Virus record (IMG/VR): IMGVR_UViG_3300037423_000701
Location: 1 to 64,000 of that record
Reading direction: 5' to 3' (one strand)
Source of the DNA: a virus
DNA: 64,000 nucleotides
The notes beneath the pieces are model-generated. The model saw only the letters and a program-made list of their open reading frames with translations. It did no database searches and was not told the origin of the DNA. Shown here one piece after another: positions 1 to 64,000 of this stretch (position 1 is its first letter; the number at the start of each line of letters is the position of its first letter). The position numbers and the translations under genes were made by a program.

Positions 1-320
1 TTTATTCATGGTGGCGCATTTCAGAGTTACTTTAGCGCTGGTGGTGGGCTCAACCGAACTCGGTTCGTGATGCTCTAATACACCCACTCTTACCTAGTCC
101 TCGGCCAGCGAAGACTCTTACTTACCCATGATGATCCCTCTATATTACCCCTAGTGATCCATTTCTGGTACCTCTTGGGTATTTGTTGTGAGCTTACTTA
201 GAAGCTCTAAAGGGATATTGGGCGGAAAGATTATTTCCCTCTTCTCTTTCCGGATAGCCGGGGTGTGTCAACCAGGAAACCCCGCACTATCGTACCCAAT
301 ATCCCTTTAGAGCCTCTATG

Positions 321-512
321 TCAAATTTCTTCCCAATTAAATCTACTCAGGGATGGATATGTCTCTTCACTACTCAAAGATATGCCGACAAAATGGTCGC
401 CAGCTATAAACCCAACCCTGACAACCTGTCCTACTTCGGGCTGTAGAAGATCATCATACCCATCAGGTTTAATGCACCTAACAAGTGTTCCTTGTTTGAG
501 ATTTTCAATCAT
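321..512 (-). CDS. hypothetical protein (63 aa)
   Basis: ORF is co-oriented with every neighbour up to 8080. Weak AAGAGA RBS. The overlapping + ORF 265..528 looks less protein-like. Confidence 0.4.
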   Translation of the reverse strand: MIENLKQGTLVRCIKPDGYDDLLQPEVGQVVRVGFIAGDHFVGISLSSEETYPSLSRFNWEEI

Positions 513-547
513 ATATTCTCTTATCTAAATAATGATGAAGTAATGCA

Positions 548-574
548 AGGGCTAGGCTACCAGAACCTAGCCCT
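548..574 (-). terminator. GC hairpin after gene 598..864 (possible terminator without U-tract)
   Basis: Perfect 9-bp inverted repeat AGGGCTAGG/CCTAGCCCT 24 nt past the stop codon. No U-run follows. Confidence 0.3.
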
Positions 575-597
575 TCGCGTTACCCCACCGCGAATTA

Positions 598-864
598 CTA
601 AGCGGCAGCCTTGTCGGTGTTGTCCTTCAGGCCCAGGTCATCGAGCAGATAGTCGATGATGGCCGAAACGTCATCGCGGTCAAGGCGAACATCCTTGCCC
701 CAGGTGGACTCAGGAAGTCCAGCCTTCTGGAGCAGCAGACGATTCATGAAGAACATCTGCTTGAACGTCGGCCCATTGCCACGCTCGGCGGCCTTTGCCT
801 GAGACTCTTCCTTGCGGCGAAGAAGCTCGGCCTCGGCCTTCTTCTCTGCGGCACTCTTGGCCAC
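598..864 (-). CDS. hypothetical protein (88 aa, charged N-terminus)
   Basis: GTG start preceded by AAGGAG at 7-nt spacing. The segment is locally GC-rich. Confidence 0.65.
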   Translation of the reverse strand: MAKSAAEKKAEAELLRRKEESQAKAAERGNGPTFKQMFFMNRLLLQKAGLPESTWGKDVRLDRDDVSAIIDYLLDDLGLKDNTDKAAA

Positions 865-963
865 TATGTTTCTCCTTATTTGCTTTGGTTGCCTACCCGG
901 TTTTTAGGTAGGTGAAAACCCCACCCATTTCTGAGTGAGGCTTTCGTCTACCTAACTATTTCT

Positions 964-1134
964 TTACCGTTTTTCCTTGTTGTTGGTATCTGGTGAAAGT
1001 TTTTCGTCCAAAGGGCGATCATTCACCAAAACATTGCAACAGGGGGCAAAGAACGTTCCGTAGCGACCTACGATAGTGACTTTGCCAAGGTCGTAGGTAC
1101 CGCCACAATGACGACAACGAACCATATTACCCAT
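964..1134 (-). CDS. small zinc-ribbon protein (56 aa)
   Basis: Internal ATG at 1134 is preceded by AGGAG. CxxC...CC motif (RCRHCGG...APCC). Overlaps the stop of the upstream gene by 8 nt. Confidence 0.55.
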   Translation of the reverse strand: MGNMVRCRHCGGTYDLGKVTIVGRYGTFFAPCCNVLVNDRPLDEKLSPDTNNKEKR

Positions 1135-1357
1135 AGGTACTCCTATAGGCTTCGATGAATTCTGCCGCTGCAATGGTGAGCCGTTCCCTCTGATCCGGGT
1201 TCAGATCAAGGTCTAGTTTTGTGGGCCGGATGATATCTCCGGCAATCCCTGGTGCCGTTGCAATCAGAGCAGGGATCGGGCAATTTGGCTCGCGCAGAAT
1301 CCTTTGAGCGTCGGCGTAATTCTTGACTCGAATTAGTGCCTCCTCAAAGAGATGCAA
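1127..1357 (-). CDS. hypothetical protein (76 aa)
   Basis: ORF with a TTG start and an AAGGGA-like RBS. Appears translationally coupled to 964..1134. Confidence 0.5.
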   Translation of the reverse strand: MHLFEEALIRVKNYADAQRILREPNCPIPALIATAPGIAGDIIRPTKLDLDLNPDQRERLTIAAAEFIEAYRSTYG

Positions 1358-1489
1358 GTTATGTTATCCCTTCTTTTTACCTTGCAATAATCTGTATTTT
1401 TTCGCCCCTTCCGACGAAACGAATCTCCGATTCTATCGGGAAAGACGAAAGATTATTGCAGATTTCTTACTCTCACCTAAAGAGAGTAA

Positions 1490-1531
1490 AAGAGAGGCTG
1501 ATTATTAAGCGGCCGATCAGCCTCTCTTTTA
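1490..1531. terminator. bidirectional rho-independent terminator
   Basis: 12-bp stem AGAGAGGCTGAT/ATCAGCCTCTCT (1491-1502 with 1516-1527), flanked by T-runs when read on either strand. Confidence 0.6.
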
Positions 1532-1537
1532 CCCTCT

Positions 1538-1615
1538 TTATTTATGAAATCCTGTTCCGTAAATGATGAGTCCGATGCACCAAAGAACGATGATGAGCCA
1601 ACCACCAACGTCCAT
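1538..1615 (-). CDS. 25-aa membrane micro-protein (MDVGGWLIIVLWCIGLIIYGTGFHK)
   Basis: Hand-translated. TAATG overlap with the stop of 1615..1800. Hydrophobic core. The terminator follows immediately. Confidence 0.35.
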   Translation of the reverse strand: MDVGGWLIIVLWCIGLIIYGTGFHK

Positions 1616-1800
1616 TAGTTCATGCTCACTATTTGCGTGTTGGCAAAGATGGTGTCTGCTGGATACAGACGACAACTAGCAGGTTTGATATAGGACACCT
1701 GAATAGTTGTCACTCGCCCCGGTGAGTCTTCGGAAACAACCGAACACTTGTAAGCCGGGGCAAGAAAGGATTTATATACCTTACCCTTACGGGGGTACAT
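1615..1800 (-). CDS. hypothetical protein (61 aa)
   Basis: ORF with an AAAGGGGA RBS-like element 6 nt upstream. Confidence 0.4.
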   Translation of the reverse strand: MYPRKGKVYKSFLAPAYKCSVVSEDSPGRVTTIQVSYIKPASCRLYPADTIFANTQIVSMN

Positions 1801-2939
1801 AACTAATCCCCTTTATGTAGAGGTTCTATGGAGATAGCGACGTGTCAGCAATCCTAGGCGTGCCTATCTATCACTATCCCCATAGAACCCCTACCCAATG
1901 GATAGGGGTTCGACCTACTTTCCACTATTCATCTATAACTACTCTCACATACCGGGATTTCTACATTGCCCCGGTTGAGGGTTTCTTTCGATTCCCTCAG
2001 TAGGAGATAGACGGAGCGGGGCTTTCAGTCAATAGCCCGCTTTCCTAGGCGTAGAACAAGGCGGGTGCTTTGCGTTTCCTCTCCCCTACGCCAGAGCGAG
2101 GAATGTTGTCACCCCTTTTGCATCAGTTCCGCTATCCCCTACTCAGGGAATCACTATGTTTGTTAGAAGATACAGCCTTTCCAACTGAACCAGTGGCAAC
2201 CGTATGTCGGCTTTTGCGCCACGAAAAGGTAAAGTTGCACTATTAGACCCCCTTCTAGAAGTCATATAGTTATTGACCCTAAACCATAGTCCCCACCATC
2301 ATATTGGGGAATGCATTTTTCGGAATGGTCTAGAGCCATTAGGAGAGAGTGGGTTGGGCTTTCATCGGTCATCACTCCGATGGTAGGATTCGAACCTACG
2401 CGATGCGCCATAAGTCTCTCTACCCACTATCCACTCTCCCCTAATCGCTCTAGGGTAAAAATGGTGGGTCCGGTACGCTAGCAGCTAGCGGTTATCCCTG
2501 TCACTCGGAATTGTCTGACCGAACCCTATGATTTTTCTCCGGCCCAATGGTGACTGACCTTACTTATACGCAACTTTGCGCCGAAAGAATAAGACTCCTA
2601 GGTCTTACTACATCACCTTATCCATAAAACCAAAGGATAACCTTTAGCGATAAGGCTTCATGCCTAGAAGTCAGAGAGAAAGAGAGAGATACCACTATTG
2701 GATCACCGGTTATGGAATGTCGGGTGTATACCCCCGATGGTCCCGGAACCTCCATTCGCCTGTTAGTTCAGGTGTTTCCACCCTCAGGTATTTTGTACGT
2801 GCGTTCGAATTGGTGAAGCCTCAAATTTCGCCTTTTATTGACGAAACCTACTAGCACGCTCTCTCTCCCTCTCTGACCCCTAGGGAGTTATGTTACTAAC
2901 TTCACCGATGGTCAGCTTTTACACTGACCATTCGTCAAG
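1801..2939 (-). ncRNA. candidate large structured non-coding RNA locus
   Basis: 1.1 kb with only one ORF of 60 aa or more (2660..2854, no RBS). Three long-range helices of 16, 12 and 19 bp have mismatches that are A-C in plus sense but G-U in minus sense. One GNRA-capped hairpin and many local hairpins. Confidence 0.45.
2341..2442 (-). pseudogene. degenerate tRNA-like element inside the structured locus
   Basis: In minus sense there is a canonical T-arm GTAGG-TTCGAAT-CCTAC (2383-2399) and a D-loop-like AGTGGGTAGAG, closed by a 12-bp helix. There is no anticodon arm. Confidence 0.4.
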
Positions 2940-3197
2940 CTAGTAAAGCCTTCTCATCCTCTCTGCGCGGATGGTGGCTTTAGCCTTATCTTCATCTGAG
3001 AATGGATAAGGCTTTCCCTTATGACGCTCCTTTAGAGCGGGTTCGGTTTTGAAAACCTCATATCGTCTCTCATCGGCGCGAGTTGGTCCGAGAACACTTC
3101 CTCTCACCAGTCGCCCAGAGAGTCCGAATGAGGGTTCCGGGATATACTTCTTCCCGCCCCTAGGAACACTGATGGTTCCGGGAATACCGGACATCAA
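2940..3197 (-). CDS. hypothetical protein (85 aa)
   Basis: ATG preceded by AAAGGAG. Confidence 0.65.
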   Translation of the reverse strand: MMSGIPGTISVPRGGKKYIPEPSFGLSGRLVRGSVLGPTRADERRYEVFKTEPALKERHKGKPYPFSDEDKAKATIRAERMRRLY

Positions 3198-3261
3198 TTC
3201 TCCTTTATGTTTGTAAGTCCTAACTACACAGATGGATAGTTCTCACTATCCATCAATCTAG

Positions 3262-3465
3262 CTAGGCCGCGATAGGTGGAAGGTAGGACGGACGGTCCCC
3301 ATTCTCGCGCCGGTAGAGCGGCACCCCGTAAAGCTTCTCGGGGTCGCTCAACTCTGCAATGGTGGCAGAGGGGAAGATCCTCCCATGCTCCAGGTAAGGT
3401 TTCTTCCTAGCGGGAATCTTGGCCGGGGGAACGTAGGCCGTTCCGTCCGTCAGAATGAGTGGCAT
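3262..3465 (-). CDS. hypothetical protein (67 aa)
   Basis: ATG preceded by GGGAGG. Confidence 0.65.
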   Translation of the reverse strand: MPLILTDGTAYVPPAKIPARKKPYLEHGRIFPSATIAELSDPEKLYGVPLYRRENGDRPSYLPPIAA

Positions 3466-3483
3466 TGAAGCCTCCCGTATGTT

Positions 3484-3549
3484 GGGGTTTCTGTCTTGCC
3501 CTAGCCTTATCGGCAGATGACAGATTCTCCGTCATTTGCAGGGGTTTCT
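3484..3549 (-). repeat. promoter-like repeat cassette, copy A
   Basis: GGGGTTTCTGTCTTGCCCTAGCCTTATCGGCAG-N-CCGTCATTTGCA, followed by a restart GGGGTTTCT. It matches the copies at 4409-4520. Confidence 0.6.
3506..3535 (-). promoter_or_regulatory. putative promoter for 3262..3465
   Basis: In minus sense ATGACG-N18-GATAAG. The same architecture recurs at 4409-4438 and at 23185-23212 (TTGACA-N16-GATAAG). Confidence 0.4.
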
Positions 3550-3560
3550 AGGGCACGCCT

Positions 3561-3579
3561 AAAACCCTCCCCCGGAGGG
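3561..3579 (-). terminator. small hairpin plus U-run after 3598..4239
   Basis: In minus sense CCCTCC-GGG-GGAGGG is followed by TTTT. Confidence 0.4.
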
Positions 3580-3597
3580 AAGGGTCTTAGGACTGTC

Positions 3598-4239
3598 CTA
3601 GTTGAAGATCACTCGCCGCATACCGGATACGGTGCGGAACTCCTCCGCCCGATCCTGTCGCGCTGGGCGAGCGTTCGGGGGTGTCGGCACGGGACCGAAC
3701 TTGGCACGGAGCAGCTTCATCATCGTCAGCGCGTGGCGCTTCAGACGATCATTGCCGCTTGCATCGGCGTGGGCCATCACCTGCCGAGTGGCAAGGTAGT
3801 GGTCTTGCCAGTTCTCGACCGAGGCGTTGCGGGCCGCGTCAAGGACTTCCGTGTGCCATTGCTTACCACGCGGAGCGCGGTCGGGCTTTGACACCGGCGG
3901 TCGCTTGGCCACCGTTGCCGTCCGCTTTTGCGGTCGGGCCGGACCCATGCGCCGGACGCGAAATCCGTCCCGCACATCGGTCACCGGGGCATCGGCAAGG
4001 ACCACATGCAGCGATCCCCTCCGCGCCACGATCCGAGACTTACCAACGTGAGTTGGCGTGTCGTCGGCCAGCGTTTCGACCCTGTGCGCGGCCATCGCCC
4101 GGAGGGTACGGGGGTCAACATCGAAGGTCGAATGACCCTCCAGCAACTCCCGCCCACGCTCTGCCGCTTCAAGGGTAGCCCTAAGGGCATCCCGCTTATC
4201 GGCAGGGGCATCGGCCACACGCTCGTCAATCGAACGCAT
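3598..4239 (-). CDS. hypothetical protein (213 aa), Arg/Ala-rich, high-GC codon usage
   Basis: ATG preceded by AAAGGAG. It is the longest ORF in the island. No motif recognised. Confidence 0.7.
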   Translation of the reverse strand: MRSIDERVADAPADKRDALRATLEAAERGRELLEGHSTFDVDPRTLRAMAAHRVETLADDTPTHVGKSRIVARRGSLHVVLADAPVTDVRDGFRVRRMGPARPQKRTATVAKRPPVSKPDRAPRGKQWHTEVLDAARNASVENWQDHYLATRQVMAHADASGNDRLKRHALTMMKLLRAKFGPVPTPPNARPARQDRAEEFRTVSGMRRVIFN

Positions 4240-4408
4240 AATCGGCTCTCCTTTAGCTCTGACAGGGGCAGTGACTAGCTACCCCTGTCTAGGGGTTCAG
4301 GGATTCATCCTGTCCGCTCGGACTAGCGAGACAGTGAGCGCGGCTAGGGGGTCAACCCTAGATCGTCCGGCGCAGGTGGCCCCTGTCACTTCCGGGGCCT
4401 GCACTGGG

Positions 4409-4438
4409 CTTATCGGCAGGCCCGTATTTTCCCGTCAT
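4409..4438 (-). promoter_or_regulatory. putative promoter for 3598..4239
   Basis: In minus sense ATGACG-N18-GATAAG, about 170 nt upstream of the start codon. Confidence 0.4.
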
Positions 4439-4520
4439 TTGCAGGGGTTTTCTGTCCTTGACCTAGCCTCATCTGCGCCGCACCGGAAAGTAGTTTTATG
4501 TCCATTTGCAGGGACTTTGC
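4409..4520 (-). repeat. promoter-like repeat cassette, copies B1 and B2
   Basis: CTTATCGGCAGG-N-CCGTCATTTGCA, then a 67-nt unit GGGGTTTTCTGTCCTTGACCTAGCCTCATCTGCG...TGTCCATTTGCA, then a restart GGGACTTTGC. Confidence 0.6.
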
Positions 4521-4537
4521 TTAGGTACTCCGCCCTT

Positions 4538-4558
4538 GACAGACTCCGGTAGTCTGTC
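4538..4558. promoter_or_regulatory. perfect palindrome overlapping a TTGACA hexamer
   Basis: GACAGACT-CCGGT-AGTCTGTC, with TTGACA at 4536-4541, 52 nt upstream of the 4610 start. No convincing -10 element. Confidence 0.35.
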
Positions 4559-4609
4559 CCTGCCAGCAACCACACCCGGCCGGGACAGACCGGCCAGAGA
4601 GGAACCACC

Positions 4610-4936
4610 ATGAGCGCCAGCACCTACCCGACCAGTCGCACTGCCGGACTCCGGCGCGGCACCACCCCCGGCACCACCCCATGCGCTGCCTGCCGCGACG
4701 GAAGGGGACTTCACTCGTGCGAGGACTTCCCACTGTCCCGCTGGACAGAGTCCTACCTGTGCCACTTCGACGCTCACCTGGGCGTCACCGCCGCGCCTCG
4801 CTTTCACCGGTCCCCCGACGGGACCCTGTACGGCACGGATGAGCCGCTGTCGGCACTGCCCATGATCCGGCCGAGCACACTGGCCGAGCGCTCTGCCGCC
4901 GCCCGCCGACTGGCTGCCTGGGGGTGGGGCCGGTGA
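4610..4936 (+). CDS. hypothetical protein (108 aa), high-GC
   Basis: ATG preceded by AGAGGA. Divergent from 3598..4239. The competing minus ORF 4496..4972 has no RBS. Confidence 0.55.
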   Translation: MSASTYPTSRTAGLRRGTTPGTTPCAACRDGRGLHSCEDFPLSRWTESYLCHFDAHLGVTAAPRFHRSPDGTLYGTDEPLSALPMIRPSTLAERSAAARRLAAWGWGR

Positions 4937-5055
4937 CGTCTCCGTTTCTCGCTCTCGCCGCTGTCCTGTCACCGGTAATCCTTGCCGTACTCCCGGCAGT
5001 ATTACTGTTAGGGAATAAGGGTGAACCGCTGTGGCGTAAGCGAGATAATCAGTAA
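4933..5055 (+). CDS. 40-aa membrane micro-protein
   Basis: Hand-translated (VTSPFLALAAVLSPVILAVLPAVLLLGNKGEPLWRKRDNQ). GTGA overlap with the upstream stop. Confidence 0.4.
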   Translation: MTSPFLALAAVLSPVILAVLPAVLLLGNKGEPLWRKRDNQ

Positions 5056-5073
5056 CAGTAATTACTGACGAAA

Positions 5074-5122
5074 GACCGGAAAGGGGGGCACCATTGTTCC
5101 TCTTTCCGGTTTTTTATTTTTT
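5074..5122 (+). terminator. rho-independent terminator closing island 1
   Basis: 9-bp stem ACCGGAAAG/CTTTCCGGT followed by TTTTTTATTTTTTT. Confidence 0.75.
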
Positions 5123-5196
5123 TGCACGTAACGTAGTAACTCACTCACCGCGATACACGACCCTTATATGATGATACCCTAAAATAAGAAAGGGGT

Positions 5197-5358
5197 TTAG
5201 AAGACGTGATTTAGGGAGAGGATGAGCGCGTAGATGAAGAGGATGACAGCGATGACGAAGATGCCCTCTGATGAGGAAAGAATGGCATAGAGGAAAAATG
5301 CAATGAATAAGCCACCACAAATAAAAATCCAGAAACAAGTTAGAATGTCGATGAACAT
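5197..5358 (-). CDS. 53-aa two-helix membrane protein
   Basis: Hand-translated (MFIDILTCFWIFICGGLFIAFFLYAILSSSEGIFVIAVILFIYALILSLNHVF). More protein-like than the His-rich track ORF 5141..5338. Confidence 0.45.
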   Translation of the reverse strand: MFIDILTCFWIFICGGLFIAFFLYAILSSSEGIFVIAVILFIYALILSLNHVF

Positions 5359-5362
5359 GGTG

Positions 5363-5437
5363 TCAGCGCTTTGGAAGGTTATAAACGCAATAGATAAATA
5401 ATAAAAGAAGCACGAAGAATACTATTCCTATGATCAT
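5363..5437 (-). CDS. 24-aa membrane micro-protein
   Basis: Hand-translated (MIIGIVFFVLLLLFIYCVYNLPKR). Starts 2 nt after the stop of 5440..5607. Confidence 0.35.
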   Translation of the reverse strand: MIIGIVFFVLLLLFIYCVYNLPKR

Positions 5438-5439
5438 AA

Positions 5440-5607
5440 TTAAACAGGTTCACTTATCTCTTGGAGACGGGCGATGGCCCAATCGCGTTGTTCTTCTGAG
5501 GTATAGCGGAAGACTTCGATGACACCTGTGGGTAGTCGTACCGTTAGCCCCCATGGCTCATTATGATCGTCCTCGAAGCTTGCGTAATAAAATTTGTAGG
5601 TTGGCAT
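5440..5607 (-). CDS. hypothetical protein (55 aa)
   Basis: Internal ATG (MPTYKFYY...) lies downstream of GAGGAA. The track ORF N-terminus overlaps the upstream micro-ORF. Confidence 0.5.
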   Translation of the reverse strand: MPTYKFYYASFEDDHNEPWGLTVRLPTGVIEVFRYTSEEQRDWAIARLQEISEPV

Positions 5608-5611
5608 CGGA

Positions 5612-5707
5612 TTAATATTCCTCGTCAGAATCGCCTGTGAGCGTCTGGCGATGATCACCGACAAGCGCAAGTATAAGAAGAAGTAGTATTATGCCTATTA
5701 CAATCAT
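5612..5707 (-). CDS. 31-aa membrane micro-protein
   Basis: Hand-translated (MIVIGIILLLLILALVGDHRQTLTGDSDEEY). ATGA overlap with the stop of 5704..6240. Confidence 0.35.
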   Translation of the reverse strand: MIVIGIILLLLILALVGDHRQTLTGDSDEEY

Positions 5708-6240
5708 GGGTAGTAGCAGATGGGAAATTGCTCCGAGAGTTTCATGTTCTCGATAGCCTCCTTCTCCATTTCCTCCTTATGCCCGACGTAATAGGCGAGA
5801 ATCCAGGTCCAAGTTTTATAGCCATTCTTGTATAGCTCGTGGAACTGTCTGGCGTGTGTGAGTTCGTGCCAGATGACCGCCGAGGCGCTTTCTGCCGTCA
5901 GCGCGGTCGAGACGTGAACCTCGTGGATCGGGCCACGTCTGCCGTGGGTGCGCTCTTGCCGGAGCGGGTCCCTGCGACGGGTGTGGTGCGGGTGGCTGGT
6001 GATGTAGGGCATCCCGATGTATTCACCAAAGAACCCGCCGCGAATCTCCGGCCGGATGTAGGCACGCCCCTTAACGTCCAAATGATCAAGCGCATGCTCC
6101 ACGGCCTCCGAGTCTATAGCCCACAACTCGGGTTCCTCGAAAACTACACTGTCTCGCCAGTAATTTAGCTTCTTCCAATTACCGACGACGTGATAGCCGC
6201 CCGGCCATGTGCGGGTGACCTTAAGGGGGATCATCGCCAT
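5704..6240 (-). CDS. putative zinc metallopeptidase (HExxH)
   Basis: WHELTHARQ contains HELTH. 178 aa. Confidence 0.55.
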   Translation of the reverse strand: MAMIPLKVTRTWPGGYHVVGNWKKLNYWRDSVVFEEPELWAIDSEAVEHALDHLDVKGRAYIRPEIRGGFFGEYIGMPYITSHPHHTRRRDPLRQERTHGRRGPIHEVHVSTALTAESASAVIWHELTHARQFHELYKNGYKTWTWILAYYVGHKEEMEKEAIENMKLSEQFPICYYP

Positions 6241-6392
6241 TCACCGCCGCTGCCGCCACAGGTCTTGCAGGGGCCAATCGGCCAGCGATAGCGACGATCA
6301 GGCTTGCCGTCACGACGCTTGGGCCACTCACTGCCCGACCCCTCGCAGTCGGGGCAGGGGCGAACGAGTTCTCGAACCGGCCCCCACATCAT
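6231..6392 (-). CDS. small protein with two DnaJ-type CxxCxGxG zinc-finger repeats
   Basis: CPDCEGSG and CKTCGGSG. Start placed at the ATGATG that overlaps the stop of 6389..6556. Confidence 0.5.
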   Translation of the reverse strand: MMWGPVRELVRPCPDCEGSGSEWPKRRDGKPDRRYRWPIGPCKTCGGSGGEWR

Positions 6393-6556
6393 CGCCTGCC
6401 CCACATGAAGACCACATGCAACCCCGGCAGGCAAAAGCCAACACCACCGGACGAATGCTCGCTGGGCTGGTCGAACCACACGCGGCTGACGCTGTTCTCC
6501 TTGAATGCCTTCCACCAATAATGTTTCGGCCCGAAGATAGTAATAGAAAAGCTCAT
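6389..6556 (-). CDS. hypothetical protein (55 aa)
   Basis: Hand-translated (MSFSITIFGPKHYWWKAFKEN...). GGAGA RBS 4 nt upstream. Different frame from the N-terminus of track ORF 6231..6518. Confidence 0.45.
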   Translation of the reverse strand: MSFSITIFGPKHYWWKAFKENSVSRVWFDQPSEHSSGGVGFCLPGLHVVFMWGRR

Positions 6557-6588
6557 CTAATCTCCTAAATCTGCGCCCGAGTGGCTAT

Positions 6589-6843
6589 TTAGTCTTCTTC
6601 GCTTATAAGGCCCATAACCATAAACAGAAGTCCTACCCCCGCAACGATCAGAGGCCAGAGCGGCGGGCCGCTATTACCGCCATGCATCGCCAGAGAACCA
6701 ATCATCCCTGACGCGCCGACCAGTACACACGCTATCGCAGGAAAGTAAAGATGCTTGCCAATAGCAACTGCTAGCCAGAAGAAACCGAATATGGCTAAGG
6801 CTCCGCCGAGGACGATTGCTGCGCCTATTATTAATTCAGTCAT
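6589..6843 (-). CDS. membrane protein (84 aa, about 3 TM)
   Basis: Start MTELIIG overlaps the stop of 6836..7042 by 8 nt. Hydrophobic throughout. Confidence 0.6.
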   Translation of the reverse strand: MTELIIGAAIVLGGALAIFGFFWLAVAIGKHLYFPAIACVLVGASGMIGSLAMHGGNSGPPLWPLIVAGVGLLFMVMGLISEED

Positions 6844-7042
6844 CGTAGTAGTACGTTTGCTTTCTAACGTCCGGATCAAGTCTGTAGTAGTTAAGCATCC
6901 ACTCAGCCTCGCTGTGTGCTCCCTCTTTAGTATCGCTTAGACCACACTCGATCAAACCCCAGAAAAAGAGAATCCTTGAAAAGAGACTCCATCGCCACCT
7001 TCCACTATTAAGTAGTCTGTATTCGACCTTATATTTTTTCAT
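6836..7042 (-). CDS. hypothetical protein (68 aa)
   Basis: ORF with ATGA-type coupling to its neighbours. Confidence 0.55.
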   Translation of the reverse strand: MKKYKVEYRLLNSGRWRWSLFSRILFFWGLIECGLSDTKEGAHSEAEWMLNYYRLDPDVRKQTYYYDD

Positions 7043-7485
7043 CTAATGTGCCAGGGCGCAGGTCGCCTACCAAAGTTTGGGCGTGGGATACGTTGCGGCA
7101 GCCGATCCCAAAATGATTGGTCGGGGTCAGACTGTTGGGGTTGAGTAATTCTTAGAGGCTCAATCAGGAAGTTTTGGTGGTTTAACCAAGTGTTCCAAGA
7201 TATATCAGCAGCATCCCAGGTAGTCTGTGTTGTGTCTTGCTGCTGAATTCTGTTATAGCTAAAGGTACGTTCTGTATGCGGTAAGTAGTCGGCTGGCCAG
7301 CGCTGCCAAGTATTGACGTTAGTCTGCCGTAACTCGTCAAAGTGAATTGGACTATCGAATCGGATTACATCATCTGCGCCTTCGATCCAACTATGCGCTG
7401 TTCCATATGCCTGCACCTTGCCACATTCTGTGCAATAACGTGCCTTAGCATGGGCTACCTTCTTAAATTTGTGGACGCACTCCAT
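7039..7485 (-). CDS. hypothetical protein with N-terminal zinc ribbon (148 aa)
   Basis: N-terminus MECVHKFKKVAHAKARYCTECGK is paralogous to that of 7486..7734. Confidence 0.6.
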   Translation of the reverse strand: MECVHKFKKVAHAKARYCTECGKVQAYGTAHSWIEGADDVIRFDSPIHFDELRQTNVNTWQRWPADYLPHTERTFSYNRIQQQDTTQTTWDAADISWNTWLNHQNFLIEPLRITQPQQSDPDQSFWDRLPQRIPRPNFGRRPAPWHIR

Positions 7486-7734
7486 CTACTCCCACCTAGT
7501 TCTGTAAGCTCTTTGAATTCCATCCAGCACTTCATTGGCTCGGTAGGCGGAATTACTCACATCAGAAAAGGCCCCCGAAACTACGGCAAACCTTTCCCGA
7601 ACCGCCGAGCGCGAAGCCGAGAAAGAAATCTTACCCACAGGGATATAGTCTGGATTTCTTTTACCGCACCTTAAACAATATCCCCCTTTGGCGTGCGGAA
7701 TTTTTTTCCATTTTTTATGTTCGCAATTAACCAC
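7486..7734 (-). CDS. hypothetical protein with N-terminal zinc ribbon (82 aa)
   Basis: N-terminus MVNCEHKKWKKIPHAKGGYCLRCGK. Confidence 0.55.
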   Translation of the reverse strand: MVNCEHKKWKKIPHAKGGYCLRCGKRNPDYIPVGKISFSASRSAVRERFAVVSGAFSDVSNSAYRANEVLDGIQRAYRTRWE

Positions 7735-8080
7735 TAATAGAGAACTTGCTAATCGTGTTGGCGTGGAATCTTCTGCTCCAACCCCAATTGTCCAGCACCA
7801 GATTGGTGAAGTCTTCCTCTCCTAACTCAATGTGGCTGGATTCGGACCATTCGAGCATCTGAATGGCCTTGTCGTAATCCTCTAGGAAATGCTCTGGCTT
7901 AATAACGTTAATATGGTGATCTACTTCCTTGCCTTCTCGCGCAATCTCTAAAGACTTCTCGAACGCCTGGATTAGTTCCTGCTGATAGATTTCCTGCGCT
8001 CGTTCGAAGTTCTCAGCGTGCTGTTTGCGATTGGCGCAAACCTTGGTAAGAAGGTCTTCTTTACTTACTTTTGTATGCAT
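7727..8080 (-). CDS. hypothetical protein (117 aa)
   Basis: ATG preceded by AAAGGAGAAAT. First gene of the leftward block. Confidence 0.65.
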   Translation of the reverse strand: MHTKVSKEDLLTKVCANRKQHAENFERAQEIYQQELIQAFEKSLEIAREGKEVDHHINVIKPEHFLEDYDKAIQMLEWSESSHIELGEEDFTNLVLDNWGWSRRFHANTISKFSISG

Positions 8081-8100
8081 ATTTCTCCTTTAAGATTATA

Positions 8101-8155
8101 GGTAAGGCCCCGTACGAATCCCTGCTCATAACAAGGAATTCGCAGGGGCCTTACC
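8101..8155. promoter_or_regulatory. long imperfect hairpin in the divergent intergenic region
   Basis: Outer 11-bp stem GGTAAGGCCCC/GGGGCCTTACC, plus an inner stem CGAATCC/GGAATTCG. Confidence 0.4.
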
Positions 8156-8165
8156 CTATGTAAGC

Positions 8166-8255
8166 CCGCGTTCGAGGTCGCGGACCCACCCCACGTCCAA
8201 TATGGGGTGTCCTCAGCGCCAGCAAGTCACTGAGGGGCGCGTTCTCGGCCGCGCC
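8166..8255. other. four consecutive GC-rich 5-6-bp hairpins (possible small RNA or regulatory array)
   Basis: CCGCG/CGCGG, ACCCCA/TGGGGT, CCTCAG/CTGAGG and GGCGCG/CGCGCC lie back to back. Confidence 0.3.
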
Positions 8256-8324
8256 TGGGGCTGCCTAGTGCAAACCCCTTAGCCCTCATCGGGCAAGCCT
8301 GACCATACCATACCCATGACACGC

Positions 8325-8355
8325 TTGACAAGCCCCATGCCATCTGTGCTATGCT
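8325..8355 (+). promoter_or_regulatory. putative rightward promoter
   Basis: TTGACA (8325-8330) and TGcTATGCT extended -10 (TATGCT at 8350-8355). The 19-nt spacing is long. Confidence 0.4.
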
Positions 8356-8363
8356 GCCGCGCC

Positions 8364-8513
8364 ATGGCTACTCGCATCGCGGCCCTGATCGCCGCCTCAA
8401 TGGCGGCTGGGTTCATCATAGGGGGTTTTGACCTGTCGCTTTGGTGGTACGGTGCATACGTTGTAGTTTTCGCACCATTTATCTACAGAACTCTGAAAGA
8501 AAACATCAATTGA
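8364..8513 (+). CDS. membrane protein (49 aa), possibly leaderless
   Basis: The ATG at 8364 lies 8 nt after the -10 hexamer. The alternative ATG at 8316 would overlap the promoter. Confidence 0.45.
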   Translation: MATRIAALIAASMAAGFIIGGFDLSLWWYGAYVVVFAPFIYRTLKENIN

Positions 8514-8671
8514 ACTTACATCGTGCTCTATTCATAGCAGGTGCGATTTCAATTTTCCTAAATGCTATTGTTGCAGTGGCGGTACTCGGAGTTTTATGGG
8601 GTTTAGTTGCTGCCCCTAGTGTTTATTGGGGCGCGCTCTGGCTGAGGGGAATTTGGAACGGGTGGGTATAA
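8510..8671 (+). CDS. membrane protein (53 aa)
   Basis: TTGA start/stop overlap. Hydrophobic (FIAGAISIFLNAIVAVAVLGVLWGLVAA). Confidence 0.45.
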   Translation: MNLHRALFIAGAISIFLNAIVAVAVLGVLWGLVAAPSVYWGALWLRGIWNGWV

Positions 8672-8874
8672 CTAAACATTATCCAGGCGAATGTCAGTGG
8701 TGCCCGGTCTGCGATCTTTTTGGCCGTGCGCTCGCTCAAATCGCCGCCCATGAGATAGATTGCATGGACGGCCATACCCCGTATTGTGCCGCCGACCTCG
8801 TGCGTATAGCAACACGAGCCATAGAACAAGCCACCCTTGGAGCAGACATTGAACGCCACACCGAAGAAGGGTGA
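8662..8874 (+). CDS. Cys-rich small protein (70 aa)
   Basis: GTG start. CQWCPVC...C...C motif. The start position is uncertain. Confidence 0.4.
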   Translation: MGITKHYPGECQWCPVCDLFGRALAQIAAHEIDCMDGHTPYCAADLVRIATRAIEQATLGADIERHTEEG

Positions 8875-9235
8875 AAAGCATATCGACAAAAATGGAAGAA
8901 TAAGATATGTCTTTTCAGATGAAGATATAAAAAGAGGAAGAGACGCAGCTAACGAGGCGAGAAGGAAGGCGAGTAAAGTCCTGGCCCCCCAGCGCAAACG
9001 TGATCTAACGGGCGAGAAGAAAAAGATCATCGAAGATACTACTGATCGCCTAAAGAATCTGATGGTTGAAGAAGGAGTTAGCTACTCAGAACTGGCTCGC
9101 CGTCTAGATATGTCTCAGGGCCATATCTCGCACATGATGAGCGGTTCTCGCAACATGACGCTCGGAACTCTTTCGGCTATCGGGGAAGTGCTGGGCTACC
9201 GGTTTACTATCATTCCACACAAGATTGAAGAATGA
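8837..9235 (+). CDS. XRE-family HTH DNA-binding protein
   Basis: C-terminal VSYSELARRLDMSQGHISHMMSGSRNMTLGTLSAIGEVLG is a classic Cro/C1-type HTH. Confidence 0.7.
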   Translation: MEQTLNATPKKGEKHIDKNGRIRYVFSDEDIKRGRDAANEARRKASKVLAPQRKRDLTGEKKKIIEDTTDRLKNLMVEEGVSYSELARRLDMSQGHISHMMSGSRNMTLGTLSAIGEVLGYRFTIIPHKIEE

Positions 9236-9411
9236 ACAGATACGAAATCATTCAATTCCGAGCTATCTTAGATGAAGAGGGCGATCCCATAGTTCTGTAT
9301 GGGATCTTTGACCGGCGGAAGAAAATTCTGACCGAGAAGCCGTTTCATGAATTTGTAGACGCCGTTAATCAAATGTCAAAACTCAATCCTTACGGGCTAG
9401 AAGAGGTATGA
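9232..9411 (+). CDS. hypothetical protein (59 aa)
   Basis: Hand-translated. ATGA overlaps at both ends. Confidence 0.5.
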   Translation: MNRYEIIQFRAILDEEGDPIVLYGIFDRRKKILTEKPFHEFVDAVNQMSKLNPYGLEEV

Positions 9412-9722
9412 GTATGACAAGCATTCAGTTAGGCGAAACTAAGGCCCTACTGAAAGAAGCTAGAGAAGAAATCACAGAAGTTAAGAAGAATCTAAGTCTT
9501 CTAGAAGACCTACTCAAAGATTTCTCACAAGAAAACAATGAATTAGAAGAGAGAATCAACACTCTCGAAGATGGCATCCTAAAGATTCGGGACAACATCC
9601 GCAACACCTGTCGGCTGCTCGACCAGGATGGTGCGAAGCCGAGTATGGCCACGCTGGACGTCCTCGCCGCCGTGGTCGATGAAATCATCGAGCAGAATAG
9701 CACCACACAGACGCGAACTTGA
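9408..9722 (+). CDS. coiled-coil protein (104 aa)
   Basis: Heptad-like Leu/Glu-rich sequence. Confidence 0.6.
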   Translation: MSMTSIQLGETKALLKEAREEITEVKKNLSLLEDLLKDFSQENNELEERINTLEDGILKIRDNIRNTCRLLDQDGAKPSMATLDVLAAVVDEIIEQNSTTQTRT

Positions 9723-9785
9723 CAGATACGTCAAGGGTACGCTACGTTACCCGCGCAACCAACCCCACACTAGGGAGGAACCAAA

Positions 9786-10616
9786 GTGGCTGAAGCTGCC
9801 ACCGTAATGGAGCCCTCGTCTAAGAAGCGCAAGGACGAGAAGGTATCCATGAACATTCAGCGGCTCCCGCTGAATAAGCTCCGCGTTGACCATCGTTACC
9901 AGCGGCTCTATAAGAAGGGCCGCGCTGAAAACATCGGTCGCTCCTGGGATGACAAGCTCGCTGGAGTGATCACCGTGTCCAAGCGTTCCGATGGTGGCTT
10001 TTACATCATCGACGGCCAGCACCGCGTCAGAGGCGCGGAAATCAAGGGCAAGGAATACCTCGACGCCGATGTGCGCGAGGGGCTGACGCTGGCCGAAGAG
10101 GCGCAACTGTTCGACCGCCTGAACGCCGACCGAGCGCTCGTGTCAGCCCTAGAGCGTTTCCGGGCGCGGCTGCTCTATGGCGACCCGGTGGCTATCGAAA
10201 TCAGAGACATTGTGTATGAGTTCGATGGCACCATCGCAGAAAAGCTAGGCCGTAAGAATAAGGACGATATGGGAATCAGATCCATTGGGGCACTTGAAAG
10301 AGTGTATACCTCCGGTGGGCCGGAAATGCTGCGGGATATCCTCGGGATCATCAAGCAGTCATGGGATTCCATTGACTATGAGACGACCAATGAGTACACC
10401 CTCGGCGGTCTGCGCTGGCTGATCCAGAAGCACAATGACAACATCACCGTCAACCGACTGGTTGAGCGGCTGAACCAAGAGGGCTACGGCCAGATCCGGC
10501 GCATGGCCCACGCGTCAATGCAGATTTTCGGCGGCTCAGGGCCGGTGAACTTCTACAGGGCGATGGTTGAGGCATATAACAAGGGCCTCACCGTCCGCAA
10601 TCGCCTGAAGCCATAA
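9786..10616 (+). CDS. ParB N-terminal/DGQHR-motif domain protein
   Basis: GTG start after GGGAGGA. FYIIDGQHRVRGAE carries the exact DGQHR motif of the ParB/Srx/DndB-like fold. Confidence 0.7.
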   Translation: MAEAATVMEPSSKKRKDEKVSMNIQRLPLNKLRVDHRYQRLYKKGRAENIGRSWDDKLAGVITVSKRSDGGFYIIDGQHRVRGAEIKGKEYLDADVREGLTLAEEAQLFDRLNADRALVSALERFRARLLYGDPVAIEIRDIVYEFDGTIAEKLGRKNKDDMGIRSIGALERVYTSGGPEMLRDILGIIKQSWDSIDYETTNEYTLGGLRWLIQKHNDNITVNRLVERLNQEGYGQIRRMAHASMQIFGGSGPVNFYRAMVEAYNKGLTVRNRLKP

Positions 10617-10661
10617 TCAATCAAGTCATCTAATTACTGAATAAATAGTAGTTCTAAGATA

Positions 10662-10700
10662 CACCCTTCCTCAATTATTTGTTAATATTGAGGGAGGGTG
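10662..10700 (+). terminator. 14-bp hairpin after the ParB-like gene that also buries the next RBS
   Basis: CACCCTTCCTCAAT/ATTGAGGGAGGGTG with one U-G pair in plus sense. The 3' arm contains GAGGGAGG and the GTG at 10698. Confidence 0.45.
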
Positions 10701-11030
10701 TTCTTGGATACAGAGTTATTACGAGCCGAGCGTCAAATAGTTCTCCTACACGACGTTATTAGACGCCTACTTGAACGCGGGGACAATATGGGAATCACCC
10801 TGAAGGACATAGAAAGCGGTGAGGAAGTCACTCTTTCCGCTCAGGAAATCGTAGAGCTTTTAATGAAGAGTACGAAATGGATCGGTGAGCTTGAAGAGCT
10901 TATCTACTGGTCCATTGCTGGCTTCCGTAATGTCGATAAAACTGAGTACGAGCAAGAACTGAGGGTGAAGTTCAATGAAATTAATAACAGATTTGCCCAT
11001 ACTAAATATAATACTGCTGAAGGGCAATGA
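10698..11030 (+). CDS. hypothetical protein (110 aa)
   Basis: ORF. The true start may be the TTG at 10704, 6 nt after GGGAGG. Confidence 0.55.
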   Translation: MFLDTELLRAERQIVLLHDVIRRLLERGDNMGITLKDIESGEEVTLSAQEIVELLMKSTKWIGELEELIYWSIAGFRNVDKTEYEQELRVKFNEINNRFAHTKYNTAEGQ

Positions 11031-11172
11031 ATACATCGAAATTCCCCCGGAGAAGAAGCCAAAGAGCGTATACTTTCTAGATATGATGAGTCACGTAGAA
11101 ACAGTGTTCCATGATGTTAGCCCTGACGAGTTTGGTTAAACAACTCTGGTACTTGCTCGGTGGCTGGAATAT

Positions 11173-11382
11173 TTGGGGAGGCGACCAGTGATCGTTAATG
11201 ACGCAGAGTTAACGCCTTATGGCGAGGTAATGCTTGACCCAATGGTTGATTGTGATTTCTGCGGCCGCTCTATGATTTCCCGCTTCGGTGGTCTGATTGG
11301 AGCTAATGAATGTGACTCTTGCATTAATGATTTTAATAGGCTAAACCAAGCGGGCAAATTAGAACTTATTGAGGCGTCATGA
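11173..11382 (+). CDS. small zinc-binding protein (69 aa)
   Basis: CDFCG...CDSC motif. Confidence 0.5.
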   Translation: MGRRPVIVNDAELTPYGEVMLDPMVDCDFCGRSMISRFGGLIGANECDSCINDFNRLNQAGKLELIEAS

Positions 11383-12149
11383 AGATTCTCGTGGGTGTCA
11401 TTCTCTCCGGCGATAGTAAGGAATATGTAGTTTCTAAGTTCTTTGAAATGGCAAAGTCCGTGTTCAAAGAAGTAGATGTTCTGTTTATTACTGATCGTTG
11501 GCGAGAAGATGTAGAGCTACAAGGATTTCAGCAGTTAGTTGTTAAGGAGACTAACCACATCTTCTGTACTATGGTTGTCTACCACGGCAAGCAAGCCCTA
11601 AAACACTACACCTTAGAGAATAGATATGACTGGCTGGTATGGCAGGGTATTGATTGTCTCTACCGGGACAAGGATGATTTTAACGATCTGACCACTATTG
11701 CTTGTAATAACTGGGAAGAGTTTGGCGATACTATCTGTGGCGCTCTGGTGGCTGGTCGTAACAGACCAGAGTATCCTGTTTGCCGAGAGTTTGTCGTTGA
11801 TGACAAAGGAATTGCCACCCCAGAAGAGCGTGAATTAGGCGACCAGTTCTTTGAAAAGTATGCAAACCAATATGAAGCTGTGACAGTATCAGGATTTATT
11901 GGTGCAGACGCCACATTTTTACATTCAGATATTCTTAGAAAAGTCACACTCAAAGGATACGAGCATTGGCATGAGCGCGGTTGTCAGGGATTAGGCCCTG
12001 ATGAATGGTTCATGTATCGGGCGATCAAGGATTGGAACCAGCACCCTACCATCTGCCCCAATATCCGTCCTTACCATGTACACGAGTCATGTGAGTGGGC
12101 ACGCTACAAGGGTGAAAGTGGTAGACTGGAGGATCTATCATGGCAGTAA
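11379..12149 (+). CDS. hypothetical protein (256 aa), Rossmann-like N-terminus
   Basis: ATGA coupling. MKILVGVILSGDSKE beta-strand start. A glycosyltransferase-like fold is only a guess. Confidence 0.6.
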   Translation: MKILVGVILSGDSKEYVVSKFFEMAKSVFKEVDVLFITDRWREDVELQGFQQLVVKETNHIFCTMVVYHGKQALKHYTLENRYDWLVWQGIDCLYRDKDDFNDLTTIACNNWEEFGDTICGALVAGRNRPEYPVCREFVVDDKGIATPEERELGDQFFEKYANQYEAVTVSGFIGADATFLHSDILRKVTLKGYEHWHERGCQGLGPDEWFMYRAIKDWNQHPTICPNIRPYHVHESCEWARYKGESGRLEDLSWQ

Positions 12150-12164
12150 TGGAGAGATATATGG

Positions 12165-12446
12165 ATGAGTAAGATTTGGAAGCATTATCCTATCCCATTA
12201 TTAGGATCTAGAAAAACCCCTTACAGCAAATATAAGAACTCAGTTAGAGATGATCCTTGTTCATACTGTGGTAAACAGTCTGAAGGCATCGACCATATCG
12301 TCCCGAAGTCGGCCGGGGGCGAGAACACCTTCCATAACCTCGCCGGGGCTTGTTCGCCCTGCAACTCGCGGAAGTCCTCCCGTCCGCTGCTAATCTTCCT
12401 CCTCGAAGAGTTGGAGCGTAAGGCTCAGCTAAGAACCGCAGCCTGA
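12165..12446 (+). CDS. HNH endonuclease
   Basis: CSYCG...IDHIVPKSAGGENTFHNL...CSPCNSRK. Confidence 0.8.
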   Translation: MSKIWKHYPIPLLGSRKTPYSKYKNSVRDDPCSYCGKQSEGIDHIVPKSAGGENTFHNLAGACSPCNSRKSSRPLLIFLLEELERKAQLRTAA

Positions 12447-12464
12447 TCTGGTAAGGTTCTGCCT

Positions 12465-12737
12465 ATGAATCTTACGACCAGTTGGCGTACGCGCCGGTTC
12501 TTCGGCCGTCCGTGGCAAGATATAATTTTTGCCATCGGAGAAATAGTATTCTTAACAACATTAATTCCACTTCTATTCGTTGAAGCAAACGTGCCATTAT
12601 TCACAGGTCTAGGAACAGCAATCATGCTGTATACCTTTACGCTGGCGCACGTTTCCTATAGTAACTGGATTACGGTTGGGCTTACCACCATCACCGCTAC
12701 TCTTTGGGTTCTGATCGGGCTTGGAGTACATCTATGA
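12465..12737 (+). CDS. membrane protein (90 aa)
   Basis: Three hydrophobic segments. Confidence 0.6.
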   Translation: MNLTTSWRTRRFFGRPWQDIIFAIGEIVFLTTLIPLLFVEANVPLFTGLGTAIMLYTFTLAHVSYSNWITVGLTTITATLWVLIGLGVHL

Positions 12738-12955
12738 CAATGTTCTTAACAAAGATCCCGTGCCCTAGATGTAATTCTTCCCAACAGTTTCGCCACAAAC
12801 ATAGGCAAACTAAGGGCGGAGGATATGAAGTTTATATTAACTGCTCTAAGTGTAAGTACGAATTAGTTTTGAACGTCCTAAATGATGTTGAATTTGCCAG
12901 ATACCGTCGCAAGAATAGAAAGAAGAAAAGTGCTGACGATTCGCCCCAAAAGTAA
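12704..12955 (+). CDS. zinc-ribbon protein (83 aa)
   Basis: CPRCNS...CSKCKY. Basic C-terminus. Confidence 0.5.
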   Translation: MGSDRAWSTSMTMFLTKIPCPRCNSSQQFRHKHRQTKGGGYEVYINCSKCKYELVLNVLNDVEFARYRRKNRKKKSADDSPQK

Positions 12956-13175
12956 GCATAGACCGGCTGGGATACTTGGACCAGTCGTCAAGTGTTGTTA
13001 TCCTGACTGTAGTAGATCAGGAGCGCACGAAGCGTTCTTTCTGGACCATGAATGGCAGAAGTTCTTACTTTGCAATATCCATATGAAGGAGTTTGAGGGG
13101 CTGTGGGATGAAATCACCGAAGAGAATTTTGAAGCCTGTCAGGAAAAAGCAGACTTTATTGAGTTTGCAAGCTAA
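12882..13175 (+). CDS. hypothetical Cys-rich protein (start uncertain)
   Basis: ORF overlaps the previous gene by 74 nt, so the real start is probably later. Confidence 0.4.
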   Translation: MMLNLPDTVARIERRKVLTIRPKSKHRPAGILGPVVKCCYPDCSRSGAHEAFFLDHEWQKFLLCNIHMKEFEGLWDEITEENFEACQEKADFIEFAS

Positions 13176-13268
13176 CAATCGCTTTTGCTTCGTATGTGGC
13201 CGCAACTGGTTCGTAGAAAGTTATTCGGGCATGAAAGATTTCGTGTGTCCGTGTCGGAGGTAGGCTAT

Positions 13269-13409
13269 ATGCACAGGTTCTACCTGCAAAGGTTTGAGTC
13301 CTGGCTGCTCTCGAAGGAACCGGACGAGAAAGATTTGGCCGAGTTCGAGAAAGAAGTTGCTTTCGACCTTATGATGACAGCCTTAGGTCTAGAAATAGAA
13401 GCTCACTAG
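13269..13409 (+). CDS. hypothetical protein (46 aa)
   Basis: The ATG at 13269 lies 8 nt after GGAGG. Confidence 0.4.
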   Translation: MHRFYLQRFESWLLSKEPDEKDLAEFEKEVAFDLMMTALGLEIEAH

Positions 13410-13445
13410 ACCAAATGTCGCCTAGTCTTTCGCTATGATTCTTAC

Positions 13446-14105
13446 ATGGCGACAGACTACACAATTAAAACTGTAGGAGACGAGGATTTAGGGTGGCCCT
13501 TCAACGACAGCCCCCACCCCTCCTTTCTCTACGGAAAATATAGACAGGAAAAAGTAGACCCCTTTCCGTGTTACTCGCACGACGAGACATTGGTGAGGGG
13601 TCTTTTAGATGGTATAACTGAAAAAGCTCCATTGAAGAATCCTTTGGAGCTAATCATCTTGAATCATGAACCTCTCTCCCGCACAAACGGCTGGGCAGAC
13701 AGGGTTTTTGATTACAGCGATGATGATACCCGTGACAATTGGACCGGCTACATCATCCTATGCGGAAAACGGATTCCGCCTCTCAACGCTATGACTCGTT
13801 ATCTGGTGGCCCATGAGTACGGGCACCACGTTGACTACGAGTTGAGCCGTATTCTTCTAAAAAACAACGAAGATGAAGAGTCGTTCAGAGAGGGATATGC
13901 TAGTTGGCGCGGGGGAAACCAAAACTATGGCGGCCGTAAGTGGCATACAAATGTAGGTGAGATTATTGCCAATGACTTCAGAATCTTAGTCTGTGGCGTC
14001 GAGGCTGACTCGTGGGCTCATCCTGTTACTCACCCGCTGTACGACGACAGAACAAAAAAGTATTGGAAAGAAGCTATACAAACTTTGAAAGAGGTAAACG
14101 GGTGA
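13446..14105 (+). CDS. putative zinc metallopeptidase (HExxH)
   Basis: VAHEYGHHVDYE contains HEYGH. Confidence 0.55.
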   Translation: MATDYTIKTVGDEDLGWPFNDSPHPSFLYGKYRQEKVDPFPCYSHDETLVRGLLDGITEKAPLKNPLELIILNHEPLSRTNGWADRVFDYSDDDTRDNWTGYIILCGKRIPPLNAMTRYLVAHEYGHHVDYELSRILLKNNEDEESFREGYASWRGGNQNYGGRKWHTNVGEIIANDFRILVCGVEADSWAHPVTHPLYDDRTKKYWKEAIQTLKEVNG

Positions 14106-15229
14106 GGATCACACAGTTCATTTCCGGCGCTGGAACGTGGGGAGACATAACCCCTGAGACTATGAACGAGAGGGGCTTAGGAGGCAGGGAAACGGCCTTG
14201 CTGAACCTAGGAATTGAGTGGGCGAAGCAAGGTCATGAAGTTATTTGCTTTGTGCCGACCGAGAAGCCTTACTTTAAGGGATACCCAGATGCAAGTCTGT
14301 TTTTAAATGGAAGTTTGCGTTTGGTTAACTATAAATTCTGTGTTGACTATATTGCCAACTTCGGCGCTGATATTTTGGTCAGTTGGGAAGAGCCTAGAAT
14401 CTTTGGTGTCAAGGAGATTAGAGATAACATCAAATTTGGCATTATAGAAATGCAGGTCGCAAACATGCAGACCACACCAGAGCTTGATTCTGTGACCGAT
14501 GCATATGCTGTCTTGTCTCAATGGGCCGGTGAATATCTCTCTCTTCAAGAACCTAACATTGATACCGACAAGATTGTTGTATTCCCTAATGGTGTGGACC
14601 TAGCTCGCTACGGGAAAGATATTCCTGAGAAGACCTTGGGCGACCGTATGCATTTCCATTACTCTTCGTCGCCTGATCGTGGTTTGGTTCATCTGTTGAA
14701 CATGTGGCCCCGAATTCGGAAGGAATTCCCCGGTTCCGTTCTCCACGTCTGCTACGGAATCGAGCACTGGATTCAGCATGTTCGTTGGGGTCACAATATG
14801 CAAGCAGAAATGGCGCTCGATATTGAGAAAAAATTGCGCCAAGACGGAGTTGTCTATCACGGAAAGGTGGGCCAGAAAAAGCTTGCCTCTATCCAGAAGA
14901 GTTCTAATGCTCTCCTCTACCCGTGTGACACCGTGCAGCCGACCGAGACAGGGTGCATCACCGTGGTCGAGGCTGGGGCCGCCTACGCGCCGTCGATCAT
15001 CACGAACGCCGACTGTCTCGGATCTGAGTTCGGTGAGACGGCTGCTGTTACATCACTACCTCTGGATTACGATGAGTACATCGAATCTATCGTTCAGGTA
15101 TGCGGTGACCAAGAGGTATATGAACAGTACCAGCACCTAGGCAGACAACTTGCAGAGAGTAGAAGCTGGTCTAAAATTGCGTTAGACTGGTTAAATCTAT
15201 TTAACTTGGCCGTCAATGCAAGAAATTAA
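14102..15229 (+). CDS. putative GT-B (family 1-like) glycosyltransferase
   Basis: GTGA start overlap after GAGG. N-terminal GGRETALLNLGIEWAKQGHEV and C-terminal TGCITVVEAGAAYAPSI resemble GT1/GT4 signatures. Confidence 0.55.
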   Translation: MRITQFISGAGTWGDITPETMNERGLGGRETALLNLGIEWAKQGHEVICFVPTEKPYFKGYPDASLFLNGSLRLVNYKFCVDYIANFGADILVSWEEPRIFGVKEIRDNIKFGIIEMQVANMQTTPELDSVTDAYAVLSQWAGEYLSLQEPNIDTDKIVVFPNGVDLARYGKDIPEKTLGDRMHFHYSSSPDRGLVHLLNMWPRIRKEFPGSVLHVCYGIEHWIQHVRWGHNMQAEMALDIEKKLRQDGVVYHGKVGQKKLASIQKSSNALLYPCDTVQPTETGCITVVEAGAAYAPSIITNADCLGSEFGETAAVTSLPLDYDEYIESIVQVCGDQEVYEQYQHLGRQLAESRSWSKIALDWLNLFNLAVNARN

Positions 15230-15467
15230 TACATTAACACCTAGGCAGTTGGAAGTATTGGCAGAATACGCCTCCGGTTATACAAGTAAAGAAATCTCCG
15301 GGCGCATTTACCTTTCGTATCACACGATCAGAGGTTATCTAAAATTAGCCAAGAAAAAGACCGGGGCGCGTGGCCTACCACAGATTGTGGCCTGGGCCAT
15401 TGCCGCTGACTTGCTGTGCGTCAATCCGGACGGCAGCGTAAGCGTAAGGGAGAATAATGAGCGTTAG
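15216..15467 (+). CDS. LuxR/GerE-type HTH regulator
   Basis: LTPRQLEVLAEYASGYTSKEISGRIYLSYHTIRGYL. Confidence 0.75.
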   Translation: MQEINTLTPRQLEVLAEYASGYTSKEISGRIYLSYHTIRGYLKLAKKKTGARGLPQIVAWAIAADLLCVNPDGSVSVRENNER

Positions 15468-16668
15468 TATTTTAGATTCGCACCGCAAAGTAATTGAGAA
15501 TCTTAAAAGACAAGGGTTCTCGAATCGCTATATAGCTGTTTATTATGGTGTGAGTGAAAAGTCTATTCGCCGCGCCTTGAAGCGCTGGGATAGAGAAGAT
15601 AGTGAGACGGAACCTAACGAGATTGTGGTCGAGGCAGAGAAGCCGATCAAGGTCACTGATCCTGATGAGCTTATGCACGAGTTGGGCGTCAACCCAGAAG
15701 AGTGGCATGTAGACACTATTGACGCTGGTAAGTGGGGTAACCCACAAGATCCGAGCTATAAGCTGTCGGTAAAGCTAAAGAACAAGCGCCCCGTAGATTT
15801 GATTCTCCCGGTGCAGAATGCGCAAGTGGAACTACCTGTCGTGTGGTCCTCTCCGAAGGCCGGAGAGCCAAAGCTAACCGTGTATGCGTCGGACTTTCAT
15901 GCTCCCTTCCATGACCGTGATCTGTTCCGGCGCTTCCTTCAGTTCCTAGCGATCAATCGGCCGCACGAAATCATCATTGGTGGCGATCTGAATGACTTCC
16001 CTGAGCAGAGCCGCCATAGGCATAAGCCCGAGTGGAAGGCCACCGTTATGGATTGTGTCAATGGCAGCTATGGGATTCTCTTGGCTATTCGTAAGGTTTG
16101 CCCTGACGCAAAGATCATCTTCCTTCCTGGTAACCATGATGAACGTATTCGCAATGCCATCATTGATCACAACAACAGCCTGTTTGATCTTCGGCCCGCC
16201 GATAAGGAAGGCGAAGAGCAGGATCTTTCTGTCTGGGATCTACGCAACATCCTTCGCCTAGATGAGTTGGGAGTTGAGTATGTAGACCCTCAGGGAACCT
16301 ATGAATACTCAATGTATGAAGTATCACCGAAACTTGCCGCCACGCACGGATGGGTGGTTAAAGGTAAGTCGGCTCAATCTGCGCAGGGGACTCTAGAGTC
16401 TCTGGGGCATTCTGTTCTCATCGGACATACCCATCGTCGTGGGTTCTATTACCTAACGGTCTTTGAGATTGACGGCACACCACGCGATTTGGTCGCTGTT
16501 GAGGCTGGTTGTATGTGCCTGCATAAGAAGGGCCTGGGATATGCCCGCGCCGCCAACTGGCAGCAGGGATTTGTTACCGCTCAGGTCTTTGATAATGGCG
16601 CATTCAATATCGAGCCTGCCGTTCATGTGAACGAGCAATTGATCTGGCGTGATCAGGTGTTTGCCTGA
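15457..16668 (+). CDS. metallophosphoesterase with N-terminal HTH
   Basis: Calcineurin-like motifs DFHAPFHD, GGDLNDF, GNHDERI and GHTHR. N-terminal GFSNRYIAVYYGVSEKSIRR. Confidence 0.75.
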   Translation: MSVSILDSHRKVIENLKRQGFSNRYIAVYYGVSEKSIRRALKRWDREDSETEPNEIVVEAEKPIKVTDPDELMHELGVNPEEWHVDTIDAGKWGNPQDPSYKLSVKLKNKRPVDLILPVQNAQVELPVVWSSPKAGEPKLTVYASDFHAPFHDRDLFRRFLQFLAINRPHEIIIGGDLNDFPEQSRHRHKPEWKATVMDCVNGSYGILLAIRKVCPDAKIIFLPGNHDERIRNAIIDHNNSLFDLRPADKEGEEQDLSVWDLRNILRLDELGVEYVDPQGTYEYSMYEVSPKLAATHGWVVKGKSAQSAQGTLESLGHSVLIGHTHRRGFYYLTVFEIDGTPRDLVAVEAGCMCLHKKGLGYARAANWQQGFVTAQVFDNGAFNIEPAVHVNEQLIWRDQVFA

Positions 16669-16777
16669 TCGCCCGGCAGCTTAAGAACTAAACGGCCAAT
16701 CTTGGCCCTACATGATCCTCTAATTTACGGGTAGTCTTTACAGACTCCCTGAAAAACCTACGACAAGAAAGAACAAT

Positions 16778-18445
16778 ATGGATGATGCTGAAGTCGATGT
16801 AAGTTTAGAAATGTCATCCTTTGCACACAATACTTACCTTGATAAGTATGCGTGGAAGGATGAAGACGGAAACCCTGTCGAGGATTGGCCCGATACATCT
16901 TTAAGAGTTACGACTCATGTACTTGGCGCGCTTGGATATCAAGCTGGCGACTATGAGTTCGACAAGATTTTGCAGTTTATTACTGAGCGCAAGTTCATGC
17001 CGGGCGGACGTTATCTCTACGCCTCCGGTCGCCGCTTACACCAGACACAAAACTGCCTGCTTTTGAAGATCGAGGACTCCCGCGAAGGGTGGGCTGAACT
17101 GTCTTACAAGGCAGAAATGGCTCTCATGACCGGCGCAGGGATCGGCGTGGACTACTCAGACCTTCGTCCGGCCGGGACACCGATCAGCAAGACCGGTGGT
17201 GTTGCCTCGGGTCCGATTGCCAAGATGAAGATGATCAATGAGATTGGTCGTAACGTGATGCAGGGTGGAGCTAGACGTTCTGCTATCTGGGCCGGTCTTA
17301 ACTGGAAGCACGGAGATATCTTCAAGTTCATTCATTCAAAGGAATGGCCTGAGGTAGTAGTGAAGCTGAAGGAGGAAGACTTCCTCTTTCCGGCCGATCT
17401 TGATATGACTAATATTTCAGTGATCCTAGATGATGAGTTCTTCGATGCTTTCGAGGACGAGAATCATCGGTGGCATGAGCACGCTAGGTCTGTTTACGAC
17501 GAGGCGACTCGAAACATGATTCGTACGGCCGAGCCAGGATTTTCAGTCGATGTGGGTGAGAATGCCGGTGAAACCCTCCGCAATGCGTGTACGGAAGTGA
17601 CCAGTCGTGACGACTCTGATGTGTGTAACTTAGGCTCGATAAATCTCGCTCGTATTTCCGATAAAGAAGAAATGCGTGAAGTCGTTGCCTTAGGAACATT
17701 GTTCCTCCTGTCTGGAACAGTTTATTCTCATCTTCCTTACGAGAAGGTTGCTGAGACGCGAAAGAAGAACCGTCGCCTTGGCCTTGGCCTCATGGGTATC
17801 CATGAATGGCTTCTGCGTCGAGGTAAGACCTACGGCGCTGACGATGAGTTGTCAGAGTGGTTGGATATCTATGCAGAATCTACCACTATTGCTGAACAGT
17901 TGTCGTTTGCGCATGGCTTAACAGCCCCCATTAAAACCCGCGCCATAGCCCCGACCGGAACCATCGGCATCGTGGCAGAGACAACCACTGGCATTGAACC
18001 GATCTTCAACTCTGCCTTCAAGCGCCGGACCCGTATTGCCTCGCCCGAGGGGGATGTTGTGCGGTTCGAGTACGTGGTTGACCCGACAGCCAAGAGAATG
18101 ATCGACCTTGGTGTGGACGTAGAAAAGATCGAAGATGCTTACACGCTGGCTTACCAAGTGGAGCGGCGTATTGCCTTCCAGGCGTGGGTGCAGCAGTGGG
18201 TAGACCATGGCATTTCGTCTACTATCAACTTGCCCTATCCGATCACCGATGAGGTAGAGGTCGAGGACTTCAAGAATGTTCTTATGAAGTACTTGCCGAG
18301 ACTACGCGGCGTGACGGCCTATCCGGATGGGGCGAGAGCCGGACAGCCGATTACCCCCGTGCCGCTCGATTACGCGCTCTCACAGGAGGGCATCGTGTTC
18401 GAAGAGTCGGAAGAAAGATGCAAGGGTGGTGTCTGCGGCGCGTAG
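16778..18445 (+). CDS. ribonucleotide reductase catalytic chain (probably class II; no small-subunit ORF in the window)
   Basis: Active-site CNLGSINLA and a C-terminal Cys pair CKGGVCGA. 555 aa. Confidence 0.8.
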   Translation: MDDAEVDVSLEMSSFAHNTYLDKYAWKDEDGNPVEDWPDTSLRVTTHVLGALGYQAGDYEFDKILQFITERKFMPGGRYLYASGRRLHQTQNCLLLKIEDSREGWAELSYKAEMALMTGAGIGVDYSDLRPAGTPISKTGGVASGPIAKMKMINEIGRNVMQGGARRSAIWAGLNWKHGDIFKFIHSKEWPEVVVKLKEEDFLFPADLDMTNISVILDDEFFDAFEDENHRWHEHARSVYDEATRNMIRTAEPGFSVDVGENAGETLRNACTEVTSRDDSDVCNLGSINLARISDKEEMREVVALGTLFLLSGTVYSHLPYEKVAETRKKNRRLGLGLMGIHEWLLRRGKTYGADDELSEWLDIYAESTTIAEQLSFAHGLTAPIKTRAIAPTGTIGIVAETTTGIEPIFNSAFKRRTRIASPEGDVVRFEYVVDPTAKRMIDLGVDVEKIEDAYTLAYQVERRIAFQAWVQQWVDHGISSTINLPYPITDEVEVEDFKNVLMKYLPRLRGVTAYPDGARAGQPITPVPLDYALSQEGIVFEESEERCKGGVCGA

Positions 18446-18572
18446 ATGCTATATTGCGCGCTGGCCCTGAGGATAGTGGGTATGGACGACGGAATAGCGC
18501 ACCCGTCGAGAGGCGTTGACTAAGTTTAAAGGTCAACGGTGTAAGGGCCAACAAAACTGATCTGTCGCAGAA

Positions 18573-18618
18573 AGCTCCCCGCCTCCCCCTGTACCCGGGC
18601 GGGGGGCTTTCTTCTTTT
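18573..18618 (+). terminator. rho-independent terminator after the RNR gene
   Basis: 11-bp stem AGCTCCCCGCC/GGCGGGGGGCT with one U-G pair in plus sense, followed by TTTCTTCTTTT. Confidence 0.65.
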
Positions 18619-18621
18619 AAA

Positions 18622-18873
18622 CTACTCCTGTTCGCCTGCCGACTCGGGATTATCCCACGTTTCGTTCCCGTGTAGGGAACTGAATAGGTATCCTTGAACC
18701 TGCCAGTCAGGTATCTCACCGATGGCGTTTCGGGTAAGAAATCTTGTGCCGTCTGGTCGCATCCATTCTGCGATGACAATTCCTCCGACAAGCAAAGCCT
18801 CGCTTGTCATCGGTATTTCTTCTAAATACTCTTTTAGAATCTCCTGAAAGCCATCAATGTTATCTGCACTCAT
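18622..18873 (-). CDS. hypothetical protein (83 aa)
   Basis: ORF abutting 18874..19392. Confidence 0.55.
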   Translation of the reverse strand: MSADNIDGFQEILKEYLEEIPMTSEALLVGGIVIAEWMRPDGTRFLTRNAIGEIPDWQVQGYLFSSLHGNETWDNPESAGEQE

Positions 18874-19392
18874 TCAACAAATATTACCAGCTTTGAGTTG
18901 CTCTTTCGCCGTTCTTAGGTGATCTGCTCTTTGCAGGTTCCAGATGGGGATGGAGTAATTTTCGGCAATACGTAATGCTTGTCCTGTTCCCCCTGTGGCC
19001 TTTCCATCCTTAGTCCAACAGATGACGAAATCTACAGGGTCCTTCAGATTAGGACCAAGGATTTGATGGCAATTGCGAGCGTGGAGGGCTCTAGCACCAC
19101 GCTTTAGAAATTTCCACCCGGGGTGAAATACCTTTGCTATCTCGAACGCCTCTGATGATGGTGAGGTCATTAAAATATTAATTTCGTTATAACACCCAAA
19201 TGTCGGCCAAGGTAGAAAGACGTTGCATCGCCCTGTACAGCCACGCTCGAATGCTTGATCCGCCCCAGGTGCTCCGCCAGTTCTACATATATAATTATGA
19301 CTGAGCATTTCAGAAAGCTCTGTCATAAAAGAAAGAATCTCTTCAGGGGTTTCCCTAGAACCAATACCTGCGTAGTATCTATTCTCTTGCAT
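18874..19392 (-). CDS. DprA/Smf-like (SLOG-fold) protein
   Basis: IGSRETP...TGGAPGADQAFERG...HARNCHQILG...GGTGQALRIAE follows the DprA Rossmann-domain pattern. Confidence 0.6.
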   Translation of the reverse strand: MQENRYYAGIGSRETPEEILSFMTELSEMLSHNYICRTGGAPGADQAFERGCTGRCNVFLPWPTFGCYNEINILMTSPSSEAFEIAKVFHPGWKFLKRGARALHARNCHQILGPNLKDPVDFVICWTKDGKATGGTGQALRIAENYSIPIWNLQRADHLRTAKEQLKAGNIC

Positions 19393-19765
19393 ATTGGGCT
19401 CTCATCTTTAGGCCCGCCACAGCGGTCTTCATCCTCTCGCGCGAATTATCACAATCCATTCCTGACCCCAACCAATCGTCTAAAGCTTCAGAGAATGCGT
19501 TTAGAAATGGATTGAAGTGAAGCGGAGGATCATATTGAAACCACCCTTTTTCAAGGGCTACCACTACGGCTTGGGCTCCGTTGGTAACATCAAGCTTTTT
19601 GTAAGAATTTGCTAGATGAGTTCTAATGGTGGTGTGCTGACAGCCAAGATAGGTAGCTATCTCTTTCGGAGCATAACCCTTAGCTACAAGCTTCAGCACT
19701 CTGTATTCACTATTAGTTAAGGGACAATCATTCCGTGCTCTGGTCTTCATCAACACCTCAACCAC
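19379..19765 (-). CDS. LuxR/GerE-type HTH regulator
   Basis: LTNSEYRVLKLVAKGYAPKEIATYLGCQHTTIRTHLANSYKKL. Confidence 0.7.
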   Translation of the reverse strand: MVEVLMKTRARNDCPLTNSEYRVLKLVAKGYAPKEIATYLGCQHTTIRTHLANSYKKLDVTNGAQAVVVALEKGWFQYDPPLHFNPFLNAFSEALDDWLGSGMDCDNSRERMKTAVAGLKMRAQYARE

Positions 19766-19768
19766 AAA

Positions 19769-19844
19769 TGCCCGGTGTAGGCATCGAACCTACGACCTCC
19801 CGCGTGTAAGGCGGGCGCTCTCCGCCCATCTGAGCTAACCGGGC
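19769..19844 (-). tRNA. tRNA-Val (anticodon TAC)
   Basis: Hand-folded cloverleaf: acceptor GCCCGGT/ACCGGGC, anticodon arm CCCGC-CTTACAC-GCGGG, T-arm GTAGG-TTCGATG-CCTAC. No encoded CCA. Confidence 0.85.
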
Positions 19845-19942
19845 AATGATTCTGTTTTCAAGGTACCGGCGTTATATATTGGGGGTAGGCGGATGCCAGC
19901 CATTTATTCCCCTGTTTATGTTAGGAAAATACCTACCCCCAG

Positions 19943-20014
19943 AGCGCCTAGTCGGGTTCGAACCGACGAACCAAGTTTGGAAGGCTTGTATGTTGCCAAC
20001 TACATCATAGGCGC
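19943..20014 (-). tRNA. tRNA-Gly (anticodon TCC)
   Basis: Acceptor GCGCCTA/TAGGCGC, anticodon loop CTTCCAA, T-arm GTCGG-TTCGAAC-CCGAC, discriminator U. One 31-39 mismatch. Confidence 0.8.
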
Positions 20015-20104
20015 AAATAATTGGGCACTAGATAAAGGTATACTATCCGCTAATTCCCTGGTTAACGGCTCTTATCTAACACCACTTCCCTCAGGGCCGG
20101 GCAA

Positions 20105-20177
20105 AGCCGTCATAGGGACTCGAACCCTAAACCTTCTGATTACAAAACAGATGCTCTACCAATTGAGCTATGACGGC
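20105..20177 (-). tRNA. tRNA-Thr (anticodon TGT)
   Basis: Acceptor GCCGTCA/TGACGGC, D-arm GCTC-AATTGGTA-GAGC, anticodon loop TTTGTAA, T-arm TAGGG-TTCGAGT-CCCTA. Confidence 0.85.
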
Positions 20178-20182
20178 GAATC

Positions 20183-20359
20183 TTAGTTGACCTGTTCTAA
20201 AGACGATTCCTGAATAAGACCTTTAGACAGAAGATCAGCCTGTCTCTTCGTGACGCCCTTACCAGGATAGATTTGAAAACCATCTTTGTCTACCACTATC
20301 CATCGTGTTCCGTCGTCTTTTTCTACAGGTGCGCTGGATACTTTCTTCTTTGGCGGCAT
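20183..20359 (-). CDS. hypothetical protein (58 aa)
   Basis: Hand-translated (MPPKKKVSSAPVEKDDGTRWIVVDKDGFQIY...). Below the length cut-off of the ORF track. Confidence 0.45.
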   Translation of the reverse strand: MPPKKKVSSAPVEKDDGTRWIVVDKDGFQIYPGKGVTKRQADLLSKGLIQESSLEQVN

Positions 20360-20365
20360 CTAAAG

Positions 20366-20620
20366 TTATCCGTTGTTAGGGATGAAAGCCATCGTAGATT
20401 CGGCAGCTTTTTCCAGTAGTTTTTTACGCTCCCCTGAATTGGTCGTTTGGCGAGCCCTTTGCGCATAAAGCATCGGAAAGTAAACGCTTACACCTGGACA
20501 TTTCTCGCAAGCGTTATAGCCAAACTCAGCCACAGTATCCCAACCAGCCTTGAATGCGTCATCCCATGAATCAAATATTACAACTTTTGCACAATTCCCG
20601 CATACAAGCCTGACTTTCAT
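20366..20620 (-). CDS. small zinc-binding protein (84 aa)
   Basis: CGNC...CEKCPG. Confidence 0.55.
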   Translation of the reverse strand: MKVRLVCGNCAKVVIFDSWDDAFKAGWDTVAEFGYNACEKCPGVSVYFPMLYAQRARQTTNSGERKKLLEKAAESTMAFIPNNG

Positions 20621-20627
20621 AACTTAC

Positions 20628-21941
20628 CTAATCCTTATACGGATCGAAGGTGTCAGAGCCAGCCATTGCTACCCCAATGGGGAATAGCGTGTGCGTGACC
20701 GCGATTGTTCTATTGTGATACATCAGCACGTCGTTCAGGCGCTTATAGGCGGCGGGAGCTTCATCGGCAGCGCCACCCTTCAGCACGATCCTCTCTTCGC
20801 GGAGGCGTTCGAGCGTGGCCGCCCAATCGACTTCGCCGCCCTTTCGGAGTCTAATCTTCCGAGGCCGTGCGCCGGGGTGGTCGGGACACATCCCCTTGCC
20901 CGGCGTCGTATTGGCCTGCGCCACGGGAATCTCATATTCGCAATCCCTGTTTCCGCACTGCCAGACCTTCTTCCACTTCCCCGCAGCCTTGGTGCGTGAT
21001 AGCACTCTGCCTGCGCCATGTACAGTTGAGTTGAGAAGGTACTGCGCCTCATCGTTCTCAACGCCTTCCACGATAACTGAAGGCTCGCCCATCGTGGAGC
21101 CGATGAAGCCCTCCTGCCCGGGAAAGGCTGGCGTGCAGCCCTTGCGCACGACCCACAGTTCCTCACCCTGATGTGTTTCTTTCCAGGCAAAGTTGTGGTG
21201 GTTGTGAACTTCGTAGTCTGTTTCTGCGCCGAGGATTTCACAGACTTTGTTCACGACCATATCCCTACCGGCATAGGCATACTCTCCAGCCAGTGTCATG
21301 GCCTGTATATAGGCTTCCCCTAGGCCGCTGTCGATCCGGAAGAGGACCGGCGGTGAGTCCATTTCACCTTCAGATCCTTGGTCCTCGAATGTCTTGCCTT
21401 GCGAGAGCGCGAGGAAGCCTGTCGCCGTCTTGTGCCCGAACCCTCGGGAGCCGAAGTGGACTCCGATCCAAACCTTATCTTCTTCATCCCTGAATAGGTC
21501 TACGTAGTGGTTTCCCGATCCCACCGTGCCAAGTTGTTTGACGGCTAGATCGTATAGCTGCCTTTGCGGTGCGAATTCGGCATTCTTGATCTTGTCGAAT
21601 ACTTCGTGATCCGCCGGTTCATTGTTTTTACGACCGACGCCAAAAGAAATCCGTGCAAAGATTTCATCCATAATCTTTGGCACGTTATTTTTTATCTCAG
21701 AATATTTAATATTGGTACGAACTGCCTTATTCCCGCAGGCAATGTCGTATCCGACCCCGGATGGGGAAATGTAGTCCCGGTAGCCGATCACCCCGCCGAT
21801 GGGCTGTGAGTAGCCGACGTGACCATCAGCGCAGATCGCGGCCAGGGGCGCGTCACCGGCCAGCGCGCACCGCTCTAGCTGCTCGATGGCGCGTGGGTCT
21901 ATATCCCCATACACGGTGATTACGGGCACGGCGTTGGTCAT
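20628..21941 (-). CDS. rtcB: RtcB-family RNA 3'-phosphate ligase
   Basis: CADGHVGYSQPIGGV, GYDIACGN, GSGNHYVDLF, HFGSRGFGH and HNHHNFAW motifs. 437 aa. Confidence 0.9.
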   Translation of the reverse strand: MTNAVPVITVYGDIDPRAIEQLERCALAGDAPLAAICADGHVGYSQPIGGVIGYRDYISPSGVGYDIACGNKAVRTNIKYSEIKNNVPKIMDEIFARISFGVGRKNNEPADHEVFDKIKNAEFAPQRQLYDLAVKQLGTVGSGNHYVDLFRDEEDKVWIGVHFGSRGFGHKTATGFLALSQGKTFEDQGSEGEMDSPPVLFRIDSGLGEAYIQAMTLAGEYAYAGRDMVVNKVCEILGAETDYEVHNHHNFAWKETHQGEELWVVRKGCTPAFPGQEGFIGSTMGEPSVIVEGVENDEAQYLLNSTVHGAGRVLSRTKAAGKWKKVWQCGNRDCEYEIPVAQANTTPGKGMCPDHPGARPRKIRLRKGGEVDWAATLERLREERIVLKGGAADEAPAAYKRLNDVLMYHNRTIAVTHTLFPIGVAMAGSDTFDPYKD

Positions 21942-22168
21942 AGCTTTTCCATCCTTCCATACCGCTCGATATGTACGTCGGCTAGTCGCTCAGCCATAAC
22001 GCGCTCTTCAACCTCATAAATCTGTGCCATCATCTTAATGAGATTCCATGCATCAACTTGTGTCATTAAAGGTAAATTGTGATTTATTCCCTTCACCTTA
22101 CTTTTGGGGCCATAGGATCTAACAAAATCTGCTGCGTAGATCCATGGATATTTAATATCATCACTCAT
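21938..22168 (-). CDS. hypothetical protein (76 aa)
   Basis: ATGA overlap with the rtcB start. Confidence 0.55.
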   Translation of the reverse strand: MSDDIKYPWIYAADFVRSYGPKSKVKGINHNLPLMTQVDAWNLIKMMAQIYEVEERVMAERLADVHIERYGRMEKL

Positions 22169-22170
22169 AA

Positions 22171-22242
22171 CTCGGGGACTAGGAATCGAACCCAGATTAC
22201 AAGGACCAAAACCTTGCGTCTTACCGATTAGACGATCCCCGA
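22171..22242 (-). tRNA. tRNA-Gln (anticodon TTG)
   Basis: Acceptor TCGGGGA/TCCCCGA (U1-A72), anticodon arm CAAGG-TTTTGGT-CCTTG, T-arm CTGGG-TTCGATT-CCTAG. Confidence 0.85.
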
Positions 22243-22246
22243 ATAG

Positions 22247-22447
22247 TTATAGGGATAGTTCTTTTAGATTCTTAAATGCCTTTAGCATAGAATCGTCTTC
22301 AATATAAAATGGATCACAATCATCCTGAAATCCATTAACTTCTCTTACTGCATTAGCTATAAGCTGGCCTAATCTCCAATCGGTATTTAGCTCCCACAGA
22401 GATTGCAGCTCTTTAATAACTTCTGGAATTCTGCTTGGATCTCTCAT
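22247..22447 (-). CDS. hypothetical protein (66 aa)
   Basis: ORF wedged between two tRNA genes. Confidence 0.55.
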   Translation of the reverse strand: MRDPSRIPEVIKELQSLWELNTDWRLGQLIANAVREVNGFQDDCDPFYIEDDSMLKAFKNLKELSL

Positions 22448-22449
22448 AG

Positions 22450-22522
22450 TACGCCCGGTAGGGGTCGAACCTACAACCTACCGCTCATAAGACGGCCGCT
22501 CTAACCATTGAGCTACGGGCGC
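22450..22522 (-). tRNA. tRNA-Ile (anticodon TAT)
   Basis: Acceptor GCGCCCG/CGGGCGT (G1-U72), anticodon arm GCCGT-CTTATGA-GCGGT, T-arm GTAGG-TTCGACC-CCTAC. Confidence 0.7.
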
Positions 22523-22544
22523 GGACACACCTTACCGTGCTTGT

Positions 22545-22577
22545 CAAGAGAAAGGGCCGAGGATTTCTCCCCGGCCC
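22545..22577 (-). terminator. rho-independent terminator
   Basis: In minus sense GGGCCGGGGA-GAAA-UCCUCGGCCC (10 bp including one G-U, GNRA loop), followed by UUUCUCUU. Confidence 0.7.
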
Positions 22578-22654
22578 GTTCCCTATCTAATGGAGGTCGC
22601 TGGTTCGAACTCACGAACAAGCGGTTGGACGGTAGCAGCCGCATCGCCAGTCTG

Positions 22655-23101
22655 TCAAGCGGCGACCGGCTCCGGTTCATTTACCGGCTTGGATCCTCCC
22701 TGAATCGCTTCGAGCCTTTCGAGCCTTTCGAGCGCTTCCTGTAGGTCTGGTCTTGTCTTCTCGATCAGTTCCAGACGGTTCTTCAGGCTTTCTTCCTCTG
22801 AGTCATAACCAAGTAGCTGGTCCCTCAGAGAGTCGATAGCTTCTTCCAGGCCGCTCTTCTGCCGAATGATTCTCTTCGGCTGCTTCTCACCCGGCCTTAC
22901 TAGACCCTGATCTTCAAGGATCTGGCGGACGCGCCTGCGCGTGACATACACGGCGTTGGTCGAGATTCCGAGTTCCTTTGCAATCTCTGACGCGCGCATG
23001 GGCTGGTTGTAATCACCGAGGCCATGGGTCATTTCCCATACCTGACGCTGGCGGTCGGTGAGGGGGACACCCGAGATATCCGGGGTGCTTGTGATGGTCA
23101 T
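22655..23101 (-). CDS. HTH DNA-binding protein (sigma-70 region-4-like)
   Basis: LTDRQRQVWEMTHGL...MRASEIAKELGISTNAVYVTRRRVRQIL. AGGAGGAA RBS. Confidence 0.65.
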   Translation of the reverse strand: MTITSTPDISGVPLTDRQRQVWEMTHGLGDYNQPMRASEIAKELGISTNAVYVTRRRVRQILEDQGLVRPGEKQPKRIIRQKSGLEEAIDSLRDQLLGYDSEEESLKNRLELIEKTRPDLQEALERLERLEAIQGGSKPVNEPEPVAA

Positions 23102-23184
23102 TGCGTGGTTCCTCCTGAGGTTGACGGGGGGAGTTTGTCTGGTCTTTCCCCTTTCGGTTGGGGACCTAAACCTTCGGGGCCGAA

Positions 23185-23212
23185 CTTATCACCATAACCC
23201 CCTCCCTGTCAA
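23185..23212 (-). promoter_or_regulatory. putative leftward promoter
   Basis: In minus sense TTGACA (23212-23207), 16 nt, then GATAAG (23190-23185). Confidence 0.5.
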
Positions 23213-23309
23213 GGGTCTTTCGCAAAAACTTAATGTCGCCCGAATTTAGCCACATTTGGTCTATATGTATCAGCTTGAATTCACTTAGTATCAACTTAGG
23301 AGATTAAAA

Positions 23310-23549
23310 GTGAATCAAGGTTCGAACGTAAAACGGCGACCTTTAATTGAAGGCAGGCGCATGCGCTGCCCCCGCTGCAAAAGATTACATGACATTTTGC
23401 AGTATGTACCATTAATGGAAATTGAAGAGTTCGCTACAGAGACAAATCCTATCTACAAGTGTCCTACCTGTAGGTGGATGTTCTCTCCCTCGCCGCATAT
23501 CTTAGAGGTATTTGCCCCTACCGATCATAATGAAACCAGAAAATCTTGA
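23310..23549 (+). CDS. zinc-ribbon protein (79 aa)
   Basis: GTG start after AGGAGA. CPRC...CPTC. Confidence 0.5.
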   Translation: MNQGSNVKRRPLIEGRRMRCPRCKRLHDILQYVPLMEIEEFATETNPIYKCPTCRWMFSPSPHILEVFAPTDHNETRKS

Positions 23550-25017
23550 TACACTAGAAACAAATAGTTACGAGGAAATTTCTCCTAGTGCTAACTATAG
23601 GCAGGGAAATGCCGAAACTAATTGTGGTGGGTGTGCATTTTTCGACAATGGTGTTTGCGATGTATGGAACGCCAAGGTAGAGCCTACAGGTGTTTGTAAT
23701 AGTTATCAGCCATTATCAGACCTTGCTGGTGACGGCGACCAAGGAAACGGCGTAGGTATGTCACAAATTGATGAACTTTATTTTGCTGACGGTAAGGTTG
23801 ACTCTGAAGACGATCTTATCTGGAAGACCGTCCTACGCACGGGTACATGGCGTTATCGCCCTGGCGCTGGTCAGCGCCCCGTGCCGAAGCCGCTCAACGT
23901 TGTAGCTGGCAACTCCCAGGACAATCATACCTCCATCGGCTTAGCCGACATTGTAAAGAGCTTTGAAGATGGTGCTGTTGAGCATGTGACCATTCCCTTG
24001 TCACATCAAGACAAGGTAGATGAGAATACTGGCTTTATTAAAAGCTTAAAGATTGAAGAAGATCCTGAGCGCCCTGGTCATCACGTCCTTCGCGCCGGAT
24101 TCAAATTCACAGAGGACGATGTAGAGCAGAAGGTGAAGAACGGCTCCATCGCTAATACCTCTGTAGGTCTTTTCTACGACTATATTAGAAAAGAAGATGG
24201 ACGTAAGTTCCCCATCGCTCTTGCTCATGTGGCACTGACAAATCATCCCTGGATCAATGGTATGCAGCCATTTGGCATGAGTGAATCAGAGAATTTAGAG
24301 ATAAACTCCCTAGAATTTTCTGAAAAAGAGGAAAATAAGATTGAAAATGCTACACTTATTGGTACATTTAATGGTAATGAATATTTAATTCCATTGAAGT
24401 ACGCAAGTACCGCAACTGGAACTGTAAATTTCACAATGACTTCTTCGGAGCATTGGATTAAGAAAGAAACAAGTGAGGAACAGGTTCCTCGGAATTCTAA
24501 AAAGGGAGGGAAGATGCCCAAAAACCTAGAGGAATTGGAGGGGCTTGGCCTCGCGGACGATGTTGCCGAGAAGGTAGCCGAGCTTCTTCAAAAGAAGGAA
24601 GAAGAACTTACTGCTCGGGAAACCGAGCTAGAAGAGCTTCGCCAGCGCGAGACTCAGCTTGCTGAGGATATCCGTAAGGGCGAAGTTGAAAAGCGCATTG
24701 ATGAACTAAAGGATCTTGGCCTGTCGGATCAGCCTGGTTTTCTTAAGGTTGTCCGTCAAGTCCTACTTTCCGACACAGGTGAGAACTCCCTAACTCTTTC
24801 TGAGGATGGAAACTCCAAGTCTGTGAGCTTCACGGATGTAGTCAATGATCTTATTGACGCGCTTCCAAAGAAGGAAGGTAAGATCAACTTCGGTGAACAG
24901 ATTGAGTCTGTTACTACCGATGAGAAGCCACCGGCCGATGCCGCTGGCGAAAATGAAACTGCCGAGCAGCGTCTTGCTAAGGCACATGAGTTTCTTTACG
25001 GGAAATCGTCAAAGTAA
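23512..25017 (+). CDS. capsid maturation protease / scaffold fusion (start uncertain)
   Basis: Sits just upstream of the decoration and capsid genes. The central region (ALAHVALTNHPWI) resembles Mu-I-type prohead proteases. The C-terminus is a charged coiled coil. Confidence 0.55.
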   Translation: MPLPIIMKPENLDTLETNSYEEISPSANYRQGNAETNCGGCAFFDNGVCDVWNAKVEPTGVCNSYQPLSDLAGDGDQGNGVGMSQIDELYFADGKVDSEDDLIWKTVLRTGTWRYRPGAGQRPVPKPLNVVAGNSQDNHTSIGLADIVKSFEDGAVEHVTIPLSHQDKVDENTGFIKSLKIEEDPERPGHHVLRAGFKFTEDDVEQKVKNGSIANTSVGLFYDYIRKEDGRKFPIALAHVALTNHPWINGMQPFGMSESENLEINSLEFSEKEENKIENATLIGTFNGNEYLIPLKYASTATGTVNFTMTSSEHWIKKETSEEQVPRNSKKGGKMPKNLEELEGLGLADDVAEKVAELLQKKEEELTARETELEELRQRETQLAEDIRKGEVEKRIDELKDLGLSDQPGFLKVVRQVLLSDTGENSLTLSEDGNSKSVSFTDVVNDLIDALPKKEGKINFGEQIESVTTDEKPPADAAGENETAEQRLAKAHEFLYGKSSK

Positions 25018-25034
25018 AAGGAAGGTGGTGACAG

Positions 25035-25427
25035 ATGCCAATGAACTATGGTCGTAGCGCTCAGTTCTTCGATAAGGAAGTGCTGAAGTACGGTGTCAGT
25101 CTTGACGGTGTACCCGTTAAGTCTGTCGTGCTCGACGCTACAGATGCTAACTGGAGCTTTACAGCCGATACCCGCAACGTTGCACCAGCGGGAACGATCT
25201 TGAAGCTTTCTGCAACAAACCCGACACAGTACGTCAAGTACAACGGGTCCGGAACAATCGCAGGCATCCTCGCCCGTCCGGTCGATCTTATCGCTCAGGT
25301 CACCGCTGCGGACGAAGCTGCTCCGATGTTCTACCACAACGCCGTGTTTGCCACTAGGGCCATCGTTGGTTTCACAACGTATGCCTCGGCGTTGGTTTCG
25401 ACACTGACATTCTGCCGATTTGAATAA
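25035..25427 (+). CDS. head decoration protein (lambda gpD-like) candidate
   Basis: 130 aa, immediately upstream of an E-type capsid gene. GTIAGILARPVD...MFYHNAVF pattern. Confidence 0.5.
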   Translation: MPMNYGRSAQFFDKEVLKYGVSLDGVPVKSVVLDATDANWSFTADTRNVAPAGTILKLSATNPTQYVKYNGSGTIAGILARPVDLIAQVTAADEAAPMFYHNAVFATRAIVGFTTYASALVSTLTFCRFE

Positions 25428-25444
25428 GGGGGTGAGAGGCTAAT

Positions 25445-26497
25445 ATGAGCGCACCATTTGATATTTGGGATCAAGCAGTATTAACGGACTTGATCCGTCG
25501 TCCGCTTCAAACACAGTTTGAAGATCAGCCGCGTCTTGGTGACTTGCTGGCTCCGATTCGTCCGATCCAGTCTCGCTTCGCCAAGCTACGCGTTGCTCAG
25601 GCTCTCGCCTTCGGTAAGGGCCAGTTCAAGGCTCCTGACGCTACTCCGGCTCTGTACACACCAGACCAGACGTGGCGCGAGGAAGTCATTGAGCTTGCGT
25701 TGCTGGAAGAAATGCACCGTATCTCGGGTGAGGATTGGCTACGGCTGAACTCTACCGACGAGATTGTGCGTCAGTCTGCCGGTGTTGAACTGGTTGACCG
25801 AGGCCGCATTCTACAGCTTCGTAACGAGCGCCTTACTGAGTACATGCGCTGGCAGGCGTTCCAGGGTGAACTTACGATCACCTACCCGTCTGGCTCTTCG
25901 CAGTACATCAACTACGGTCTGCCTTCGGGGCACAAGCCGACTGTATCGACCCTGTGGTCGAACACCGGTTCCGCTGACCCGATTTCGGATATCCGTAGCT
26001 GGTCGAACCAGTTGGCTACCTCGTCCGGGTACTTCGGTATCAGACTCCATATGTCGTCCACTACGTATGACTACCTCGTACGTAACACGAACATCAAGTC
26101 TTACCTAACCGCGACGAACCGATCCATGTTGATCCCGACCAAGCAGGACATTCTGACCCTGCTCCGTGACGGTACCGACATTGTGATCTACGACAACGGC
26201 TACCGCGACGAGTCCGCTGGCTCGAACCGTGGCACGCCTGACTCGCTGACGCGCTTCCTGCCTAACGGCAAGGTGCTTATGACCACCGATTACTCCATCG
26301 AGGGCCAGAACATCGCGGAAACGCTGGACGGACAGGTACTCGTTTCGAGTGGCTGGAACTCCGTGTCGATTCGCCAGGGTACGCAGTCGGAAGTGATGCT
26401 GGATCAGATGAGCAAGAACCACTTCTTCCGAGTGGCTTCGGCTCGCATCCCGCGTCTGATTTACCCCGAGTGCTTCCTGTGGGCGACTGTCGCCTAA
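25445..26497 (+). CDS. major capsid protein (lambda gpE-like family)
   Basis: 350 aa. Position after the scaffold and decoration genes, family-like termini, and a strong terminator downstream. Confidence 0.75.
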   Translation: MSAPFDIWDQAVLTDLIRRPLQTQFEDQPRLGDLLAPIRPIQSRFAKLRVAQALAFGKGQFKAPDATPALYTPDQTWREEVIELALLEEMHRISGEDWLRLNSTDEIVRQSAGVELVDRGRILQLRNERLTEYMRWQAFQGELTITYPSGSSQYINYGLPSGHKPTVSTLWSNTGSADPISDIRSWSNQLATSSGYFGIRLHMSSTTYDYLVRNTNIKSYLTATNRSMLIPTKQDILTLLRDGTDIVIYDNGYRDESAGSNRGTPDSLTRFLPNGKVLMTTDYSIEGQNIAETLDGQVLVSSGWNSVSIRQGTQSEVMLDQMSKNHFFRVASARIPRLIYPECFLWATVA

Positions 26498-26512
26498 GAA
26501 GTGAACTGATAA

Positions 26513-26541
26513 GGGAGGGGCCTTAGGGCCTCTCCCGCTTT
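26513..26541 (+). terminator. terminator or attenuator after the capsid gene
   Basis: GGGAGGGGCC-TTAG-GGCCTCTCCC (10 bp, one G-U in plus sense), followed by GCTTTC. Confidence 0.55.
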
Positions 26542-26578
26542 CAGTGTAAGAGTAATAAAAGAAAAGGAAAATACGATC

Positions 26579-26866
26579 ATGCCTTATAAGGTGCTTATCC
26601 CGGAACTTTCTGTGTTGGAAAAGATTGGTGAGATTGTGGATCGTGACGGCTCGCACGTTGCCTGGGAGCATCAGACCACGCTCTATAAGCAGGATGAGAT
26701 TGTTCCTGATTCGAAGATTTCCCCTCTACTAGTCAAGGCTTATGACGAAGAGGATGAACACACTATCAGCGTGTTGGAGTATGTAGATGAGGAAGTTGAA
26801 GTAAAGCCTGCGCGTAAGCCTCGTCCCCGCGCCAAGGCCAAGGAAGAAACAGTAGTTACTGACTAA
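26579..26866 (+). CDS. hypothetical protein, acidic/basic C-terminus (95 aa)
   Basis: ORF in the virion module. Confidence 0.55.
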   Translation: MPYKVLIPELSVLEKIGEIVDRDGSHVAWEHQTTLYKQDEIVPDSKISPLLVKAYDEEDEHTISVLEYVDEEVEVKPARKPRPRAKAKEETVVTD

Positions 26867-26880
26867 GTAAGGAGTCGAGC

Positions 26881-27327
26881 ATGGCGGTCACAGGTTTTTG
26901 GTATGGAAAGGCTTTAGAAGGCCAGTGGGGCACGACCGCTGCTCGGCGCGTTGATTTCGCCACTGACACGATCAAGGTCGCGCTCTGCACATCCAGCTAC
27001 GTGCCGGATCAGGACGCGCATGACTTTTTCAACGATATTACGAACGAAATTACCGGCACCGGCTACACGGCTGGTGGTGCGACCTTAGGCTCCAAATCTG
27101 TTGCATATACCGGCGGCTCCAACACCCTAAGTTTGGACGCCGCTGATACGCAGTGGACGACAGCTTCATTCACTGCTAGATACGCCATTGTCTATAAAGA
27201 CACCGGTACATCCTCTACCTCGCCGTTGTTGGGATACCTCGACTTTGGCGCGGACCAGACCGTTAGCTCCGGTACTTTCACTATTCAATGGCACGCTGAC
27301 GGTGTTCTCAAAGTTGTAGCTTCCTAA
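26881..27327 (+). CDS. hypothetical virion-module protein (148 aa)
   Basis: AAGGAG RBS. Called from synteny. Confidence 0.6.
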   Translation: MAVTGFWYGKALEGQWGTTAARRVDFATDTIKVALCTSSYVPDQDAHDFFNDITNEITGTGYTAGGATLGSKSVAYTGGSNTLSLDAADTQWTTASFTARYAIVYKDTGTSSTSPLLGYLDFGADQTVSSGTFTIQWHADGVLKVVAS

Positions 27328-27339
27328 GAGGTAAGGCAA

Positions 27340-27750
27340 ATGGCTGGCCGCTATTACCTCTCGCCAATTATAGGTTCAGGGGCAGAGGGCGACTCATATC
27401 GTCCTCTGCTTGCTGATATTTTGTTGGCCAATAAAATATACAGCGGCTACTCCTGCTCCATTCCAACCGACGACAAGGGTTTGCCGGTCTACACCACGGC
27501 GTTGGTCTACTCGATAGATCATCCCGCGCTGACAGAAAACCCAGATATCTGGGCGTTGCCGGACAAGGAAGCGTGCTGGACCGAACTCAATAAATATGAG
27601 CGGCGTGCACACGAAGAAGAAATTACCGACAAGTTTGGATTAACGCTTATTCCGGATCCGGGCGATACGTGCTACACGGTTGTCGATGAGCTTGGTAAGA
27701 CTCTCGACGGACAAAATTTCACTCCCGGGAAACTATGGGTTGATGTGTAA
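27340..27750 (+). CDS. hypothetical virion-module protein (136 aa)
   Basis: ORF with a GAGGTAAGG RBS. Confidence 0.6.
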   Translation: MAGRYYLSPIIGSGAEGDSYRPLLADILLANKIYSGYSCSIPTDDKGLPVYTTALVYSIDHPALTENPDIWALPDKEACWTELNKYERRAHEEEITDKFGLTLIPDPGDTCYTVVDELGKTLDGQNFTPGKLWVDV

Positions 27751-28439
27751 TGGCCACCTTCGTAAACGACACATTTTCTACCGGCACGAGCGGTACTCAA
27801 ATTAACGCTCGCACGGGAGAAACTGGCGCTACGTGGACGTATTTCACCGGGGTCACATTCCTTTCTGGCCAAATTACAATCGGTAACCCGACTGGTTCGA
27901 TTCGCTCAAACACCTTTGATTCAGCGCTCTGTGCGTATGCCAGTGGCACGCCCGCTTCGGCCGAATACGATTTGACGGGCTCGATGGTGTGGCCGTCAGG
28001 CACCCAAGACGGCACCAGGGGAGGGTTGGTCGGGCGTCTGGATACTGCTGCCGAAGCCTTCTATAGAACCATCGTTAGTGTGGCTGGTAGTGACTTTAAC
28101 GCCATTGAATTCACCAGAAGACTCAGCGGATCAAACACCGACCTAGGGACCGCGTTTGTCGCTAACTGGACGAACGCCACACCGCTTCCACTCCTGTTGG
28201 AAGTAAGAAACGCTTCTAAAAAGGTATATTGGAACGGTTCGTTGCAATTGTCAACCACAGACAACGCTGTGACTGGTGCCGGGAAAGTCGGCATCGCCAT
28301 GATGACAAACGGCGGTATCGCTCCAAGTGATACGCAGTCAATTAGAATGACTACCTTCACCGCAGCAGACCCAGTATTGCCTACACCAGCATTGTTTCCA
28401 CGCTATAGGTCTACCTATCGCGGCCTTGTTATGAGATAA
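27750..28439 (+). CDS. hypothetical beta-rich virion-module protein (229 aa)
   Basis: TAATG coupling. Thr/Ser/Gly-rich. Confidence 0.6.
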   Translation: MATFVNDTFSTGTSGTQINARTGETGATWTYFTGVTFLSGQITIGNPTGSIRSNTFDSALCAYASGTPASAEYDLTGSMVWPSGTQDGTRGGLVGRLDTAAEAFYRTIVSVAGSDFNAIEFTRRLSGSNTDLGTAFVANWTNATPLPLLLEVRNASKKVYWNGSLQLSTTDNAVTGAGKVGIAMMTNGGIAPSDTQSIRMTTFTAADPVLPTPALFPRYRSTYRGLVMR

Positions 28440-28457
28440 TAGAGAAAAGGATTAATT

Positions 28458-28931
28458 ATGGCAGGAAGAATTTACACAGTCTCATTCACAGAGGTCGCCG
28501 TCACCGCTGCTGTTGACCTCTTCGAAATCACTCCGGCGGACGATAAGCCTTGTGAGGTTATTGGCCTCTTCCTGTCGCAGTCGTCTGACTTTGGTGACTC
28601 GGCGGCAGAGCTTTTGCCATACACCGTGGTACGTGGCCACACGACCTCCGGTTCTGGCGGTGCCGCTCCGACTCCCAGGCCTGTTGACCGCTCGGGTGCT
28701 GCTGCTGGTTTTGCGGCCGAGACTAACAACACCACAGCCGCCTCTGTCGGTTCGACAGTAACGCTTCACGCTAGCGCATTCAACATTGCCGTTGGTGAAG
28801 CTTTGTGGTTACCGGAAGGTTGTGAGTGGGGCGTAACACAGGCCGACACTATACTAGTGGTGAGATTGACTTCGGCCCCGGTGGACTCGCTTGATCTTTC
28901 TGGAACTCTGTACGTACGCGAACTAGGATAG
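28458..28931 (+). CDS. hypothetical virion-module protein (157 aa)
   Basis: ORF with an AAAGGA RBS. Confidence 0.6.
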   Translation: MAGRIYTVSFTEVAVTAAVDLFEITPADDKPCEVIGLFLSQSSDFGDSAAELLPYTVVRGHTTSGSGGAAPTPRPVDRSGAAAGFAAETNNTTAASVGSTVTLHASAFNIAVGEALWLPEGCEWGVTQADTILVVRLTSAPVDSLDLSGTLYVRELG

Positions 28932-28934
28932 GCA

Positions 28935-29603
28935 ATGGCGTACCCGCGCCGGAGGGCTAAGCGGTTTCGGCCCATAGCCCGTAGGGCGTGGGTATCGCCG
29001 CCTACCAATCCAGTTATTGCAGCCGCAGTTGCTACGGCCACTGCCTCGTTCCCTACGCCGACGATACTTATTGATATCCCGGCAGCGGTAGCAACGGCAA
29101 CGGCTTCAGTACCTACACCTGATCTTACGTTTAGCCCGACCATTGATGCAGCGGTGGCAACTGCCACGGCGTCGATGCCGTCTATCGTTCCGGTAATCAC
29201 GTTGGAGCCTACGGTCGCTACCGCTACGGCCTCCTTCCCTGCCCCTGTTCTCAGTATCAGCCCGACTATTGATGCCGCCGTTGCCGTTGCGACCGCCTCT
29301 GTCCCGGATCCGGCAGTCGGGTCAGTTACCACCTTAACGCCGAGTGTGGCAACCGCGACGGCCTCCTTCCCCACTCCCGTATTAGACATACAGACAGAAC
29401 TTAATATCGACGCCACCGTCGCGGTAGCAATCGCTTCCATGCCAACGGCTCAGGTAAATATAAGTTCTTCTGTACAAGCAGCAGTTATGTATGCACTTGC
29501 CACTATGCCCGTAGCAAATGTTTTTGAAGGTTCTGGTACACTAGTTGGTGTAATTAAGAATAGGCTAACTAACGGTCGCTTCCAGATTACTAAGGATAAT
29601 TAA
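28935..29603 (+). CDS. tandem-repeat protein (about 8 copies of AAVATATAS-x-P-x-P)
   Basis: Basic N-terminus followed by 21-22-aa repeats with divergent synonymous codons. Confidence 0.6.
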   Translation: MAYPRRRAKRFRPIARRAWVSPPTNPVIAAAVATATASFPTPTILIDIPAAVATATASVPTPDLTFSPTIDAAVATATASMPSIVPVITLEPTVATATASFPAPVLSISPTIDAAVAVATASVPDPAVGSVTTLTPSVATATASFPTPVLDIQTELNIDATVAVAIASMPTAQVNISSSVQAAVMYALATMPVANVFEGSGTLVGVIKNRLTNGRFQITKDN

Positions 29604-30439
29604 TGCCATTAAGCCTTTATGTAGGTAATAGAAGTCCAAGTGTTGTTGACCAGTTGAGAATTGCTGGTGCAGTTGTCGATCTTACTGGCGCATCGGTGAA
29701 ATTTCGCATGCGTCCAATTAACTCTCAAACCTTAAAGGTTGATGCTGCCGCTTCTATCACCGATGAAGATAATGGTCGTGTGCAATACGATTGGGCCGCC
29801 GCTGATGTTGATACCGAGGGCGAATTTATTGCATGGTTCAACATTACTCTGCTTTCGGGCAAGGAACAGGACGCACCAGAATTTCTTGTCATCATCGACT
29901 CTCACGCACCCGGTAACGGCGCGTCACAGGGGGAGATTTCCTTCCAGACCAAACAACTTATGCCTTCCACATGGGATAGGTTGAGTAATGATGCTCGATA
30001 TGGCGATAGGTTGTTGCAAAATCGCATTGACTATGTGAAGTACAAGCTTTTCGCCACCATCGTCACGCCTGCTGCTGAGGCCACGGTCTACAACCCTCTT
30101 CTCTTGGACTACGCAGCCAAGGAAGTCGCCCTACAGATCATTCCTGCCGGTATTGAGTATTGGATGACTCAACCTGAGTCTATTAATACTACCGGCACGT
30201 CTGAGTCTGCTGGATACCCGGATCGCATCGACGCCTTGAAGCGCTTACAGGAATGGCTACTCGCCGAGGTACGTGAACTTCGGCCGCTTTTCCCTGACAC
30301 CTTCACGGTTCGCCGCAAGGGCCGCTTCCCCGGAGTCAGTAATAACGACCAGGGTGTCATCACTCCTAATCCTTCTGAGTTCGGTGAGCCGTTTGATGAG
30401 GGTATTCCTAAGAACCTCCCGTGGGGACCGGCCTTCTAA
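29603..30439 (+). CDS. hypothetical virion-module protein (278 aa)
   Basis: TAATG coupling. Called from synteny. Confidence 0.65.
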   Translation: MPLSLYVGNRSPSVVDQLRIAGAVVDLTGASVKFRMRPINSQTLKVDAAASITDEDNGRVQYDWAAADVDTEGEFIAWFNITLLSGKEQDAPEFLVIIDSHAPGNGASQGEISFQTKQLMPSTWDRLSNDARYGDRLLQNRIDYVKYKLFATIVTPAAEATVYNPLLLDYAAKEVALQIIPAGIEYWMTQPESINTTGTSESAGYPDRIDALKRLQEWLLAEVRELRPLFPDTFTVRRKGRFPGVSNNDQGVITPNPSEFGEPFDEGIPKNLPWGPAF

Positions 30440-31053
30440 TGGGAGTGTTATTAGCAGAAGAACTTGGTATGGAGCGGTTCGCGCGTGAGGTTCTCGTGCT
30501 GCTCGCTGCCAACCTCGATACGGAACTAGACACACAAGATGCTAAGTGGAACACGCTAGATGAAGAGCTAGCGATTGCATTGGGCAAAGAATATATCGCC
30601 TGCGCAAGTGACAAGGTTTTAGGTGAAAACTACGTCATGGGCCACAAGCCGTCGCTGATCGAAGCGCCCATCGAAAAGTATCCAAACATTGCAGTTATGA
30701 GTTACGAATCTTTCCCGTCGTCAGACCAGGGTGATCAATATTTTGGTGTAACTACTTCACTGTTTGTTGAAACCATGGTGATTGACGGACCGTACAAGGA
30801 AGGACTTCCTGGCCAATTCAGTGAATTTGGCGAGGATTTAGTAAACAGAAAAGTACAACGTATGACTGAAGCTATTAACGCAATTGTCGCTGCTAATAGA
30901 ACGCTTGGTGGAGTTGCCTTTGAAATTGGTACGCCGCCAAGAGTAAGAATTAGTGATTGCTTCAGGAGAAAAGAAAATACTGGTAGCGGCGCTGATTATT
31001 ATTGGCAGATGGCACGTCTTGAATATACCATTAATAAGATAGCAGCCTACTAA
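30439..31053 (+). CDS. hypothetical virion-module protein (204 aa)
   Basis: The ATG at 30439 overlaps the upstream stop (TAATG). Confidence 0.6.
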   Translation: MGVLLAEELGMERFAREVLVLLAANLDTELDTQDAKWNTLDEELAIALGKEYIACASDKVLGENYVMGHKPSLIEAPIEKYPNIAVMSYESFPSSDQGDQYFGVTTSLFVETMVIDGPYKEGLPGQFSEFGEDLVNRKVQRMTEAINAIVAANRTLGGVAFEIGTPPRVRISDCFRRKENTGSGADYYWQMARLEYTINKIAAY

Positions 31054-31063
31054 GGAGTATCAG

Positions 31064-31312
31064 ATGAGCCGATATAAATACGTGGGAAATAAAAATCCCT
31101 GGGATGGAACAGTAGTGTTAATCCTAGGACAAGACGACCAAGGAAATGAAACATCGGTCGGAATCGGCGGTGAAGCTGATATTTCTCACAGCAAATACGA
31201 AGAGCTTAAAGATAGATTCCACTTTAAACTAGTAAAAGAACCTACTAATACTAGACCAAATGTGGGTAAAAAGCCGAAAGAAACTGTCGCTAACCCGGCA
31301 GACAAGTCATAA
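31064..31312 (+). CDS. hypothetical protein (82 aa)
   Basis: ORF after a GGAG RBS. Confidence 0.55.
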   Translation: MSRYKYVGNKNPWDGTVVLILGQDDQGNETSVGIGGEADISHSKYEELKDRFHFKLVKEPTNTRPNVGKKPKETVANPADKS

Positions 31313-31379
31313 TAATAGTAATTGTACTGTTGCCACCTAGAGAGGGGTGATTTAAATTCCTGATTTCCACAGAACATAT

Positions 31380-31964
31380 GTGAACGACGAGTCGTTCATT
31401 CGTGGTGCCGCTCGTCTGCTCTGGGCTGGCAGCACAGTCACGTTCCCGACGAGCATCGGATCGGTAGTGAACCTATCCACCTTCGACGCTATGACGGGTT
31501 GGAATGAGCTTGGCGCTACTAAGACGGGTATTCAGATTTCGGTGAACAACACCGAAGAGTCCTTCGACGTAGACCAGATTAACGGTGTAATTGATACCCA
31601 GCCTACCGATTGGGACGTTTCTGTCCAGACAGCGCTTGTCGAAATGACATTGGAGCGCCTACAGGTTGCGTGGGAAGGTTACCCGGTAGCTACCGATTCG
31701 TCTCCTACTCCAAGCGAGAAGGTTGTGCATTTCGGTCTTCCGACTGACTACACCGAACGTAGATTGGCCGTCCTGTTCCGCCGCCCGAACTCCAAGATCC
31801 GTGCCTTCCTATTCCGTCGCGTGAACCGCGCGCCGCAGGAGTCCACGATTACGTTCAACAAGACGGGCGAGCAGCAGTCGGTACCGGTGCGGTTTAACTG
31901 CATCCCCGACCTGTCTGTGGCCGAGCCGCTACAGCGCTTCTTCACCATCCGTGACCAGATTTAA
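31380..31964 (+). CDS. major tail (tube) protein candidate
   Basis: 194 aa, upstream of the chaperones and tape measure. ELGATKTGIQISVNN is like tail-tube proteins. GTG start. Confidence 0.55.
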   Translation: MNDESFIRGAARLLWAGSTVTFPTSIGSVVNLSTFDAMTGWNELGATKTGIQISVNNTEESFDVDQINGVIDTQPTDWDVSVQTALVEMTLERLQVAWEGYPVATDSSPTPSEKVVHFGLPTDYTERRLAVLFRRPNSKIRAFLFRRVNRAPQESTITFNKTGEQQSVPVRFNCIPDLSVAEPLQRFFTIRDQI

Positions 31965-31980
31965 GAAAGAGGTATGACCT

Positions 31981-32274
31981 ATGGCAAAACAGCAACAGCC
32001 GTTTAAGGGTGGCCCGAGACTCGGGAATAACGCCCCTGGCGAGCCTGCTGATAGCCCTGTGCCCGCTGACGTTGCGGTCTTTGGTGGCGCGCAGTCTATC
32101 AACGGTATTGAAAACCGTGGTAGCCGCGTGATCAACCCGAGTCCGGAAGGTACAGCTACACCCGCCCCGTATGGCGGAGGTAACCCGTTTGTTCAGCAGC
32201 CGAACGCTAAGAAGGTTAGCGGTGGTGGAGCGAACGTGGGTGCCGGAGCTACTGACGGCAACGCCGTTCCGTAA
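31981..32274 (+). CDS. Gly/Pro/Ala-rich small protein (97 aa)
   Basis: ORF with low-complexity sequence. Confidence 0.45.
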   Translation: MAKQQQPFKGGPRLGNNAPGEPADSPVPADVAVFGGAQSINGIENRGSRVINPSPEGTATPAPYGGGNPFVQQPNAKKVSGGGANVGAGATDGNAVP

Positions 32275-32416
32275 ACAACTAAATATGGGGAGGGGTGGAG
32301 GCAAAGTCACACCCCGCTTCCTCTTGTCAGATCAGCAAATGCGGTCTGCGGAAGCGATGAGATACTTTGCTTGCGGCAGACCATAGTGTCTGCCGTTTGC
32401 ATTTTCTAGGAGTTTT

Positions 32417-33124
32417 ATGCCTAACTTTGAAGTAACAGTTGAAAAGGTTGAAGTGCAAGGTCTTGAAAAGGCCCGCGCTGGCCTCTTTATCACTTCAGAG
32501 AGAGTACAAGTTGAAACCCCCATCTTTGTGACCCAGGTAGCTCAGTTTGCTGGCGAGCGCTTGAAGGCCAACGTGCCGGTCGGTGAGACAGGAAACCTCC
32601 GAGCCGCTGTCTATCACGACCTACACGCCACACCGGTCAAGGATCCCACCACTGGTCGGTTCATCGGTGGTGGCCTTGGTTGGGAGGCGCGTGCAGGTAT
32701 TCGTGACTATCCGATTTCCTTCTTCAGAAATAGAAGAGCAAATATAGGTGGAAGAAGCTTTGAGTTCGAGACTGATTCACCTATCACCTATGCCCTGGCG
32801 CTTAATGATGGTCGTAGGGCTCTTTCTAAGCCTGGTGATTCTCGTGCTGGCAATCAAGGCACTAAGTTTGCATGGTTCAGTAGAACCGGTAATCTTGATG
32901 AAAATAAAATGGCAAAAAGTTCTCATGGGTACAATGTATTTAAGAGATATCTTGGACCAAGAGAAGGTAAACACTTCCTTGAAAGAACAAATGCTGAGGT
33001 TGACGCATACGTAGAAGCGCATCTAAGCGAATTTATTAACAGATTCGGTAGAACGTCGCTGGCTTCCCGCCGCAGATTGCTGGAAGACATTGGTCGCTTC
33101 TCAGGCAACCCTCGGGATCTTTAA
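32417..33124 (+). CDS. HK97 gp10-like neck/tail-completion protein candidate
   Basis: The KANVPVGETGNLRAAVYH motif resembles the gp10-family signature. Confidence 0.45.
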   Translation: MPNFEVTVEKVEVQGLEKARAGLFITSERVQVETPIFVTQVAQFAGERLKANVPVGETGNLRAAVYHDLHATPVKDPTTGRFIGGGLGWEARAGIRDYPISFFRNRRANIGGRSFEFETDSPITYALALNDGRRALSKPGDSRAGNQGTKFAWFSRTGNLDENKMAKSSHGYNVFKRYLGPREGKHFLERTNAEVDAYVEAHLSEFINRFGRTSLASRRRLLEDIGRFSGNPRDL

Positions 33125-33148
33125 AACACAACAACGAAAGGAACAGGA

Positions 33149-33757
33149 ATGGCCGAACAGCCTTCACTATTAGAACAAGCAATTGCACACCCGGAGCCGG
33201 ATGAGGATACCGTAGACCTTCCTGCTCCTAAGGTTGTAGAAGAAAGGCAAGAGGACGTACTAGAGGTAATCGAGCCTAGCTCTGAGCCTGTGGCGAGAAC
33301 ATTAGTAATAGGTGATTCTTCCAAGACCTATTACCAAGCGCCATTGAAGTATTTCCGCAAGATGGAGTTCATGGGCTTGGTCGGACGCACACTTGACGAG
33401 GCTATGAGCGGCGAGGATGGACTTACCGTTAACAGCATCTTCGGCAGTGACACACCGACTACGGTCGGAGAGTTGTCGGCTACGGACTTCGGTGACTTGG
33501 ATTCGTTCCTGGCGCTTGCCGCCAAGGTTGCCAACTATGCACCTGAGTTTCTACGCGACTGTTACATCATCTGGCTTGATGTTCCGAAACGTGAGCGTCC
33601 GTGGGCCAGAGAGGCGTTGGAGAATCTGGATGATGATGAAGGTATCAATATCATTGAGGTCTTTATCGACCAGAATTGGAAGGCCATCGAGCGTTTTTTT
33701 ACCGAGCGAATCCGCGACCTAGCGAATCGGGTAGCGAATCAGCGGAAGAACAACTAA
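33149..33757 (+). CDS. tail assembly chaperone (short, G-like form)
   Basis: Acidic 202-aa ORF immediately upstream of the tape measure. Confidence 0.7.
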   Translation: MAEQPSLLEQAIAHPEPDEDTVDLPAPKVVEERQEDVLEVIEPSSEPVARTLVIGDSSKTYYQAPLKYFRKMEFMGLVGRTLDEAMSGEDGLTVNSIFGSDTPTTVGELSATDFGDLDSFLALAAKVANYAPEFLRDCYIIWLDVPKRERPWAREALENLDDDEGINIIEVFIDQNWKAIERFFTERIRDLANRVANQRKNN

Positions 33758-34119
33758 ATCTAACAGCAATTGAAGCATTGGAGGAATACTCAGCAACGCA
33801 TTCAGAGACAGTTGAAGAGCTTCTAGAGTGGCCCGCTCTCAGGTTTGAGAGGTTTTATGAGGCTTACTCGAATCGTCAAGCTATTAACGATATGAAGCTT
33901 CAGAAAATCTGCACGATTGCGGCGACTCATGCTAACTCCAATTATGACGGCGAGGAAAACTCTGACGTTAGAGGCAACATAGCCGATGCGCTCGAAAAGA
34001 GTTTCAAGGAAGCTGTCAAGAGAATCTACATTAAGGGTCCGACCGACGAAGATAAGCTAGATGAGTACATGAAGGAAGATCCACTCTTTGCTAAGAGCCT
34101 AAGGGCAACTGAAGAATAA
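33149..34119 (+). CDS. tail assembly chaperone, -1 frameshift (GT-like) product
   Basis: A slip at T_TTT_TTT (33694-33700) joins frame 2 to the -1 frame ORF ending at 34119: ...ERFF then YRANPRPSE... Confidence 0.6.
33694..33700 (+). other. -1 programmed frameshift slippery heptamer
   Basis: T TTT TTT in the zero frame (CGT TTT TTT ACC), inside the 82-nt overlap of the two chaperone ORFs. Confidence 0.6.
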
Positions 34120-37100
34120 TGGCTGACCGTAACTTTAATATCGACATTCTTATCAAGGCTAGAAATGCCGCGTCACAGGAGCTTAATGCTGTGGCGCGGC
34201 AAATCGGCGATATTGAAAAGAGTCTCGGTGGATTAAGGAACGTCAGTGCGAATCTTAATTCGCGCATTAATTCAGTTACTAAAGAGCTAGATAAGCTGGG
34301 CTTTTCTGGTAAGAACGCTGGCGAGGTACTTGATACTTCGTTTAGTGATTTGCATGAGCGCCTTGAAAACATCGAGGGCCAGACCCACAAGGTCCGCAAA
34401 GAAATGGATGCGCTAGAGAAGTCTCAGCCATGGAAAACCATGAGCAAAGATTCAGCGCAAGCCTTTGCCAATATTGACAAGCTCGCAAAGGCTATGAGCA
34501 ACATCAAGCTAACCCCGGCGGAAGAACGAGTTCTGCACGATCAGCTTGAAAATCTATTTGGTAAAAAGGAACTAAGTAATTTTGGTCAGGATTTTCTAAA
34601 GGATTACGCCACCAAGCGTATTGCCCTAGAGAGAAATGTCAACCGAGAGATTTTCTCCGAGCGCGCCAAGCTAGAGCGTGAGATTGGAAACGTTGTACGC
34701 AAGGCCCAATCTGGTCATCAGGCACAGATGGAAGAGTCTTTGGCGAAAGTGGCCGAAATCAATCGGCGCTTGATCCAACTCGGGGACACGGGTATTTGGT
34801 CCGCCGACCAAATGGACCGAGCGTTTTCACATGCCTTAGGCAAGCTTGACTCTAGCGAGTTCGATTTTCTCACCAAGTCCATTCGTGCGGTAGGGCTTGC
34901 CTCTGAAGAAGAGGCGATAAGGCTAGAGCATTTTGCCACACAACAGCGTATCGCCCATCTGGAAGAGCTAAAGAATGTCGCTGAGACTACTCGCAATCTT
35001 AAACAACTTGATCTTGTCCGCAAGGAAGTAGCGATTGAAGCCGAAAAGGCGGCGCAAAAGCAGATCGAACTCGATAAGCAGGAGCAGGATCAGCGTGAGC
35101 AAATGCTCAGACAGACAGATGCTTTACGTAGAAAGAGTCATCTGGATGAAATTACTTCTATCCGCGAGCGCCAAAGGGCAATGTTTCAGTATGAGGCGCA
35201 ACTCAAATCGCTCGCCAGAGAGACTGATGAGTTAGCTAGAAGAGACGAGGAAGCTGCTCAGGATGTAGAAAAGACAGCCAGCCGATTTGGAATCCTGACG
35301 CGCAATGCCAATATGTCTGAGCGTTCGCTCAGGGAGCTTGCGTTATCACTACAGGGATTCCAGGTTGCCGTGGCGATCAAGTATGCCCAGGCTCTCGGTT
35401 CTGCTCTTATCGGACTCGGTGGTGAACTGGTATCGGTTGCAGCCTCCGCCATCAATGCTGGTGCTGCGCTCGGTGGATCTTTGGCGGCAGGAGCCTTATC
35501 CGCTATTGGGCCGATCACCTTACTTTTTGCAACCTTAACACGGTTTAACGCAATCAGGAAAGCGCTCAACCTACGTCAGACAAATCTACTAAATGAACCG
35601 CATCAGGCCAAACAGCAATCTAACGAAGCAAACGCCTTGGCAGATGCCACAGATCGCGTTGCGGAAGCTACAGCGAGACTTAGTGAAGAAAGACGACAGG
35701 CAGTACAGAGACTAGAGGATCTTATTGATGCCGAACAGCGGGCAAGATTGGCTGCGCTCGATTCAGAATTGTCCTTTGAGTCCGCCGAACGAAGAGCAAG
35801 GTTAGCAGCACAAGGCGGCAACGTCTCTGCCTTGCGTGAGGCAGACCTGGGACTTGATCGTGCCCGATTTGAACGTGGTTCATCTTCGCGCGACCTAAAA
35901 CGCGCTCAGTCTAACCTCGCCATAGCTAAAAAGAGAACCCCCGAAGGTGACCCGCAAGTTATTGCTGCCAGAAGATCCTTAGCTGCCGCTAATCGTGATC
36001 TTGCAAAGGCTCAGCTCCAGGCTGCTGACGGAGCAGACGTTATGTCTGCTGCTGAAGACCGGCTACAGGCCATGCTGGACCAGCTTACGCCGAGCGAGCA
36101 AAGACTATATAGAGATTTTATCAAGTTACAGGATGCCTACAAGGCAGCGTTCCGTCCTATCACAGATATTATCGTCAATGCGTTTGACGACGCTATCAAG
36201 ATTATTCTTCCGCTCTTTAGCAACTCCAGTTTAATAGACGCCTTTACTGGTTTGGCTAATGTAATTGGCGATTCTATTAGAAAAATAACTGGCTTCTTCG
36301 CCGCGCCTGAACAGACGAGCTTCCTAACGTTCTTTATTGATAACGCAAAGCGCAATATCGGCCCGCTTACCGATGCGTTCATTAATTTGTCGTTGGCCTT
36401 CCTGCGCATCGGTAAGGCTGCCACTCCAGTATTGAATTTTATTGTCGATTCGTTCTTAGAGTTAACTGGCAACATTGCTGACTCGACTAAGGATTCGGAC
36501 AAGCTCGCAGACTTCTTTAGTGAGAGTAAGAAGGATCTGGACGCCTGGTTCGATTTGGCTGGTGGTATCTGGGGCTTGTTTACTCGTATCTTCTCGCTGT
36601 CGAGGGGAAGCGGACGAAAGACAATCGAAGATTTGGCTGTGCTTACCGAGCGGTGGACTAAGGCCATCGACCGAAACAAGGATGGCGTCAAACAATTCTT
36701 TGAGGACGCTAGAGCGGTCACCTATCAGGTTGCCAGAGTTGTTGGTGCTTTCGCTGTAGAAATGATGAGAGCGTTTAACCCTCGCTCCGTCAAGGAATTT
36801 GCTGACGTGTTGGTCGAGATTGTCATTCCTGCTCTCGGCAATGCCGTAAGAATCATGGGTGTATTCACCAGAACGCTTCATCAGTTCTTGTCACAGACTG
36901 CTGTAGCCGATGCCGCCAAGTTTATTGCGACCATCGTCATCATGACGAAATCAATCGAGATTCTAGGCGCAGCGTGGTTGAGAGTTTCAATTCTGGTCGG
37001 GAAATTCTTCAGGCTCTTTGAAATGGGAACCTTTGGCAAGGTCAAGGGTGCATTCATCTTGATTGGTGCTGCCCTTACGACACTTGGTGTCAAGTTCGAT

Positions 37101-40100
37101 GGAGTTACTGACAGCGCGGATACGCTCTTCACACTATTGGGTGTAGCGGCCCCACTTATTTTCTTCATCGCCAAGCTTGGCAAGCTGGCATTTGCGATCA
37201 GATCCATTAGTACGGCCATGATTGCCATGAACCTTGCTATTAAGGCCAACCCATTTGGTTTCATTGCCAGCGTTGCAGCAATGGCTATTACTGCTCTTGG
37301 TCTTTTCAAGAGCAAGAATGACGACGTTAAGGTTTCTGCCGACGATGCTGCCGAAGCGCTCACACGTCAGAAGGATGCAATGCGTGAGTTGCGCGACCTC
37401 GCGCTCGAAGAGGCCGACAAGGATCTTGCCCTACGCAACGCCAAGCTGCGTCTTGCCGAGGCGCAGATCAACCGCGAGAAGGCGCTGAAGGAGGCGCGCG
37501 CTGACGGCAAGATCACTAAGGACGAAGAACTAAATCTTCGTAACACTAAGCTTGCTCTAGATCAAGCCAAGATTGATCTTGAAAGGGCTAAGCGTGACAA
37601 AGCAGACTTTGAAGGAGATAAACCTGATAAGGTCAGGGAAAATGCCAAGTCCAGTCAAGAGAATATAGAAAAAATCAAGAAGCACAAGGAAGCCGTTAAG
37701 GATGAAGTAGTCGAACTTAAAAATCGGCTAAAGCAGCTTAAGGATACTGACGGCACATATCAGCAGCTTGGCCCTCACGGCAAGAGGCTTATCGACAACA
37801 GCAAGGAAATTCATGACGTTGAAGAGAAGTTAAGAAATAAGCAGAAGGAACTGCGGGGATCCACTGTAGAACTACGTAAGTCGATCAGAATGGCTGGTGA
37901 CGCCTGGGTTGATCTTGGCGGCAACGCAAATGATTTCGGCCTGACCATGGGCGATCTCATGCAGTATCTAGAGCATTCGGTTAACGATGGCCTTCAGCAG
38001 TTCGGTGCTAAGAAGGTTAAGTTTGCCCGCAAGTATGTAGCGAGAAGAATCGCCTCTCAGAACAGCAATCCAAAGGGTTATTCGGACTCTGGTCCGACCG
38101 ACAGCAACGATAAACGCGCCTTCGCCACTGGCGGTCTGATCCCCGGCGTAGGGTTGCGCGACACCGTGTCGGTCATGGCTGCCCCTGGTGAGGGATTCCT
38201 TACTCGCCATCAGATGCCGGTCGTGGACGCCGCTCTACGTGTGAGCGGCATGATGGCCGGTGGTCTAAAGGAACTGTGGAATAGGGTCAGCACGCCTCAC
38301 TACATGGCGCGAGGCGGGGCCGTTGACTTCAATGGGCATCCTTCCAACGTCACCACAGGCATCCGCAAGCTCATCGCACTGCTAGAGAAGAGATTCCCTG
38401 GACTTTCTGTTTCCTCGACTACCGACCATAGTAAGTTCACGACCTCGGGTAATATCTCAGACCACTACAGCGGCCATGCCGTTGACGTTGCTGGTCCGAA
38501 GTCGCTTATGAACAAGGCGGCTCGCTACATCCTTTCCTCTGGTATAGCCCGCAGGCTAAAGCAGGGTATCTACAACCCTCTGCTAGCCATTAACCGTGGT
38601 AAGGATGTAGGCCCAGGATTCTTCGGTCCTGCTGTATGGGCACAGCACGACAACCACCTTCACCTTGCACTCGCTGGAGGCCTAGGCAGAATTGTCAGCA
38701 GCCTGATTCCGAAGCTCGGTCTTTTTGGTCAGCCACAGGGTCCGATGACAGATATGATCGCCGGTCTGGCGAACATGGTTAGAAAGGCCGCTAACCGTAA
38801 GCTTTCTGGTCTGGAGTCGAAATCATTTGACAGTGATATTCCTGCCTTCACTGGTGGCTGGACCAAGGTGATGAGTAAGATTGCCGAGGCTAAGGGGTGG
38901 AGTCTTGGCGACTGGAAGTGGATCGTTAACCGTGAGTCTGGAGGCAGGGTATCTGCCAAGAATCCTAGCTCGACCGCTTTCGGTCTAGGCCAGCTACTGC
39001 AAGCTACCTATGGACGCTATGGCGGTGGCCCCGGATCCGATGGCGCTGAACAGATTTCCGCCATGGCTTCATACATTGATGATCGGTATGAAAATCCGAC
39101 CAAGGCGCGCTCATTCTGGTCGAAGCATGGCTGGTACTCGCGTGGTGGTGCCGTGCCGATCATCGCCCACGCTGGCGAAATGGTGCTGAACAGGGCACAG
39201 CAGGCCATGTTGGGTGGTAGTCGCTTCCTCTCGGGCATGTTCGGTGGCAGCTTTGCTACAGGCGGCGTTGTCGGTGGCCCGAAGTTCAAGACCTCTGCTG
39301 TGTCTGATACCTACAGCAACATTGCTGACGATATTGCGTTGATCGCTAAGAATCTCGGCAAGGGAGGAAGCTTTAAGAAGATCATTAAGGCGCTTTCCGA
39401 CCTAACCGCCGAGGACGGTCCGTTATCTAGGTTCGGCGATCAGATTCAGGATTTCGTGACACGCCTGGAGCGCCGTCGTAAGTCTGGCAAGTTCCGCATG
39501 AACGGTAAGGGTGAAGTCCTTCAGAACTACGGCGATCTGCAAGAGGCCAACCTAGAACTATCTGATCTTCAATCCACTAGAGGCGCGCTTAAGGATCAGC
39601 GCGGCGAGGCGGTCAAGGCCAACCGTGCGGCGAACAAGGCCGTGACCAAGGCTCGAAACGATCTTGCTAATGCTAAGACCCCGGCGCAGAAGAGGGCGGC
39701 TAAGAAGAATCTCCGTGCTGCCCTGGCTGGCGCGAGAGGCACACGCGCCGCACTCACCGGAGTTGATGATCAACTTACATCCAACACTGAAGATATCTTC
39801 AATGCGCAAGAAAACCTTAAGCGCATTGCCGAAGAGCAGTTCGATGATCGTGTCGGGTTGGTCAACGACTATGCCTCTCGTCGCCTAGCTCATAACGACT
39901 TGTTCGGACGTGGCATTGATCTGTTCACTAATTCCAAAGTTGCAAACATTCTCGGCACGTCGTTCTCTAGCAGCTCGTTCGGGGCTAAGTCTTCGTTGTT
40001 ACAGGATCGCAACTCGATTATCAGCACTCAGCTTGAAGGTCTGAATGCGCTGTTGGGTTCTGCGCCAGCCAGTAAGCGCGAAGAACTAACCGCTCAAATT

Positions 40101-40832
40101 CAAGACCTGACACTTCAGCTTGCGGAAAATGAACAGGCGATTAGAGACAACACCGACGCTTACCACACAGAGGTCTTCAACTCTTCCCAGAATAAGTTTG
40201 GTTTCCTTACAGGGACGATTGGCTCTGGCATAGGTGTCATCAAGGCTATTGGTGAACTGGCTGGAAACACAAACAATGCCCTGATCGGCACGCTGCTCGG
40301 GAAGAACCTCGGCACCTTGACTACTCAGGGACAGGGTTTGCGCTCCCAGCTATCCACGCTTCTCGGATTCGACGCGCTCGGCGGCGCGACAGGAGAAGCA
40401 CTTATTACGAAGCTTATTAACTTGTCAACGTTCGACACTTCGAACTTCACGGTTGCCCAGCGTGACCTGTTCCAGAGTCTCATTGGTGCCCTGATCGAAA
40501 ACCAGGGTGCGATTGTCGCTAATACAAGTGAGATTCAGGCTCTAAATGGTTCCGTCACGCAGTCTTTCAATTCTACTGCGTGGGATTGGTTCCGGCTGGC
40601 CATCTTCAATGGCTCTGGTGGTCTTATGCCGTCCTACCAGATCCCGCAGATGCATAGCGGTGGCCGCGTCATGGCCAACGGTCTTTACCGACTGGCCGAG
40701 GGCGAGGAAGTCCTCACGCGCGGTCAGTCCCGTGGTGATACCACCATCGAACTTAATATTACTGAACCTATGGAAGTTGCTGATCCAGATTACTTCGCTA
40801 ACCTGATAGCATTTAAACTTAAGACGAACTAA
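34119..40832 (+). CDS. tape measure protein (2237 aa) with LAS/M15-like and SLT-like peptidoglycan hydrolase motifs
   Basis: Largest ORF, coiled-coil and TM-rich. SDHYSGHAVDV...HDNHLHLA at about 38457-38670. NRESGG...STAFGLGQLL at about 38928-39030. Confidence 0.85.
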   Translation: MADRNFNIDILIKARNAASQELNAVARQIGDIEKSLGGLRNVSANLNSRINSVTKELDKLGFSGKNAGEVLDTSFSDLHERLENIEGQTHKVRKEMDALEKSQPWKTMSKDSAQAFANIDKLAKAMSNIKLTPAEERVLHDQLENLFGKKELSNFGQDFLKDYATKRIALERNVNREIFSERAKLEREIGNVVRKAQSGHQAQMEESLAKVAEINRRLIQLGDTGIWSADQMDRAFSHALGKLDSSEFDFLTKSIRAVGLASEEEAIRLEHFATQQRIAHLEELKNVAETTRNLKQLDLVRKEVAIEAEKAAQKQIELDKQEQDQREQMLRQTDALRRKSHLDEITSIRERQRAMFQYEAQLKSLARETDELARRDEEAAQDVEKTASRFGILTRNANMSERSLRELALSLQGFQVAVAIKYAQALGSALIGLGGELVSVAASAINAGAALGGSLAAGALSAIGPITLLFATLTRFNAIRKALNLRQTNLLNEPHQAKQQSNEANALADATDRVAEATARLSEERRQAVQRLEDLIDAEQRARLAALDSELSFESAERRARLAAQGGNVSALREADLGLDRARFERGSSSRDLKRAQSNLAIAKKRTPEGDPQVIAARRSLAAANRDLAKAQLQAADGADVMSAAEDRLQAMLDQLTPSEQRLYRDFIKLQDAYKAAFRPITDIIVNAFDDAIKIILPLFSNSSLIDAFTGLANVIGDSIRKITGFFAAPEQTSFLTFFIDNAKRNIGPLTDAFINLSLAFLRIGKAATPVLNFIVDSFLELTGNIADSTKDSDKLADFFSESKKDLDAWFDLAGGIWGLFTRIFSLSRGSGRKTIEDLAVLTERWTKAIDRNKDGVKQFFEDARAVTYQVARVVGAFAVEMMRAFNPRSVKEFADVLVEIVIPALGNAVRIMGVFTRTLHQFLSQTAVADAAKFIATIVIMTKSIEILGAAWLRVSILVGKFFRLFEMGTFGKVKGAFILIGAALTTLGVKFDGVTDSADTLFTLLGVAAPLIFFIAKLGKLAFAIRSISTAMIAMNLAIKANPFGFIASVAAMAITALGLFKSKNDDVKVSADDAAEALTRQKDAMRELRDLALEEADKDLALRNAKLRLAEAQINREKALKEARADGKITKDEELNLRNTKLALDQAKIDLERAKRDKADFEGDKPDKVRENAKSSQENIEKIKKHKEAVKDEVVELKNRLKQLKDTDGTYQQLGPHGKRLIDNSKEIHDVEEKLRNKQKELRGSTVELRKSIRMAGDAWVDLGGNANDFGLTMGDLMQYLEHSVNDGLQQFGAKKVKFARKYVARRIASQNSNPKGYSDSGPTDSNDKRAFATGGLIPGVGLRDTVSVMAAPGEGFLTRHQMPVVDAALRVSGMMAGGLKELWNRVSTPHYMARGGAVDFNGHPSNVTTGIRKLIALLEKRFPGLSVSSTTDHSKFTTSGNISDHYSGHAVDVAGPKSLMNKAARYILSSGIARRLKQGIYNPLLAINRGKDVGPGFFGPAVWAQHDNHLHLALAGGLGRIVSSLIPKLGLFGQPQGPMTDMIAGLANMVRKAANRKLSGLESKSFDSDIPAFTGGWTKVMSKIAEAKGWSLGDWKWIVNRESGGRVSAKNPSSTAFGLGQLLQATYGRYGGGPGSDGAEQISAMASYIDDRYENPTKARSFWSKHGWYSRGGAVPIIAHAGEMVLNRAQQAMLGGSRFLSGMFGGSFATGGVVGGPKFKTSAVSDTYSNIADDIALIAKNLGKGGSFKKIIKALSDLTAEDGPLSRFGDQIQDFVTRLERRRKSGKFRMNGKGEVLQNYGDLQEANLELSDLQSTRGALKDQRGEAVKANRAANKAVTKARNDLANAKTPAQKRAAKKNLRAALAGARGTRAALTGVDDQLTSNTEDIFNAQENLKRIAEEQFDDRVGLVNDYASRRLAHNDLFGRGIDLFTNSKVANILGTSFSSSSFGAKSSLLQDRNSIISTQLEGLNALLGSAPASKREELTAQIQDLTLQLAENEQAIRDNTDAYHTEVFNSSQNKFGFLTGTIGSGIGVIKAIGELAGNTNNALIGTLLGKNLGTLTTQGQGLRSQLSTLLGFDALGGATGEALITKLINLSTFDTSNFTVAQRDLFQSLIGALIENQGAIVANTSEIQALNGSVTQSFNSTAWDWFRLAIFNGSGGLMPSYQIPQMHSGGRVMANGLYRLAEGEEVLTRGQSRGDTTIELNITEPMEVADPDYFANLIAFKLKTN

Positions 40833-42367
40833 TGGCGACTATCAATAGACAATTTCAACCATCTGACTTTTCTTCCGTAACAAGAGGGCTCGAATGTGTC
40901 TTGGTCTATAACGGTCTAGAACTCAACGATAGGTTGAGTGCTGATCGCTATGTAATAACAGCCATTGATGGCCTAGCGGACGCTGAGATTAGAGACTCAC
41001 GCGAAACAAACCCTGCTCAGCATGGCGAGTCTGCTTACGATGCCTACTACGGCGGCAGAACCATTACCATCGAAGGATATATCAAAGCTGGTAATGAAGC
41101 CAAGCTGGAGGAAATGCAGCAAAATCTAAAAAGAGCATTTTCTACACTCACAGAATTGCCGCTTAAGTTTCAGTTCTTCGATGTATATGAAACATTTGAC
41201 GCAACGGCGGACATTAATAAATATACTGTGGAAATTGGTTCTGATGCCAGCGTGTCACCTAATGGATATATTACATTTTCTAGTATTCTTGTGCAGCAGT
41301 GGAAACGTTCTTTTGAGAACAAGACTTACAAGAATCTAAGAGTAGCATCACGAGTTGGACTAGGCAGCACAAACACAGGATATCTTGGTCTAATATTGCG
41401 AGAACAAGATTTACAAAATTATCTCGTGGCCAGAATTGGCGACACAGATAAACTGGAAATTGCTGAAGTTATTAACGGTACAACAAATGTATTGGTAACG
41501 GATACTGTATCTCTTAATACTGATAGTGACTACGATCTTATATTCATGATAAATGAAAATAGATTGGTGGCTCAAGTTTGGGACAACACCGATGGTGAAG
41601 ACCCGTCTGTTGACAAGTATCAAATAACTTCGGTGGGTGAATCTCTTTATGGTGAGTGTGAGTACAACTTATCAGCCACAGCGTTCTATTCAACTTACGG
41701 TGAATCTCCCGGTGGCACAGGTCTGTACATGCAGGCTTCTGATAATGACTGGAAGGTCTACAGCCACATCATAAACGCTATCTATCCCGGTGATTTCAAG
41801 ATCGACTGTCGGAAGTCGGCCCCTATCACCATGCGCGAGGTACAAGGAAGTAAAAAAATACAACGCGATTTCATGATTACTCTGAGGGCATCTAGTCCGT
41901 TTTTTACCTCACCTGTGATTGTCAAGGACGAAATGGATGTGTCAGTTCTTAGTTCGTATGGCCGCTTCTATGACAGAACTTACAACATTCTCTACCAACA
42001 GGCACTAGACGGGGACCAGGATCCTACGTATTCAACTGCCAACTCCATTACGGTGACAAACGAGGGTTCGTTTGAAGCTAGCCCTATCTTCAGAGTAAAT
42101 GGGCCATTAACAGATCCGTCAATTAATAACTCGACAACTGATCAGACGATGGCTTTATCTACCACTATTGCCGATGGGGATTGGGTGGATATTGACTTGT
42201 TGAACAGAACTATCACAGATTCCGAGGGCAATAATGTTTTCGCAATTCTAGATCCATCTTCTGACTGGATCAGTCTCGCTCCGGGTGATAATGAATTGTT
42301 CCTGTCTGTCACAGCATTCTCAGGCACCCCAACGCTAGAAGTTTTCTGGCAGCACACTTGGATCTAA
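40832..42367 (+). CDS. distal tail protein candidate (511 aa)
   Basis: First gene after the tape measure (ATGG coupling). Confidence 0.55.
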   Translation: MATINRQFQPSDFSSVTRGLECVLVYNGLELNDRLSADRYVITAIDGLADAEIRDSRETNPAQHGESAYDAYYGGRTITIEGYIKAGNEAKLEEMQQNLKRAFSTLTELPLKFQFFDVYETFDATADINKYTVEIGSDASVSPNGYITFSSILVQQWKRSFENKTYKNLRVASRVGLGSTNTGYLGLILREQDLQNYLVARIGDTDKLEIAEVINGTTNVLVTDTVSLNTDSDYDLIFMINENRLVAQVWDNTDGEDPSVDKYQITSVGESLYGECEYNLSATAFYSTYGESPGGTGLYMQASDNDWKVYSHIINAIYPGDFKIDCRKSAPITMREVQGSKKIQRDFMITLRASSPFFTSPVIVKDEMDVSVLSSYGRFYDRTYNILYQQALDGDQDPTYSTANSITVTNEGSFEASPIFRVNGPLTDPSINNSTTDQTMALSTTIADGDWVDIDLLNRTITDSEGNNVFAILDPSSDWISLAPGDNELFLSVTAFSGTPTLEVFWQHTWI

Positions 42368-43417
42368 ATGCCTGTCCCGAGCGTTAACTGGAAATTTTTA
42401 CTGGCCCACTCCGGCAACTTGGAGCCGATTGGGGAACTTGCACGGGCGCGCGGGAAAAGATTGTCAGTTGGCATTAATAAGAATGAATCATTGAACTTAT
42501 CTTATCGCATTGAAGATCCACTTTCCGATGAAATTAGTGTGGCAGATAAGTGTATTTTGTGTTATAGAAATAACACATTGGTTTGGTCTGGACCTATTTG
42601 GACCATAGAAGAATCCCTGCCATCTAACACTATGAATATTGCATGCGTTGGCTGGTTTGAGATTCTAAATAAACGCTTTCTGAGCGCTGATACTACTTAC
42701 ACCACCACGGATGCGGGTGCTATCGCCTCCGGGTTGCTGGCGAATGCCAACGCGCAGGGCGCAACGAATATCACTATGGGGCAGATTGAATCTTCTCAGC
42801 CTAGAACTAGGTCATACAAAAAGTATCAGGAAATCGGCCAAGAAATCCACGCGCTCTCGCAAATAGAGGCCGGTTATGACTATTATGTAACTCCAGATAC
42901 AAGAGAGTTAAATATTTATTATTCTAATATTGTGGGAAATATTTACGGTAAGGGTCAAAATCTTCCCAACCAAATTCTTGGATATAACTTTGGTAAAAAT
43001 AATGTGGCTAATATCACTAGAACATATGATGCAAGTCTACTAGTAAATAAGCAACACGTTATCGGAGCTTCCAATACTACGGGAGTTGTCTCAGATACTG
43101 CGAGTATTAATACTTACGGTATTCATGAGGGTCTTGCTTCACTCACAGAGGTAACTGACACAACAATCCTGTCTGCTTATGCTCAGGGCGAGGTCGCCGT
43201 TAAAAGAACTCCAAGAGTTATTTATCGCGTTACACCCAAACCACAAAGTATAATGCCTTTTTCTGATTTTGACCTAGGAGACGTAATTTATCTCACAGCT
43301 AAGTTTGGAAACAGATTTAATGTAGAGAACCAAGCGATTAGAGTATATGGAATGACCATTGATATTGATGAGAACGGCACCGAACGTATAACTGAACTAC
43401 AAACGAGCCCCTCATGA
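42368..43417 (+). CDS. tail-tip / baseplate hub candidate (349 aa)
   Basis: Second gene after the tape measure. Confidence 0.5.
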   Translation: MPVPSVNWKFLLAHSGNLEPIGELARARGKRLSVGINKNESLNLSYRIEDPLSDEISVADKCILCYRNNTLVWSGPIWTIEESLPSNTMNIACVGWFEILNKRFLSADTTYTTTDAGAIASGLLANANAQGATNITMGQIESSQPRTRSYKKYQEIGQEIHALSQIEAGYDYYVTPDTRELNIYYSNIVGNIYGKGQNLPNQILGYNFGKNNVANITRTYDASLLVNKQHVIGASNTTGVVSDTASINTYGIHEGLASLTEVTDTTILSAYAQGEVAVKRTPRVIYRVTPKPQSIMPFSDFDLGDVIYLTAKFGNRFNVENQAIRVYGMTIDIDENGTERITELQTSPS

Positions 43418-44283
43418 GCAAGCCTATTTTGTCAGATAATCTTTTTAAGATCCTTAATGACTTAAAGGATCGCCTTCTTTCCGTGGAGCGCCGTCTAAAT
43501 GTTCTAGATCCACCTACCGGTGGTGCTGTTTCAGGTTATAGCCGAGTTCGTGACGAAGGTGTGGACCTAACACAGAGAACTGTCTTGGACTTCGGCGGAC
43601 GTGGGGTTACAGCGTCCGATCTTGCATCCAGAACATTTGTCGATATCCCAGGTGTGTCTATGCATGACGAGGGAAGCTTTCTCACCTACAGAAGCGCCTT
43701 AAACTTTATTGGTGCCGGTGTGAATGCGGCCGACAATGGATCAACACAAAGAACTGACGTCACTATTCCCGGTATCGCGGCCCAGGATGAAGGATCTGCT
43801 GTTACCTATCGCAGCACATGGAACTTTGTGGGTTCCGGTGTAACGGTATCAGACGTAAGCAGCAAAACGCAGGTCAATATTGCTGGCCCCTCAATTGTTC
43901 AATACATCACGACGTATGTGGATGGAAGCCCAGGACAGTTTCAGTCTGGATGGGCGAATGCGGGAAGTGGAGACAGAGAGAATGTAGGTTATTGGACAGA
44001 TGGTGTCGTATGCCACTTACAGGGATCAATTAAAAAAACAACAACCCCATCAGCTTCGGAAACAATGTTTATTTTACCTGCTTCCGTTAGACCAATTTTG
44101 CCTAGCGGAACCGCTCCATATTTGAGTTTTATTGTTTCTACTTCAACTACCTCGTTCAGTAGTTATACGCCTGGATATGTTGAAGTATATGGTGGCGGGG
44201 ATGTTATTTGGATGGGCGGTTATTCCGGAGCAAACAATCTTATGTCTTTGAACGGAATATATTTTAGAACTGACAGAGTGTAG
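43414..44283 (+). CDS. minor tail / fibre protein with three 38-40-aa repeats
   Basis: DEG-x-LTxR-x-LxFxGxGVxxxD repeats at 43552-43887. Confidence 0.55.
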   Translation: MSKPILSDNLFKILNDLKDRLLSVERRLNVLDPPTGGAVSGYSRVRDEGVDLTQRTVLDFGGRGVTASDLASRTFVDIPGVSMHDEGSFLTYRSALNFIGAGVNAADNGSTQRTDVTIPGIAAQDEGSAVTYRSTWNFVGSGVTVSDVSSKTQVNIAGPSIVQYITTYVDGSPGQFQSGWANAGSGDRENVGYWTDGVVCHLQGSIKKTTTPSASETMFILPASVRPILPSGTAPYLSFIVSTSTTSFSSYTPGYVEVYGGGDVIWMGGYSGANNLMSLNGIYFRTDRV

Positions 44284-44306
44284 TATAATTTTAAACAGGA
44301 GATTTT

Positions 44307-45236
44307 ATGGCCTTACTTACTCCACTTTATTTACAACCTAAAGGGTATACGGCAAGACAAGACCGTCTTCTCATCGAAGGCGCGTTCCAAGCTGGAGTGA
44401 TTGGTTCTACCGATCTTCAGGTGTCTTCTCCTGTATCTGGACTTACCGTTAATGCTGCGGCTGGCAAGGGGATAGTCCTTGGAAATTATGCTGCACTTCA
44501 GGGAAGCTATTACTGTATCAATGACGCTACTGTGGCTGTTTCTATTGGAGCTAATGCAACAGGTAACCCGCGTGTTGATCAAATCGTCCTCCGTGTTTAT
44601 GACTCGACAGACGGAGGAAGCGGTTCTAACCAAGCCACTATTGAGTGTGTCGCTGGTACCGCAAGCTCTGGAGCAACACTCGATAACCGCACTGGAGCAG
44701 CATCCATTCCAACCAACTCTATTCGGTTGGCGGATGTATTGGTCCCTGCCTCTTCACCATCTTCTATCCCGGCCGCAAACGTGCGTGATCGTAGGCCGTG
44801 GGCGCGTGGTGCCTTTGCTTCACCGGCTATGGCGGACGCCACTGCGTCTGCCAGCACAAGCAAGGTAAAGCTACACGCTACAGCACTTACACAGAGAATA
44901 GAACTATCCGGCGCTCCCGTAAAAATCACACTTTCTGGAACTTGGCAGCCTTCTGCTGCGAGCGCCTTCGTAACATTCTATTTGTCTGATGAGGTTAACG
45001 GTGCGGCGGTGGCTGATATCAGTTCAGAGTCCTGGGGATTTATATCAAATCAATCTATATCTCCGGTCCATAGAGATACAATTACTTTTGTTCATGTATT
45101 TACTCCCACAGCCGGTACACACCTGATGTATCCCCAATGGATTGCGGGCGGGGCAGGAAATACAAACTCTCTAGAGAATGTTCAATTTGTAGTTGAAGAG
45201 AAAATTGTTTCCAACAGTAATAACGGAACCACATAG
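44307..45236 (+). CDS. minor tail / receptor-binding candidate (309 aa)
   Basis: Ala/Ser/Gly-rich. Last large gene of the tail module. Confidence 0.5.
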   Translation: MALLTPLYLQPKGYTARQDRLLIEGAFQAGVIGSTDLQVSSPVSGLTVNAAAGKGIVLGNYAALQGSYYCINDATVAVSIGANATGNPRVDQIVLRVYDSTDGGSGSNQATIECVAGTASSGATLDNRTGAASIPTNSIRLADVLVPASSPSSIPAANVRDRRPWARGAFASPAMADATASASTSKVKLHATALTQRIELSGAPVKITLSGTWQPSAASAFVTFYLSDEVNGAAVADISSESWGFISNQSISPVHRDTITFVHVFTPTAGTHLMYPQWIAGGAGNTNSLENVQFVVEEKIVSNSNNGTT

Positions 45237-45275
45237 AACTAATAAACGTTATGTATTTTCTACTTGAGAAGACAA

Positions 45276-45542
45276 ATGCATGAAATTTACGAAGCCAACC
45301 AGGGACCTAATCCTCTTCCTAACGGGAGTTGGGGGAGTGCTACACGAAACGTTAAGGACTTCAGCGGAGCGTCCAACGCTTTTGATTCTGTACGCATCCA
45401 TGATGGGACTACCAGTGTTTCTTTCGAGAGACAAAGACAAGGACGACGAATAATGGGAGTCGTTAAGCAATATCCTTGGTCGTGTTCATGGATGATATTT
45501 TGTGTTTTGCTAGCCCTAATAAATAAGTTGGTGGCTCTATGA
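45276..45542 (+). CDS. hypothetical protein with C-terminal TM segment
   Basis: ATG at 45276. ATGA coupling to the collagen-like gene. Confidence 0.5.
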
Positions 45543-45994
45543 AATTTGTAAAAACATACATGAGTCAGCGTTTACCTCTTATCACTTATCTATGTCTCAC
45601 ATTTATAGCTATGGCTATCACTCACTTCTATGAAGTTAAGGAGAGAGTCAAGATTGAACACCGCGTAACAAATATCGAGCGCGTGGTGAAGGGCGTACCC
45701 GGCCACAACGGTCTACGTGGTCCTGCTGGTCCTATGGGTCCTGCGGGACCTGTTGGTCCCCGTGGCCGACGCGGGGAGCGAGGCGCACCCGGTAAGGATG
45801 GCTCGCGCGGTGCTACCGGTCCCCGTGGCCCACAAGGACTACGAGGATTACGAGGACCCAGCGGGCCATCCGGGCAACGTGGCCCAATAGGACCCATCGG
45901 GCCGCAGGGACCACCGGGGTTGGTTGAGAATCCCGGTAACGGACCTCCCAACATTCCTCCCCCGCCGAAGCTTCCGGGTAAACCAAAAAATTAA
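45539..45994 (+). CDS. membrane-anchored collagen-like protein
   Basis: N-terminal TM segment ([19 protein letters not shown]) followed by 25 uninterrupted G-X-Y triplets (45692-45919). Confidence 0.7.
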
Positions 45995-46069
45995 CCGCAT
46001 GAGAATTGCTAGGTAAAGGTCAACCGGCCCGATTCCGGAACGGCGTTTAGTTATGATAGACTTCGCCGC

Positions 46070-47518
46070 GTGAAGATAGACGCCCTGATCGACACGGCCA
46101 TTCGGTTGCGTGAAGAAACCCTTCCGCCCGGGTGCGCCAAAGAACTAAAGTCAGCCCTGTCCATTCCCAACATGGATAAGGTTGCCGCACGCCGTGAGAA
46201 GCTGGCTGATTGGGAAGATATGCCAGACTTCATTAATCTTTGGCGCTATGACGGAATCGGAAGATTGGTTATTCCAAGAGGATTCCGTGAAAACTTTATC
46301 AGGGGTATGGATCGCTCTGGCTTTGAAATCAACTGGATTGATGATCGTGCCTTCTGCGTCATGGACCCTGAGTTCTTTGCCGACCTACAGCCCATCACAC
46401 TCCGCGACCACCAGGGGCCAGCCGTCAAGTCCCTCATCGCACACGAGAATGGCATCTATCAGGCTCCCCCGGGATCCGGCAAGACCGTCACCATTCTAGA
46501 ACTTATACGTCGCGTTAAACAGCGCTCAATCATCCTTGTGGATAAGTCAAACATTGCTAAACAATGGCAAAAGCGTATCCACACCTTCCTCGGCGTCGAG
46601 GCGGGAATGATCGGTGATGGTGTCTTTGATCCAGGTGAAATCACAGTTGCATTAAAGCAGACGCTATGGAGTAGGCGCAGAGAACTAACCGAACAAGGGT
46701 TCTTCAATGAGTGGGGCATCGTCGCCTATGACGAATGCCATCACGTCACGGCAGAGACGTACCAGTTCATTGTACAAAAGTTCAACGCGCACTACCTCAT
46801 TGGTGTGTCTGCCACCCCTAAGCGCGTACCGTGGACCTTCCCCATCGCCACCGGATTACTCGGCCCCATCATCCACGAAACCACACATGAGGAACTGCGT
46901 GGCAAGGGACTGTTGGTTAAGCCGAAGATCGTCGTGGTACCCACGGCCTTTGACTTTCAGTTTCGCAGCACCAAGGTCAATCGAGGCGGGTATCGAGTTG
47001 GTAATAACTATCAACAGATGATGAAATCTCTTATCTCGAATGAAGATAGGAACAATCGCATCGCCGAGAAGCTCAACTCCATGCCCGAGCGCTACATCCT
47101 CGTGGTGTCCAAGCGCCTTGAACATTTTGATAGGGTCATTGAAAAACTAAACGCTCTCGGCTACCCTAACCCGATCTACCGGCTGACAGGCAAGGAAACC
47201 CTGTCGGAAAGGGTGAGGATTTCCGAAGCGATAGAGGCCGGTCCGTCCGTGACGTTCTCGACCATTGCCGACGAAGCCCTTGACATTCCGCGTCTAGACA
47301 CCATCTTCCTGATCTGGCCGACCCGCAACGCTTCGGTCGTGCGCCAGCAGGTAGGGCGTGTCGAGCGCGCCACGGATGGGAAAGAAGATGCGCTGGTCTT
47401 TGACTGGTGGGATGTAAAGGTTGGAGTTCTAAAGAATCAATTCTCTGAACGTATGAGAGACGTTTATAGAGCAGAACAAATGGAGATTACATATGAAGCC
47501 ACCGCAGGGTCATACTGA
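46070..47518 (+). CDS. SF2 DEAD/DEAH-box helicase
   Basis: Walker A APPGSGKT and motif II DECHH. Motif VI-like QQVGRVER. Confidence 0.8.
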   Translation: MKIDALIDTAIRLREETLPPGCAKELKSALSIPNMDKVAARREKLADWEDMPDFINLWRYDGIGRLVIPRGFRENFIRGMDRSGFEINWIDDRAFCVMDPEFFADLQPITLRDHQGPAVKSLIAHENGIYQAPPGSGKTVTILELIRRVKQRSIILVDKSNIAKQWQKRIHTFLGVEAGMIGDGVFDPGEITVALKQTLWSRRRELTEQGFFNEWGIVAYDECHHVTAETYQFIVQKFNAHYLIGVSATPKRVPWTFPIATGLLGPIIHETTHEELRGKGLLVKPKIVVVPTAFDFQFRSTKVNRGGYRVGNNYQQMMKSLISNEDRNNRIAEKLNSMPERYILVVSKRLEHFDRVIEKLNALGYPNPIYRLTGKETLSERVRISEAIEAGPSVTFSTIADEALDIPRLDTIFLIWPTRNASVVRQQVGRVERATDGKEDALVFDWWDVKVGVLKNQFSERMRDVYRAEQMEITYEATAGSY

Positions 47519-47759
47519 AATAAGAAAAGACGATTTTCTAATTATGGAGAATCGTCTGCTGTTACGCGGTGCTGAAGCTATTTGGGATCTTATTCAGGAA
47601 CAGGGTGTCTCGCGTGCTGAACTCGCGCGCCGACTAAATAGAACACCTAGTCGTATCACTCAGATCCTATCTGGTGAACATAATATGAGACTTAGAACTC
47701 TAGCCGACGTTGGTTACGTTCTAGATCACGAATTTCTAATTACGCCAAAACCATTATGA
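47493..47759 (+). CDS. XRE-family HTH protein
   Basis: GGAGA RBS. VSRAELARRLNRTPSRITQILSGEHNMRLRTLADVGYVL. Confidence 0.7.
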   Translation: MKPPQGHTEIRKDDFLIMENRLLLRGAEAIWDLIQEQGVSRAELARRLNRTPSRITQILSGEHNMRLRTLADVGYVLDHEFLITPKPL

Positions 47760-47782
47760 ACAACCCGGAGGCTGGTGAGTAG

Positions 47783-48001
47783 ATGGGACGGAAACAGGAA
47801 CGGGACCCCGCGCTTTCCGCGCTGGCGAAGACCGCCTACGAACTGGTCCAGGTGGAGGCCGAGCGGGACAGGCTGCGGGAGGCGATCACCGAGCACATAG
47901 ACACGATCATGCCGCGCGACGGGTCGACCGTGGACGAGGCCGTCGTCGTGCTGTCAGCCGAACGCCTCTATGCCGCCCTCTCGCCCGAGAGCGGGCGATG
48001 A
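47783..48001 (+). CDS. hypothetical protein (72 aa)
   Basis: GGAGG RBS. Helical, charged sequence. Confidence 0.6.
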   Translation: MGRKQERDPALSALAKTAYELVQVEAERDRLREAITEHIDTIMPRDGSTVDEAVVVLSAERLYAALSPESGR

Positions 48002-48132
48002 CCGGACCACTGATGGCTATCGGCATCCTGCTGGTGCTCGCCGTCGCGGTCAGCCTGTGCGACCCGAGCAAGTGCACCTTCTACGACGCCTGGGAACTGC
48101 CCCGCGAGAGCAACCCGGAGGGGGAGCGATGA
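47998..48132 (+). CDS. 44-aa membrane micro-protein
   Basis: Hand-translated (MTGPLMAIGILLVLAVAVSLCDPSKC...). ATGA overlaps at both ends. Confidence 0.45.
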   Translation: MTGPLMAIGILLVLAVAVSLCDPSKCTFYDAWELPRESNPEGER

Positions 48133-48299
48133 GCCGGAAGTGGCCCCACTGGATGCCGCCGGACGTGAGGCGACTGGCCGAAAAGGCGGGCCTCACGAAG
48201 CCCCCGACGTGGTACGCCGGACGAATCTGGCCGGGCAAGTCGAAGCCCGAGCGGGCGAGCAGCCCGACACAAGGAGGGGAAGGATGGAAGCGATCGTGA
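48129..48299 (+). CDS. hypothetical protein (56 aa)
   Basis: MSRKWPHWMPPDVRRLAEKAGL... ATGA-coupled. Confidence 0.45.
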   Translation: MSRKWPHWMPPDVRRLAEKAGLTKPPTWYAGRIWPGKSKPERASSPTQGGEGWKRS

Positions 48300-48358
48300 T
48301 CGTGTTCGCGGCGGTCTGCCTGTCGATAGCGATGATGTGCGGAGGTGGGGATGCCTGA
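48284..48358 (+). CDS. 24-aa membrane micro-protein
   Basis: MEAIVIVFAAVCLSIAMMCGGGDA, after GGAGGGGAAGG. Confidence 0.35.
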   Translation: MEAIVIVFAAVCLSIAMMCGGGDA

Positions 48359-48644
48359 TCCACTGCCCACCCCCGAGCGCGCGTGCGCACACGAGAACGC
48401 GACCAATCTGTCGGTGTGCCCGGACTGCGGGACGAACCTCTACCCACCCGAGCCCCGTCCGGTGTCCCCGTCGTCGGCGGTCTACGAGGTGGAGGTCTGC
48501 GACACCTGCGGGCAGCACGTCATGGAATCGCCCCACGCCACGGGGCCATGCCAGAACGGGCCGACGCATTGGGTGAAGGTCGTTCCCGTCGCCCCTTCCG
48601 GCCCGTCGTCGGTGTCCCCCGAGGAAGCGGAGACGGGACGATGA
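48351..48644 (+). CDS. zinc-ribbon protein (97 aa)
   Basis: ATG 5 nt after GGAGG. CPDCG...CDTCG. Confidence 0.55.
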   Translation: MPDPLPTPERACAHENATNLSVCPDCGTNLYPPEPRPVSPSSAVYEVEVCDTCGQHVMESPHATGPCQNGPTHWVKVVPVAPSGPSSVSPEEAETGR

Positions 48645-48802
48645 GCCGCTACGAGGCTACAGGCTGGGCGGTCTACGTCCTGAAGCCGTGGGGCTGGTGT
48701 CGGACGAGCGTCGTGTTCGACTCCGTGACCGCCGCCGTGGATCACCTTGCGCAGATGGGTCCTGACAACGGAAAGGTGCGACCGACCGATGCCCAGTCGT
48801 GA
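48641..48802 (+). CDS. hypothetical protein (53 aa)
   Basis: ATGA-coupled. MSRYEATGWAVYVLKPWGW... Confidence 0.45.
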   Translation: MSRYEATGWAVYVLKPWGWCRTSVVFDSVTAAVDHLAQMGPDNGKVRPTDAQS

Positions 48803-49014
48803 CGAGGCCGACACGCTGCTTGAGGCTCAACCTCGCCCGCGCCGCCCTGTCCGCTGCCCGTCAGGTGGAGGACAACGAGCGCAAAGCGCTGATCCGCGAG
48901 ATAGACGCCCTGCGCGACTTCATCCTCAGCCTCCCGATGGACGCAGAGACGTACGGACGCTTCCTCCGAATCGACAGTTACGCCCTGAACCGATCACCTT
49001 CGGAGGAACGATGA
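48799..49014 (+). CDS. hypothetical protein (71 aa)
   Basis: GTGA-coupled. The helical sequence is preferred over the Pro/Arg-rich frame 48747..49055. Confidence 0.5.
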   Translation: MTRPTRCLRLNLARAALSAARQVEDNERKALIREIDALRDFILSLPMDAETYGRFLRIDSYALNRSPSEER

Positions 49015-49310
49015 GCGAAGAACGAACTAAAAGACGAGAAGATGAAACTACGTAAGCCATGGATTTGGGTCGTGGAGGAAGTGAGCTACGGAAACAAGTG
49101 GACCTTAAAGTTCAGGGGAATATTCAAGCGCTCCTAACCCCTATACACCTTTCCCAAGGAACAGGTTTGAGGTTAGCACACGACCCTTCGTGCCACCAAT
49201 TTGCGCCTATCGCCTAGGTTCTCTGCTAAGAAAGAACTACGTTCTTTCTTACCTCTGTTGGAAAGATCGTTTGGTAGCTTTCGTGGTGGTTCCTCCCCGC
49301 GAAACCAGAA

Positions 49311-49342
49311 CCCCGGCCCGAGCGGCTGGGGTTTTGCGTTTT
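49311..49342 (+). terminator. rho-independent terminator after island 2
   Basis: CCCCGGCC-CGAGC-GGCTGGGG (one G-U in plus sense), followed by TTTTGCGTTTT. Confidence 0.65.
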
Positions 49343-49361
49343 CCAGGCCGGGTGCTAGAAT
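49334..49361 (+). promoter_or_regulatory. putative extended -10 promoter
   Basis: TTGCGT, 16 nt, then TGcTAGAAT. Confidence 0.45.
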
Positions 49362-49486
49362 CCAGGGCGTCCCCTCCGTTGGGATTGGTTGGAATCAAGG
49401 TTGGTTGACGTTTGCAGGGGAAGGCCCTGGTCATGAAGGCCGGGGCCTTCCCTTTGCCCACCAACCCTTTCGCTATCATCTTCTTA

Positions 49487-49771
49487 GTGAGCGAAAGACT
49501 GTACATTTCTGAAGTGGCTAAGGCCCTTGACCGGCGACAGAACACCATTCGTGGCTGGGAAAGAGAAAATGTCTTACCGAAAGCCTTGCGATCCCACAAG
49601 GATGACAGGGGTTGGCGCTACTGGACACCTGAACAGGTGGAAGCGATCAAGCAATGGATCGTTGACGAAGACCGTAGACCCGGTAAGGGTTTCTCACACT
49701 ACAAGCCTACGCCCGAACAAATTAAAAAACATATCGAGAATACAAGAAAGAAACAAACGGAGGGTATATGA
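49487..49771 (+). CDS. MerR/excisionase-type HTH protein (start uncertain)
   Basis: LYISEVAKALDRRQNTIRGWERENVLP...GWRYWTPEQVEAIKQW. Confidence 0.6.
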   Translation: MSERLYISEVAKALDRRQNTIRGWERENVLPKALRSHKDDRGWRYWTPEQVEAIKQWIVDEDRRPGKGFSHYKPTPEQIKKHIENTRKKQTEGI

Positions 49772-50022
49772 GTGGACTTCCTACTAATTGGCCACTGGAC
49801 GAAAAGGGTAATCCTTTGGCGCTGGTTACCATGACATTGGAAGAGAAGATCGGGTTACCGAACTATTCCAATGTTACTGTTGGTCCTGCTACTGTTTATC
49901 GCTTTGTAAAGGATGATGAGAACAGTCGCCAGCAGGGTCTAAGAGAGTGTTCTGAAGATTGTGAATACATTCTTGCCTATGAACGTGAACCGGTACTTAA
50001 ACTAATTGAGGGAGGGGCCTAA
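49768..50022 (+). CDS. hypothetical protein (84 aa)
   Basis: ATGA-coupled ORF. Confidence 0.55.
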   Translation: MSGLPTNWPLDEKGNPLALVTMTLEEKIGLPNYSNVTVGPATVYRFVKDDENSRQQGLRECSEDCEYILAYEREPVLKLIEGGA

Positions 50023-50023
50023 G

Positions 50024-50221
50024 ATGGCTCTAGTCTTAAAGGAAGTTTTGCGTCGTGATGGTTCGATCAAGCGTTTTGACGTTGTGCGCGCCGATAATGG
50101 AACGCCGCAGGAGGTTCTGGAGGATATCCCTGCTGGCGAGTACAGCGTCATGGAGAACGGTGTCGTCGCCAAGTACAACGTGTCCTACAGAACAGTTCAG
50201 GATCTATCTGTAGTCATTTAA
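50024..50221 (+). CDS. hypothetical protein (65 aa)
   Basis: ATG after GGGAGGGG. Confidence 0.5.
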   Translation: MALVLKEVLRRDGSIKRFDVVRADNGTPQEVLEDIPAGEYSVMENGVVAKYNVSYRTVQDLSVVI

Positions 50222-51477
50222 TGGACGCCGAAAGATCGCTTATCTCGAAAGCCGTACAAACGGCTCAAATCGAAAAGCTACTAACGAAAGGCGTTGACGA
50301 CTCTTACTTTTATAACGAGGAATGCCGTGAGGTATGGAATACATGTGTAAACCATATACGAACTTATCGTTCTTCCCCTTCCTTTGAAGCAGTAAGAAAG
50401 TCTCATCCAGAGTTTGCATTTGAAATCTCAACCGATTCTCTTGATTACCTGCTCGATGAGTTTACAAAGCAATCCAAGCGTCGAGCGGCGATCAATGGTT
50501 TGAGAGAGATTGCTCGTGCTGTAGATGACCCCTCTAGGATCTTGGATATTGACTCCGAGATTCTAGAGTTGGGTTCATCTTTGGCACAGATGTTTCCTAC
50601 TGGAAACTCTCAGAGATTTTCTGAAATGGAAAAAAGAATTCTTACATATGACCAAAGAGCAATAGAAGGATTCTCAATGGGTATACCGTTTGGTATTGAA
50701 GCGCTTGATGATCTGACGCTAGGTATCCAACCGCACGAGTTCGTCAATATCGTTGGCTGGCAAGGGACAGGCAAGTCAACTCTTACACAATATATCTGCT
50801 TCAACGCTTATTTATCTGGTCGAACGGCGCTCATCATTTCCCTGGAAATGGAGGCTGAGGCCATGCTACGTAAGTTCGACGTAATGGCCACCAACTTTCA
50901 GTATCAAGCTCTTAAGAAGCTAGAACTCGGTACAGAAGACAGACGTAAGTGGGAACAGTGGGCTGAGCGTGCCGCCAAACTAGATAACGATATTATCATT
51001 ATTGATGATATTAAAAATTGCACGGTTGAGAAAGTACATTCCATTGCCGAACAGTATAAGCCTGACATTATGGCTGTGGATTACATATCTCTTATGGACG
51101 CGCCGCGCCAGTTCGATGGCAAGATTTGGGAGAAGGTAACACACCTAACGCAAGGCCTGAAGCGCATTGCTCGTGACCCGAAGTGTCCTCCCATTCTGTC
51201 TGTGGCTCAGACCAACATCGGCGGTGCTAATGATGGTGCCAAACTGGACAACATTGCGTACTCTAGATCAATCGGACAGGACTCAGATATTGTTCTAGGT
51301 CTTCATCAGGACGATAAGATGAAAGCATTGAAGAAGATGGAAGTAAGAATGCTTAAGAATCGTGATGGTTCGACAATTGACGTTGATATGCTATGGGATA
51401 TGGAAAGAATGTACTTCCGTCCTTGGACGTCAATGGATATTTTTGCCCCACCGGATGATCTTGGAGAAACCCAATGA
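50221..51477 (+). CDS. dnaB: DnaB-type replicative helicase
   Basis: Walker A GWQGTGKST and Walker B IIIIDD. The N-terminal domain is DnaB-like. Confidence 0.8.
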   Translation: MDAERSLISKAVQTAQIEKLLTKGVDDSYFYNEECREVWNTCVNHIRTYRSSPSFEAVRKSHPEFAFEISTDSLDYLLDEFTKQSKRRAAINGLREIARAVDDPSRILDIDSEILELGSSLAQMFPTGNSQRFSEMEKRILTYDQRAIEGFSMGIPFGIEALDDLTLGIQPHEFVNIVGWQGTGKSTLTQYICFNAYLSGRTALIISLEMEAEAMLRKFDVMATNFQYQALKKLELGTEDRRKWEQWAERAAKLDNDIIIIDDIKNCTVEKVHSIAEQYKPDIMAVDYISLMDAPRQFDGKIWEKVTHLTQGLKRIARDPKCPPILSVAQTNIGGANDGAKLDNIAYSRSIGQDSDIVLGLHQDDKMKALKKMEVRMLKNRDGSTIDVDMLWDMERMYFRPWTSMDIFAPPDDLGETQ

Positions 51478-51644
51478 GTGATGTGTTTATCGACCCGAGG
51501 AGAGAGGGCCGAAAGGTTAAGGTATTGGAAGAAGTAGGCGGTTGGTTTGTATGTTTGATCATCTGGCCGGGAAGCGTCCAAGATGGACAGACTACTTTTA
51601 TTTCTCCTGAGTGCTTTAAGACAAATTACAAATCAGAGTATTAA
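51474..51644 (+). CDS. hypothetical protein (56 aa)
   Basis: Hand-translated. ATGA and TAATG coupling. Confidence 0.45.
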   Translation: MSDVFIDPRREGRKVKVLEEVGGWFVCLIIWPGSVQDGQTTFISPECFKTNYKSEY

Positions 51645-51880
51645 TGATTAATCCTTTTGATGAGCTGGTAACTCTTTGTGAACAGAAAAAACTAGATGTG
51701 TGGCTAGTTCTACTAAGAAGGGTTGACACTAAATCCAATAGACCAGCCATTATGCGGCTGACCGTAGCCAAGGGGAAAACCTCGTTGGTGACTTTTGACC
51801 AGGATGAGTTCGGAAATCCTCCAGTCTATGAGCTAGCCGATGTGGCGATGGATTATCTGGAAGATAATGGTGTGTTATGA
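51644..51880 (+). CDS. hypothetical protein (78 aa)
   Basis: Coupled ORF. Confidence 0.55.
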   Translation: MINPFDELVTLCEQKKLDVWLVLLRRVDTKSNRPAIMRLTVAKGKTSLVTFDQDEFGNPPVYELADVAMDYLEDNGVL

Positions 51881-52089
51881 ATGATGTATATGCAAAGCGT
51901 ATTGAGATTTATCGCACTGCCCTGAATAGAATCGGTGTTGGCGTTAACCCCCTTGGTGATGACCTATACCAAGAATGTGAAATGTATAGGGGTTGGTTGG
52001 TGCAATATACCAATGATGTGCGCCAAACCCGCGAAGCAAGGATCGCCCGCGCCGCCCTCAAAGAAGCAAGTCTCATCTGGCCACGATGA
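51877..52089 (+). CDS. hypothetical protein (70 aa)
   Basis: Coupled ORF. Confidence 0.55.
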   Translation: MNDVYAKRIEIYRTALNRIGVGVNPLGDDLYQECEMYRGWLVQYTNDVRQTREARIARAALKEASLIWPR

Positions 52090-53090
52090 ATCTAGAGAAC
52101 GTAGATGTACTGGATATGCTCCAGGCTCTACAAATCAGGAACATTGATGACCTGGGCGATGAGATTCAATATTCTTGCCCGTTTCCATTTCACGCTAACG
52201 GTGATGACACACCGTCAGCGTACATGAACACTAGGACGACTGCATTTTATTGTCATGGCTGCAAGGCAAAAGGAAACGCTATACACTTTCTCGCCAAACT
52301 CGAAGGCATATCGCCGCTATTGGCAGCAAGGTTTTTGCGCGAGAGGTATGACAGCGGATTCAGAGAACCAGACGGAGAGCTACTACGAGAATTTGATGAT
52401 CTATGGCGGGCCGATGATTCAAACTTGGATCAACTACCCGAACCACAGGAAATCAATTATGAAATGAGTCCCTTACCTAAGGGGCCATTTGATTACTTGA
52501 TCGGCAGAGGATTTCTGCCAGAAACGCTTGAATCCTGGCAGATCAGCTATGACCATTTCAGTGATCGCATCGCTATACCGGTTAGGAATCAGGACGGAGG
52601 TTTGATCGGATTCAAGGGTCGCTCCCATCGCCCTGATCACAAGCCAAAGTACCTTGTACTCGGTGATAGAGAGAATAGATCGGCACGGTATGGATTTCCA
52701 ACCTATGAAGTATCTCGGGTAGTATTCGGTCTGGATAAGGTAATCAAGAGTCACCCTAAAAATAATACCGTTATTATCACTGAAGGAGAACTAGATGTTA
52801 TATCTCTTTCTCAAAAAGGTTTTAGTAACTCTGTTTCTATTGGAAGTAACCCATCTGACTATCATAGAGATTCCATATTGGGCACTTGCTCCGATGTTGT
52901 TCTGTTCTTGGACAGCGATCCGGCCGGAGCTAAAGCGGTTTCGATCTTGATTGAAATGTTTGAGCCCTACGTGCCGGTGCGGGTCGTGCCGGAGCATGAG
53001 GGTGACCCGGCGAGTCTTACGACAGAGGCGTGTGAAATACTTATAAGACAGGCAGTAGGAACACAAGAAATTTGGATGCCTGAAATCTAA
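52086..53090 (+). CDS. dnaG: DnaG-type primase (CHC2 zinc finger plus TOPRIM)
   Basis: CPFPFH...CHGC zinc finger. TOPRIM motifs ITEGELDVISL and FLDSDPAG. Confidence 0.8.
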   Translation: MNLENVDVLDMLQALQIRNIDDLGDEIQYSCPFPFHANGDDTPSAYMNTRTTAFYCHGCKAKGNAIHFLAKLEGISPLLAARFLRERYDSGFREPDGELLREFDDLWRADDSNLDQLPEPQEINYEMSPLPKGPFDYLIGRGFLPETLESWQISYDHFSDRIAIPVRNQDGGLIGFKGRSHRPDHKPKYLVLGDRENRSARYGFPTYEVSRVVFGLDKVIKSHPKNNTVIITEGELDVISLSQKGFSNSVSIGSNPSDYHRDSILGTCSDVVLFLDSDPAGAKAVSILIEMFEPYVPVRVVPEHEGDPASLTTEACEILIRQAVGTQEIWMPEI

Positions 53091-53115
53091 CGTGGATCGT
53101 GAATAGGAGAACTAC

Positions 53116-53898
53116 ATGGCTTTACAAGGTTTTGAAGCAGTACGACGGGCATCCCAGGAGATTACTGAGCGTAAGAATTCTGGTGGTTCTTTCGGACCCC
53201 GTGAATTGTGGCCCAATCTGCGTAATTCGGGCGACACCATCCAGGTTCGTTTCTTGGAGCAGGGCGAGGATGTGAAGGTGGCCTGGGTTCATGAATATAA
53301 GAAGCCCAATGTTAATAAGTCTTTCTTCACACCTTGCTTGGATCAATCCGACGAGGGAAATCCTTGCCCCGGGTGTGAGCTTGGTATCAAGCGTAAGTTC
53401 CAGGGGTACATCAACGTTATTCAGCGCAACTCACCGCAGCTAAAGCGCGGCGAGGACGGACGCGCCGTCAAGAATGAGACGGGCCAGTATGTCGTTGAAT
53501 CGTATAAGGATGAGATCGGAGTTTGGGTACAGGGAATCACCGTATTTGAGGATTTGGCCGATAAGGATATTACTTATCGTGGTCTTACCACTCGTGATTT
53601 TAAAATCACTCGGCGTGGATCTGGCCTGAACACCAAGTACGTGATCGAACCGGCTGTCGATGAAGATGGTAACGCTAACGCTACCCCTCTGACAGCAGAC
53701 GATCAGGAACTCATCAAGGAAAAGTACGATCTGGACAAGGAATATCTAACGCCGCTTAGCTACGAGCAGATGAACGCTCTGTTCGCCAAGGGTGAGATTC
53801 CCTCGGGCGGTGGCGTCAAGCCGGAAGATGTGCAGCCTACTTCTCCGTTCGCCAGAGGCGACGGGGAGAGCCGCGCTAACCGATTCTTGGAGGGTTGA
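53116..53898 (+). CDS. gp32-like ssDNA-binding protein candidate
   Basis: H-x15-C-x9-C-x2-C (HEYKK...TPCLDQSDEGNPCPGC) resembles the T4 gp32 zinc site. Sits between primase and polymerase. Confidence 0.45.
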   Translation: MALQGFEAVRRASQEITERKNSGGSFGPRELWPNLRNSGDTIQVRFLEQGEDVKVAWVHEYKKPNVNKSFFTPCLDQSDEGNPCPGCELGIKRKFQGYINVIQRNSPQLKRGEDGRAVKNETGQYVVESYKDEIGVWVQGITVFEDLADKDITYRGLTTRDFKITRRGSGLNTKYVIEPAVDEDGNANATPLTADDQELIKEKYDLDKEYLTPLSYEQMNALFAKGEIPSGGGVKPEDVQPTSPFARGDGESRANRFLEG

Positions 53899-54296
53899 TG
53901 GGTACTATTGACAGTAGTCCTAATTTGAAGATTTCTGAGTTTGTAACAAAGGATGAGTTTGTAACAAAGGACTCAGGCGAGCGGGAAGAGTTTTCCACTG
54001 GTGCTCGCAGGGATATTCAGACAGGTAAGCCGCGTTATGACCTGATTCCTTCCCGTGCCCTGAAGCGTGTAGCTGGACTATACGCTCGGGGCGCGGAGAA
54101 GTATGGCGAGTCCAATTGGCAGAAGGGTATTCCATTTTCCCGCTGTCTCTCTTCATTGGAGCGGCATCTACATCAGTTCAAGATGGGCGAGATTGACGAG
54201 GATCATCTTGCCGCTGTGGCCTGGAATGCCTTGGCCATTATGCACTTTCAGGAGACTGATCGTAAGGATTTAAACGATATGGAAGGTAAATATTAA
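53895..54296 (+). CDS. dATP/dGTP pyrophosphohydrolase-like protein candidate
   Basis: GKPRYDLIP...GAEKYGESNWQKG pattern, as I remember it from phage dNTP diphosphohydrolase N-terminal domains. Confidence 0.4.
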   Translation: MMGTIDSSPNLKISEFVTKDEFVTKDSGEREEFSTGARRDIQTGKPRYDLIPSRALKRVAGLYARGAEKYGESNWQKGIPFSRCLSSLERHLHQFKMGEIDEDHLAAVAWNALAIMHFQETDRKDLNDMEGKY

Positions 54297-54476
54297 ATGG
54301 ATATAGTAGAATACGGAGTTTTAATACAGTTAAATGGAACTGAAAAAAGTTCTGTTCTACACACATGTTTAGGGCCTGAGAGTGCAAAGGGTACAGCAAA
54401 GGATCTTAGGAGCATGTATCCTTATGCAAGAATTATTTTATATCTAGAGAATAAGGCTGTGTACGGATATGTCTAG
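54297..54476 (+). CDS. hypothetical protein (59 aa)
   Basis: Hand-translated. Sits between coupled genes. Confidence 0.45.
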   Translation: MDIVEYGVLIQLNGTEKSSVLHTCLGPESAKGTAKDLRSMYPYARIILYLENKAVYGYV

Positions 54477-55137
54477 AATAGCTTTGGATATTGATGACAC
54501 ACTATATCCGTTTTGCAATGCGGCGAGAGACAAGATCGCTGAAATTGGGGCCAAAACTGGAAATGATTTGCTCATCACGGCAGCGTACACACCATGGCCC
54601 GAGTGGCGTTCACCGACAGACGTAATGGGTTTGGACATTTGGTTGGAAATTATTGATCATGTGCATCAGGACGAAACAATCCTTAAGCAAGAACCATATG
54701 ATGGCGCAGTTGATGTTGTTAATCGTCTTTATGATGCCGGATATGATCTCACGTACATTTCAAACCGCGATCTTAAAACACATGAGGCAACGCAGTCCTG
54801 GCTTCAAGCGTGCGGCTTCCCTCTTGATAAAGAGAACACAGAACTAATTTGTACGACTGGCGATAAAACTCAACATATGAGGGATTGCCAGTACATTATT
54901 GATGACCGACCAAAGACTCTTATCCAGTTTGTCTATGATTTTCATTGGGCGCATAAGCATGGGTCGGATTCCAAGCGGCGGCTGGGGTTCGGGCTCCACA
55001 AAGAGTACAATCGCTCCCTGACAGATGCGCCGGGGATTTACTTGGCCCCGTCGTGGAACCTGTTGGAATTGTACTTAGCTAAAAAGGGATTGTTAGGTGC
55101 CCCGACCAAAGAACCCGCGCACCAAGGAAGTAGTTGA
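54469..55137 (+). CDS. HAD-family 5'(3')-deoxyribonucleotidase-like hydrolase
   Basis: Motif I ALDIDDTLY. Size and later motifs (ISNR, DD) are consistent. Confidence 0.6.
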   Translation: MSRIALDIDDTLYPFCNAARDKIAEIGAKTGNDLLITAAYTPWPEWRSPTDVMGLDIWLEIIDHVHQDETILKQEPYDGAVDVVNRLYDAGYDLTYISNRDLKTHEATQSWLQACGFPLDKENTELICTTGDKTQHMRDCQYIIDDRPKTLIQFVYDFHWAHKHGSDSKRRLGFGLHKEYNRSLTDAPGIYLAPSWNLLELYLAKKGLLGAPTKEPAHQGSS

Positions 55138-55435
55138 GCTTTACGAAACGTATTCGATTAATAAAATTGTCGAGTTAACTGGCATCCCCTTCAGTACCGT
55201 ACGTGGCATTCTCGTTTCTGAGGGCGTGCAGCTACGGAAAAGAGGTAGCGCGGTTAACTGGCAACTCTCTTGGAAGGAGTATGAGAAGACGATTTTTCTT
55301 TATCATAAAGTCGGACTAGATTTAGAGGGCTGTGCAAAGCTACTAGATATTCACCCTGCGACTGTTCAAAAAAGACTAGTACGCGCCGGGGTTAAGTGTA
55401 GACCACGAGGTACGAGGGCGAAGGTTACTATATGA
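55097..55435 (+). CDS. DNA-binding protein with two HTH repeats
   Basis: IVELTGIPFSTVRGILVSEGV and CAKLLDIHPATVQKRLVRAGV. Confidence 0.55.
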   Translation: MPRPKNPRTKEVVELYETYSINKIVELTGIPFSTVRGILVSEGVQLRKRGSAVNWQLSWKEYEKTIFLYHKVGLDLEGCAKLLDIHPATVQKRLVRAGVKCRPRGTRAKVTI

Positions 55436-58400
55436 GCATTGTCCACACCCACCGACACGGTGAGTATTCTCTGTTGGATGGAGTAGGTACGGCAGAGCAA
55501 TATGTAGCGGAAGCAGTCCGCTTGGAGCAGCCGGGGATCGCCGTCACCGACCACGGCACTTTGGCCGGTGCCTTGCACCATTACAAGGCGTGTAAGGAAG
55601 CGGGAATCTTTCCCATCCTGGGCATGGAGGCGTACTTCAAGCCCAACCGCCACCTGAAGGACGCTGAGAATAAGGTCTTCTACCACCTTGTTCTCTTAGC
55701 TAAGGACCTTAAGGGCTGGCATAACCTTATGAGGATTTCCTCAGAGGCTTACAAGACTGGTTTTTATTACAAGCCGTGTATTGATTTTGACTTGTTGTCG
55801 CAGTACAACGAAGGCATCATTTGCACTACGGCTTGTATATCTAGCTATCTGAACAAATCAATCCTTGGCGGTGATCACACAGCCGTCAATGATACCGTCA
55901 CATTCTTGAAGGACACCTTCAGGGAAGATTTGTTCGTGGAAATCATGCCCCATGATTTTGACGACCAGAAGGTACTAAACGTGGAGTTGGCCAACCTCGC
56001 CAGCGAACACAGTCTTCCGTTGATCGCCACGGTGGATGCCCATTATCCCTACAAGGAATGGGCTGACACGCAGGACATTATGTTGATGATGGCCACTGGC
56101 CAGACGGTTGAGAAGAGAAAGAAGAAGAAGGAAGCTGGTGAGGATGTATACGAGTTTGGCTGTGACTCGCTCTATCTCATGAGCCGCGAGGATGTTGAGA
56201 ATGCTTTCGAGAGAAATCATCCTCATATTCCCAAAGAGATAGTAAAAGACTCAATCAATAACACCCTCGAAGTCATGAACCGGGTCGTTCCCTTCATGAT
56301 TTCTAAGCGCCAAAAGATGCCAAAGGTTGAGGGCAACTCGAAGGATATTGTCCGTCAGTGGTGCGAAGAGGGATTGCAGGAAAAACTTGAAGACGGACAG
56401 GACATTGACGGCCGCTATCGGGAGCGGTTGGAGTTCGAGCTAGAGACGATTGAGCGCAATGGCGCACTCGATTACTTCGTGGTCGTCGGTGACGTATGCC
56501 GCTGGGCCAGGGGCCAGGGCATCCGCATTGGTGCCGGTCGCGGCTCTGCTGCTGGGTGTCTCGTCTCTTACCTAATCGGCATCACCTACCTCGACCCCAT
56601 CGCCCATGGACTGCTCTTCGAGCGCTTCATGAACCCTGACCGTAAGGGAATGCCCGATATCGACCTGGACTTCCAGAGCGACCGCCGCGATGAAGTTAAG
56701 AAGTATGTATCAGAAAAGTATGGAGAGGACCATGTAGCAGACATTTGTTCTCACCAGACGTTTAAAACCAAGGGCTCTCTTCAGAAGGTTGCCAGAGTCT
56801 TTGATATGTATAAGGAATCCCATGAAGTAACAGAGACTATTGGCGATGATGAAGATGTGAAGCTAGAGCGTCTGGCTGAGGTAAACGCCAACTTCACTGA
56901 GTTCGCCGCTAATAACCCGACGATTTGGAAGCACGCCTGCCGAGTTCAGGGTCAGGTTCATACTATCTCCAAGCACGCCGCCGGGGTAGTAGTCACCGAC
57001 CGACCAATTTCTGAGTACATGCCGATCATGTTCGGCAAGAAAGGCGAGGTAGTAACGCAATGGGGTGCCAGTTCTGATTTCAACATCATTGATGAGTACG
57101 GATTCCCAAAGATTGACTTCCTGGGGATCAAGGGACTGGCTATGCAGGAGTATGCCTGTGATCTGATCGAAGAGAACCATGGCATACGTATCAATTTGAA
57201 TGATCTGCCGGTGATGAATAACCCCTATGCCACCGACCAGAAGGTGTTGGATGCCTTCAGTAAGGGTTTAGTCCTAGGGGTCTTCCAGTTCACCGGTTCG
57301 CGCGGGTTCGCCAAGTTGATTCAGTCTTTCAAACCTAACTGGCTGGGCGACCTGGGCGCTGCGAACGCGATCTATCGCCCCGGCCCGCTCGGCGGCGACG
57401 TGGATAAGTTCTATGCAAACAGAAAGTTTGGTAGAGAACAAGTTTCTTACTACCATGAGTCCGCCGAAGATGTATTGAAGGAAACTTATGGTCTAATTGT
57501 CTACCAGGAACAGATCATGAAGCTCGCACAGGCTATGGCGAACTTCACTGGCGGTGATGCTGACACGCTACGGAAGGCGATCAGCAAAGAATACCGAAAC
57601 GGTATGGCCCACGTCATCAAGTATCTTGAAGACAAAGGATATAAGGAGAAGTGGTACCAGGGATGCCGCGACAATGGCATAAATGATTCCGTCATACAGG
57701 AGGTATGGCGTCTGATCATCGCCTTCGGAGATTACGGATTTAACAAGTCTCATGCTTACGCGTATGCCTCTCAGTCGTATCAGGATATGTGGCTTAAAGT
57801 ATTCTACCCCACAGAATTCTATGCCTCCCTTCTTACATATCACGCTGATCTTGCACGGCGTACGGTGCGAGAAGCGAGAATGTTTGATGTAGAAGTCAAG
57901 CCGCCGGATATCAACCGCTCGGGGCGCGAGTTCACGGTCAGCGATGGAGAGATTCTGTTCGGTCTGAAGGCGGTCAAAAACATGGGCGACGTAGCGGTTA
58001 GGGAGGTACTGGAAAAGCAACCCTTCCGCTCTTATGAGGATTTTTGCGAGCGCATCACCCCGAGGGCGTGCAATAAAACCTCCAAGGCGGCCCTGGTAGC
58101 CGCCGGTGCCTTCGACCGTTGGGGTATGCGAGAAGAATGGACTCCTGATCAGATCAACAAGTCTGAGAGAGAAATCCTGGGCGTCACTATCTCACAGTCA
58201 CAGATCATTAACAAGTACAAGGATCTAGTGGCAAGGCTCATTACCTCTGAGGAACAATTTGATGGGCTGCCTGCTGGCTCGCCAGTGATTGTGGGTGGAG
58301 ATATGATCTATAGCAAGGAAATTAAGACTCGTGGTGGTAAGAAGATGGGCTTTGTGGAGCTACAGTTTGGTTCCCAAACATGGCAAACCACTCTCTTTAT

Positions 58401-58560
58401 CGAAGAGTGGGCCGAGTTCTATCCAATTATCATCACTGGCGATCCCTTGATGATCAGAGGAAGAAAAGATTTTGCCCCTAATGGTAAGCCCACCATTATC
58501 GTAGACTCACTTGCTACAGTAGAAGAAGTAGCAATGGAACTAGCGAATAGGAGCGGATAG
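55432..58560 (+). CDS. dnaE: DNA polymerase III alpha subunit (DnaE-type)
   Basis: PHP motif HTHRHGEYSLLDG. GAGRGSAAGCLVSYLIGIT. 1042 aa. Confidence 0.9.
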   Translation: MSIVHTHRHGEYSLLDGVGTAEQYVAEAVRLEQPGIAVTDHGTLAGALHHYKACKEAGIFPILGMEAYFKPNRHLKDAENKVFYHLVLLAKDLKGWHNLMRISSEAYKTGFYYKPCIDFDLLSQYNEGIICTTACISSYLNKSILGGDHTAVNDTVTFLKDTFREDLFVEIMPHDFDDQKVLNVELANLASEHSLPLIATVDAHYPYKEWADTQDIMLMMATGQTVEKRKKKKEAGEDVYEFGCDSLYLMSREDVENAFERNHPHIPKEIVKDSINNTLEVMNRVVPFMISKRQKMPKVEGNSKDIVRQWCEEGLQEKLEDGQDIDGRYRERLEFELETIERNGALDYFVVVGDVCRWARGQGIRIGAGRGSAAGCLVSYLIGITYLDPIAHGLLFERFMNPDRKGMPDIDLDFQSDRRDEVKKYVSEKYGEDHVADICSHQTFKTKGSLQKVARVFDMYKESHEVTETIGDDEDVKLERLAEVNANFTEFAANNPTIWKHACRVQGQVHTISKHAAGVVVTDRPISEYMPIMFGKKGEVVTQWGASSDFNIIDEYGFPKIDFLGIKGLAMQEYACDLIEENHGIRINLNDLPVMNNPYATDQKVLDAFSKGLVLGVFQFTGSRGFAKLIQSFKPNWLGDLGAANAIYRPGPLGGDVDKFYANRKFGREQVSYYHESAEDVLKETYGLIVYQEQIMKLAQAMANFTGGDADTLRKAISKEYRNGMAHVIKYLEDKGYKEKWYQGCRDNGINDSVIQEVWRLIIAFGDYGFNKSHAYAYASQSYQDMWLKVFYPTEFYASLLTYHADLARRTVREARMFDVEVKPPDINRSGREFTVSDGEILFGLKAVKNMGDVAVREVLEKQPFRSYEDFCERITPRACNKTSKAALVAAGAFDRWGMREEWTPDQINKSEREILGVTISQSQIINKYKDLVARLITSEEQFDGLPAGSPVIVGGDMIYSKEIKTRGGKKMGFVELQFGSQTWQTTLFIEEWAEFYPIIITGDPLMIRGRKDFAPNGKPTIIVDSLATVEEVAMELANRSG

Positions 58561-59582
58561 TGGCTGTGGCTGATAAAAAAGTTCAGGATATTATTGATGA
58601 GATTAGATTGCAATATGGAGACGACCGTGCAAACTCTGGATCAGAAGAGCCGCCGATTGGTCATATCTCTACGGGTTCACTGGAGTTGGATTACGCAACC
58701 AACGGTGGCATCCCTATCGGGCGGTGGTCGCGTTTTTACGGTCCGAAGTCCTCTGGTAAGTCAACGAAGTGCTGGCACGTCGTCGCTGAGGCACAGCGAC
58801 AGGGTATGGTATGTGCCTACTACAACGCCGAGAAGCAGTTCACGGACGAATTTGCTGCCAAGCAGGGAGTTGATACCGACAATCTAATCATTGTCCAAGG
58901 AACAGTCATCGAAGATATCGGTGAGGTTATGGAGGGCCTAATGGAGAAGGTAGACCTTCACGTAATCGACTCTTGCTCTTCCACTATTACTCGTGTTGAG
59001 TTAGCTGACGGTCTGAACGAGAAGGAATACTACGCTATCCGCGCTCGCAAGTGGGCACAACAGTTTGCCTTTGTCAACGAACGCTTTGATCAGAATAGAA
59101 ACACTGTGATCCTTGTCGATCAGGTGAGAACTAAGATTGGTTCTGGACCATACGTATCTTATGAGCCGCCGGGCGGCAAGTATATGGAACATGTTTCTTC
59201 TATGACAGTAGAGTTTAAATCAGGTGCTCAACTTTGGTACGACAAAGATGGTTTGTTGAGCGAAACTAGAAATACAAAGCAGAAGACTTTATCCGGCGGT
59301 GCTGAGGCAGACGGTATTGAGATTAAAGCAAAGGTTGTTAAGTCCAGGGTATGTCGGCCGCTTCTTACAGCCAATATGAAATGGGATTTTAACCTATCTG
59401 AGTTTGATCATGTCGATGAGTATGTCAAGGCTGCTAAATATTTTGGCGTGGTTGAAAGTTCGGGCGGCTGGATAAAACTCCCAGGCGAAGAAAAGTCCAT
59501 CCGCCCCCGTGAATTGCGCGAACGGTTGGATTCGGACGACGGGTTGCGCGAGGCGATCCGCGAAGCTATGCTCAACCGCTAG
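58560..59582 (+). CDS. recA: RecA-family recombinase
   Basis: GSLELDYATNGGIPIGRWSRFYGPKSSGKST aligns with the RecA N-terminus and Walker A. GTG start. Confidence 0.8.
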   Translation: MAVADKKVQDIIDEIRLQYGDDRANSGSEEPPIGHISTGSLELDYATNGGIPIGRWSRFYGPKSSGKSTKCWHVVAEAQRQGMVCAYYNAEKQFTDEFAAKQGVDTDNLIIVQGTVIEDIGEVMEGLMEKVDLHVIDSCSSTITRVELADGLNEKEYYAIRARKWAQQFAFVNERFDQNRNTVILVDQVRTKIGSGPYVSYEPPGGKYMEHVSSMTVEFKSGAQLWYDKDGLLSETRNTKQKTLSGGAEADGIEIKAKVVKSRVCRPLLTANMKWDFNLSEFDHVDEYVKAAKYFGVVESSGGWIKLPGEEKSIRPRELRERLDSDDGLREAIREAMLNR

Positions 59583-59618
59583 ACAGTTCTCGGAAAGACT
59601 GTTAAGGTTCCCACCGCT

Positions 59619-59831
59619 ATGCATCCATGCCAATCGGAAGGGCGTTCCCGCTTACACTTAGACGAAGTGCGCCGCCGGACCTCCTGGTCCCAGGCCCAGG
59701 CGGAGCTAAACCGCCAGGAAGCGGCGCTCCGTCATAAGAGACAGAAGATCAAGAGTGATCTGATCACTATTGGAGTCCTGACCACACTGTTAGTCGGGGC
59801 TGTCTTTGGTCTAGATAAAATAATCGGTTAA
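59619..59831 (+). CDS. small protein with C-terminal TM anchor (70 aa)
   Basis: Basic N-terminus and TM segment LITIGVLTTLLVGAVFGL. Confidence 0.5.
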   Translation: MHPCQSEGRSRLHLDEVRRRTSWSQAQAELNRQEAALRHKRQKIKSDLITIGVLTTLLVGAVFGLDKIIG

Positions 59832-59841
59832 GGGAGTTTAG

Positions 59842-60456
59842 TTGAGTAAGAAGGCTGTAGTTCTTCTTTGTACAACAGTAGCTTTTCTGGCCGCCTGTGG
59901 TGGAGTCTCTACCACATTTGGTAATGACTGGCTAAGTCAGATTGACGCACGATCTAATAAGACCAAGCCATTTATTTCACCGTGGCCGAGTCGAGAGTTC
60001 TACAACTACACCAAGGCGCAGAAGCTTTACGCTGACCAGAATACTATTATCTGGTGTTCTACCACATGGGGTAATGCTTCGGCTCCTATCGTCACCGTGC
60101 CCATCGCTGGCAAGCTGACGAGTAGCAGCGTGTCGTTCTTCCCGTCGAGCCGTGTCAAGGTTGGCGATATGGGCGGCACGGAGTACACGCCTGAGCGCCG
60201 GTCGGTGGATGGCATGTATCACGGAAGCCCGCCGCCCTATCGCTATGGATTCACCCCAGGCGGCCAGTACGTGGACTTCTTTAACATGCCTACTTTCTGC
60301 ACCACGGCCCTGACCAAGTTCCAGCGTCAGGAGACTAAGGTCGCTGTCAGCTTTGATCAGGAAGCTCTAGTTGCTGATCGTGCTGCTGAGGCGGCGCTGA
60401 GAAGTGGCAATCCCTCACAGGCTCAGAAGATTCTATCCGACGCATTAGGAAAGTAA
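59842..60456 (+). CDS. lipoprotein (paralog 1)
   Basis: TTG start after AAGGGAG. Signal peptide with lipobox LAAC. Confidence 0.7.
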   Translation: MSKKAVVLLCTTVAFLAACGGVSTTFGNDWLSQIDARSNKTKPFISPWPSREFYNYTKAQKLYADQNTIIWCSTTWGNASAPIVTVPIAGKLTSSSVSFFPSSRVKVGDMGGTEYTPERRSVDGMYHGSPPPYRYGFTPGGQYVDFFNMPTFCTTALTKFQRQETKVAVSFDQEALVADRAAEAALRSGNPSQAQKILSDALGK

Positions 60457-61053
60457 ATGAAGAAACTCCTATTATTCATTCCATTATTACTATTATTTAT
60501 TGGTTGCGGTTCCGATAAACAGGAAAAATCTCAGTATGAGAAAGTTACTGAGAAGGCCAAAAAAGCTGAAGCCTATATTCCTAAGAATAATGTAGAGCTT
60601 AGAAACTATAATGATGCACAGAAGGTGTATGACGATCCCACCAATATTATTTGGTGTACGTTTTCCTTCACTAATCCTTCTTCGCCACTCGTCACTGTTC
60701 CGGTGTCGGGCAAGCTAACTTCGTCTTCCACGACGTTCTTTAACCCCGTAACGGTTTACGGCGATGGGTATGATTGGGGTGTGGCTATTCCGGCCCGCTC
60801 CGTTGACGGCCTATTCCATCCCAATCCGCCAGGGTATCGCTATGGCTTTACTCCAGGCGGTGCGTATGTAGATTTCTTCAACCTAGAAACCTACTGCTCG
60901 AACAAGCCAACTAAATTCCAGCGCCAGAATACAAAGGTTTCACTTGCTGTTGACGCTGGCCTGGGTGCTGCTGACGCTGCCGCTCAACGCGCTCTAAAGA
61001 ACGGCGATAAACGGGAAGCTCAGCGGATCATCGAACAAGCAATCGGAGGGTAA
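60457..61053 (+). CDS. lipoprotein (paralog 2)
   Basis: Lipobox FIGC. Shares the blocks IIWC, VTVP-x-GKLTSSS, RSVDG, YRYGFTPGG-x-YVDFFN and TKFQRQ with paralog 1. Confidence 0.7.
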   Translation: MKKLLLFIPLLLLFIGCGSDKQEKSQYEKVTEKAKKAEAYIPKNNVELRNYNDAQKVYDDPTNIIWCTFSFTNPSSPLVTVPVSGKLTSSSTTFFNPVTVYGDGYDWGVAIPARSVDGLFHPNPPGYRYGFTPGGAYVDFFNLETYCSNKPTKFQRQNTKVSLAVDAGLGAADAAAQRALKNGDKREAQRIIEQAIGG

Positions 61054-61547
61054 TGAGTCACAAAGATAGTGATAAGAAGTGGGAAGATCGCACAGAGCGT
61101 GTCTATGCTTCCTTTTCTGATCATCCGGTAAGAACCGGTGTAAAGTGGTATTTCATTGCGCTGGGTATTGTGATTTCCCTGGCTATCGTCGGTGGCATCG
61201 TGTCCTATGTCGGTTCCTGGGGGAGCGAGTCCAAGCGTGTTGCCTCGCCAGAGAACGTCCGCGAGCAGAACACTCAGATCATTGAAGATTACGAGTCACT
61301 GAAGGCGGCTGCAAGCAATGCCTGCGGTGTCTCTACCGGCGCGAAGTCGAGTGACGATCCGACACTAGTGGAGAACCCGGCGCTCGCGTATGAGGCCACC
61401 TATCGTCGCATCGAAGTAGACTACAACAGGAGAATGGCAAATCTCTACGAGGCGCAAGCAGTACGCAAGCTGCCTCTTCCATCTAACCTTCGGTCCTACC
61501 CTGAGGTGGCACCGACATTAAAGGAAATGCAGGCACAAGTATGCTAG
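61053..61547 (+). CDS. single-pass membrane protein (164 aa)
   Basis: TM segment WYFIALGIVISLAIVGGIVSYVG. TAATG coupling. Confidence 0.6.
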   Translation: MSHKDSDKKWEDRTERVYASFSDHPVRTGVKWYFIALGIVISLAIVGGIVSYVGSWGSESKRVASPENVREQNTQIIEDYESLKAAASNACGVSTGAKSSDDPTLVENPALAYEATYRRIEVDYNRRMANLYEAQAVRKLPLPSNLRSYPEVAPTLKEMQAQVC

Positions 61548-61912
61548 CAAGCCAGCTCTTAATCCAAGCGAAGGATCGAATTAAAGATCCTGAAAACTGG
61601 ACAAAATACGCCTACCAAAGAACTATCCAAAAGGGAATTTTCTTCAAGAAGGAAATCGTTTCCTATTGCGCGTATGGGGCAGTTCCGCTGCATTGCAACG
61701 TCGAACAGAGAGCACGCGCTTTAAACATTTTAGATCAAGCGGCACAAGAGTTTGGTTTTTCTAGCGCCCTGACACTGAACGATGACGCTGCAACAAAGCA
61801 CGCACTGGTTCTCATGATGTTTGATCGTGCTATTGAAATCGCGCAGGAGAAAGAACTAATTCAGTTCAATATCCAGACCATGAAAGAAAAGAAGGAGCTA
61901 GTCTCCGTCTGA
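61541..61912 (+). CDS. hypothetical protein (123 aa)
   Basis: Coupled ORF. Confidence 0.55.
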   Translation: MLASQLLIQAKDRIKDPENWTKYAYQRTIQKGIFFKKEIVSYCAYGAVPLHCNVEQRARALNILDQAAQEFGFSSALTLNDDAATKHALVLMMFDRAIEIAQEKELIQFNIQTMKEKKELVSV

Positions 61913-62940
61913 TGTTGTCCCGAGGCGAATTGTTTGCCAAGCTTGGATTGATTCAAGTTGTCGAACGTATAACTGGAAGGGCGTATGCCGAAATCGAAGA
62001 GCAAATCTGGCGACTCGATCTTGAAAACTCGCCCCATGGAGAGCCCTGGCATACGTCCTTCCACGCCTCGTCCTTTCCAGGCGATGACGAACTGGCGTGT
62101 GGCCGTAAGGCCGTCTACGGATTGCTTAACCTGCCCACCCCTGCGCCTACGGGTAGGTTCCTTCGTTCCGTAGCAGATTCAGGCAAGGCAATCGAAGATG
62201 AACTAGTCACTAGATGGGACAAGGCAGGCTATCTGCTATCCGCTAGTGTCGATGCTGAAGTACAGACTGGCTTTGTCGATGAAGAACACTGGTTGACGGG
62301 CAACTGTGATGCCATAGTCTTGCCAAATCACTGGCGGCGTCCACATGTGGTTGAGGTTAAAAGTAAATCTCAAACCAAAATTGATGAAATGAAGTCGGGC
62401 CAACGTGGTCCTGATCCAAAGCATCGCCTTCAGTGTCTCACTTATGTAAGTTTTGCCCACGAACAGCATCCGTGGAAGAGCGCTCAGGTGTGTCGTGAAA
62501 CTTGGCGCATACCAAATGATGGTGTTTGTTTAATTCACAACTCTTCTGATTGTCTCACAGTAATTGATTTGGAGCCCTGCGAATCTGGCTCCATTTTTTA
62601 TGTATCTAGAGACGATCCATCACAGACACATGAATTCTTCTTCAAGCGTGAGCCTGATTTTCTAGAACAGGGCCGCGCTAAGATTAAGGAGTGGAAAGAA
62701 TCTTTTGAGGCAGGGCTATTACCCGACCGTCCGCGCCACGAGGATGGGAAACTCGTCGGATGGTCGGAAGAGCCGTGTAAGTGGTGCCCCTTAAAGAAAG
62801 AAGTCTGCAAGAAAGACTGGCAGGATAAGATAATTACAATAGAACAGAGCCATGCTGTTGAGTTCGTCAAGTCCATTAGGCCGTACTACGAACTTAATAA
62901 AACTATAGAGGCGGTGAAGGAACGTTGGGTAGAACATTAA
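61912..62940 (+). CDS. Cas4/RecB-like PD-(D/E)xK exonuclease with a Cys cluster
   Basis: CDAIVL...VVEVKSK (D...ExK), an N-terminal Cys (ELACGRK) and a C-terminal CKWCPLKKEVC. Confidence 0.65.
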   Translation: MLSRGELFAKLGLIQVVERITGRAYAEIEEQIWRLDLENSPHGEPWHTSFHASSFPGDDELACGRKAVYGLLNLPTPAPTGRFLRSVADSGKAIEDELVTRWDKAGYLLSASVDAEVQTGFVDEEHWLTGNCDAIVLPNHWRRPHVVEVKSKSQTKIDEMKSGQRGPDPKHRLQCLTYVSFAHEQHPWKSAQVCRETWRIPNDGVCLIHNSSDCLTVIDLEPCESGSIFYVSRDDPSQTHEFFFKREPDFLEQGRAKIKEWKESFEAGLLPDRPRHEDGKLVGWSEEPCKWCPLKKEVCKKDWQDKIITIEQSHAVEFVKSIRPYYELNKTIEAVKERWVEH

Positions 62941-63098
62941 TTGTTCATCTAAACCATGAGAATGGTGAGACGGCCGTGTTTAGTGGAGTTATATTTTGGG
63001 AATTTCGGAATAGATGGCTTTACGCTTATGCCGACAGAGATAGAGTAATAGGGTTGGTAAACGAACACGAAATCAAATACATAGAATTTAATGATTAA
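62925..63098 (+). CDS. hypothetical protein (57 aa)
   Basis: Hand-translated. TTG start. The 3' end overlaps the next start by 8 nt. Confidence 0.35.
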   Translation: MGRTLIVHLNHENGETAVFSGVIFWEFRNRWLYAYADRDRVIGLVNEHEIKYIEFND

Positions 63099-63864
63099 AC
63101 AAAAGACAGCTATAGCAATTATAAATCAAGCCAAAGAAAATGGCTTCTATGATGACCCTCTTCCCGAGGGCGCTGAAGATCAGTTGGCAGAGGCCCTGAC
63201 TATTCTTGATGAGGCTAAGCACGCCTATGATAAGGGTGCTCGCGGTGACGCCATTGTCTCCATCTTAGGTTTGGCTCAGGTAGATGATGAAGTTAATACA
63301 GCTAAGGAGCCCGAGCCAAAAGAAAAGCTGGAACAGACTGTCGCTGTTGCAAGGGAAGTATTAGCACAGTCGAACAAAGGAATTAGTTTTCACACTCAGG
63401 TCGAAGCGAAAGAACTTGCTATCGCTAAGATCAAGAAAGAGAAGCTTCCCATCCCGCCGGAGATTGAGGGAGAGCCTCCTGCCCTCCCTAGAGATATTTC
63501 TGTCCTCACCGATCCAGAGCTACGGCGTTTGCATTCCGAGTTCAACGCCGTCCTTGCCCGTGCTAACTGGCTAGTCGCGCTAGTCGAGGCTGACGAACTA
63601 GCAGCCGAGCAGATCGCCAGCCTCTATGAAGCGCAGGCGATCAAGCGCGCCGCTCAGGACCCTGATCCCGTCACCGGTAAGGGTAAGACAGTCGCCGCCC
63701 TAGAGGCCGAGGCATCCGACGATGAGCTTGTGCGCAAGTGGCGGGAGAAGAAGACCGAATACGTCATTGACAAAAAACTACAAAAAGCTCTGCGCGATAC
63801 TTATCTGTCTAATGTGGAAAGAATCAGCAGAGAGTATGCTATGAGAGAAGGGGAAAGAAAATGA
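63091..63864 (+). CDS. hypothetical coiled-coil protein (257 aa)
   Basis: ORF with an acidic, helical sequence. Confidence 0.6.
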   Translation: MIKQKTAIAIINQAKENGFYDDPLPEGAEDQLAEALTILDEAKHAYDKGARGDAIVSILGLAQVDDEVNTAKEPEPKEKLEQTVAVAREVLAQSNKGISFHTQVEAKELAIAKIKKEKLPIPPEIEGEPPALPRDISVLTDPELRRLHSEFNAVLARANWLVALVEADELAAEQIASLYEAQAIKRAAQDPDPVTGKGKTVAALEAEASDDELVRKWREKKTEYVIDKKLQKALRDTYLSNVERISREYAMREGERK

Positions 63865-63995
63865 TCAAGACTTTAGCGCTATCACTGTGGCAACTAGTTG
63901 TTCTACTGATCCTAACCGCTGTCGTTGGTGTTACGACAGGTGTGTTTGTTAAAGTAATCGTAGAATCGTTTCAACTAGGAACCAGTGTTTTGTGA
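63861..63995 (+). CDS. 44-aa membrane micro-protein
   Basis: ATGA-coupled. LSLWQLVVLLILTAVVGVTTGVFV. Confidence 0.4.
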   Translation: MIKTLALSLWQLVVLLILTAVVGVTTGVFVKVIVESFQLGTSVL

Positions 63996-64000
63996 GTGGG

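Follow-up and report, generated by a model that had tools for sequence, protein, structure and literature searches.

The DNA at positions 1801-2939 of the window (the whole 64,000-nt stretch that was analysed, from a novel 100-kb siphovirus) is an array of separate long-stem modules read from the minus strand. One of the modules is a remodelled tRNA, and the array matches no known RNA family. The 1,139 nt are made up of five independently folding, stem-closed modules (Eb, Ec, Ed, Ee and Ef) and three linkers. This 1.1-kb locus is the most gene-poor part of a stretch of about 3.6 kb, which extends from about position 3601 to beyond position 1 of the window in a leftward operon of small early genes. 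About 13 RNA elements lie after or between these genes, each closed by a near-perfect 20-31-bp stem in the gene sense. The whole reading described below, drawn from two sequences, is a good lead.

Organization of the array

The elements and the genes that bound them are as follows, in the direction of transcription (fold values are given for the minus and the plus strand where both were obtained).

3598-4239, minus: 213-aa gene, upstream of the array in the RNA sense
3547..3601, minus: long hairpin that directly follows the stop codon of the 213-aa gene; opens the array, outside the 1.1-kb locus (3460-3605, minus, z -5.78)
3219..3266, minus: Ea, simple 22-bp hairpin that separates the 67-aa gene from the 84-aa gene (z -7.1; fold -29.9 minus, -19.3 kcal/mol plus)
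2940..3194, minus: 84-aa gene, a real gene; upstream bound of the locus in the RNA sense
2893..2946, minus: Eb, simple 23-bp hairpin, the base of which includes the stop codon of the 84-aa gene (z -8.1; fold -30.3 minus, -20.7 plus)
2663..2884, minus: Ec, 222-nt module with a 26-bp GA-rich/CU-rich closing stem, the third helix of the initial annotation (z -6.2; fold -94.5 minus, -79.9 plus)
2456..2660, minus: linker with moderate local structure (z -3.1 minus, -0.8 plus)
2330..2453, minus: Ed, tRNA-derived module (z -7.3; fold -64.1 kcal/mol)
2290..2310, minus: small hairpin UCCCCA-AUAUGAUGG-UGGGGA, conserved, in the linker that follows Ed, with one compensatory change (C-G to A-U)
2163..2240, minus: micro-ORF of 25 codons with a GTG start, AGAAGGGGG 8-9 nt upstream and the product VQLYLFVAQKPTYGCHWFSWKGCIF
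1990..2152, minus: Ee, 163-nt module with a closing stem of at least 21 bp (z -6.3; fold -78.1 minus, -70.6 plus)
1952..1974, minus: conserved hairpin CCGGGGC-AAUGUAGAAAU-CCCGG just past Ee (36 of 38 nt identical to 4455-4492 of the related contig L008)
1810..1901, minus: Ef, 92-nt module with a 31-bp closing stem, the first helix of the initial annotation (z -7.2; fold -49.6 minus, -33.1 plus)
1615..1800, minus: 61-aa ORF of doubtful coding status; downstream bound of the locus
1478-1540, minus: Eg, long-stem element outside the locus (z -9.0)
1383-1460, minus: Eh, long-stem element outside the locus (z -4.8)
904..955, minus: Ei, 24-bp hairpin between small genes, outside the locus (z -7.4; minimum free energy -32.8 minus, -21.8 plus)
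196..321, minus: Ej, 126-nt module with a 27-bp closing stem, outside the locus (z -9.0)
130..153, minus: Ek, 5' arm of a further module, whose 3' arm lies beyond the window start at 14260-14283 of contig L001 (24-nt arms, 88% complementary, 149 nt between them)

The three long-range helices reported earlier for the locus are real, and each is the core of a longer inverted repeat with arms of 23-31 nt: 1810-1840/1871-1901 (31 nt, 81% complementary), 2330-2352/2431-2453 (23 nt, 91%) and 2663-2688/2859-2884 (26 nt, 85%). A fourth long helix, overlooked at that time, is formed by 1990-2010 and 2132-2152 (21 nt, 90%). The four non-Watson-Crick positions of the reported helices (1832/1879, 2344/2439, 2679/2868 and 2680/2867) are indeed A-C mismatches in the plus sense and G-U pairs in the minus sense. 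The ten long stems at positions 1-3300 contain 209 Watson-Crick pairs, 18 minus-sense G-U pairs, 4 plus-sense G-U pairs and 12 other mismatches, the excess of G-U in the minus sense having a two-sided binomial p of about 0.004. All four mismatches of the Ec stem are G-U in the minus sense, and the Ef stem has four G-U pairs in the minus sense and none in the plus sense. By minimum free energy each module is more stable on the minus than on the plus strand, and the z-scores relative to dinucleotide shuffles lie between -4.8 and -9.0. The z-scores and the G-U asymmetry uphold the proposal of a folded transcript read from the minus strand, in the same sense as the flanking genes; the asymmetry would also fit hairpins in minus-strand single-stranded DNA. 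Module-wise z-scores are used here because fixed 150-nt sliding windows cut the long stems and thus under-report structure.

The interior of Ec is multi-branched and includes the previously noted GAAA-capped hairpin (GGGUG-GAAA-CACCU, 2770-2783), and that of Ee contains three hairpins and a conserved single-stranded CCUAGGAAAGCG. Two of the local hairpins listed earlier, 1888-1908 and 1976-1999, overlap the arms of long stems and are therefore alternative pairings. Two of the three linkers, 1904-1987 and 2155-2327, are no more structured than shuffled sequences (z -0.1 and -0.6), and the second of these encodes the micro-ORF. The locus had been described as free of ORFs. This stands for ORFs of at least 60 aa, the only one in the six frames being 2660..2854 (plus strand, 64 aa), and fails for the conserved 25-codon ORF, which has a Shine-Dalgarno sequence and is read from 2240 to 2163 on the minus strand.

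Elements of the same kind continue beyond 1801-2939 and flank ordinary small genes. Inverted repeats of comparable quality are absent from 3500-64000 of the window, and the enrichment at the locus is therefore real. Hairpins begin at or beside the stop codons of the 213-, 67- and 84-aa genes both here and in the related phage described below. The long stems are not followed by U-tracts, and there is no excess of promoters. A divergent cI-like repressor gene lies near the presumed start of the early transcript, and genuine tRNA-Glu and tRNA-Lys genes are found further downstream in the same operon. The 61-aa ORF may belong to the non-coding stretch: its region is strongly structured (z -5.8 for 1615-1800 and -9.0 for 1651-1800), it is called as a gene in JGI records and not in one Logan record (L002; L015), and it has no homologue among 1.84 billion representative proteins.

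Exchange of modules between two phages

When the proteins of the neighbouring 213-aa and 84-aa genes and a two-sequence profile were used as queries, a single relative emerged, the 4.5-kb contig L008, which has the same architecture with the modules reshuffled. The product of the 84-aa gene, which belongs to no Pfam or PHROG family, is 46.5% identical in amino acids to that of L008 2778-3032 (tblastn E 5e-20). A hairpin at L008 2351-2400 occupies the position equivalent to that of 3547..3601, and L008 has a 71-aa gene that is missing from the window. The L008 stems equivalent to the 23-bp P1 stem of Ed measure 26-31 bp. Module d of L008 combines a stem that matches the Ee stem with an interior that matches the interior of Ed; the interior of its module e matches that of Ee, and the stem of its module a resembles the Ed stem. 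Compared with L008 modules a and c, the interior of Ec is only weakly alignable, with the stems kept. Ef was left out of the comparison because the L008 contig ends before it.

Several linker segments are conserved at 80-95% (for example, 2273-2327 and L008 3795-3849 at 80-86% identity), and the linker 2456..2660 has no recognisable counterpart in L008. The micro-ORF corresponds to L008 3998-4084, which encodes MQLQLFWPTYHHKPIHGCWWYSWSGCIF (tblastn E 3.7e-10), and a three-codon indel between the two keeps the frame. ORFs within the modules that start after the GA-rich arms were considered as well and are not conserved in L008.

The pairing predicted for the helices is preserved in the relative. 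Among 92 aligned pairs of Ea, Eb, the Ed core and Ee, 13 are compensatory, 10 have changed on one side and none is broken; with one relative known, this covariation amounts to two sequences per helix. The largest share comes from Ee and L008 module e (36 pairs, 7 compensatory, 6 one-sided, 0 broken), followed by Ea (20 pairs, 1 compensatory, 2 one-sided, 0 broken), Eb (19 pairs, 2 compensatory, 2 one-sided, 0 broken) and Ed with L008 module d (17 pairs, 3 compensatory, of which 2 are in the T-stem and 1 in P2, and 0 broken). These alignments show that the modules have been exchanged as units between the two known phages and are evidently under selection for pairing. The other contigs that carry the locus are essentially identical to it, with one mismatch, in L006, and therefore offer no population variation to read.

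Searches with blastn against GenBank phages and PLSDB plasmids gave no match, and those of IMG/VR by protein and by three DNA motifs gave no relatives. A structure-tolerant motif run against JGI/ENA metagenome contigs and GTDB genomes retrieved from each only an ordinary Treponema tRNA-Gln, a false positive.

The tRNA-derived module

The tRNA-like element that had been reported inside the locus is present and lies within Ed, which is built as follows.

2431-2453 with 2330-2352, minus: P1 stem, 23 bp, the second helix of the initial annotation
2422-2426 with 2355-2359, minus: P2
2400-2408, minus: V-like mini-hairpin
2383-2399, minus: T-arm GUAGG-UUCGAAU-CCUAC, intact and canonical
2363-2382, minus: acceptor-like hairpin closed by the 8-nt loop AGUGAUGA

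The T-arm pattern of Ed otherwise matches true tRNAs alone, and the module resembles the phage tRNA-Ile(UAU) in the D-loop, in CUUAUG and in the T-stem. The T-loop UUCGAAU and the acceptor-like hairpin are almost invariant between the two phages, though the neighbouring proteins are only 46-57% identical. The region on the anticodon side is not conserved, and L008 has a 55-nt hairpin there. In Ed the V-like mini-hairpin is followed by the T-arm and the closed acceptor hairpin; solely AAA and a P2 strand come after the latter, and there is therefore no D-arm hairpin. A covariance model of Ed found no further copy in 108 kb.

Ed is not itself a tRNA. ARAGORN is silent with default settings, with introns allowed and with a lowered threshold (calls in its mitochondrial mode were discarded as noise), and RF00005 has no match at E<=10. 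The T-arm is the sole canonical part of a cloverleaf, and the anticodon arm is absent. The module shares with two-piece permuted tmRNA the order T-arm, acceptor 3' strand, loop, acceptor 5' strand and a long helix that joins the distal ends, but it lacks the CCA, G3:U70, tag reading frame and pseudoknots of tmRNA; a G-U at position 3 is absent from its acceptor-like hairpin, CAUCGG/CCGAUG. No tmRNA is called by the Rfam tmRNA model or by ARAGORN, a program that recognises the permuted form. The GUGAUGA...GAAA sequence in the acceptor-like loop was also considered as a hammerhead or a box C/D element; the helices are misplaced and the G is not conserved in L008.

Another possible parallel is YrlA, in which the ends of the RNA form a long stem that carries a tRNA-like domain, with the Ro60-binding motif GNCGAAN0-1G on the 5' strand of the stem (Chen et al. 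2014, PMC4201824). The tRNA-like domain of YrlA runs from V through the T-arm and the closed acceptor stem to a D-arm, and the first three of these have candidate counterparts in Ed in that order. Like YrlA, Ed has a long stem made by its 5' and 3' ends, a tRNA-like domain and a canonical T-arm followed by a loop-closed 'acceptor' stem, and it is phage-borne and possibly tRNA-derived. In contrast to YrlA, its ends leave via a D-stem-like helix and not via the anticodon stem, and neither a D-arm hairpin nor a covariance-model match was found. The motif is absent from the Ed stem in a regular-expression search; its only matches, at 2936, 2760 and 948, are at about chance frequency, and that at 2936 is not kept in L008.

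Proposed processing stems and the alternatives

The stems of the array are intercistronic, about 20 bp or longer, in the gene sense and without a terminator U-tract, as would be expected of RNase III sites. The best reading, with a somewhat better than even chance of being right, is drawn by analogy with other phages: the stems would serve in processing and stability, in the manner of RNase III sites, and would release small RNAs as well. Stems of 21-31 bp are in the range of natural substrates of bacterial RNase III, about two helical turns. The stretch would be transcribed within a long early transcript that starts near the cI-like repressor gene, and its long stems would serve as double-stranded processing and stability elements, as in the T7 early region. 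Cleavage would part the mRNAs of the small genes and leave them with protective 3' hairpins; where a stem surrounds a folded interior, it would release this interior as a stable small RNA. Dense pairing would at the same time protect an untranslated RNA of more than 1 kb against Rho and against nucleases that attack single strands. Ed would be one excised product, a tRNA-derived 'top half' with the T-arm stacked on the acceptor-like hairpin and with its ends passing through the D-stem-like helix to the long stem. Possible partners are proteins that recognise tRNA, for example RNase P, TruB, the CCA-adding enzyme or tRNA-directed defence nucleases.

The arrangement of the T7 sites R0.3-R1.3, reportedly described by Dunn and Studier, is comparable to this array. 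Like these sites and the RNase III sites of SP82/SPO1 early mRNA, the stems are intercistronic in an early operon of small genes. They likewise span at least two helical turns, lack U-tracts, follow nearly every gene and keep their pairing while the sequence drifts. Unlike the T7 sites, which have an internal loop, they are longer and nearly perfect, and several enclose folded interiors of 80-170 nt. Five modules follow one another here with almost no coding sequence between them, and cleavage is predicted by analogy. The interiors and the longer, more perfect stems exceed the needs of a simple processing signal. Since the interiors of Ec and of its L008 counterparts diverge fast, some of them may lack a separate function. 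Long-stem arms are purine-rich on the 5' side and pyrimidine-rich on the 3' side, a bias left unaccounted for by the processing reading. A role as a CsrA sponge was considered and rejected, the GGA motifs lying mostly within stems.

It is possible, though rather unlikely, that Ed and perhaps Ee are the real functional products, Y-RNA-like or tRNA-mimicking small RNAs that use their long stem and tRNA-like head to tether or decoy a protein of host or phage, and that the other hairpins are incidental. This explanation overlaps the processing reading rather than excluding it. Candidate partners would be Ro60/Rsr, RNase P, tRNA modification enzymes and tRNA-targeting defence nucleases. The near-invariant T-loop and acceptor-like hairpin, the compensatory pairs in the T-stem and P2 and the parallel with YrlA (PMC4201824) in long terminal stem, tRNA-like domain and closed 'acceptor' argue for it, as does the investment of the phage in tRNA biology, with seven tRNAs and an RtcB ligase. 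However, across about 84 of about 100 kb of the phage genome no TROVE/Ro60 gene, the kind of gene next to which YrlA is encoded, is found among the 48 larger ORFs scanned or by the Pfam annotation precomputed for called genes; a host copy is conceivable. Ed is without the YrlA stem motif and without a D-arm hairpin in the YrlA position, Rfam gives no Y RNA or YrlA match at E<=10, and the anticodon-side region is different in L008.

A more specific proposal, speculative and with a similarly low chance of being correct, is that Ed and its L008 counterpart represent a new class of phage small RNA: a 'top-half' mimic derived from tRNA-Ile, with an acceptor stem closed by a loop, cut from the early transcript, that would occupy or redirect a tRNA-recognising factor. 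Its ends would exit via the D-stem into a stem of at least 23 bp, and its targets could include RNase P, a modification enzyme or an anti-phage nuclease directed at tRNA. Ee and other nearby modules would be further early small RNAs of undescribed kinds, exchanged between phages as hairpin-bounded cassettes. If the processing reading is correct, the host-takeover operon of this phage lineage contains structured RNAs at unusual density, one of them a tRNA mimic whose topology has no entry in Rfam. To our knowledge, few phage tRNA-like non-coding RNAs have been described, and Ed would add to them; the array would also offer a tractable example of how phages swap RNA modules at the boundaries of hairpins.

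The exchange of stems and interiors between the two phages, together with the extra 71-aa gene of L008, could instead point to events at the DNA level. The modules would then be mobile or recombining cassettes of the MITE, Correia or attC type, bounded by hairpins; their inverted repeats would be the ends or the hot spots of recombination, and RNA folding would be a by-product. This is improbable. Correia/ERIC-type elements are MITE-like, are co-transcribed with neighbouring genes, affect mRNA processing and, in Neisseria, are cleaved by RNase III. The modules are similar to them in size (50-230 nt), in their long terminal inverted repeats (20-31 bp) and in their placement among operon genes, many stem bases are CTAG or TTAG, and hairpins in single-stranded DNA also tolerate G-T wobble. 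Unlike Correia/ERIC elements, the modules have no shared family sequence or common ends, no multiple copies (a self-blastn of 10 kb of the operon gave one weak pair only, and GenBank phages and PLSDB plasmids hold no repeat of them) and no demonstrable target duplications. Integron attC cassettes have R''/R' core sites (RYYYAAC...GTTRRRY) and an IntI integrase; the 3' arms of the modules finish with GUUAGGA, GUUAGUA or CUUCUAG, and GTTRRRY is not a consistent feature of them. CTAG at the stem bases, examined as a recognition or target site, is not enriched (25 observed vs 22.8 expected from a Markov model), and no transposase, integrase or IntI occurs among the ORFs scanned. The strand asymmetry, moreover, follows the direction of transcription, and the T-loop is conserved as an RNA motif.

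Decay is less probable again. The locus would in that case hold a tRNA pseudogene and remnants of lost genes, with the hairpins as ordinary terminators or stabilisers and no product RNA. Ed does have the look of a degraded tRNA-Ile(UAU), conservation of the Ec interior is poor, the 61-aa ORF is without a homologue, and the GC content of about 47% is below that of the neighbouring genes (60-70%). Yet pairing in the T-stem, in P2 and in every long stem is upheld by compensatory changes, the Ee interior has been kept with seven of them, and the stems have no U-tracts. Nor would a pseudogene have preserved, in both phages, the pairing of its acceptor 3' strand with a new partner downstream.

The least probable alternative, a remote one, is the single RNA of about 1.1 kb suggested by the initial annotation, a distant GOLLD or ROOL or a new class, in which the modules would be domains. 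GOLLD and ROOL occur in phages or prophages, often near tRNAs, and the locus is like them in its phage and tRNA-associated setting and in being non-coding over hundreds of nucleotides. The structured elements are also close together with no strong promoter or terminator between them, and the conservation of several linker segments would agree with one long RNA. Against this, a cmscan with Rfam 15 returned at the gathering score only five tRNAs and nothing at the locus. At E<=10 over 1400-3400 only sub-threshold miRNA-type hairpins appear, with no GOLLD, ROOL, other large RNA, group I or II intron or self-cleaving ribozyme, and nothing was found in L008 either. There is no single global fold: each long helix closes its own module, no long-range pairing joins one module to another, two linkers are unstructured and one encodes a conserved peptide with a ribosome-binding site. 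A large gap of the 'ORF-free, helix-rich' kind in the early region of a phage can thus turn out to be an array in which processing hairpins, small RNAs and micro-ORFs alternate, not a single giant RNA. Elements of the same kind flank small genes outside the locus, and the modular, shuffled units of L008 differ in order and in their combinations of stem and interior, which would not be tolerable for a single co-folding RNA.

Stem-closed modules on the minus strand

The locus at 1801-2939 belongs to an array, read in minus sense within an early operon, of RNA modules that fold independently and are each closed by a stem. The array is under selection for pairing; one of its modules is derived from a tRNA, and one linker holds a micro-ORF.

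The three long-range helices of the initial annotation are all present, each as the core of a longer inverted repeat: 1810-1840/1871-1901 (31 nt), 2330-2352/2431-2453 (23 nt) and 2663-2688/2859-2884 (26 nt). Another such helix (1990-2010/2132-2152; 21 nt, 90% complementary) had been missed. The four mismatches used to assign the strand are indeed A-C on the plus strand, and every element folds to a lower energy when read from the minus strand (for 1805-1905, -49.6 versus -33.1 kcal/mol). The ten long stems in 1-3300 contain 209 Watson-Crick pairs, 18 G-U pairs in minus sense, 4 in plus sense and 12 other mismatches, the asymmetry of 18 versus 4 having a probability of about 0.004 in a two-sided binomial test. 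Against dinucleotide shuffles the modules reach z values from -4.8 to -9.0, and the remaining 60 kb of the window contain no inverted repeats of like quality. The helices and the minus-strand call are therefore real and far beyond chance.

The helices do not join the 1.1 kb into one fold. Each closes its own module, leaving the proposed GOLLD- or ROOL-like large structured RNA unsupported; the structure is very probably one of separate minus-sense modules. Elements of the same kind flank the locus on both sides, so that the array measures about 3.6 kb and comprises about 13 elements, which are not copies of one another; the locus is its most gene-poor part.

Elements and linkers of the array (Ea to Ef, long-stem modules; Eb to Ef lie within the locus)
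3601-3547, minus: element after the 213-aa gene
3266-3219, minus: Ea, between the 67- and 84-aa genes
2946-2893, minus: Eb, plain hairpin with the 84-aa gene stop codon in its base
2884-2663, minus: Ec, 222 nt, containing the previously noted GAAA-capped hairpin (2783-2770)
Ec-Ed linker: 205 nt, z -3.1
2453-2330, minus: Ed, tRNA-like module
Ed-Ee linker: 173 nt, z -0.6
2152-1990, minus: Ee
Ee-Ef linker: 84 nt, z -0.1, with a small hairpin (1974-1952)
1901-1810, minus: Ef
1540-1478, minus: downstream element
1460-1383, minus: downstream element
955-904, minus: downstream element
321-196, minus: downstream element
Straddling the window start: one more element

The locus has one ORF of at least 60 aa (2660..2854, plus strand), as had been stated, and 1-3516 has none of at least 100 aa; the locus is not, however, strictly ORF-free, as a conserved 25-codon ORF lies in the Ed-Ee linker. 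The 61-aa "CDS" bounding the locus downstream (1615-1800, minus) is itself strongly structured (z -5.8 for the whole ORF, -9.0 for 1651-1800), is left uncalled in one Logan record (L002; L015) and finds no homologue in a set of 1.84 billion representative proteins. Instead of a gene it may be non-coding RNA, and the non-coding stretch may thus extend to about 1358.

The ten long stems of 1-3300 (minus sense) set a 5' arm mostly rich in purines (fraction 0.52-0.81 in nine of them), often with UAGGGG or GGGAGAG, against a 3' arm rich in pyrimidines, and in 14 of the 18 wobble pairs it is the 5' arm that supplies the G. Nowhere in the array does a U-tract follow a long stem.

A related array and the tRNA-like module

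All contigs carrying the locus are essentially identical, with one mismatch in L006. No relatives of the RNA region were found in IMG/VR, metagenome contigs, GTDB genomes, GenBank phages or plasmids; two motif matches from the database searches are ordinary Treponema tRNA-Gln. The 213-aa neighbour has a single homologue (57% identity), on the 4.5-kb Logan contig L008. L008 shares this architecture downstream of its 84-aa gene, with five modules (a-e) closed by 19-32-bp stems and all more stable in gene sense. Its homology to the window is patchy (63-95%). In this pair of sequences, the differences in the alignable helices preserve pairing, and the substitutions that would break it, a check proposed initially, do not occur there.

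Changes in paired positions, window versus L008
Helix: pairs, compensatory, one-sided, broken
Ea: 20, 1, 2, 0
Eb: 19, 2, 2, 0
Ed core: 17, 3, 0, 0
Ee (versus module e): 36, 7, 6, 0

Module d of L008 has a stem matching that of Ee and an interior matching that of Ed; module e has the Ee interior in a different stem; the stem of module a resembles that of Ed. L008 also has a 71-aa ORF with none at the matching place in the window. Modules are thus recombined between the two phages, with the stems as the most persistent feature. Some interiors, those of the Ed core and Ee, are conserved; others, such as that of Ec, drift quickly. The 3' arm of Ee (CUGAGGGAAUC) can alternatively pair with a downstream ACCCUCA (1976-2003, minus), and the same UGAGGG...CCCUCA pairing is possible in L008 (4426-4461, +); in both phages this may represent refolding after processing.

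Parts of module Ed (minus strand)
P1: 23 bp, then an AUAG/AC internal loop (predicted fold)
P2: UGGGU/GCCCA, then a 13-nt joining strand and a 3-bp mini-hairpin (predicted fold)
2399-2383: T-arm, GUAGG-UUCGAAU-CCUAC, canonical
2382-2363: acceptor-like 6-bp hairpin, CAUCGG-AGUGAUGA-CCGAUG, abutting the T-arm in sequence (direct stacking)
End: AAA after this hairpin, then return to P2

A strict T-arm pattern matches only seven true tRNAs and the Ed element in the window, contig L013 and L008. Ed also aligns with the phage's own tRNA-Ile(UAU), sharing the D-loop (UGGGUAGAG), an anticodon-loop remnant (CUUAUG) and an identical T-stem. On this pattern and alignment Ed, described earlier as tRNA-like, is tRNA-derived. 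It is neither a tRNA nor a tmRNA: ARAGORN and Rfam make no call, and both CCA and G3:U70 are lacking. L008 keeps the T-stem through two compensatory pairs (GCUGG/CCAGC) and P2 through one (GAG/CUC); its T-loop matches exactly, and its acceptor-like hairpin differs at a single loop position (G to U). An unrelated 55-nt hairpin stands at the "anticodon" position. The conserved unit is therefore a tRNA "top half" whose acceptor is closed and whose ends leave through a D-stem-like helix.

YrlA-type Y RNAs have a terminal stem, a V-T-closed-acceptor order, a D-arm hairpin and a GNCGAAN0-1G stem motif (PMC4201824). Ed is like them in the first two features and unlike them in lacking the last two. 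No Ro60 gene was found among scanned ORFs and the Pfam annotation of called genes (about 84 of about 100 kb), and a covariance model of Ed, made from its two copies, detected no others in 108 kb.

The micro-ORF (2240->2163, minus) has a GTG start, with AGAAGGGGG (Shine-Dalgarno) 8-9 nt upstream, and encodes VQLYLFVAQKPTYGCHWFSWKGCIF. Its counterpart at the same place in L008 (3998-4084, +) encodes MQLQLFWPTYHHKPIHGCWWYSWSGCIF; a 3-codon indel keeps the frame (25-28 codons overall). This is the sole frame conserved without stops (tblastn E 3.7e-10). Trp, Cys and aromatic residues abound in the product (...GC.W.SW.GCIF), and the ORF, which ends 8-9 nt ahead of the next long stem, probably represents a genuine micropeptide gene.

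The early operon and the possible role of the array

The operon runs leftward on the minus strand from a start adjoining a divergent cI-like HTH gene, and contains about 35 mostly tiny genes, tRNA-Glu, tRNA-Lys and JAB/ThiF-like genes. As tRNA-Glu-UUC and tRNA-Lys-UUU lie in it downstream of the array, the operon mixes small genes, structured RNAs and tRNAs. σ70-like promoters occur in the array at chance frequency, no more.

That the T7 early region carries RNase III-type sites is established (Dunn and Studier). By likeness to these, the array would be co-transcribed with the operon and its 20-31-bp stems would serve as RNase III-type processing and stability elements. Their cleavage would separate the small-gene messages, leaving protective 3' hairpins, and stems with a folded interior, such as those of Ed and Ee, would release small RNAs. 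The heavy pairing would also shield the long untranslated stretch from Rho. We lean slightly towards this combination of co-transcription, RNase III-type stems, small-RNA release and Rho protection; the involvement of RNase III by itself is put a little below even.

That the locus mainly serves a Y-RNA-like or tRNA-decoy function is unlikely, though compatible with processing and protection. Hairpin cassettes acting as DNA are improbable. Decaying sequence is slightly less probable still, and a single giant RNA is the least probable of all. The locus is best read as a new form of two familiar things, the processing hairpins of phage early mRNAs and small tRNA-like RNAs. No Rfam family covers it, and it is known from two genomes only; its chief points of note are the conserved tRNA mimic with its closed acceptor and the way in which RNA modules are shuffled like cassettes.

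GC content shifts sharply, from up to 60-72% in upstream genes of the operon (3600-5000) to about 45-50% in the array (1-3300). On contig L013, tRNAs Glu-UUC and Lys-UUU (12782-12856 and 13109-13181, +) lie ~3.6 kb past window position 1. Prok-JAB and ThiF/E1-like genes (16635-17780 and 18063-18776, +) lie at the distal operon end, a pairing that seems reminiscent of ubiquitin-like conjugation/deconjugation systems with which phages counter CBASS-type defence. Strain variants of the phage carry different small ORFs in different samples immediately downstream of the 63-aa gene (L014, L015 and L016 versus L013), and several assemblies break near position 17,570 of L001; this spot, beyond window position 1 in the early operon, looks variable or repeat-containing.

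The phage genome

The window belongs to a phage, with a major capsid protein, a 2,237-aa tape measure, Dit and tail proteins, as well as DnaE, DnaB, primase, RecA, class II ribonucleotide reductase, RtcB ligase and five tRNAs. Protein identity to GenBank phages is about 48% at most. Several JGI and Logan metagenome contigs also carry the sequence; the longest of them (99,923 nt) has a 127-nt end overlap, calculated from contig coordinates, which implies a genome of about 99.8 kb that is circular or terminally redundant. About 84 kb of it was examined.

The RtcB RNA ligase gene (20628-21941, minus; Pfam E 1.4e-65) lies inside the five-tRNA cluster (tRNAs at 19768-20177 and 22170-22522), which suggests a tRNA repair or counter-defence module. 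The product of 53895-54296 (+) matches PF18909 (dATP/dGTP diphosphohydrolase N-terminal domain, MazZ-like; E 2.3e-23); MazZ-like enzymes are associated with phages in which 2-aminoadenine takes the place of adenine. Downstream of the tail genes, 45539-45994 (+) encodes 151 aa with collagen triple-helix repeats (E 8.6e-15); the protein probably forms part of a tail fibre.
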